Source: an uncultured archaeon
Lineage (GTDB): Archaea; Asgardarchaeota; Jordiarchaeia; Jordiarchaeales; Jordiarchaeaceae
Direction of reading: 5' to 3'
Assembly: GCA_964510585.1 (NCBI GenBank)
Contig: CAZECW010000047.1
Span: 1-21,589 of the forward strand
Length of the DNA stretch: 21,589 bases
In this document: piece by piece, positions 1 through 21,589 of the stretch
How positions within the stretch are numbered: position 1 is the first letter of the stretch
Layout of the letters: each line of letters starts with the position of its first letter
Notes under the pieces: model-generated
The model's input: only the letters and a program-made list of their open reading frames with translations
The model's database searches: none
What the model was told of the DNA's origin: nothing
Position numbers and translations under genes: made by a program

Positions 1-206
1 TTTATGAGTTTGGGTAGGGCGGATTGGTCGGTGAGCCCCTCAGCAGCATAGTCCGCTACAGCTTCCGCGGCGTTAGAACGCTCCTCATCGTCTTCACTTT
101 CTAGAAGCTGCACCAAAAGTTTCAGTGCTTCTCGATCCTCGTCACCTTCCTCATTCCAATCCATATTGTCTTGACTATTTTTTGTTTCGCGTTCTTCATC
201 ATTCAT
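1..206 (-). CDS. HEAT/PBS-lyase-repeat protein, 5' part (runs off the left edge; not in ORF track)
   Basis: Manual translation from ATG at 206: MNDEERETKNSQDNMDWNEEGDEDREALKLLVQLLESEDDEERSNAAEAVADYAAEGLTDQSALPKLI... It has an acidic N-tail, then 'LVQLLESEDDEERSNAAEAV' and 'ALPKLI', matching the HEAT_2 pattern (L..LL.D.D..VR..AA.AL...A+P.L). The frame is open to the window edge. Confidence 0.75.
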   Translation of the reverse strand, partial: MNDEERETKNSQDNMDWNEEGDEDREALKLLVQLLESEDDEERSNAAEAVADYAAEGLTDQSALPKLI

Positions 207-782
207 AATCAAACCTTCTTATGCTTTAAGTGACCGCATACACATATATTATGCCGTTAGCAGAGTTAGCGGATACATTTTCTAACATGGCAAAATAGAA
301 CTAATATATTGAGGAGTTCGAAATAAACGGTTCTGCACTAAAAATTTTTCGCATTCCCTAAACCATCTGTAATAATTTAGGCGACTTTTTGAATTATTAA
401 TTTTTCCATTAATGGAGACTTTTTACATAGTTTTGTTTTTCAATTTATGTGTCTATTTTAATGTATTTTTTGCAACTTTACAATGTTAATTTATAAAATT
501 TTCAGAATTCAATTAAATTCTTGAAAAAAATAAAATTAGGATAGGGAGGAATTTTTGGGTTCTACGTAGCTCAACCAAGTGGAAGGCTAACCCTCAGCTT
601 TTCGATGATAAAAACTCTTATATGTTTCACCTCAGAAATATATTGTAAGACCAACACTAATGAGTGGAAAGACAAGTTAAAATAACCATAAAGCACCTTG
701 ATCATTCTCCTCTAAGCAGGAAGCAATTAGCGTTGTTTATACCTCAATTATGTTGGGTAAAAGTTTTTGAAGGGAAAGCGTT

Positions 783-1310
783 ATGGATATTATTATTCGG
801 ACTGTCTTTAACAATCAGAATTGGATGGGCAAATGTAAGAATGCAGATAAGGATCCCCGGCTCTATAAGTGCCAGGAAAAAGTCGTTAATGTGAAGTTTC
901 CCAATTCTGGAGAGTTTAAAACTGACAGGCTGGGAAACTGTGCCTGCCTCTGGTGCTACGAGTCCACTCTTTGTACCGAGTACCGCTGGGTGGATGAAAA
1001 AAGCTTCGCAGAGGCCGATGGGAAAGCCTACTTTGTCTTCCCAGACGTTGATGGCACCCTTGTCCTATGGGGTTTTTCTGAGGTTGACCATGTAGAGAAA
1101 GTCAGAGACATGCACTACCTTTATTTAAAGGAGTTCAAACCCCTACCTGAGGAGAACTGGGTAAGGGGACTAAGGGTCAAAGAAATTCTGGGAACAAGCT
1201 GGAATCGGGGAACCTACCGCTACCTTACCCAAGAAAAAAGCGAAAACCTGGAAAAAATGATAAAAAACCGGTCAAGATATATCGCTGAACAAAAAACAAT
1301 GGCTCTTTAG
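783..1310 (+). CDS. Cys-rich hypothetical protein (175 aa), possibly a PUA/EVE-like nucleic-acid-binding domain
   Basis: ATG start after purine-rich GAAGGGAAAG; protein-like composition; six Cys in the N-terminal half (KC..YKC..NCACLWC..LC); C-terminal 'WNRGTYRYLTQEKSENL'. Function not recognised. Confidence 0.7.
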   Translation: MDIIIRTVFNNQNWMGKCKNADKDPRLYKCQEKVVNVKFPNSGEFKTDRLGNCACLWCYESTLCTEYRWVDEKSFAEADGKAYFVFPDVDGTLVLWGFSEVDHVEKVRDMHYLYLKEFKPLPEENWVRGLRVKEILGTSWNRGTYRYLTQEKSENLEKMIKNRSRYIAEQKTMAL

Positions 1311-1431
1311 TTTCCATCGATAAGAGATTTGAAGTGGCATGGCCCGAATATCGGGAAGTCTGTAAAGCAGCCATGTTCCAACAGCTCTTTTATGGCGAGC
1401 ATAGTTGGAGATAGCGTTTACCGCATGTTTT

Positions 1432-3000
1432 TTAGCTGCTTTCTTCGAGTTTTATTCGGAAGTGTTGGTCGTATGCATTTTTGATTCTGGATGCGGTGTT
1501 GGAGTCGATTATTCCCCGTTTCTCCAGTAGGTTCATTCCTTTTGAGAATTCTTGGGCGATTTGGGGGTTTAGAAGGTAGTTATAGTTTCTGAGCCCCTCC
1601 TCGAAATTCTTGTTCGCCCTACCCTTCTCAATTTCTTCTTGGTAGTTTCGGGCAAGTTTGCTGATTTCTTTTAGTCTTACTATCCGCATCTTATCATTGA
1701 TGGTTACGGGCGATACCACTACGTAGGTTTTTTTGGCCTTTCTGCGATATTCTGCCACATATAATGGTATGAAAATTAGGAAGGGTTGGTTGCTTGGCAG
1801 GCGTTTCAGAGGGATAGTGATTTCCTCGTACTCTATTATGGCTTTCTCGGTTTTTTCCTTCCATGAGTGGAAGGCCGTGATTAGCTGTTCTCTTAATGCT
1901 TCAGCCTTTTCTACGGCTTTTTCGTATTCATCTATTTTGGAAGCCAGCTCTTCGAGTTTTCTCTCTAGTTCCGATTGGATTTCCTTCTCTGTTCTTTGGT
2001 ACTCCTCTTGGATTCTCTTTATTTCTCTTTCCTTGTCAGAGTAGAATTTGTCCACCTCTCTTTTGTAGGCTATGTATTCTCTCTCTAGGTTTTCCAATAA
2101 ATCCTGTAGTTCGTCGACAGCGTCCCTGAAGGCCCCTATTTCGTCAAGCATTTCGTACACGTCTTTTGACTCGACCATTTTCCAAACAGTGTCTGCATGT
2201 TCCGAAATTTTGTTCACTAGTCTTTCTAGGCTTGCTCCGGGTCGGGGCATCTTTTTGTCAAAAGTGGACTCGGAAATCTTGGAAATTTGCCTATCCCTCT
2301 TCTCTTTTTCAGCCTCTAATTTTTCTTGTGATTCTGATTTAAGCTCCGCCTCCTTTTCCTTGTAGTCGCTTTTCATGGCTTTGAACTGTTCAACAGCCTC
2401 CTTGATTCTGGAGTCTATGATTTCTAGAGTTGCTTCATGTTTCTGCTTCTCTCTCTGGATAAGGGTACTGCTGGGGAACCACTCAAGGCAGCTTTCATCT
2501 AGAAACTCCTTATTAATTGTGTATGAAGGCTCAATTACCTCAAACTGCTTCAAATTAGTCCACTCCTCAATCTTGGGTAGAAGCTCCCTAAGCTCAGAAG
2601 CGAAATCTTCACCCAGCCATCCTCTCAATTTTACACCACTAGGCTTCGACTGATAATCAGACACCGCCCTCCTCACATACCTTTCAAGCTCCGAAACAAA
2701 GGATAAAAAGTCTCCCTTACGAAGTTCCTCGGGAACACCAAAATCCAGTATCTGGAGATTAATCTTTGAAGATGAAAATTCACTGCCGTCAAAAACCAGA
2801 GCCTTACTCTCATCAAGGGGGTGAACCCAGAGAGGACAGAAAAACCTAGAAATAGAGGCCAAATCTTCCTCCTTTTTTCTCTCCTCCTCAATTAAAAGCA
2901 GAGCCACCGCTATTTCCACACTGTCCACATCCTTGGAAGTTACCAAACTTCCAGAGGAGGGCAACAAAAAAGGAACCGCAAGAATTCTCTCAAACTTCAT
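1432..3000 (-). CDS. Long coiled-coil protein with globular N- and C-terminal domains (~522 aa)
   Basis: The ORF track starts at 3021 (GTG), but ATG at 3000 is preceded by SD-like GGAAGGTGG and is preferred. The central ~220 aa is E/K/Q-rich heptad sequence interrupted by 'KKMPRPGAS'. No Walker A/B motif and no TM segment. Confidence 0.85.
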   Translation of the reverse strand: MKFERILAVPFLLPSSGSLVTSKDVDSVEIAVALLLIEEERKKEEDLASISRFFCPLWVHPLDESKALVFDGSEFSSSKINLQILDFGVPEELRKGDFLSFVSELERYVRRAVSDYQSKPSGVKLRGWLGEDFASELRELLPKIEEWTNLKQFEVIEPSYTINKEFLDESCLEWFPSSTLIQREKQKHEATLEIIDSRIKEAVEQFKAMKSDYKEKEAELKSESQEKLEAEKEKRDRQISKISESTFDKKMPRPGASLERLVNKISEHADTVWKMVESKDVYEMLDEIGAFRDAVDELQDLLENLEREYIAYKREVDKFYSDKEREIKRIQEEYQRTEKEIQSELERKLEELASKIDEYEKAVEKAEALREQLITAFHSWKEKTEKAIIEYEEITIPLKRLPSNQPFLIFIPLYVAEYRRKAKKTYVVVSPVTINDKMRIVRLKEISKLARNYQEEIEKGRANKNFEEGLRNYNYLLNPQIAQEFSKGMNLLEKRGIIDSNTASRIKNAYDQHFRIKLEESS

Positions 3001-3133
3001 AACGCCACCTTCCAACACCAATCAAACACGGAAATCCAAATCAAAAATACAAAACAATCCGAAATCCACCAAACATTTTCCGGATAGAAAAATAAGGTCT
3101 TCAAACTGTGTTCCAAAAGGGGATATAGTACAA

Positions 3134-3415
3134 TCATTGGCTTATCTCTATGTTTTTTATGTTTTCGGTTAAGTCATGGTCTATGATTATTTTGAGGGCT
3201 CCCTCAGGCGAGTCTATGGTTGCCTTCCTACCAACAAATTTTACCCGGCAATTGTTAACCACAACCTGGTTCGCAACCTCTTCAGTAATTATGCGCTCCT
3301 CTCTTTTGCCTGACTCTTCTCCAGACACCATTATTATCATTACCTTCAAAGCATCACTTTCAACGGTCACATCAACCTTCTGAACCCCTTCATAAGTAGT
3401 TTTCTTTCTAACCAT
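3134..3415 (-). CDS. Small beta-rich hypothetical protein (93 aa)
   Basis: ATG with upstream GGAGATG SD; alternating hydrophobic/polar strands (VDVTVE, VMIIMV, CRVKFVG, LKIII); same strand as and upstream of the coiled-coil gene; ends ...NIEISQ. Confidence 0.75.
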   Translation of the reverse strand: MVRKKTTYEGVQKVDVTVESDALKVMIIMVSGEESGKREERIITEEVANQVVVNNCRVKFVGRKATIDSPEGALKIIIDHDLTENIKNIEISQ

Positions 3416-3711
3416 CCAATCATCTCCAAAAAATTATCAATATCTAAGGTAAAAAGCCTTACCCCCCATAAACGGCCCACCCAATGGTGTCGCACCAACC
3501 AGACGCCTCATAAATTTTTAAAACTTGTTTACGTGACATTTTTAGGTTTAGTCTAGAAAAGAAGCATTTAAATGGGTTCTTTTCCAATTTTGAGCCAGAA
3601 AAATGTTAGGAATTGAACTAGTCCACTTCGCCGATGCGTTTGAATGGCAAGGTTCAATAAGAGGATTTAACTATTTTTGATATTGCAGAGTGTTGACAAG
3701 GAGCTGAAATC

Positions 3712-5247
3712 TTGATTTTCCTATTGACAGACGAAGACAAAATTGGCGGAAACACGGAGGTGGAACCTGATACACACCAAAAAACTGTGAGTTTCTATGT
3801 TGTTGATGCTCACACCCATATCGGTAGGGAGGAGGTTCTGGAATATGGAAAAAAGGCCTACAGAACCAATAATCCAAAGCTCACCCTCGACTTCTATCAA
3901 AGGCTCCAATTTGAAGTTGCGAAAGCTATGAAAGTAAATTCTGGCAAGTACTGCTTTGTTCCCGCTGAGCCCTTCACAAAGCCTCCCCCACTGCTGAGTA
4001 TGCTTCAAGAGAACACTCCGGGGGTAAGAAGCATAGGCTGGACAGTTGACAAGTTTGTAGCCTTCCCCTTCAACGACACCACAGCCTACAATACTAGCCC
4101 TAGCTTCCAGCTCCCCAACGAAATGATTCTGAGCCGAGCAAGAGTTCTCCCCTACTCCCTGAGAATGCTGGGCTTTGTAAGAGTCGATCCCCGAGAGGGA
4201 GAAAAGGCAATCGAAGAAATAACGAGATGCAGTCAGCAAGGAGCCAGAGGATTAAAGCTTCACCCAATTTCCCAAAAATTTCTGAGCGAAGTCACCTCGG
4301 AAAATGTGAGGAAAGTTGTGGTCGCAGCAGCCAGGAATGGTCTTCCAGTGCTCTTCGACTGCAGGTATTACAGCACCGCTGAAGACATTTACCATTTAAC
4401 ACAGGAGGTTAGGGAGGAGCTAGGAGGCAGCGACTTCGCCATAATAGTGGGACATTCGGGAATGGAGTATACCAGGGACGAGCTCTACGAATTTTTCAAA
4501 GATCCCTGCATCTATGCTGAAACCTCGGGAGTGAGAGGATACGATGTTCCCCTCTTTTTCAAAAAGATGAAGAAATGCGTCCCCAACTGGTCGAGCAAAA
4601 TTTTATTCGGAACAGACTACAATTATTTCAGCCTCCCCCAAGCCACAGACTTCCTCTCCTACCTCTTCACAAGGGAGTTCCGCGACGAAATAGGAGGCAC
4701 ACCCCAAGATATACAACGCATTTTAGGAGGAAACCTTCTATCAATAATTAAACCATTCATAGTATCGCCCATTGAAGGAAAGGAAACCCCAACAGATGGA
4801 AAACTTTACCGATTAGCCTCCGAGTTCGCTGATGCGTTCCTCAAAACCTTATCTCTGAGAATATCCTTCCTTATCGGAGAAAAAAGGCTAACCTACATTA
4901 CTTACGAGGTCTTACTCTCCTCAAATTTCGACGTGGACTATGAAAGCTTCATTCTAAACCTGTCCTTCGGTAAGGTCAAAACACCACAAATCAATGAAGT
5001 CATAGTGGTTTCTAAGAGTAGTGATGACGCACGAGAGTATTTGAACGTATGCAACGTAACAGGGAAATTATTCCAAATAGAGGAAGACCTCAAGGAAGAA
5101 ACACCACAGAAAACAATACTAAACAATAAACTCTACACAAAGCTAATACACGAAACAGTCTTCAGCGGCAACCAAGAGGAAATCAAAACCAGAGAAGAAG
5201 CGGAAAAACTTCCAAAAATCCTAATCCCTCAACACACAGATGGGTAA
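3712..5247 (+). CDS. Amidohydrolase-superfamily TIM-barrel metallohydrolase (COG2159/Amidohydro_2-like) with C-terminal extension
   Basis: TTG start with AGGAG SD about 8 nt upstream. Motifs VDAHTHIG (HxH), GFVRVDP, GARGLKLHP, IIVGHSG, ETSG and ILFGTDY. About 160 extra residues follow the barrel. Confidence 0.9.
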   Translation: MIFLLTDEDKIGGNTEVEPDTHQKTVSFYVVDAHTHIGREEVLEYGKKAYRTNNPKLTLDFYQRLQFEVAKAMKVNSGKYCFVPAEPFTKPPPLLSMLQENTPGVRSIGWTVDKFVAFPFNDTTAYNTSPSFQLPNEMILSRARVLPYSLRMLGFVRVDPREGEKAIEEITRCSQQGARGLKLHPISQKFLSEVTSENVRKVVVAAARNGLPVLFDCRYYSTAEDIYHLTQEVREELGGSDFAIIVGHSGMEYTRDELYEFFKDPCIYAETSGVRGYDVPLFFKKMKKCVPNWSSKILFGTDYNYFSLPQATDFLSYLFTREFRDEIGGTPQDIQRILGGNLLSIIKPFIVSPIEGKETPTDGKLYRLASEFADAFLKTLSLRISFLIGEKRLTYITYEVLLSSNFDVDYESFILNLSFGKVKTPQINEVIVVSKSSDDAREYLNVCNVTGKLFQIEEDLKEETPQKTILNNKLYTKLIHETVFSGNQEEIKTREEAEKLPKILIPQHTDG

Positions 5248-5284
5248 GATTCCAAAAAATTCAACGTTACTAGGAATCGAATAT

Positions 5285-5311
5285 AAAAAAGAAAAAAGGA
5301 TTTTTTGTTTT
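5285..5311. terminator. Candidate bidirectional oligo-T terminator
   Basis: AAAAAAGAAAAAA (T-tract on minus) directly followed by TTTTTTGTTTT (T-tract on plus), between the amidohydrolase stop and a minus-strand reading frame ending at 5326. Confidence 0.5.
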
Positions 5312-5325
5312 CACATTCGAAAGGA

Positions 5326-5493
5326 TTACTGGCTCCTGGAGGAGTAAAAGACCCAAGCCCAAAGAATGAACGCTACGAGTATCAAAGCGAAGCCAATAGA
5401 TCTAGGCGTAATTAATACTTCCGGAATTTTTTTCCGTTTTCAGGCGTCTTTTATCACAGTTTTTGCATTTTCCGGTAGTATTTCTGTAGGATT
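5326..5493 (-). pseudogene. Decayed 3' end of a single-TM membrane protein gene
   Basis: One frame reads NPTEILPENAKTVIKDA*KRKKIPEVLITPRSIGFALILVAFILWAWVFYSSRSQ*. It contains a clear TM helix and an in-frame TGA at 5440-5442, has no start codon, and is followed by a T-tract on its strand. Confidence 0.35.
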
Positions 5494-5946
5494 TTAAACT
5501 TTTTCGCACCATTTCTGAATGAAGAATAATTACACCTAAGGTCTACTCGCATTATCTTGTGATACTTGACATCCTACAATCTTAATTTTCACTTGGAAGC
5601 CATTCTAAGCCAAATTTAGAAAACTGCGCCTACTTCTAAGAACAGAAGGGATAGATACTATGCCCAAACGAAAAACACGAGATAATCCGTCAAATTTTGC
5701 GCGAAGCCATTGCGGAGGCTGAAAAGCAAAATGGTTAACGTTAGGCAGCTTTTAGCCCAGAAACTCTTCGGAATTCACTCCGCGCCTTTTCAAATGCAGC
5801 GCGTGCATAGGCGACTTGCGTGTTTCAGAAGCAACAACAAAACAAATAGTCTTCCTAAAAGAGCAGGTTGAACGGTTCATAACCCATGAAGCGGCTTTTC
5901 CGCCAGTCACAGTGAATAGAGGCGAATGATTTGAAGTAAGCAATTG

Positions 5947-5960
5947 CAAAACTTTTTATT
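5947..5960 (+). promoter_or_regulatory. BRE/TATA promoter, probably leaderless, for the abiEi-abiEii pair
   Basis: CAAAAC-TTTTTATT ends about 24 nt upstream of ATG 5984; no SD is visible. Confidence 0.5.
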
Positions 5961-5983
5961 TTTGTAGTTCCTTACTATTCGTT

Positions 5984-6805
5984 ATGAAATGGGAAGATAC
6001 TGCACTAGAAATTCTCAGGTCCGAGTTCAATAACCGAATTTTTAGAGTAGACGATGTGTTTAAGCTCCTAAACGAGAAAAAAGGCTACTCCAGGGGAACA
6101 GCGTATCGTATTCTCCATGACCTTTCCAAGAAGGGATTAATAGAAAGATTGGGCAGAGGCATCTATAAGGTTTTGAAAACCGTTGAATTCAAAGAAAGTG
6201 TGATGGTGTCAGCTAGTGTGAGCGTTAACCTTATTCCAGGTTCACTAACTAAAGCGAGAGATTTGCTTAGAAATAAGGGAATCGAGTTCATGATTACCGG
6301 AGGCTCCTTACTCTATCGCTTTTTCCACCATTTACCCAAGCGTCTCATCCACTTAATATATGTTAAAAAAGGAGCGGGTGAAGTGGCTGTCACACTGCTA
6401 AGGGAAGCAGAAATAAGAGCCTTGCTAAACCCAAGCCGAAGCGAGATCAACATCGCACTGGAAAATTTTCCCGAGAGAGACATTTTCGTAATAAGAGAGT
6501 TCACGGAGCTTCCGGGCAACATTGATGGAAATGCGAGTATTGAGCGGGCTTTAGTGGATTTATATTTTGAGAGTACAAGGAGGAGAATACCTTTTTCTGA
6601 AGAAGAGGCTGGTCGAATTCTCTTCAAAGTATTGAGAACCGAACCAATAAATTTTAGCCATCTGCTCATGCTGGCAGCCAGAAGAGGAATAAGAAAAGAA
6701 ATGGAGGCAATAGCAAAGTTTGTTCACCCCGAGCTTCCCATAAAAGGCAAAAGCGAAAACAAATATGTAAAAAAAGTTGTCAAAGCAATGGAAGTATTGC
6801 GATGA
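5984..6805 (+). CDS. abiEi: Type IV TA antitoxin, AbiEi family (N-terminal wHTH)
   Basis: N-terminal winged HTH ending 'GLIERLGRGIYKV' (AbiEi signature L.R+.RG+Y); C-terminal 'SIERALVDLY' (T/S.ER.LVD); ATGA overlap with the downstream nucleotidyltransferase. Confidence 0.85.
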   Translation: MKWEDTALEILRSEFNNRIFRVDDVFKLLNEKKGYSRGTAYRILHDLSKKGLIERLGRGIYKVLKTVEFKESVMVSASVSVNLIPGSLTKARDLLRNKGIEFMITGGSLLYRFFHHLPKRLIHLIYVKKGAGEVAVTLLREAEIRALLNPSRSEINIALENFPERDIFVIREFTELPGNIDGNASIERALVDLYFESTRRRIPFSEEEAGRILFKVLRTEPINFSHLLMLAARRGIRKEMEAIAKFVHPELPIKGKSENKYVKKVVKAMEVLR

Positions 6806-7950
6806 GTCTGATCCACAATGCAAAATACTTTACCCAAGAAGAAATTTTGGAAAGAGCAAGAAAATACGAATTCCCAAATCCATTAGCTGTTGAAATATTT
6901 CTATGGGACTGCGAAATTGCTGCGCAACTTCAAGACAAATGCGTGGATATGGTGCTTAAAGGAGGAACAGCTGCACAGCTACATCTACCCTTAGAAAAAC
7001 AGAGAGGAAGTGTTGACATCGACCTAGCCACTCCTTTAAGTAAAGTTGATATCGCTGAAGTTGTTCAAAAAATAAGCCGATCCCTAAAAGGGAACGTTAA
7101 GTTTGAGTTACATAAACCGAAGAAACCTACCCCTAAGCTTCCACTCGTAACCTATTTTGCAAAAGCGCCTTCGAAAACAGACCTATCGAGAAAAGAGTTG
7201 GAAATAAAAATTGACATTTTCCTCAAGACCCCTAACTTGCCTACAATAGTGCTTAATAACGTTCAGACTTTTGCAGTAGATGTCGAAAGAATGAAATGTT
7301 TCACGGTTGGAACCCTTATCGGCGATAAGCTTCTCACACTTGCAGAAGAAAGCATAGGCATGACGCTTAAGGCAGATTATCCAAAGCAAATCTACGACAT
7401 AGATGCACTCCTAGAAATATGTGAAATTTCTAAGAACACTATCAATGACATAATTGAATCTGTCAAGACACTCACAAAACTTGAGGCTTCCATTAGAAAC
7501 ATGAAAATCACTCCAACAGAAGCCCTTCACGATGTCATAAAGACAATGGATAAGTATTCGCTGATGAACACAAGCGGTGGCGATGCAAACATCAAAAAGA
7601 ACATAGATGCATTTCAACAATTTTTCGTCAACAAGAATCAAAGAAAACCATTCTACAGTTGGAGTTCCAAGTCCCTAAAAATCAAGTTTCTCGCTACAAT
7701 AATCGGCGAATGCATCGAAAACAAATTAACTGAATCCAACGCTGCCGAAGTTATTACTCAGTCCAAAAGCATTGCAGCCAGACTCAATCAAATTTCTGGA
7801 AAGGACGTTATCGAGGTAAGGAAAAAACTCTTAGACCTTGCCCAAACAAAAATTCCCTATTTTAGGGAAATGAAAGGCAAGACGCTTGACAGAGTCTTTT
7901 GGCAAATCGTAACATTGGAAAACCTTGAAGACATACAATCTATACTATGA
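6802..7950 (+). CDS. abiEii: Type IV TA toxin, AbiEii/AbiGii nucleotidyltransferase
   Basis: Motifs VLKGGTA, RGSVDIDL, DKL and KQIYDI are characteristic of AbiEii-like polymerase-beta NTases; translationally coupled to the antitoxin (ATGA at 6802-6805). Confidence 0.88.
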   Translation: MSLIHNAKYFTQEEILERARKYEFPNPLAVEIFLWDCEIAAQLQDKCVDMVLKGGTAAQLHLPLEKQRGSVDIDLATPLSKVDIAEVVQKISRSLKGNVKFELHKPKKPTPKLPLVTYFAKAPSKTDLSRKELEIKIDIFLKTPNLPTIVLNNVQTFAVDVERMKCFTVGTLIGDKLLTLAEESIGMTLKADYPKQIYDIDALLEICEISKNTINDIIESVKTLTKLEASIRNMKITPTEALHDVIKTMDKYSLMNTSGGDANIKKNIDAFQQFFVNKNQRKPFYSWSSKSLKIKFLATIIGECIENKLTESNAAEVITQSKSIAARLNQISGKDVIEVRKKLLDLAQTKIPYFREMKGKTLDRVFWQIVTLENLEDIQSIL

Positions 7951-7969
7951 TATCTTTCTCCAAACAAAA

Positions 7970-8120
7970 TTAAACACCAATCCTCACAGGCATTTTGGAC
8001 GCTGGAGGATTCTGGAAAGCTAAGGCTATGCCAAGCTTCGCTTTCTCCTCTATTAGCAAGTGCATTATATCTTTCCCTTCAAATATAGACTTTCCCTTTA
8101 ATTTTTTCCTTTTAGTCCCG
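7970..8120 (-). pseudogene. sufC: Internal fragment of the Fe-S assembly ABC ATPase gene sufC
   Basis: Manual translation of 8098-8000 gives KGKSIFEGKDIMHLLIEEKAKLGIALAFQNPPA, matching the SufC segment G.I.f.GeDIt.l...ERA+.GI.LAFQ.P (Q-loop). No Walker A upstream, no start codon, and a stop at 7970-7972. Confidence 0.7.
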
Positions 8121-8440
8121 GGAAATAAACATTTCTATGCCCCCTTTTTTGGAAAGAAGGCGTAAAAACCCAGTTTCATAAGCTGTTTAGGAAAAATTAA
8201 TAAAAAAATCTATATAACCCTTAACGAGAATATTCTTTTCGGAGCACTGTACCTCGCTACCCGAAGATGTCCATTATTAACTCTCTTATAGAGGCAGCCC
8301 TTTAGACGGTTCATCGTACAGGTGGAGAGAGTATCGATAGGCGAGAATGGAATTGTTTTTAGAAATAAGGTTCTCTATTCTTCTTGAGTAAAGTTAATAT
8401 GCTTCACTTTTTAAAAGATTAATTAAAAGGTGTATTTAAA

Positions 8441-9769
8441 ATGTCAACGATACAATTAGAAATTATAAATGCTGGTGCAGCTGACGGCAGAGCTTACATG
8501 AATAAGAGTGACATGCAATCAATAGGCGTAGACGACTTTGATGTAGTAGTTTTTATCAACAAGTATGAGGATTGGGGAGCAGCCCAAGTCATCTCAAGCA
8601 ACGATTGCGCTCCAGGATACATAATGGTCGACGGCTCGGTTCTCGACTCCGCAAACGTTTCAGAAGGAGACACCGTCACAGTGAAGAGGAAGGAAGCGGT
8701 GGGTGGAGTAACAAGTGTTCAAATAGGTGTGGAGCCCATGGCTGGACAAGCCACCGAGGAAGTTGTAGTCTGGGTCGCCGACCACGTTGACGACCTGGCA
8801 CGCCTCCTAATGAAGAGACCCATATACAAGAATCTGGAAATAGATTGGAGAGATGCGGAGTGCGGCCACATCAAGCTCCGAGTACAGAAAACACAACCAG
8901 AACTATACTCGGAGGATGTAGCCATAATTGATCCAACTGGGAGAGAAGTAACATTCGAAATTGTTCCCGCAGTGGACATGACGTTCAACGCCATCCTCAT
9001 GATAGATGTTTCTGGAAGCATGCAGAAGCAGGATATGAGAGTCATAAACGCTGATGGGGCAGTTGAGGGACTGAGGAGGGGACTTAAGGAAACACCGCAG
9101 CTAAAAGACTTCATAGTCACCATGGAGGAAGGTGCCATGGTGAGCAGAATAAAGAGTGCGGCTCTTGCCACTCTCCTCTACCTCTCACTCAAAATAGGCA
9201 GAGGTTGGGGAGAAAACGTTCAGGTCATAACCTTTGCGGACACAGCTGAGCCGCTAAGAGTGACAGATGCTGATGGAAACGTGAGCACAGTAATAAAATG
9301 CACTGGTGAAAGCAAGGACATTGGCCTCGAAACAATAGCGAACTATATAATAGAGAAGTGCAAGGAAGGAAGCGGACTAACATACATGAGTGGAGCGCTC
9401 AAATTAGCCTCAGAACTAGCACAGGGATTCCCTCCAAACCCAAAAACAGGCGTGCCATCCCCAGTAATGATGGTGCTCCTGAGCGACGGGATGCCCAACA
9501 AGGGAGACCCAGACCAAGGCATACCAGTGAATCCCATTCCAGCAATAAAGAAGTTCCTCTCGGGACAGTCTGGCTGGGTACTCTACTGCGTAGGGCTGGG
9601 TGAAGCGGACGCTCAACTAATGCAAAAAATGGCGGAGCTTGGAAGGGGTGAATTTCTTAAGGCTACAGATTTCGGTCAACTATGGAAGTGGTACGACACC
9701 CTGGCGCAAAGGTTTGCCATCGCTGTTAAAACCACTCCCTCAACTTTTGTAGCTGAAGAACCCTCATAA
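8441..9769 (+). CDS. Cdc48-N-like (double-psi barrel plus CDC48_2-like) domain fused to a vWA domain
   Basis: Residues 1-175 align by eye to the N-domain of the Cdc48 in this window (GRAYMNKSDMQSIGVDDFDVV..PGYIMVDG..ANVSEGDTVTVKR..LARLLMKRPI vs [54 protein letters not shown]). The vWA part has MIDAS motifs DVSGS (D189, nt 9005), GLTYM and LLSDG. AGGTG SD upstream. Confidence 0.88.
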   Translation: MSTIQLEIINAGAADGRAYMNKSDMQSIGVDDFDVVVFINKYEDWGAAQVISSNDCAPGYIMVDGSVLDSANVSEGDTVTVKRKEAVGGVTSVQIGVEPMAGQATEEVVVWVADHVDDLARLLMKRPIYKNLEIDWRDAECGHIKLRVQKTQPELYSEDVAIIDPTGREVTFEIVPAVDMTFNAILMIDVSGSMQKQDMRVINADGAVEGLRRGLKETPQLKDFIVTMEEGAMVSRIKSAALATLLYLSLKIGRGWGENVQVITFADTAEPLRVTDADGNVSTVIKCTGESKDIGLETIANYIIEKCKEGSGLTYMSGALKLASELAQGFPPNPKTGVPSPVMMVLLSDGMPNKGDPDQGIPVNPIPAIKKFLSGQSGWVLYCVGLGEADAQLMQKMAELGRGEFLKATDFGQLWKWYDTLAQRFAIAVKTTPSTFVAEEPS

Positions 9770-9787
9770 AAGAGAAGTAAGGAAGGG

Positions 9788-12700
9788 TTAACTCGGTTCT
9801 CTTGGTAGCACAACTATTTCCACTTTTTCCTTTTTTATCATGTGGCTTGGGATAGGTTGACTATTTTCGGTTGCCCTGACTTCTAGAAGGTACCTTGTAC
9901 GGTAGGGAACTCTGGGAACCCTCCAAGAGAAGGGGCCATAATTCTTGATTTCTTCCTTCTGGTTAATGTTTATGTTCTTTATTTCTTCTTGTGCCTCTTC
10001 GCCTATAGCGTAGACTTGAACCTTGAAGTCTTTACCTCCATATTTTTTCTTTACCACTACTTCGAAGTTCACTTTATCGTCGCTTTTCACAATGCTTGGA
10101 ATGTGAGGTGATCCCATAATTTTTACTTCTAGTGGAGTTAGCTGCGGCCTTGAAACTTGAAGTTTGGGAGAGGAGACACATTCCTCAACCTTACCTTCCA
10201 AGCTGTAGGAAAGCTTGGCGATTAGGAAACACTCCCTATCCGCAGTATAAAGAGGTGGAGTAAAGGTTCCATCTATTTGGCTCTGCTCTCCAGGATCAAG
10301 CTTTAAACGAGTACCCTCAATATGTACCTCTTTTGAGTTTATGGGTAGAAATTTGAAGTCGACTGCTACGGAAATTTTTTTCTCCGCATTGTTTTTAACC
10401 CTGAGCAAATATTTTGTGGATTCCCCGGAACTCAAATTTCCCTGAATTAGGGGTGGAGTTACATCGATGGGGGAAGCCTGCTGAACTACTGTAACGGAAG
10501 CCTTCTTTGAACCAATATTTACTCCCCCCACATTTAGACTAGCTTCCAGAGAAGCCCTCTTCACACCGGAAGGAATGCCTCTGAGTCTCATAGGCATTGG
10601 CAAAAGATAGACTCCATCCTCCCGAATAGTGTAAAGGTAAGATTCCCTCTGAATACTTGCTTCTTGGGAGGAAAACTCAAGGTCAACGGAAACAGTAACA
10701 GGTTCAAGCACATATCTGGCATCAACCTGAAGCAGGGGAAGAATTCTGACACCATACATTACAATCTGGGGAACATTAAGAATCCCACGCAATCCAAACA
10801 TTTTGTTAACGCCTGGCGACCTTACAGAAATCTCTCCAGACTCAGACTTCTCAACAACCATTCCCCTATGGATAACCTCAGCCCTAAGCTTAAACCTTCT
10901 AGCCTTCGGAAGCCCCTCCATCTTAAACCTATACCCAATTCTCTTTTTATCAAAAAGTTTAACCATCTTGTGACCTACAAGAACCTCATCCCCATCCATG
11001 GGACAATAATAAAGATTCAGCCAGAAAGAACCAGTAACATCCAAATTAAGATTTTTCAAATCAATATCAAAATTGCAGCCAGAACCCAGAACCAGCTCCT
11101 TATCTTTAGAAGTAACGTAGAGAGAAACCCTAGGCGGCTCAACAACAGAAACCTCAACAGCCTTAGACTCCCTCACCCTCTTAACCGCCGGACACGTGGG
11201 CACTGTTACAGGTGCTACTTCAGCCACCTTAACCACTTCAGCACTCCTCTTCCCGTACTTTTCAGCCATGGGCCTGCTGACTGTCATCTTTGAAGTAACC
11301 TTCACTTCGGACGCCCTCGTTTCAGAAACCTGTTTGACAGAGGGCGGCTTCGCCTCTGAAACTCTCTTTGATTCAATGGTCCTCTCTACAGTTGGCTTAC
11401 TTGTAACGTGTGTTTTCAATTTGGCATCCTTTCTCGATGTCCTTACGTGGGCCACTGGCTTGGCTTCCTTTCTTTCAGGTCTGATCCTTCTTGGGGAAGC
11501 TTTCTTCACTGTGGGTGTGACTACCCTCAATTTTAGTGTGGGCTCCGCCCTTTCAGTTTGATATTTCTGGGGTGGGGAGCGTATCTGCGGTTGGGGTTGA
11601 ACCTTCCCCTTTGGCTGGGGTACTGTCCTAGGTGAAGGCGTAGCTAATTCGGGTTTTATCCTTTGAACTACTTTTGGGGCATGTGTTTCTGTGGTGAGTT
11701 TTGTTATCACCTTAACTTCTGGTTTCTTGGGTTCTGGTGCTGGTGCTTCTTTCGGTATAATGATTATGTTTGGGGTTTCGTATTCGCCTACAATTCGCCC
11801 CTTGTAGAGAACCTGCACTCTTACTCTTAGATTGGCTTCTTTTGCAATTTCTCCTCCTACTTTTATACTGTGAGGGACTTTTACTTCCTTAAGGTTGGTT
11901 AGACTCTTCTCCAACTGAAGTTTTAGAGCTCCGCTTGGAAACCTGTGGAAAATGCGCACCTGATATTTTCCAGAGAATTGGGGGGTGGTGTTTGCCACTT
12001 GGAAACTCATCTCATATGTTTTTCCTTCCTCAAATTTCTTGTAGACAGAAATGGGCTTAATTGAAATGTTGGGTGTGGCAATTACTCTAAAGGAGCCGGT
12101 TTTTATCTTGGCTAACTCGTTTTTCTCACTGTCACGAACAGTGAATTGGAGGAAGCAACTCTTTGGCTTAGAGAAGGCCCCAAAAGGCACCATAAGAGGA
12201 ATACTGCTTTCTTTAAAAATTGATTCTTTACCAGGCTTGAGCGAAACTTCTTTTACCGCTGTGCTAATAACGGCTTCCTCGTCACCCTCTTTGGATAGAA
12301 CCTTTCCAAGAATTGTGACATGAGTTTCAGAACTATTATTTGAAGATAAGCTAAGCTGGAAGGGAATACGCTCCTCAGCAATAACCTGTTTAGCTCCTAC
12401 GGAGGCAGCCCCCTTCACAGAGAAGGCGGACAAGGGCGCAGGGATGGGCGCGGTGACGCCTGTGGCTACTGGTTGGGCGGTGGATGTAGGCTTAGCAATA
12501 GCTTCCCTTACTGGCAACTCGGGAGCTCCGAAGAGGCTTGTTATGGGATCCTCATTGAGACTCGTGCAAAAGTCCTCGGTAATCTTAATTAGGTTTGATG
12601 TAACCCTCCTAAACTCGCCGCCTGAGGAGTGATAAAGGTATAGGAGATAGTCTGCTGGTGAGCAGGGAGGCTCAAGCTGGCTGGTTCCCATAACAGAGGC

Positions 12701-13903
12701 TAAAACTGGCTTGAGATACTCTTGGAAACCTAGCTCCTCAACCTCGCTCTGAATAAACTTGAGCATGCTTTGGACAGCTTCAAAAAGCTTCGTGTTCGGC
12801 TTCTCAGTGTCGGGGTCAAGATTATAATATTTCGCGAATTGCTTATTTGAATTGTTCAGACCATCGTCTCCAAAGAACTTGCCGAAAAGTCCAAACTCAA
12901 TAGCCTTATCCCTATTATCCACCAGAACCTCGGAGCTCACATTTGGCAGCCTCTGACCAGACTTGGCGATCTTCACAGCCTTGTAGGCTAGGGCCTGGAT
13001 AATTGCAACCAGGGCCAATCTACGCGAAACACTAAACTGACTATCAAAAACCCTAATCTCAATCGTTCCATAGTCGGTAAACGGAAACATATCCACAAAC
13101 CGGTCGTCGGGAGGCTCCCTGCTCACAATTTTGTCAAACTGTCTCCTGTCAAGCCTCTCCAGAAAGGGAATGTAGTGATCTTTGTCTGCAGGGCCAGTCT
13201 GCCCCTTGTTAAACTTCAGCCTAAGACTCCTCACATTATTCTGGCCAAGAATGGTAACCTTAGGCATTTTCTTAACCTTAACGTTACCCGTAGGCCCCTC
13301 ATTCATAAATGGAGAGTTCACGGAAAGCGCAATCAAGTGGGGTAGAAAACAACGCAAAACGTTATACGCAGCAAGCCTATCCCTGCTGTCAGGCATACCG
13401 ATATGATAGTGGTCGCCGAAGGTGACACCACTACGGTACTCAGCCTCCTTAGGATTAAAGCCAATCGATATAATTCCATAACCGCTTGGCAGAGAGTCTA
13501 GGGCAACCCGGTAAAGAGACTTAATCCACCAACCCAGCTCCTCCATAGTTTCACAGGGAGGAGTCACCAGCTCAAGAATCCAAGTAACCTGACTTATGTT
13601 GGGATCCGGCCCAAAAGCGTAAATCTCAACATTCCTACCCCCACGTATCCTATAGCTCACAGTAATGTAGGGCAACCTCCGCCCCTGACGCTCCTTTTCC
13701 ACACGCCCAACACGAACAAGCCTCTCCCTCACAATACTTGGAGCCCCCTCAAGAACCTTTTTCTCCAGCATGGCGGCCGCACGCTTAAGCAAGTGATCCC
13801 AAACCCTTATTAGAGACTGCCCCTGAAGCAGACTGCCACCCTGATCCACAATCTGAATCTCAATCTCGACACCCTGAGTAAAAGGAAGACGTTTACCATC
13901 CAT
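9788..13903 (-). CDS. Multidomain protein: GCS2/YbdK-like carboxylate-amine ligase, predicted beta-sandwich domains and a basic low-complexity linker (1371 aa)
   Basis: The N-terminal ~450 aa carry GCS2 motifs FTQGVEIEIQIVD, ILELVTPPC, TFGDHYHIG, LPHLIALSVNSPF and GTIEIRVFD. These are followed by a P/T/A linker, ~230 aa of beta-strand pattern, a ~205-aa P/K/R/S/T-rich linker and ~450 aa of beta-strand pattern. No signal peptide or TM segment. Confidence 0.88.
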   Translation of the reverse strand: MDGKRLPFTQGVEIEIQIVDQGGSLLQGQSLIRVWDHLLKRAAAMLEKKVLEGAPSIVRERLVRVGRVEKERQGRRLPYITVSYRIRGGRNVEIYAFGPDPNISQVTWILELVTPPCETMEELGWWIKSLYRVALDSLPSGYGIISIGFNPKEAEYRSGVTFGDHYHIGMPDSRDRLAAYNVLRCFLPHLIALSVNSPFMNEGPTGNVKVKKMPKVTILGQNNVRSLRLKFNKGQTGPADKDHYIPFLERLDRRQFDKIVSREPPDDRFVDMFPFTDYGTIEIRVFDSQFSVSRRLALVAIIQALAYKAVKIAKSGQRLPNVSSEVLVDNRDKAIEFGLFGKFFGDDGLNNSNKQFAKYYNLDPDTEKPNTKLFEAVQSMLKFIQSEVEELGFQEYLKPVLASVMGTSQLEPPCSPADYLLYLYHSSGGEFRRVTSNLIKITEDFCTSLNEDPITSLFGAPELPVREAIAKPTSTAQPVATGVTAPIPAPLSAFSVKGAASVGAKQVIAEERIPFQLSLSSNNSSETHVTILGKVLSKEGDEEAVISTAVKEVSLKPGKESIFKESSIPLMVPFGAFSKPKSCFLQFTVRDSEKNELAKIKTGSFRVIATPNISIKPISVYKKFEEGKTYEMSFQVANTTPQFSGKYQVRIFHRFPSGALKLQLEKSLTNLKEVKVPHSIKVGGEIAKEANLRVRVQVLYKGRIVGEYETPNIIIIPKEAPAPEPKKPEVKVITKLTTETHAPKVVQRIKPELATPSPRTVPQPKGKVQPQPQIRSPPQKYQTERAEPTLKLRVVTPTVKKASPRRIRPERKEAKPVAHVRTSRKDAKLKTHVTSKPTVERTIESKRVSEAKPPSVKQVSETRASEVKVTSKMTVSRPMAEKYGKRSAEVVKVAEVAPVTVPTCPAVKRVRESKAVEVSVVEPPRVSLYVTSKDKELVLGSGCNFDIDLKNLNLDVTGSFWLNLYYCPMDGDEVLVGHKMVKLFDKKRIGYRFKMEGLPKARRFKLRAEVIHRGMVVEKSESGEISVRSPGVNKMFGLRGILNVPQIVMYGVRILPLLQVDARYVLEPVTVSVDLEFSSQEASIQRESYLYTIREDGVYLLPMPMRLRGIPSGVKRASLEASLNVGGVNIGSKKASVTVVQQASPIDVTPPLIQGNLSSGESTKYLLRVKNNAEKKISVAVDFKFLPINSKEVHIEGTRLKLDPGEQSQIDGTFTPPLYTADRECFLIAKLSYSLEGKVEECVSSPKLQVSRPQLTPLEVKIMGSPHIPSIVKSDDKVNFEVVVKKKYGGKDFKVQVYAIGEEAQEEIKNININQKEEIKNYGPFSWRVPRVPYRTRYLLEVRATENSQPIPSHMIKKEKVEIVVLPREPS

Positions 13904-13934
13904 TAAACCACACTCAAAACATACGCCGTGCCGC

Positions 13935-13953
13935 GGTGGAGAAGCTTCCCACC
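13935..13953. promoter_or_regulatory. Near-perfect palindrome at the ligase promoter/5' UTR (candidate operator or hairpin)
   Basis: GGTGG-A-GAAGCTTC-CCACC is an 18-bp palindrome with one extra A, 32-50 nt upstream of the ligase ATG. TATA-like TTTATCAG (13978-13985, minus) and TATTTATT (about 13958-13965, minus) lie just upstream. Confidence 0.35.
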
Positions 13954-14232
13954 TTCAAATAAATATCTGGAAGAAGACTGATAAATCTCTTTCTTAAACA
14001 ATCCAAACACTTCACCACTATTTCAGCCGTGGAAAGCATCAAATGCCATCAATATACATATTCCCAAGTTTTTCTAGGCAACTATTTTGGAGTAAAAAAC
14101 CAATCAAAGATTTATTTATTCTAAAAAGGCTGAAGACCTAACCCTAAATAACCCTTAACAGAAGTTAGTAAAAAGTTATCAGTACCATCTTATAAAATGG
14201 GAGAATTTCTCCTCTGGGGTGTGATTTCCGGC

Positions 14233-14958
14233 TTAGTCCTTTTCGCGGAGGCGTAGCACACATTTATTGTCCTTCTTTGAGGTTTCTATTTTTATTATTC
14301 CCCTTTCCTCTGAGTCCTTCAGCGCCTTCATTAATTTCTCTTCCCTCACATCTAGCAATTCGGAAATCTTGGAGAGTGGACACTCTCCTCCAGATTCCAG
14401 TAGGATTCGCAGTGAGGAGACTGCGTCGGGAAGAAGGTCAAAGTCCTCAATCACTCGGTCCATTTCCCGGAAAATCATCTGTGAAATTTGAATGAGCTGC
14501 TTTTCCTCCTCCCGCAGAGCCACCAACTCCTCCTCAACACTTTTAAGCAATTCCACACCCTTCCTCAGCTTTTCCAAGGGACTCTGCGCCTTCTCCAAAT
14601 TGTAAATCTCCTTAAGAAACTTGTTTAATTTACCCTTGCCCGTCTCAACCACGTCCGGCAGCATATCCAGAATCTCTCTGAAAGTGTTAGGCGCAATACT
14701 AAAAGACAGAAACAGTGAAGCATCAACATAGTAGTAGGTTCTCTCAGGACCAATGGGGCTCTCAACAATCCTTTTCTTAACAATGCCCTTCTCTTCAAGA
14801 AGAGCCAAATGCTGGGAAACTGCCCTAGGAGTAATTTTAAGCTGCGTAGCTATCTCAAAAGGATATCGGCTTCCCTTGGTAAGCAGCTGAAGAATCCTAC
14901 GCCTAGTGGGATTACCCAAAATAAACATTAAATCCTCAAGAGATATTTCCTTCTCCAT
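14233..14958 (-). CDS. ArsR-family wHTH heat-shock regulator, Phr/HSR1-like (COG1777)
   Basis: LGNPTRRRILQLLTK..AVSQHLALLEEKGIV..GPERTYY closely follows the Pyrococcus Phr pattern; central coiled-coil and a second C-terminal wHTH-like segment; adjacent to hsp20 and cdc48 as in the Archaeoglobus HSR1 locus. Confidence 0.85.
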   Translation of the reverse strand: MEKEISLEDLMFILGNPTRRRILQLLTKGSRYPFEIATQLKITPRAVSQHLALLEEKGIVKKRIVESPIGPERTYYYVDASLFLSFSIAPNTFREILDMLPDVVETGKGKLNKFLKEIYNLEKAQSPLEKLRKGVELLKSVEEELVALREEEKQLIQISQMIFREMDRVIEDFDLLPDAVSSLRILLESGGECPLSKISELLDVREEKLMKALKDSEERGIIKIETSKKDNKCVLRLREKD

Positions 14959-14981
14959 CCAAAAACAGCCCCCTTTTCCTC

Positions 14982-14997
14982 AAAAAACAAAAAAAAA
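14982..14997 (-). terminator. Oligo-T terminator after cdc48
   Basis: The minus strand reads TTTTTTTTTGTTTTTT about 25-40 nt after the cdc48 stop and just before the regulator start. Confidence 0.55.
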
Positions 14998-15021
14998 GGT
15001 GGAAGAGGATCACCATCCGCC

Positions 15022-17223
15022 CTACTGCTTGTTCTCTGCAAAGCTGCAGTAAAGTTTTTCTAGCTGTTCTCTCCTCGAGCGTGACATAGGCTTAACTTTT
15101 GTTAGCGCCTCCTCTAAGTGTTCCATTGTAATCTTGCAGTCTATCTTTTCCTCCTTGTCACTGAGGTCTTTGCCGTTCTTAGCAATGTACTCTCTTATGG
15201 CAGCCATTACAGCCTCGTTGCAAACCGCAGCTATGTCAGCACCAGAATATCCGTCGGTCTTCTCAGCCAGCTTTTCAATGTTAACATTTCCGGCAAGGGG
15301 CTTGCCTCGTAGATGCACCTCGAATATCTTCTTTCTTGTTTCAAAATCGGGAAGAGGAATGTAAATCAGCTGGTCAAATCTTCCCGGCCTCAGAAGCGCT
15401 GGGTCAATTATGTCAGGCCTGTTTGAAGCTGCAATTACTGTTACACCCTTAAGTTCCTCAAGACCGTCAAGCTCCGTCAATATTTGACTTATAACTCTTT
15501 CAGTCACATGTGAGTCTCCGAAGTCACCTCCCCTCACCGGGGTGATTGAGTCAATTTCGTCAAAGAACACTATGCATGGAGCTGCCTGCCTAGCCTTCCT
15601 GAATGTTTCACGCACAGCCTTCTCAGATTCACCCACCCATTTTGATAGGAACTCGGGGCCCTTCACAGAGATGAAGTTTGCTTCACTCTCGTGGGCTACT
15701 GCCTTTGCCAGCAGTGTTTTTCCAGTTCCCGGTGGCCCATATAGGAGTATTCCTTTTGGTGGGTTAGCTTTCATGTGTCTGAAGAGGTTGGGGTATTTAA
15801 GTGGCCACTCCACGGCTTCGATTAGTTGCTTTTTGACTTCTTCTAGTCCTCCTATGTCTTCCCAAGTGACGTTTGGCACCTCAACAAAGACTTCCCTCAG
15901 TGCTGATGGTTCAATGTCCCTGAGTGCATTTTCAAAGTCTTCCCTTGTAACCTGTATCTTATCCAGAACCTCAGCAGGTATGGTTTCCGCTTCCAAATCT
16001 ATTTCTGGCAGTATTCTTCTTAGGGCTATCATAGCCGCCTCCTTACAGAGTGCCTCTATGTCTGCGCCTACGAAGCCATGTGTAACTCTGGCAAGCTCGT
16101 CCAAGTTAACGTCCTTTGCCAGCGGCATTCCCCTCGTGTGTATTTGGAATATTGCTCTTCTGCCTTCCTGGTTCGGTATGCCGATTTCGATTTCCCTGTC
16201 GAACCTGCCTCCCCGTCTGAGAGCTGGGTCTATTGCGTTTGGCCTGTTGGTCGCAGCAATCACTATGACTTTTCCGCGGGATTTGAGGCCATCCATAAGC
16301 GTTAGGAGCTGTGAAACCACTCTCCTCTCAACGTCGCCTGTTACCTCTTCCCTTTTTGGTGCTATGGAGTCCAGTTCATCTATGAATATTATGCTTGGCG
16401 CATTCTTCTCGGCTTCCTCAAATATTTCTCTCAGTCTGCTCTCACTCTCACCGTAGAATTTGCTCATTATTTCTGGTCCACTTATGCTGTAGAAGTTGGC
16501 GTTTGTCTCATTTGCCACCGCTTTAGCTAGCAATGTTTTACCTGTTCCGGGTGGTCCATAGAGGAGAACTCCCTTGGGTGGCTCTATTCCCAGCTTGCTG
16601 AAAAGTTCTGGGTGGTTAAGCGGTAGCTCTATCATCTCTCTAACCTTTCTGATTTCCTCGTCCAGCCCTCCAATGTCTTCGTATGATACTCTGGGAACCT
16701 TTTTGGCCTCGATTTCCTCTGCTGGTTTTTCGCTTATTCTTACCTCTGTTTCGCTGGTCATAATCACAGTGTCAGATTTGGGAGTGAAGCTTGTGACCAT
16801 GAGGACGATTTTGCCGCTTAGGGCTGCGATTTCAACATAGTCTCCAATGCTTATTACCCGACCCTCAAGGAGCCTTCTGAGATAGTCTTCAGCTCCCGTG
16901 ATTCTTATAGCTAGGGTGGGGGCAAAAGTGATGCTGGTGGCTGGCTTTGCTTCAACCTTTCTGATTTCCACCTTGTCATCAAGCGAAGTTCCAGCATTTC
17001 TTCTTGTGGCACCGTCTATTCTGATTATTCCCTTGCCAGTGTCTTCTGGATACCCGGGCCAGGCTAGGGCCGCGGTTTTCCTTTTTCCAACTATTTCCAC
17101 TGCGTCGCCTGTTCTTATGTCCAGTTGGCTTGCAATTTTGGGATCAATGCGGATGATGTTTCTTCCCACATCTCTGGGCTTTGCTTCTGCCACTCTCACA
17201 ATTATGCTTTTTTGATTGGTCAT
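15022..17223 (-). CDS. cdc48: Cdc48/VAT type II AAA+ ATPase (733 aa)
   Basis: N-domain plus two AAA modules, each with GPPGTGKT; Walker B motifs IIFIDELD and IVFFDEID; pore loops KFYG and KWVG; SRH motifs ALRRGGRFD and ALLRPGRFD; GGTGG SD. Confidence 0.98.
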
Positions 17224-17297
17224 ATTTTTTTCACCACCAATTAATCATTAACATAAACATTCTTTTAATTAAACAATTTTTAATTATTTGTTCTATT

Positions 17298-17801
17298 TTA
17301 TTTTACCTCGACTTCAAACTCGTCGGATTCCAGCGGTTCCTTAAACTTTACTCTAACTTCAAGGATTCCGTTCTTGTACTCTGCACTGGCTGATTTGGGG
17401 TCGATTTCCCGCTCTGTGTCCAATTCCTTGTAGTACTTTTTCTTTTCTGACTCTGCAGATATGGTCACTTTCCTCTTTGTGGCCTTGACTTTGATGTTTT
17501 CCTTGGAGACTCCCGGCAGTTCTGCAACTATTATCAGGATTCCGGCTTCCTTGTCTATGTGGGTTTCCGTGTATGGGGTCTGCACTGCTCCGTCAACTTG
17601 TTCGCCCCTGTTGGGGTTTGTGTTTCCGAACTCTGTGATTACTGGTTTGGCGTCTTGGTCTATGTGGATTGAGACGCCGTAGTGTAGTGGTGTTTCTTCG
17701 GTGTCTGGTTCGATCGCTGTTCTGAATAGGCGGTCGAATATGAACTCTTGTTCTCTTAATGTTTTTCTTAGTTCCTTGAAGATGTCGTCGAATCCGTTCA
17801 T
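17298..17801 (-). CDS. hsp20: Archaeal small heat-shock protein Hsp20 (~167 aa)
   Basis: Alpha-crystallin motifs AELPGVSKENI and AEYKNGILEV, plus the archaeal 'YGVSIHI..KPVITEFGN' segment. ATG 17801 with GAGGTG SD is preferred over the ORF-track start at 17810. Confidence 0.95.
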   Translation of the reverse strand: MNGFDDIFKELRKTLREQEFIFDRLFRTAIEPDTEETPLHYGVSIHIDQDAKPVITEFGNTNPNRGEQVDGAVQTPYTETHIDKEAGILIIVAELPGVSKENIKVKATKRKVTISAESEKKKYYKELDTEREIDPKSASAEYKNGILEVRVKFKEPLESDEFEVEVK

Positions 17802-17845
17802 GTTTAACACCTCGCTGGTGTTTTATTCAATGTAGTAAACTTTAT

Positions 17846-17868
17846 GTATTATACATTATGTATAATAC
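17846..17868. promoter_or_regulatory. Perfect 11-1-11 inverted repeat; candidate heat-shock operator
   Basis: GTATTATACAT-T-ATGTATAATAC lies between the TATA box (17894-17901) and the hsp20 SD, at or just downstream of the expected transcription start. Confidence 0.7.
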
Positions 17869-17893
17869 CTGAAATATAAATGAACAAAAACCC

Positions 17894-17908
17894 TATTTAA
17901 ATCTTTCG
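17894..17908 (-). promoter_or_regulatory. BRE-TATA promoter of hsp20(-cdc48)
   Basis: The minus strand reads CGAAAGA-TTTAAATA, a canonical archaeal BRE plus TATA. Confidence 0.65.
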
Positions 17909-18296
17909 CACAATGATTTGGAGACCTTGCTTTGATTATGTGGTTCGCCTTTTTCCAAGCAGTTTAGGGCAACCTGAGCCCTTGTCCTTTTAGGCTCTAA
18001 ATTTGGAAAAGAAACATTATAATCCACCTTCCGCACCCTTGGTTTATCTTTTTCTATTTTTGCGGAATTAAGTCTATACGGGGAATGATGAACTTCATCA
18101 AAAAATTTTCGGAAATCTCCAAACCCCCGCAAGAAACATGAGAGAAAATTGGTAAAAACAAAAAAATACCAAAAAATTCATAGAGGATTCGAAATGTGGG
18201 TTCCAATATATAAAAACAATATTATTAATTATCCTTTTTAAAACAAAGGGAACGGAAGGTGATAATTCATCAGGTGGTGATCTAATATAATATTTT

Positions 18297-18809
18297 TCAA
18301 AAGCTGTCTAATGCTTTGATTATTTTGGTATAAAGTTCGGTGGAGCACCTCCACCCTTCCCTGATCATTTCATTTAGCTTATCTATAAATTCTTCCTTTG
18401 TTATTATTGCCTTCCTAAGAAAGCAAAACAATAAATAGATTGTTCCATGATTAGGTATTCTCTCTAGGTCAGCCATCGCACGGGATTCCTCATCATCCAT
18501 TAATGCGATTGCGTGTAACTCTTTGGCTAAACTTAGTACTTCAGCATCCGCACAATGTATCTTAGGATTTTCCAAAAGGTGTTTAGTAAATCCGTCATCG
18601 GATGGCGACTTGATTTTAATCACATTTTCTCTTATAAGTTTATCAACCTTAAATGCATCAGCCACCCCTAACTCTTTTCCCTTAGTTACAACCTCGTCAT
18701 AAACCGACTGGGGAATATACTTCTTCTCTGGAAGTTCTTTAATATGTTCTATGAGGCTTACTTTAGATAGGTAGATTAGAGGTGAAGCATTGAAAACTAG
18801 AGTGGCCAC
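18297..18809 (-). CDS. PIN-domain protein (DUF3368/COG2405), putative TA toxin
   Basis: LVFNASPLIYL, IPQSVYDEV, ADAEVLSLA, ALMDD and HGTIYLL follow the DUF3368 PIN pattern; the GTG start overlaps the antitoxin TAG by 1 nt (TAGTG). Confidence 0.88.
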   Translation of the reverse strand: MATLVFNASPLIYLSKVSLIEHIKELPEKKYIPQSVYDEVVTKGKELGVADAFKVDKLIRENVIKIKSPSDDGFTKHLLENPKIHCADAEVLSLAKELHAIALMDDEESRAMADLERIPNHGTIYLLFCFLRKAIITKEEFIDKLNEMIREGWRCSTELYTKIIKALDSF

Positions 18810-19111
18810 TATGGAGCCTTCTTTATGTCTTCTTCAATCATTTTTTCGGATTTTATCCAGACCACATCTTCCTTCCTGACTAAATCCGCAAACTCCCACA
18901 CAGACATACCAGCAATTTCCGCCGCTTTAACATAAGACACTCTCCCCTCCCTTAACAGCTTCAAGGCTCTTCCTTCCTTCCATCTTTTCAACCCTTCAGC
19001 CAATAGTTTCCTAATAGAGGCGGATTTTTCTAAAGACTCCTCACGCATAAACATTTCCAAGTCACGTGCCATCTCTTTAGGGATCCTGGAAGAAATAGTT
19101 ATTTCAGTCAT
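18809..19111 (-). CDS. UPF0175-family antitoxin (RHH-like N-terminus plus HTH), 100 aa
   Basis: Starts MTEITISSRIPKE at ATG 19111 with GGTGGA SD; the ORF-track extension to 19207 is unlikely. 'ALKLLREGRVSYVKAAEIAGMSVWEF' is the UPF0175 signature. Confidence 0.88.
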   Translation of the reverse strand: MTEITISSRIPKEMARDLEMFMREESLEKSASIRKLLAEGLKRWKEGRALKLLREGRVSYVKAAEIAGMSVWEFADLVRKEDVVWIKSEKMIEEDIKKAP

Positions 19112-19123
19112 TATTTTTCCACC

Positions 19124-19138
19124 GTATATAATGTATAC
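19124..19138. promoter_or_regulatory. GTATA-N5-TATAC inverted repeat at the TA promoter
   Basis: GTATATAATGTATAC lies between a TATA-like element (minus-strand AAAAATATTTATG, about 19146-19158) and the antitoxin SD; this is a typical position for an autoregulatory operator. Confidence 0.45.
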
Positions 19139-19666
19139 TATGCAAACATAAATATTTTTGTATTCCCCCCTATTAATGGGTATCTGGTAAGAGCTGAATA
19201 GTCTCATAAAATCTGCGAGTTACACATTTCTCATTATTCAAATATAACTCATAAATTTCTCAAGATTGGGGATTCTTTAAACCTTTTCAACCCCTATGAA
19301 TCCCATTAACGTGTTCGATTGGCTTCTTTTTCCCCTATTCTGTTACCATTTGCTTTCAAAATCCACACTTTGCATTTTTTTCTCAAACCAACTTAAAGGT
19401 TTAGATACAAGCACCACTCAACGGGGAGGCGTCGATACAAAAAAGGTTCTATAAGAGAATCAAAGGAGAGAATAGTAGACCAAAAAAGGGAATAAAAACA
19501 TTCAACGTTCGTCAAAGCACCTTCAAAGATTCAATTTAGTTGTTACTTGTCGGGTCATCCCCTAAAGTTTTAGGTTTGTTATCTCTGCTTAAATAAGAGA
19601 TAATTATACGGAAAAAGATACGAAGAAGCAATTAAATATCAAGCCAAAAAAATTTATACTTCGGGC

Positions 19667-19894
19667 TCAAAGCAGTTTTACGAACTCAACAATGGTCAGT
19701 CCGGCTTCGTTTATTATCGCTTTTAGGGTTCCCTTCGCTATCTCCTTATGCCTTGGAATAGTCAGTCTCCTATGCGGAGGATCCTTGTACCTAAAGAATC
19801 ATGTGATTTCCTGTTTGATGGTCAAATGCGTATCCTAGTTTAGCTAAGTGCCTTTACAACCTCTTTGTCCTGAAACAACTGGAAGCTTAGACAT
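19667..19894 (-). pseudogene. hicA: hicA toxin gene with three +1 frameshifts (absent from ORF track)
   Basis: Removing one base each near 19864, about 19845 and 19793 gives a 74-aa HicA: MSKLPVVSGQEVVKAL(A/S)KLGYAFDHQTGNHMILRYKDPPHRRLTIPRHKEIAKGTLKAIINEAGLTIVEFVKLL*, with the G-x-H motif and the GTL..I motif. Confidence 0.85.
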
Positions 19895-19977
19895 TCAAAT
19901 CAACACACTCTTCCTCAATGCTTGGAGGTACTTGGTTCTCCATGTTTCCTCAAACTGTCAATGTAAAAAGTTATTGC
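19887..19977 (-). pseudogene. hicB: 3' remnant of a short hicB antitoxin gene with one +1 frameshift
   Basis: Removing one base at about 19932 gives AITFYIDSLRKHGEPVPPSIEEECVDLNV*, resembling the HicB C-terminal part (EAI..yle.l...g.p+P). Its stop overlaps the hicA start; the 5' part is missing. Confidence 0.65.
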
Positions 19978-20374
19978 GAAAGTATGTAGTGAATGTCTCG
20001 AGGCGGGTTATAATTTTGAACGATAAAAAGGAAAAACTTTAATTAAAAGTCGGATTGTCAAGGTTCATTGAATTATACTCATTTGATTTCATTTATTTTC
20101 TTTACATAATGCTCTTCAAGAAAGCCTTACGGTTTTAGCCGTGGAATGAATTGTCGAACGGGTTTAAATAAGAATTTTGGATGAAGCGTTTTTATGTGGA
20201 TGGCCTGCTAAAGAGGCTGAAATGAGTAAGGCTCCTATCCGAAACTGGGAAAACTGGGGCTCAAGCAAATAGGGCTTGTTTTTTGGAAAAAAGTCCTAAG
20301 AAAAATATTTTTAGTAGAACTTTTGGGTTGAAAGAGAGGTGAAATACTGACAATTGTGGACAGGGCAACGCCCC

Positions 20375-20420
20375 CGAAAAAATTTTATGGAAAAATTGTC
20401 ATCAAGTATTTAGGGGTGAG
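20375..20420 (+). promoter_or_regulatory. BRE-TATA and SD of the surface-protein gene
   Basis: CGAAAAAA-TTTTATG at about 20375-20389; GGGGTGAG SD at 20413-20420, 8 nt before GTG 20429. Confidence 0.5.
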
Positions 20421-20428
20421 AAAAAAGA

Positions 20429-21553
20429 GTGAGGAAGAAAGCGAAAATTGGCAAACTTCTTATAGCAGTTGCCGTAATTGCCCTGCTGTCGGCATTCTGC
20501 GCCTCTGCCAAAACCGCGGCAATACCAGTTCCCATACAAGCAAAGCTCTCAGGCGAGCCCCCCACCTTCAGCCTAGACGAGAGGTGGACTTATAACTACA
20601 CCTTTACAAACATGACAAGTTCGGACAGGGCTCAAACCACAATATACGCCAACACCACAGGCTCCCCCACAAGGACAAATGATTACTATGGCGGCATGAG
20701 GGATTGTTATGTCTTGTGGTTCCGTCCAGTAGATCCGCATAGCACTCTGATCCTTCTAAATATTCTTTCCAACATTGGAATCACTGACTTGAATGTATCT
20801 GACATTGTCGGCTTGGGTAATTCCAGCGTGTTAAAACTATACCTCAGTATAAATACTTATCTTGGGGAATACAATTTTTCATGGATAAAGTCTGAGTGGA
20901 ATGTGAACTATGATGCCGGCGGTAAGAAGCTAAACGCATCATTGACGATCTTTCTAAACGTTACATGCTCGCATTCCATTTTTAACTTCACCCTATACCA
21001 AGGTAAAACATTTGGAAACTACACTGAAGCCCTTAACATTAAACTACGTGGATATGTTTATTATTATAATGGCACATGGAACAATCTATCTCATTATATT
21101 GGTTCATTTGATAATTTGAACTTTAGCTTTCCGGACACCTATCTCTTCTACCCTGCTTTCAGTGTCGAGGGCATAGAGATGGTGAATGTTTCAGCGGGTA
21201 CATTTGAGTGTTGGAGGATAGCTGTTCTAAACGCAACAAACCCAAGTGAGAATATTGGCTACTATTGGTATTCTCCCGCCGCCAAAAATTATGTGAAGAT
21301 GAATGTGACCGGTGCTGACTCATCCAACAATAGGTGTAACATATATGTTGAGTTAACAGGCAAATCTACCGGTACGCCTTTTCCCGGAATTATGTGGGGG
21401 TTACTCATGTTTCTGCTTCTTCCATATTTGGCCGTATCCAACATATTTCAGCAACAGCAGATGAGCAGAATGCTTCTCGTTGGTGTTGCTGTCCTCTTGA
21501 TAGTGGCTGCGGTAGTGGGAGTCATCGTTGCCACACGCCGCAAACAAAAATAA
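20429..21553 (+). CDS. Secreted, C-terminally membrane-anchored cell-surface glycoprotein (374 aa)
   Basis: Signal peptide MRKKAKIGKLLIAVAVIALLSAFCASA; 16 N-x-S/T sequons counted (excluding N-P-S); 'VSAGTFECWRI' motif; two C-terminal hydrophobic helices and a basic tail RRKQK. Confidence 0.85.
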   Translation: MRKKAKIGKLLIAVAVIALLSAFCASAKTAAIPVPIQAKLSGEPPTFSLDERWTYNYTFTNMTSSDRAQTTIYANTTGSPTRTNDYYGGMRDCYVLWFRPVDPHSTLILLNILSNIGITDLNVSDIVGLGNSSVLKLYLSINTYLGEYNFSWIKSEWNVNYDAGGKKLNASLTIFLNVTCSHSIFNFTLYQGKTFGNYTEALNIKLRGYVYYYNGTWNNLSHYIGSFDNLNFSFPDTYLFYPAFSVEGIEMVNVSAGTFECWRIAVLNATNPSENIGYYWYSPAAKNYVKMNVTGADSSNNRCNIYVELTGKSTGTPFPGIMWGLLMFLLLPYLAVSNIFQQQQMSRMLLVGVAVLLIVAAVVGVIVATRRKQK

Positions 21554-21572
21554 ATGACCATTCCCTCTACCC

Positions 21573-21589
21573 TTTTTTCTTTTTATTTT
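21573..21589 (+). terminator. Oligo-T terminator
   Basis: TTTTTTCTTTTTATTTT about 20 nt after the stop at 21553. Confidence 0.55.

Follow-up and report, generated by a model that had tools for sequence, protein, structure and literature searches.

An ATP-dependent carboxylate-amine ligase, a Cdc48N-vWA protein and a metal hydrolase form a conserved three-gene module in Asgard archaea

The DNA analyzed here (the window, 21,589 nucleotides) comes from a hot-spring Asgard archaeon of the Jord/Freyarchaeia. It encodes a giant ligase, a protein composed of a Cdc48-type N domain and a vWA domain, and a metal-dependent hydrolase of the Amidohydro_2 family, and these three genes constitute a module that is kept across Asgard archaea. 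A literature search for a ligase-vWA-amidohydrolase module found no paper describing it, and the Asgard three-gene set is undescribed. We propose that the convergent ligase and vWA genes are part of an Asgard-specific three-protein system in which the proteins act as writer, adaptor and eraser; we give this proposal, mechanism included, an even chance. If true, the set would resemble PafA/Dop in its logic while being independent in origin.

The ligase gene (positions 9788-13903, minus strand) codes for 1371 amino acids and matches PF04107 with 38.8 bits (cut-off 21) and the YbdK NCBIfam models at 1e-21. Its catalytic domain (amino acids 1-470; 12494..13903, minus strand) was identified as a YbdK/GCS2-type ATP-dependent carboxylate-amine ligase by Pfam and NCBIfam matches, fold and invariant residues. 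The model of this region (pLDDT 92.5) resembles YbdK most closely in its fold (TM 0.77), and YbdK also provides the only PDB sequence matches, 1r8g and 1tt4. Across 32 homologues, the residues G11, E13, E15, E111, H165, H167, E282 and R284 do not vary. Where YbdK has the Arg of its DIRP motif, the ligase has an aromatic residue (Phe, Tyr or Trp), a hint that the substrate may not be glutamate. The non-catalytic tail (amino acids 471-1371; 9788..12493, minus strand) consists of a beta-rich region, a Lys/Pro-rich basic linker of about 180 amino acids (720-900) and C-terminal Ig/CARDB-like domains, as indicated by a weak ASH/Cep192 Ig-like Pfam match at amino acids 1151-1228 and by CARDB-like features (Atlas, score 0.91; a lead only). 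The tail changes far more rapidly in evolution than the catalytic part, with identities of 53% versus 80% within the genus, and of about 25% versus about 60% when the sister family is compared. It is missing from the Loki-type homologues, which are about 550-590 amino acids long.

The Cdc48N-vWA protein (442 amino acids; 8441-9769, plus strand) matches CDC48_N with 39.5 bits (cut-off 35.1) and includes a vWA domain. In the predicted fold, amino acids 1-175 match a complete p97/Cdc48 N domain (TM 0.78-0.82, rmsd 2.6-3.3 A) and amino acids 178-431 a canonical vWA domain (Z 21). Across 17 homologues, the MIDAS residues D189, S191, S193, T314 and D349 show no variation. A preliminary description of the window had reported that the ligase converges on this protein at a distance of 18 bp; the spacing between the stop codons is exact (9770-9787), and folding confirmed both proteins. 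Prediction of the ligase-vWA complex returned ipSAE values of 0.80, 0.75 and 0.68, against 0.00 for the best of three controls, with a partner pLDDT of at least 79 and at least 50% of the contacts common to the runs. The prediction passes; of 80 solved complexes 58 reach the pass mark, as do 2 of 110 mismatched pairs, counts that are a rough guide here because our own alignments were used. The score, which expresses the confidence of the model and is not a measurement, supports binding of the two proteins, and the model places the Cdc48-type N domain on the ligase catalytic domain, next to the active site. The predicted interface residues are no more conserved than the average of all residues of the protein, surface and buried alike.

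The third member of the module, which the preliminary description missed, is the Amidohydro_2 metal-dependent hydrolase (511 amino acids; 3712-5247, plus strand; PF04909, 42 bits). It is a partner as conserved as the vWA protein: every lineage examined has a homologue beside the ligase or vWA gene. Its catalytic residues, like those of the ligase, are intact, with D32, H34, H36, K182, H184, H248 and D302 identical across 15 homologues. Elsewhere in this genome (G000:C65), Amidohydro_2, CDC48_N and vWA domains are fused in one 892-amino-acid protein. Two other conserved genes of the locus are specific to type-1 Jordarchaeial loci. One encodes an accessory coiled-coil protein of 529 amino acids (1432..3021, minus strand) that matched no Pfam family; it is found in all five type-1 loci, and in the sister family its gene lies directly upstream of the ligase and co-oriented with it. 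The other, an ORF of 93 amino acids between the coiled-coil and amidohydrolase genes (3134..3415, minus strand), is kept in the five loci and has no Pfam or Atlas match. An AbiEi/AbiEii toxin-antitoxin pair (5984..7950, plus strand; Pfam AbiEi_4/DUF6577 and AbiEii) separates the amidohydrolase and vWA genes. The pair is missing at the same position in the same-genus genomes G003 and G005; it is an insertion specific to this genome and lies outside the module.

Linkage of the three genes is conserved in several arrangements. Each of 11 Jordarchaeales genomes has two paralogous copies of a locus in which the amidohydrolase and vWA gene, in this order, converge on the ligase, and the arrangement also occurs in G014. 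In Hod-type loci the order is amidohydrolase-ligase-vWA, all co-oriented, and in Sigyn-type loci it is vWA-PQQ-ligase. Loki-type loci have a partner gene followed by the ligase and the amidohydrolase, with the vWA gene 4-100 kb away, and in Thor-type loci the ligase lies about 7 kb from the vWA and amidohydrolase genes, which are adjacent and share one orientation, the amidohydrolase coming first. A vWA or amidohydrolase homologue was present in all 26 loci with about 10 kb of flanking sequence. Among 301 Asgard genomes, 173 have the ligase and 174 the vWA protein. The 10 of 30 families in which one is present also have the other; the remaining 20 families (104 genomes) yielded neither. Within families the module is nearly universal and syntenic (Thor, 65 of 76; Loki, 61-63 of 68). 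The ligase was met in Asgard-labelled sequences only. The suggestion that the ligase and the Cdc48N-vWA protein work together is supported by linkage in several gene orders, two paralogous pairs per genome, matching families and the complex prediction.

From these data we infer a macromolecular substrate and the roles of writer and eraser. The ligase would activate a carboxylate as an acyl-phosphate and would then link it with an amine of a protein or peptide bound in the ligase-vWA complex, possibly the vWA protein itself or an associated coiled-coil protein. The Cdc48-type N domain would dock beside the active-site loops of the ligase catalytic domain instead of serving Cdc48, and the Mg-binding MIDAS face of the vWA domain would stay free for an acidic ligand. 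The amidohydrolase would reverse or prime the amide bond made by the ligase. A relationship to ubiquitin conjugation bears on this proposal. In a sister clade of the vWA protein, which is monophyletic, the C terminus is a ubiquitin domain of conjugatable form that ends in STAG(G). Members of this clade adjoin Ub, E1, E2, JAB and RING genes in two differently arranged loci, which favours protein-level amide conjugation without proving it. No ligase or amidohydrolase was found within 10 kb of these ubiquitin-fused relatives, so the analogy depends on one shared protein. Because of this clade and the aromatic substitution in the DIRP motif, it is plausible but unproven that, as originally suggested, the substrates amidated by the ligase are proteins or peptides and its product is not gamma-Glu-Cys.

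A rather unlikely alternative is a small-molecule pathway, in which a small amide, such as a gamma-glutamyl compound or a thiol cofactor, is produced by the ligase and then broken down or matured by the amidohydrolase, and the vWA protein and Ig-like tail only scaffold or regulate the enzymes. The closest relatives of the ligase in sequence and structure are YbdK and glutamate-cysteine ligases, the Loki-type ligases are short, and in Loki-, Hod- and Heimdall-type loci the ligase and amidohydrolase genes are adjacent and co-oriented as in a metabolic operon. To our knowledge, PF04909 enzymes are known for acting on small substrates, and the characterized YbdK/GCS2 and Amidohydro_2 relatives act on small molecules. 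However, the module is always accompanied by the protein-interaction partner Cdc48N-vWA, which is predicted to dock beside the active site and to which the hydrolase can be fused, and often by coiled-coil proteins. The loss of the DIRP Arg and the lack of further conserved biosynthetic genes nearby also speak against a metabolic pathway.

It is improbable that the Cdc48N-vWA protein is a non-enzymatic scaffold, a prokaryotic counterpart of the DEPDC5/Iml1 NTD-SABA scaffold with the enzymes as regulated clients of a signalling complex. In Lokiarchaeum ossiferum, the gene directly upstream of that for the vWA protein is indeed Roadblock/LC7-like, but strict conservation of the MIDAS site speaks for a role in ligand binding. 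DEPDC5 was not among the best 50 structural matches of the vWA protein, which were single-domain vWA or Cdc48N matches. A conflict or defence system, with a vWA-based sensor and enzymatic effectors as in bacterial vWA-containing conflict systems, appears very improbable. Toxin-antitoxin pairs in and beside the locus (AbiE, PIN/UPF0175), the fast-evolving tail and the three to four vWA paralogues of Jordarchaeales, inactivated fusions among them, would fit such a system. Against it stand the near-universal, syntenic occurrence of the module in whole families, the high conservation between families of the vWA protein (71-73% identity) and the ligase catalytic domain (60-63% identity), and the lack of any mobile-element association beyond the AbiE insertion.

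The preliminary description had instead envisaged a Pup-like route in which, under heat shock, proteins marked by the ligase are delivered to the neighbouring Cdc48 by the Cdc48N-vWA protein. The genes are as it described, all on the minus strand according to ORFs and domain matches: Hsp20 (17298-17810; NF041800, 2e-39), Cdc48 (15022-17223; TIGR01243, 1111 bits) and a Phr-like wHTH regulator (14233-14958; NF053602, 7e-18), co-oriented with the ligase in the window and its closest relatives. PafA and Dop share the ligase fold distantly (Foldseek E 1e-6 to 1e-5), and PafA probably arose from a GCS2 precursor (PMC2588565). Nevertheless, only the two nearest relatives have cdc48, phr and hsp20 next to the ligase, and the adjacency was seen in L037/L038 and G003 alone; the three genes are not beside it in the same-genus complete genome G005, the sister family or the Thor-, Loki-, Hod-, Heimdall- and Sigyn-type loci. 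This genome also has three further Cdc48N-vWA loci, and cdc48 adjoins none of them. The 329-bp AT-rich spacer with T-runs between phr and the ligase suggests that the ligase is probably outside the heat-shock transcript. We judge the hsp20-cdc48-phr genes (14233..17810, minus strand) to be an ordinary archaeal heat-shock operon, an independent, chance neighbour of the module. The ligase-vWA coupling stands, but delivery to Cdc48 is left unsupported by this distribution and, with the N domain predicted to bind the ligase and all ligase loci found to be devoid of a gene for a Pup-like or ubiquitin-like tag, is the least probable of the readings considered.

Comparison with known systems sets the reversible amide mark proposed for the module in context. 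The ligase shares the fold of the YbdK/GCS2 enzymes (PF04107; E. coli YbdK 1r8g, Salmonella 1tt4) and keeps the GhExE, HxH and E-x-R motifs, so that ATP-dependent acyl-phosphate chemistry is expected. It differs from YbdK in its score (77 bits, against an NCBIfam equivalog cut-off of 371), in inserts and C-terminal helices that together add about 100 residues, in the DIRP substitution, in about 900 further residues comprising the basic linker and Ig-like domains, and in its obligate vWA and amidohydrolase partners. With pupylation (PafA, Dop, Pup, Mpa-proteasome) the module has in common the ligase superfamily, PafA probably deriving from GCS2 (PMC2588565), the pairing of a ligase with an amide hydrolase and, as proposed here, a logic based on a reversible amide mark. 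However, PafA and Dop are only distant fold matches (E ~1e-6, TM 0.40-0.48), the Asgard hydrolase is a TIM-barrel Amidohydro_2 enzyme and not a PafA paralogue, and neither a Pup-like tag nor a conserved link to an unfoldase or proteasome was found.

The vWA protein has the complete two-subdomain fold of the Cdc48/p97 N domain (Z 17) and is likewise predicted to use it for protein docking, but it has no AAA+ modules, and the predicted partner is an enzyme and not a UBX, VIM or SHP cofactor. It shares a canonical vWA fold (Z 17-21) and a complete MIDAS with adaptors such as Rpn10, TFIIH p44/Ssl1, BatB and the NorD type; unlike these, it has no UIM and no MoxR/AAA+ partner and is fused to Cdc48N and, in one clade, also to a C-terminal ubiquitin domain. 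The Asgard ubiquitin operons (Ub, E1 ThiF, E2 UQ_con, JAB, RING) are adjoined by that clade, with ubiquitin ending in AG or AGG, at two loci. The module in the window has no E1 or E2 genes, and separate Ub/E2 loci of this genome are located on other contigs; still, both systems would form and cleave amide bonds to carboxylates.

The conserved unit in the window is a trio of genes, and not the set that the preliminary description had proposed. It consists of the convergent genes of a 442-aa Cdc48N-vWA protein (P0002; 8441-9769, plus strand) and a 1371-aa ligase with an N-terminal YbdK/GCS2 domain (9788-13903, minus strand), with an Amidohydro_2 hydrolase as the third member (3712-5247, plus strand). 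The hsp20 (17298-17810), cdc48 (15022-17223), Phr-like winged-helix regulator (14233-14958) and ligase genes listed in that description were all recovered by gene calling and family matches, all of them on the minus strand, and the stop codons of the converging ligase and vWA genes are exactly 18 bp apart, as it had said. Of its interpretation, the coupling of ligase and vWA protein has stood, the route to Cdc48 has not, and the amidohydrolase had been overlooked. Between the amidohydrolase and vWA genes lie a gene for an antitoxin of the AbiEi kind (273 aa) and one for the nucleotidyltransferase toxin AbiEii (382 aa), together at 5984-7950 on the plus strand, an insertion that is missing at the same site in two genomes of the same genus (G003 and G005). 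The DNA of the window has matches in hot-spring metagenomes (DNA datasets only).

The arrangement amidohydrolase > vWA > < ligase is found in two paralogous copies per Jordarchaeales genome, which lie on contigs C47 and C196 in the genome of the window (G000). The order is amidohydrolase > ligase > vWA in Hod genomes and vWA > PQQ > ligase in Sigyn genomes. The Heimdall loci have amidohydrolase > ligase with the vWA gene ~7 kb upstream, the Thor loci have < vWA < amidohydrolase with the ligase ~7 kb off, and in Loki a 600-aa partner precedes a tail-less ligase and the amidohydrolase, with the vWA gene 4 to ~100 kb off. All 26 loci flanked by ~10 kb on either side contained a vWA or amidohydrolase homologue. 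Of 301 Asgard genomes, 173 gave a hit for the ligase and 174 one for the vWA protein, both sets falling in the same 10 GTDB families, and the 104 genomes of the remaining 20 families gave no hit for either; families were counted instead of genomes because related genomes are not independent. The ligase and vWA genes, first paired on the strength of their adjacency, thus both co-occur and cluster across lineages. It is very probable that we are dealing with a genuine, conserved module, and most Thor-, Loki-, Hod-, Heimdall-, Sigyn- and Jord-type genomes have retained it. The conserved Thor genes that separate the ligase from the vWA gene (ABC ATPases, DUF92, PfkB and HEAT) were rejected as module members, as they look like housekeeping synteny.

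The Amidohydro_2, Cdc48N and vWA domains are fused in one 892-aa protein encoded elsewhere in the same genome (L036:6141-8819, contig C65), which keeps the HxH motif (VDVHMH). Related fusions occur in other Jordarchaeales (L054:439-2982, L063:531-3074 and L066:519-3089), and the fused proteins span 847-892 aa overall. These three read VDVDAQ, without the HxH motif, and have therefore lost metal ligands. A 227-261-aa protein without a Pfam family, encoded directly upstream of the ligase (L021:8591-9376, minus strand, and, e.g., L089:9290-9961, plus strand), may be a fourth module member. Its Thor versions and those of the type-2 Jordarchaeial loci, one of the two paralogous kinds, are homologous (hhalign probability 96%, E 2e-9), and it weakly resembles both the C-terminal portion of the 600-aa partner in Loki and a segment (aa 337-475) of the window's 529-aa coiled-coil protein.

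Two further vWA proteins are described here for their own sake. A third Cdc48N-vWA paralogue of the same genome (427 aa; L022:7057-8340, contig C11) falls in the type-2/Loki clade of the tree; no ligase or amidohydrolase gene was found in the ~7 kb that precede it, and 1.2 kb of contig follow it. The Heimdall-type protein at L047:1179-2666 (minus strand) has an acidic end of ~50 residues (…DDDEEDY), which recalls the C-terminal tails of tubulin and is not conserved in other lineages.

The ligase matches PF04107 (38.8 bits, cut-off 21) and does not reach the NCBIfam equivalog cut-offs (76.9 vs 371 bits). It is therefore a member of the family, but neither a YbdK nor a GshA equivalog. The structure predicted for its catalytic domain, aa 1-470 (pLDDT 92.5, pTM 0.94), has its best solved fold matches in YbdK (1r8g/1tt4, TM 0.77, E 3e-16), followed by plant and bacterial glutamate-cysteine ligases and then by Dop/PafA. 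The GhExE motif, the HxH motif and the E-x-R strand were unchanged in 32 of 32 homologues, and residues G11, E13, E15, E111, H165, H167, E282 and R284 were invariant in the 32 sequences. Missing is the Arg of the (W/Y)xDIRP motif before the E-x-R strand, which in YbdK presumably has a role in Glu binding; in the alignment to 1r8g, WDIRP of YbdK corresponds to VDMFP, and the position of the Arg is occupied by Phe, Tyr or Trp across the ligase family. The tail of ~900 residues diverges far more quickly than the catalytic domain does. Faintly discernible in it are a stretch rich in beta structure, a linker rich in Lys and Pro, and Ig/CARDB-like domains, and a Pfam search with three of its segments returned a weak ASH match alone. 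Relatives of the ligase were found in Asgard-labelled sequences only, annotated as hypothetical or as "glutamate-cysteine ligase family".

The fusion of a Cdc48-type N domain to a vWA domain was borne out by both Pfam and fold (model pLDDT 84). Residues 1-175 of the vWA protein form a whole two-subdomain p97/Cdc48 N domain, double-psi barrel plus beta-clam, with a PF02359 score of 39.5 bits (cut-off 35.1), TM 0.78-0.82 over ~175 columns to 3qq7, 3tiw and 5epp, and Z 17.2 to 9uw1. The vWA domain that follows is canonical (Z 19-21 to 4fx5, 6fpy, 4wfq and 3ibs). Its MIDAS residues D189, S191, S193, T314 and D349 were invariant in 17 homologues, and its Pfam VWA score is barely below the cut-off (23.2 vs 23.8 bits). 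An identity as a Cdc48 family AAA ATPase (TIGR01243) was ruled out, as Pfam detected no AAA module in P0002, whose N domain leads into a vWA domain. The DEPDC5/Iml1 NTD-SABA was absent from the 50 best matches of a wide structural search with the vWA protein, which were filled by single-domain matches. The amidohydrolase scores 42 bits against PF04909 (cut-off 26.4) and keeps all its metal ligands, D32, H34, H36, K182, H184, H248 and D302 being invariant in 15 sequences.

The catalytic domain of the ligase and the entire vWA protein were submitted to complex prediction together with three controls. The pair passed, with ipSAE values of 0.80, 0.75 and 0.68 vs 0.00 in all three controls, partner pLDDT of at least 79, and at least 50% of the contacts common to the runs, in agreement with the earlier proposal that the two proteins work together. 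The pass mark was calibrated on solved complexes, of which 58 of 80 passed, and on mismatched pairs, of which 2 of 110 did; this calibration is only rough here, where our own alignments were used. To our knowledge no comparable complex has been solved, which makes it unlikely that the predictor passed the pair by memorization. The predicted interface comprises residues 154-158, 219-243, 333-343 and 369-372 of the ligase, and, on the other side, both N-domain subdomains plus a vWA-domain loop with the conserved sequence GRGxGE. The catalytic residues of the ligase are outside the contact list, and the interface residues were not more conserved than the whole-protein average (permutation p 0.93 for the ligase and 0.10 for the vWA protein). 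The prediction supports binding of the ligase catalytic domain to the vWA protein, and the model suggests that the Cdc48-type N domain is a module for docking the ligase and not a device for delivery to Cdc48.

Delivery of marked substrates to the adjoining Cdc48, as the preliminary description had it, leans on a neighbourhood that proved to be local. Only the two closest relatives (L037 and L038) have the cdc48, phr and hsp20 genes next to the ligase. These genes are absent in the 20 kb around the pair in the complete genome of the same genus, G005, whose vWA protein is 89% identical, and they are not found beside the ligase in the sister family or in any other lineage examined. The three other Cdc48N-vWA loci of G000 all lack a neighbouring cdc48. 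Together and co-oriented, hsp20, the AAA+ gene cdc48 and phr make up the gene set of the Phr/HSR1 heat-shock operon, an arrangement familiar from Archaeoglobus and Pyrococcus, and we read them, from gene content and order, as an ordinary archaeal heat-shock operon with putative heat induction. The match of the regulator to the Phr model (64.8 bits) is under the exception cut-off of 320, and it is therefore called Phr-like, its orthology being unproven. The spacer of 329 bp between phr and the ligase start is AT-rich with T-runs, features that suggest that the ligase probably has a promoter of its own. The Cdc48 neighbourhood of the module is in all likelihood coincidental, the operon merely abutting it. 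Just upstream of hsp20, a UPF0175/PIN-like (DUF3368) pair with a one-base overlap (18297-19207, minus strand) is a probable toxin-antitoxin module.

The 90 database relatives of the vWA protein are all Asgard-labelled, apart from a small number of records that seem to be binned wrongly. In six of the relatives (44-50% identical) there is a ubiquitin domain at the C-terminus, which finishes with ...STAG or ...STAGG and a few further residues. The gene for such a fusion lies, in two loci of different arrangement, beside genes for E1 (ThiF), E2 (UQ_con), JAB and a RING protein of the membrane, with a coiled-coil gene directly upstream in both and, in one of them, an additional free ubiquitin gene. 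The ubiquitin-fused proteins form a single clade (SH-aLRT 96) that in a quick tree is sister to the ligase-linked Sigyn group, within the clade holding the protein of the window. No ligase or amidohydrolase gene was found within 10 kb of the ubiquitin-fused genes, no such fusion was present in the 301-genome sample, and G000 carries separate Ub/E2 loci.

Two features of these ubiquitin operons may be recorded. The membrane protein is polytopic, has 366-379 aa and a C-terminal RING-like zinc finger (L117:4362-5462 and L129:3974-5113, both minus strand), and is a candidate membrane-anchored E3. A (S/T)KTP motif recurs (L117:8204-11764, L129:1076-3964, L119:8847-11695 and L130:324-3121) in the linker that leads to the ubiquitin domain in the vWA fusions, in an extension at the N-terminus of the free ubiquitin and at both ends of the upstream coiled-coil protein (PPKYQ...KTP at the N-terminus and ...KTP at the C-terminus); it could be a common docking or acceptor motif. 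The linker of the window's ligase has SPPQKYQ, which may be due to chance.

The same adaptor thus goes with a ligase and a metal amidohydrolase, or with E1/E2 and a metal isopeptidase. This parallel is the main reason for favouring a protein or peptide as the substrate of the ligase, a proposal based on analogy to which we would give slightly less than an even chance. A small tag of the Pup kind would have GGQ or GGE at its C-terminus. An HMM of ubiquitin tails detected no ubiquitin-like ORF in the 90+ ligase-bearing loci. A conserved 93-aa ORF, which ends in ...EISQ in the genus of the window and differently in the sister family, had no Pfam match and no usable Atlas match. Even with a small-molecule substrate, it would be unusual for a GCS2-type enzyme to have a vWA adaptor as an obligate subunit. 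The module forms a single cluster (CP163304.1, ~5.242-5.260 Mb) in Ca. Lokiarchaeum ossiferum, which is in culture and where the 755-aa vWA gene is ~4 kb from the ligase-amidohydrolase pair, so decisive experiments are feasible and the question is directly testable there. In the stretch L132:1506-4250 of the same sequence, a Roadblock/LC7-like gene with a faint Pfam match is directly upstream of this triple-barrel vWA gene.

A wider scheme of ubiquitin-independent conjugation in Asgard archaea is offered tentatively, and we consider it rather unlikely to be right as a whole. A YbdK-derived ligase, held on the Cdc48-type N domain of the vWA receptor, would write an isopeptide-type amide mark that the TIM-barrel amidohydrolase would erase or prime. 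In one lineage the receptor would have gained a conjugatable ubiquitin tail and moved beside E1/E2/RING/JAB genes. If this were true, two unrelated chemistries of amide formation would have been able to replace each other around a single adaptor, and this in the archaea nearest to eukaryotes. The Asgard archaea being the closest known archaeal kin of eukaryotes, their protein-modification machinery bears on the origin of ubiquitin-type signalling. No paper describing the module was found: literature searches gave nothing relevant that treats Asgard, vWA, amidohydrolase and ligase together, and no paper joining "COOH-NH2 ligase" and vWA.

The comparison with the Pup system, from which the preliminary description had started, holds in part. 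PMC2588565 backs it only in general terms, namely in that PafA stems from GCS2-type ligases. PafA and Dop are not the closest relatives of the ligase, ranking 24-32 among its fold matches (E 1.6e-6 to 3e-5, TM 0.40-0.48), behind YbdK and the glutamate-cysteine ligases. The linkage of the Pup system to an AAA+ unfoldase and proteasome is not conserved here, cdc48 adjoining the ligase only in the nearest relatives. What the module unites is PafA-like chemistry with two eukaryote-style interaction domains, Cdc48N and vWA.

Follow-up and report, generated by a model that had tools for sequence, protein, structure and literature searches.

What does an archaeon do with a carboxylate-amine ligase that is mostly something other than ligase? 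We analysed a 21,589-nucleotide stretch of DNA (hereafter, the window) from an uncultured hot-spring archaeon of the Asgard family Jordiarchaeaceae. An uninterrupted open frame on its minus strand (9788..13903) encodes a carboxylate-amine ligase of the GCS2/YbdK type in a long form of 1371 aa. The preliminary description called YbdK enzymes usually single-domain proteins of ~370 aa, and the solved YbdK chains, at 372-396 aa, agree with this; thus, ~900 aa of the 1371-aa protein are extra. The preliminary description considered this ligase on its own and thereby missed the main fact about it: Asgard archaea conserve a module of three proteins, in which the ligase serves as catalytic core alongside a Cdc48N-vWA protein and an Amidohydro_2 enzyme.

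The long gene is not an artefact. Full-length homologues with 29-96% identity were present in Asgard MAGs, and long forms gave 119 matches in genome contigs, closed chromosomes included, from more than 100 Asgard assemblies. In an independent hot-spring run (X4), the whole gene lay on one 5818-nt contig, with ~97% identity. The ligase contigs from runs X1 and X2 both broke within the repetitive linker, and each run bridged the other's break. The long-form matches, the closed chromosomes and the spanning X4 contig rule out a chimeric assembly of two genes, which the preliminary description had named as a possible undoing of its reading; the long architecture is kept in homologues and is no accident of one assembly. 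The family is mainly confined to Asgard archaea. The protein has no hydrophobic N-terminus, and no 19-residue window exceeded 1.46 on the Kyte-Doolittle scale, a profile consistent with the cytoplasmic location and lack of a signal peptide proposed earlier.

The ligase domain (aa 5-460; 12524..13891, minus strand) has a GS/GCS fold with a C-terminal helical extension, as indicated by the PF04107 match and VIA-align. Pfam PF04107 (GCS2) scored 38.8 bits, above its cut-off of 21 (E 8.9e-10), making the protein a member of this family. NCBIfam YbdK-type models and the YbdK structures 1r8g and 1tt4 in the PDB matched as well, all within aa 7-350, so the GCS2 motifs do fall in the first ~450 aa, as had been noted. 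In the AlphaFold2 model of aa 1-760 (pLDDT 87.6), the ligase domain aligned to 1tt4 with a VIA-align Z of 34.6 (rmsd 2.9, 333 aa aligned), and Foldseek gave target-normalised TM values of 0.75-0.77 for 1tt4 and 1r8g. VIA-align Z was 26.9 for the plant glutamate-cysteine ligase (GCL) 2gwc and 17.6 for the yeast GCL 3ig5. Seven residues (E13, E15, E111, H165, H167, E282 and R284) were invariant in all covering rows of a 48-sequence alignment; E13/E15, E111, H165/H167 and E282/R284 align to the E-x-E motif, third Glu, H-x-H motif and E-x-R motif of YbdK, which serve metal and ATP. This conservation strongly supports an intact active site, and fold and motifs together predict an active, ATP-dependent, amide-forming carboxylate-amine ligase of the YbdK/GCS2 fold.

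That the nearest structures and sequence families are YbdK and the glutamate-cysteine ligases favours a role in a small-molecule pathway. The ligase would then make a gamma-glutamyl-type or other amide metabolite, such as a thiol precursor or a polyamine or amine conjugate, with the Amidohydro_2 enzyme acting before or after it, the vWA protein serving as a regulatory or assembly subunit, and the appended Ig arrays doing nothing more than oligomerising or localising the enzyme. We consider such a pathway possible but doubtful. The best NCBIfam score was 76.9 bits, where the cut-off is 371 (NF010039), and TIGR02050 gave 74.9 against 176.4. These scores are far under every YbdK/GshA equivalog cut-off, so the ligase does not count among the orthologues of known small-molecule enzymes.

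Beyond the ligase domain, a short disordered hinge (aa 465-491; 12431..12511, minus strand; pLDDT <50 in the AlphaFold2 model) leads to a tandem pair of beta-sandwich (Ig/CARDB-like) domains (domains 1-2, aa about 495-720; 11744..12421, minus strand; pLDDT ~90). This pair matched GH2 Ig domains, transglutaminase C-terminal barrels and a CARDB domain with VIA-align Z values of 10-12. A basic, disordered arm rich in proline, lysine and valine follows (aa ~727-924; 11132..11725, minus strand), with pLDDT <50 from aa 727. Its sequence is of low complexity, and aa 750-925 contain 41 K+R against 17 D+E, for a net charge of +24. The protein ends in four beta-sandwich domains that form one compact array (aa 925-1371; 9791..11131, minus strand; pLDDT 91.4, pTM 0.83). 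The best ESM Atlas shape match of this array was the C-terminus of the Thorarchaeota GCS2 family (TM 0.57 over 343 aa). CARDB/S-layer-type proteins came next, and its PDB matches were generic Ig/MG arrays. The two beta-sandwich blocks and the disordered linker between them had already been proposed from the sequence, and the proposed blocks (equivalent to aa 495-717 and 924-1371) coincide with the boundaries in the models, which place the first block at aa 496-716 and the second at 925-1371. The models thus support genuine folded beta-sandwich arrays joined by a flexible arm.

Across the family, it is these appended parts that vary. Basic arms were also seen in Loki, Heimdall and Hod homologues. 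Other relatives append zinc ribbons, HhH motifs or extensions of 2000-3000 residues to the ligase domain, and one Asgard family has only ~100 extra residues. This well-populated family has a short ligase (558-588 aa) that lacks Ig arrays and whose gene nevertheless adjoins that of the hydrolase, which indicates that the appended domains are dispensable for the core chemistry and counts in favour of a small-molecule pathway. A 613-632-aa protein encoded upstream of the short-form ligase matched no Pfam family and was rejected as a vWA homologue (hhalign probability 0.4%).

We defined the trio as genes for a GCS2 ligase with a ~460-aa domain, a Cdc48N-vWA protein and a long Amidohydro_2 enzyme within ~10 kb. 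In the window, the ligase gene (9788-13903) is accompanied on the plus strand by genes for a 442-aa protein with a Cdc48N-like head and a vWA domain with an intact MIDAS (8441..9769; Pfam CDC48_N and VWA) and for a 511-aa Amidohydro_2 metal-dependent enzyme with a ~170-aa C-terminal extension (3712..5247; PF04909). The source genome has a second full trio on contig C196 and, elsewhere, an 892-aa Ami-Cdc48N-vWA fusion. Linkage of the trio extends across the Jord/Frey, Loki, Sigyn, Heimdall, Hod, Hermod and Thor lineages. When we clustered ORFs of at least 60 aa from 82 ligase loci, many of them cut by contig ends, only two neighbour families crossed lineages: the vWA partner, present in 54/82 loci, and the Amidohydro_2 partner, present in 40/82 and often directly adjacent on the same strand. 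Hod-type loci form a compact same-strand operon in the order Ami-ligase-vWA, and more distant ligase relatives retain the same neighbours. A vWA unit and a ligase are naturally fused in the protein P0180 (hhalign probability 100%, E 1.9e-43), and the trees of the three families sort two paralogous sets alike. These observations strongly support the conclusion that the three genes are inherited, duplicated and occasionally fused together. Gene linkage, the fusion and a predicted complex all place the ligase in a multi-protein setting. The earlier view of the appended domains as a scaffold or substrate-recruiting apparatus of a macromolecule-modifying ligase is supported in part: the folded arrays, their conservation in homologues and this setting hold, and recruitment of a substrate by those domains would be a plausible role.

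Other genes of the window are less widely shared. A 529-aa coiled-coil-like protein (1432-3021, minus strand; weak SMC-type coiled-coil matches) and a 93-aa ORF (3134-3415, minus strand) have homologues that adjoin the trio only in two Jord/Frey-type loci (L001 and L002), and neither companion within 1432..3415 matched a Pfam family. Two toxin-antitoxin pairs are present, AbiEi/AbiEii (5984-7950) and UPF0175/DUF3368 (18297-19207); a UPF0175/DUF3368 pair also lies upstream of a Loki ligase homologue.

In the vWA partner, the MIDAS residues D189xS191xS193, T314 and D349 were invariant. A single-sequence PDB search with this protein returned no match, and a profile search returned generic VWA/DPBB entries only. 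Complex prediction with this partner and the ligase domain gave ipSAE values of 0.77, 0.76 and 0.82 in three runs, whereas the best of three controls gave 0.00; partner pLDDT was at least 81, and at least 35% of contacts agreed between runs. In the calibration of the tool, 58/80 solved complexes and 2/110 mismatched pairs reached the ipSAE mark, counts that apply only roughly to our custom alignments. In the predicted complex, the Cdc48N head docks on parts of the ligase domain that are specific to this family (hairpin 207-221, loop 227-246 and helix 324-343), and hence on the domain itself rather than on the Ig arrays. The predicted interface involves the most conserved stretches of the head, and the modelled docking leaves the MIDAS site unoccupied. 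It would also place the head next to an invariant loop near the ligase active site, as for a modifier subunit, which again fits a metabolic enzyme.

In the Amidohydro_2 partner, D32-H34-x-H36, K182-x-H184, H248 and D302 were invariant. A single-sequence PDB search returned no match and a profile search only generic Amidohydro_2 entries; in ESM Atlas feature searches, either partner retrieved nothing beyond its own Asgard clusters and generic members of its family. The nearest solved enzymes by sequence were Amidohydro_2 decarboxylases and hydrolases, with weak E-values from 0.003 upward, and the partner may therefore not hydrolyse amides at all. Its relatives of known function act on small molecules, and ligase-hydrolase pairs are common in gamma-glutamyl metabolism; both points favour a metabolite as the product. 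By contrast, metabolic enzymes seldom come with vWA/MIDAS proteins, Ig arrays, basic disordered arms or giant fusions, and no further pathway genes were conserved near the ligase in the 82 loci.

The Cdc48 N-type domain of the vWA partner brings pupylation-like tagging to mind, in which the ligase would attach a small protein tag and a neighbouring Cdc48 would unfold the tagged protein, with the Cdc48N-vWA protein as adaptor. In the window, the genes immediately upstream of the ligase include hsp20, cdc48 and one for a Phr-like regulator, and a wide VIA search placed the ligase domain in the PafA/Dop superfamily (4bjr and 9cku, Z 19.6-20.2). Nevertheless, we judge this quite improbable. The ligase is nearer to YbdK. 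PafA and Dop were absent among the best 50 Foldseek PDB matches of the model, and no Pup-ligase Pfam family matched at E up to 1, the only matches being GCS2, ASH and Cep192_D3. No Pup-like, ubiquitin-like or other tag-like ORF of at least 60 aa was conserved with the module among the 82 clustered loci, and prediction has the Cdc48N-like head binding the ligase rather than an ATPase. The hsp20-cdc48-phr genes adjoin the ligase in no other locus examined (cdc48 is absent from the gene tables of L001-L006, L010 and L011), and they match a known type of archaeal heat-shock operon. We therefore dropped a functional tie between them and the ligase.

The toxin-antitoxin pairs that flank or interrupt the locus, the patchy spread of the ligase among Asgard families and the DNA-modification, TIR and SLATT genes around the P0180 fusion could instead point to conflict or defence. 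The trio would then be a mobile vWA-centred system, or the GCS2 domain a hydrolase or deamidase, as in Dop, or a mere ATP sensor. We regard this as very unlikely. Toxin-antitoxin genes are common in archaeal genomes, and in the families that have it, the ligase is near-universal and mostly single-copy (5/5, 4/4, 43/45, 40/49, 10/12 and 3/3). Every ligase residue is intact, and stable synteny with housekeeping genes together with congruent family trees fits vertical inheritance.

The explanation that we find best as a whole, at close to but short of an even chance, is that the ligase of the trio joins a carboxylate to an amine on a macromolecular target and that the hydrolase edits the product. 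The Cdc48N head would bind the ligase domain and leave the MIDAS free; the target, which is most likely to be a protein or an anionic structure in the cell, would be held or reached by the free MIDAS, the flexible basic arm and the six Ig-like domains. There the ligase would form a gamma-glutamyl or isopeptide-type bond, which the metal hydrolase would remove or edit. The appended domains would set the site of action, not the catalytic mechanism. A macromolecular substrate is plausible given that relatives attach the ligase domain to Ig arrays, zinc ribbons, HhH motifs or very long extensions, that the basic arm recurs in several lineages and that arm charge tracks the acidity of the C-terminal tail of the vWA partner. 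To our knowledge, small-molecule enzymes rarely carry such extensions. Against this explanation, all characterised GCS2 members that we know of make small molecules, no tag-like ORF is conserved, one short family lacks Ig arrays, and the charge co-variation was seen in five independent clades only. More ambitiously, the trio might, throughout Asgard archaea, write a covalent amide mark on proteins or a cellular polymer in an ATP-dependent manner and erase it again, as a functional analogue of pupylation or glutamylation based on a YbdK-type ligase: the vWA MIDAS would select carboxylate targets, the Ig arrays and arm would position the enzyme on a cellular structure, and the amidohydrolase would erase the mark. 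We consider this extension speculative and rather unlikely.

No known prokaryotes are more closely related to eukaryotes than Asgard archaea, whose lineage-wide conserved genes without known function are few and closely watched. If modification of proteins or cellular structures proves true, the trio would count as a new post-translational system, found in the lineage behind the ubiquitin-type and glutamylation-type regulation of eukaryotes; if the metabolite reading does, the module implies a so far unknown compound peculiar to Asgard archaea. The enzyme module itself is well conserved; its catalytic sites are intact, a subunit interface is predicted and gene fusions occur naturally. It is apparently undescribed: we found no published description of the ligase architecture or the trio in a search that lay outside the amidoligase survey of Iyer et al. 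2009 (PMC3268129). A paper on a Klebsiella fimbria that names amidoligases concerns an ATP-grasp enzyme and is irrelevant here.

Among known systems, YbdK/GCS2 enzymes (1r8g and 1tt4; plant GCL 2gwc) share with the Asgard ligase both the fold and the E-x-E/E/H-x-H/E-x-R catalytic set, and hence presumably the same acyl-phosphate chemistry. The ligase domain of the Asgard enzyme exceeds YbdK by ~90 aa and has a hairpin, a loop and a helical extension specific to its family; also unlike YbdK, the enzyme has its appended residues and obligate-looking vWA and hydrolase partners. PafA and Dop belong to the same superfamily, and pupylation is the precedent for this fold joining the carboxylate of one protein to a lysine of another, a bond that a paired enzyme reverses (PMC2588565). 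The Asgard ligase differs from them in lacking Pup-ligase sequence membership, a Pup-like gene and conserved linkage to a proteasome or unfoldase, and its candidate eraser is an amidohydrolase TIM-barrel, not a Dop-type ligase paralogue. Eukaryotic glutamate-cysteine ligase is a heterodimer of a GS-fold catalytic subunit and a non-catalytic modifier subunit. The holoenzyme offers an analogy for the predicted ligase-vWA complex, although the Cdc48N-vWA partner is unrelated to the aldo-keto-reductase-like modifier subunit and the likeness may not extend to glutathione chemistry. Transglutaminases (factor XIII, TG2 and TG3) likewise place tandem beta-barrels after a catalytic core that forms Glu/Gln-Lys amide bonds, and their C-terminal barrels match the Ig pair at aa 495-720, a generic beta-sandwich likeness only. 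Their core is a papain-like thiol enzyme that works without ATP, unrelated in fold and mechanism to the Asgard ligase.

A single long open frame on the minus strand of the window (9788-13903) encodes the 1371-aa ligase. Its Pfam GCS2 match reached 38.8 bits (cut-off 21), and several NCBIfam YbdK/GshA models and the solved YbdK chains 1r8g and 1tt4 matched it as well. All of these matches, made through three motif blocks, were confined to the first ~350 residues, in line with the preliminary description, which had placed the catalytic GCS2 motifs in the N-terminal part only. We folded two pieces of the protein with homologue alignments. The model of aa 1-760 (pLDDT 87.6) comprised the ligase domain (aa 5-460), a disordered hinge (aa 465-491), two beta-sandwich domains (aa 496-716) and disorder from aa 727, and that of aa 925-1371 (pLDDT 91.4, pTM 0.83) comprised four beta-sandwich domains that form a single packed unit. 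The two beta-sandwich blocks proposed earlier from nucleotide positions correspond to aa 495-717 and 924-1371, agreeing with the model boundaries, and the long disordered linker proposed between them was recovered as a proline/lysine/valine/threonine-rich arm, with 41 basic versus 17 acidic residues over aa 750-925. Scanning of the sequence revealed neither a signal-like N-terminus nor a transmembrane-grade hydrophobic window, as expected from the claim that a signal peptide is absent.

The preliminary description had also named a chimeric assembly as an explanation that would undo its reading. An assembly artefact was ruled out: full-length relatives (29-96% identity, 1219-1416 aa) occur in many Asgard MAGs, so that the architecture is conserved in homologues, and an independent 2023 run contains the entire 4.3-kb stretch on a single contig at ~97% identity. 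Scanning one genome per species yielded 119 ligase relatives; the 80 loci kept, which include closed chromosomes, were all labelled Asgard except for three, probable mis-binnings. The public runs with the ligase stretch are hot-spring metagenomes, save one subsurface run with a small share. In the two possible source runs, contig breaks fall in the low-complexity linker, each being bridged by the other run. In the linker region (window 11365-11368), the contig of the independent 2023 run (X4) lacks one nucleotide and, 3 nt away, carries an extra one, a compensating frame change altering one or two residues.

Exhaustive structural comparison of the ligase domain ranked YbdK-like 1tt4 first (Z 34.6, rmsd 2.9, 333 aa), followed by plant GCL 2gwc (Z 26.9), GshF (Z 21.3), Dop 9cku (Z 20.2), PafA 4bjr (Z 19.6), GshA 3nzt and 1v4g (Z 19.3 and 17.6, respectively) and glutamine synthetases (Z about 15). 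The superfamily frame for this fold was set by a 2008 pupylation paper (PMC2588565). Residues E13, E15, E111, H165, H167, E282 and R284 correspond to the catalytic motifs of YbdK and do not vary among 48 diverse homologues, and the window protein is therefore expected to be an active ATP-dependent carboxylate-amine ligase; beside this invariance, a conflict function, or a repurposing of the domain for something other than ligation, seems very improbable. Because its NCBIfam scores are far under the equivalog cut-offs, the protein is no orthologue of YbdK or GshA. When 1.84 billion cluster representatives were searched, only 80 clusters were found at E < 1e-30, most of them, among the matches listed, covering nearly the whole ~460-aa domain; beyond these 80, scores fell to ordinary ~370-aa GCS2 proteins matching the motif blocks only. 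The window protein is thus a member of a separate subfamily, which has invariant motifs of its own at about aa 97-118, 227-246 and 264-291.

A Foldseek-type check of the modelled segments bore out the beta-sandwich (Ig-like) fold of the appended parts, with generic matches only for the six domains (GH2 Ig, transglutaminase barrels, CARDB, complement MG arrays, hydin and TRAPPII). The best shape match of the C-terminal array was the C-terminus of the family's Thorarchaeota members (TM 0.57, 343 aa), which makes the domain arrangement older than sequence similarity implies. For the third C-terminal beta-sandwich (window 10217-10453, aa 1151-1228), whose Foldseek list also contains the hydin and TRAPPII Ig-like domains, we noted weak, sub-threshold Pfam matches to the eukaryotic domains ASH (E 1e-3) and Cep192_D3 (E 7e-3). 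The appended parts diverge far more quickly than the ligase domain does: relative to protein P0019, for instance, the ligase domain is 63% identical and the C-terminal array only 22%. The appendage is the part that varies across the subfamily, being reduced to ~100 extra residues in one well-sampled Asgard family (558-588 aa), containing zinc ribbons in 1240-aa forms and reaching 2000-3000 extra residues, with HhH motifs, in giant forms. In giants of 2200-3800 aa (P0153, P0159, P0167, P0172 and L011 5965-14274), this ligase domain is located close to the C-terminus; HhH motifs are present in one of them, and the gene for the L011 protein has a vWA gene on either side (two in total).

The preliminary description of this gene dealt with the ligase and its extra domains; the extra domains are real, but the surroundings revealed two partners. 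A 442-aa Cdc48N-vWA protein is encoded at 8441-9769 (+), with 19 bp between the end of its gene and the stop codon of the ligase, and a 511-aa Amidohydro_2 hydrolase is encoded at 3712-5247 (+). A vWA homologue lies within ~10 kb of the ligase in 9 out of 9 loci from Jord, Loki, Thor, Heimdall and more distant relatives, and the hydrolase is present in 7 of these 9. Our own HMMs, run on 80 species-representative loci, indicated an arrangement typical of each lineage: the ligase, then convergent vWA and hydrolase genes in Jord/Frey; the hydrolase directly upstream on the same strand and the vWA gene ~7 kb upstream in Heimdall (~1090-aa forms); a compact same-strand operon, hydrolase-ligase-vWA, in Hod/Hermod (~990-aa forms); and vWA and hydrolase genes ~7 kb downstream in Thor. 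All-against-all clustering of neighbouring ORFs showed that only the vWA (54/82 loci) and hydrolase (40/82) families cross lineages, many of the loci counted ending at contig edges. The MIDAS residues of the vWA partner (D-x-S-x-S, T and D) and the hydrolase motifs (D-x-H-x-H, K-x-H, H and D) are intact and invariant.

A second full trio, in the same arrangement, lies on another contig of the same genome, its ligase being 1188 aa long and 41% identical. In maximum-likelihood trees of the three families, built from 26 complete trios, the same major groups recurred and each paralogous ligase was placed with its own partners. The similarity of the trees alone could be explained by relatedness; what adds information is that, inside one genome, the two paralogous sets sort in a matching way.

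Several other genes were noted around these loci. A ~520-aa coiled-coil-like protein and a ~90-aa ORF (window 1432-3415, -; L001 8456-9982 and 16815-17087; L002 17202-19173) occur beside the trio only in Jord/Frey-type loci and may be lineage-specific extra components. A third Cdc48N-vWA paralogue of the same genome (427 aa; L093 7623-10339, contig C11) is transcribed divergently from the gene for a Gtr1/RagA-family GTPase with an HhH domain. In one Asgard family, a short ligase of 558-583 aa without Ig arrays (L094 7366-12574, L095 7896-13024, L096 8056-13198) sits in a tight same-strand operon between an unassigned protein of 613-632 aa and the hydrolase, and no vWA gene was found within the 20-kb stretches of these loci.

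Through structure prediction, ligase aa 1-470 and the vWA partner were predicted to dock through the Cdc48N-like head of the partner, with ipSAE values of 0.77, 0.76 and 0.82 in three runs and 0.00 for the best of three controls. In the calibration of the tool, the mark was reached by 58/80 solved complexes and 2/110 mismatched pairs, counts that hold roughly here because we used our own alignments. The partner had pLDDT of at least 81, and the runs shared at least 35% of contacts. To our knowledge, there is no solved GCS2-Cdc48N complex, and recall of a memorised structure is therefore unlikely. The predicted interface involves ligase residues 205-209, 219-222, 233, 238-243, 328-343 and 371-372 and partner residues 42-45, 68-77, 99-103 and 130-145, the latter being the most conserved stretches of the head, and leaves the vWA/MIDAS face free. 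A natural fusion also joins the two: in the 962-aa metagenomic protein P0180, the N-terminus matches the whole partner family (hhalign probability 100%, E 1.9e-43) and the ligase domain comes next. P0180 is encoded at the end of a ~100-kb metagenomic contig (L098 8001-10889), among Mom, TGT-like, QueC, QueF, several N6/N4 methyltransferase, TIR and SLATT genes, surroundings that may be a virus or defence island. The same genome as the window encodes an 892-aa hydrolase-family and Cdc48N-vWA fusion with a degenerate MIDAS motif (L092 9140-11818, contig C65), its gene lying between one for SPFH/Band7 and one for a zf-AN1 plus M50 protease, and a similar fusion is found in a genome of another Asgard family of the sample.

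Genes for hsp20 (17298-17810, -), a two-ring Cdc48 AAA ATPase (15022-17223, -) and a Phr-like wHTH heat-shock regulator (14233-14958, -; NF053602, E 7e-18) lie directly upstream of the ligase and look like a classical archaeal heat-shock unit, comparable to the established Phr/HSR1 operon. This unit did not adjoin the ligase in any other locus read for gene content; we ruled it out as part of the module, its adjacency being specific to this genome among those loci. The 329-bp spacer before the ligase, with T-runs and a TATA-like box ~58 nt ahead of the start codon, suggests a separate promoter. An AbiEi antitoxin/AbiEii nucleotidyltransferase toxin pair (5984-7950, +) separates the hydrolase gene from the vWA gene, taking up the greater part of the 3.2 kb that lie between them. 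In L001 and L002, both close relatives, these two genes adjoin each other, and the AbiE pair looks like a mobile toxin-antitoxin pair inserted into the module. A UPF0175 and DUF3368 (PIN-like) pair (18297-19207, -) is homologous to one just upstream of the long ligase in Loki-type L006 (8987-9833), probably by chance because toxin-antitoxin genes are abundant.

What is established here is the domain architecture, the integrity of the active sites, the conservation and duplication of the trio and the occurrence of natural fusions; how the system works can be proposed only tentatively. The enzyme complex would act on a macromolecular target, held by the free MIDAS site, the Ig arrays and the basic arm, and the hydrolase would edit or reverse the ligase product. 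Protein ligands of vWA domains are typically bound through an acidic side chain. We give this macromolecular-target reading slightly less than an even chance. It is favoured by the kinds of domains fused to the ligase across the subfamily and by co-variation, at the clade level, of arm charge (the largest net charge in any 60-aa window) with the net charge of the last 30 residues of the partner. Arm and tail values were +25 and -16.5 for Heimdall, +20 and -6 for Hod, +15 and -0.6 for Jord set A, +7 and -1 for Thor, and +6 and 0 for Jord set B, five independent clades only. The co-variation (window 9791-11725; partner tails L026-L034 and L044) is most pronounced in the Heimdall-type sets, where the partner tails consist almost entirely of Glu and Asp. 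Against a macromolecular target, the Ig-less short ligase still keeps the hydrolase, and the nearest solved relatives of the hydrolase by sequence are small-molecule Amidohydro_2 decarboxylases and hydrolases. A pathway for small molecules in which the vWA protein is a regulatory subunit would accommodate both observations; we regard it as unlikely, though worth serious consideration. Also counting against a macromolecular target, no conserved tag gene was found among the clustered neighbouring ORFs (at least 60 aa) of 82 loci, and a true Pup-like tagging and unfolding system, for all the structural likeness of the ligase domain to PafA and Dop, is improbable.

The ligase was found in 109 of the 201 genomes of the phylum sample (E <= 1e-30). 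It was near-universal in some families (5/5, 4/4, 43/45, 40/49, 10/12 and 3/3) and was not found in other families searched (0/24 and 0/14). MAGs with Hel, Heimdall, Kor and Thermoplasmatota labels contain relatives that are shorter or have other fusions. Our literature search, which did not extend to the 2009 amidoligase survey, returned no published account of the ligase architecture or the trio. The three-protein system appears to be undescribed, and the ligase itself is a known kind of enzyme in a new architecture and gene context.
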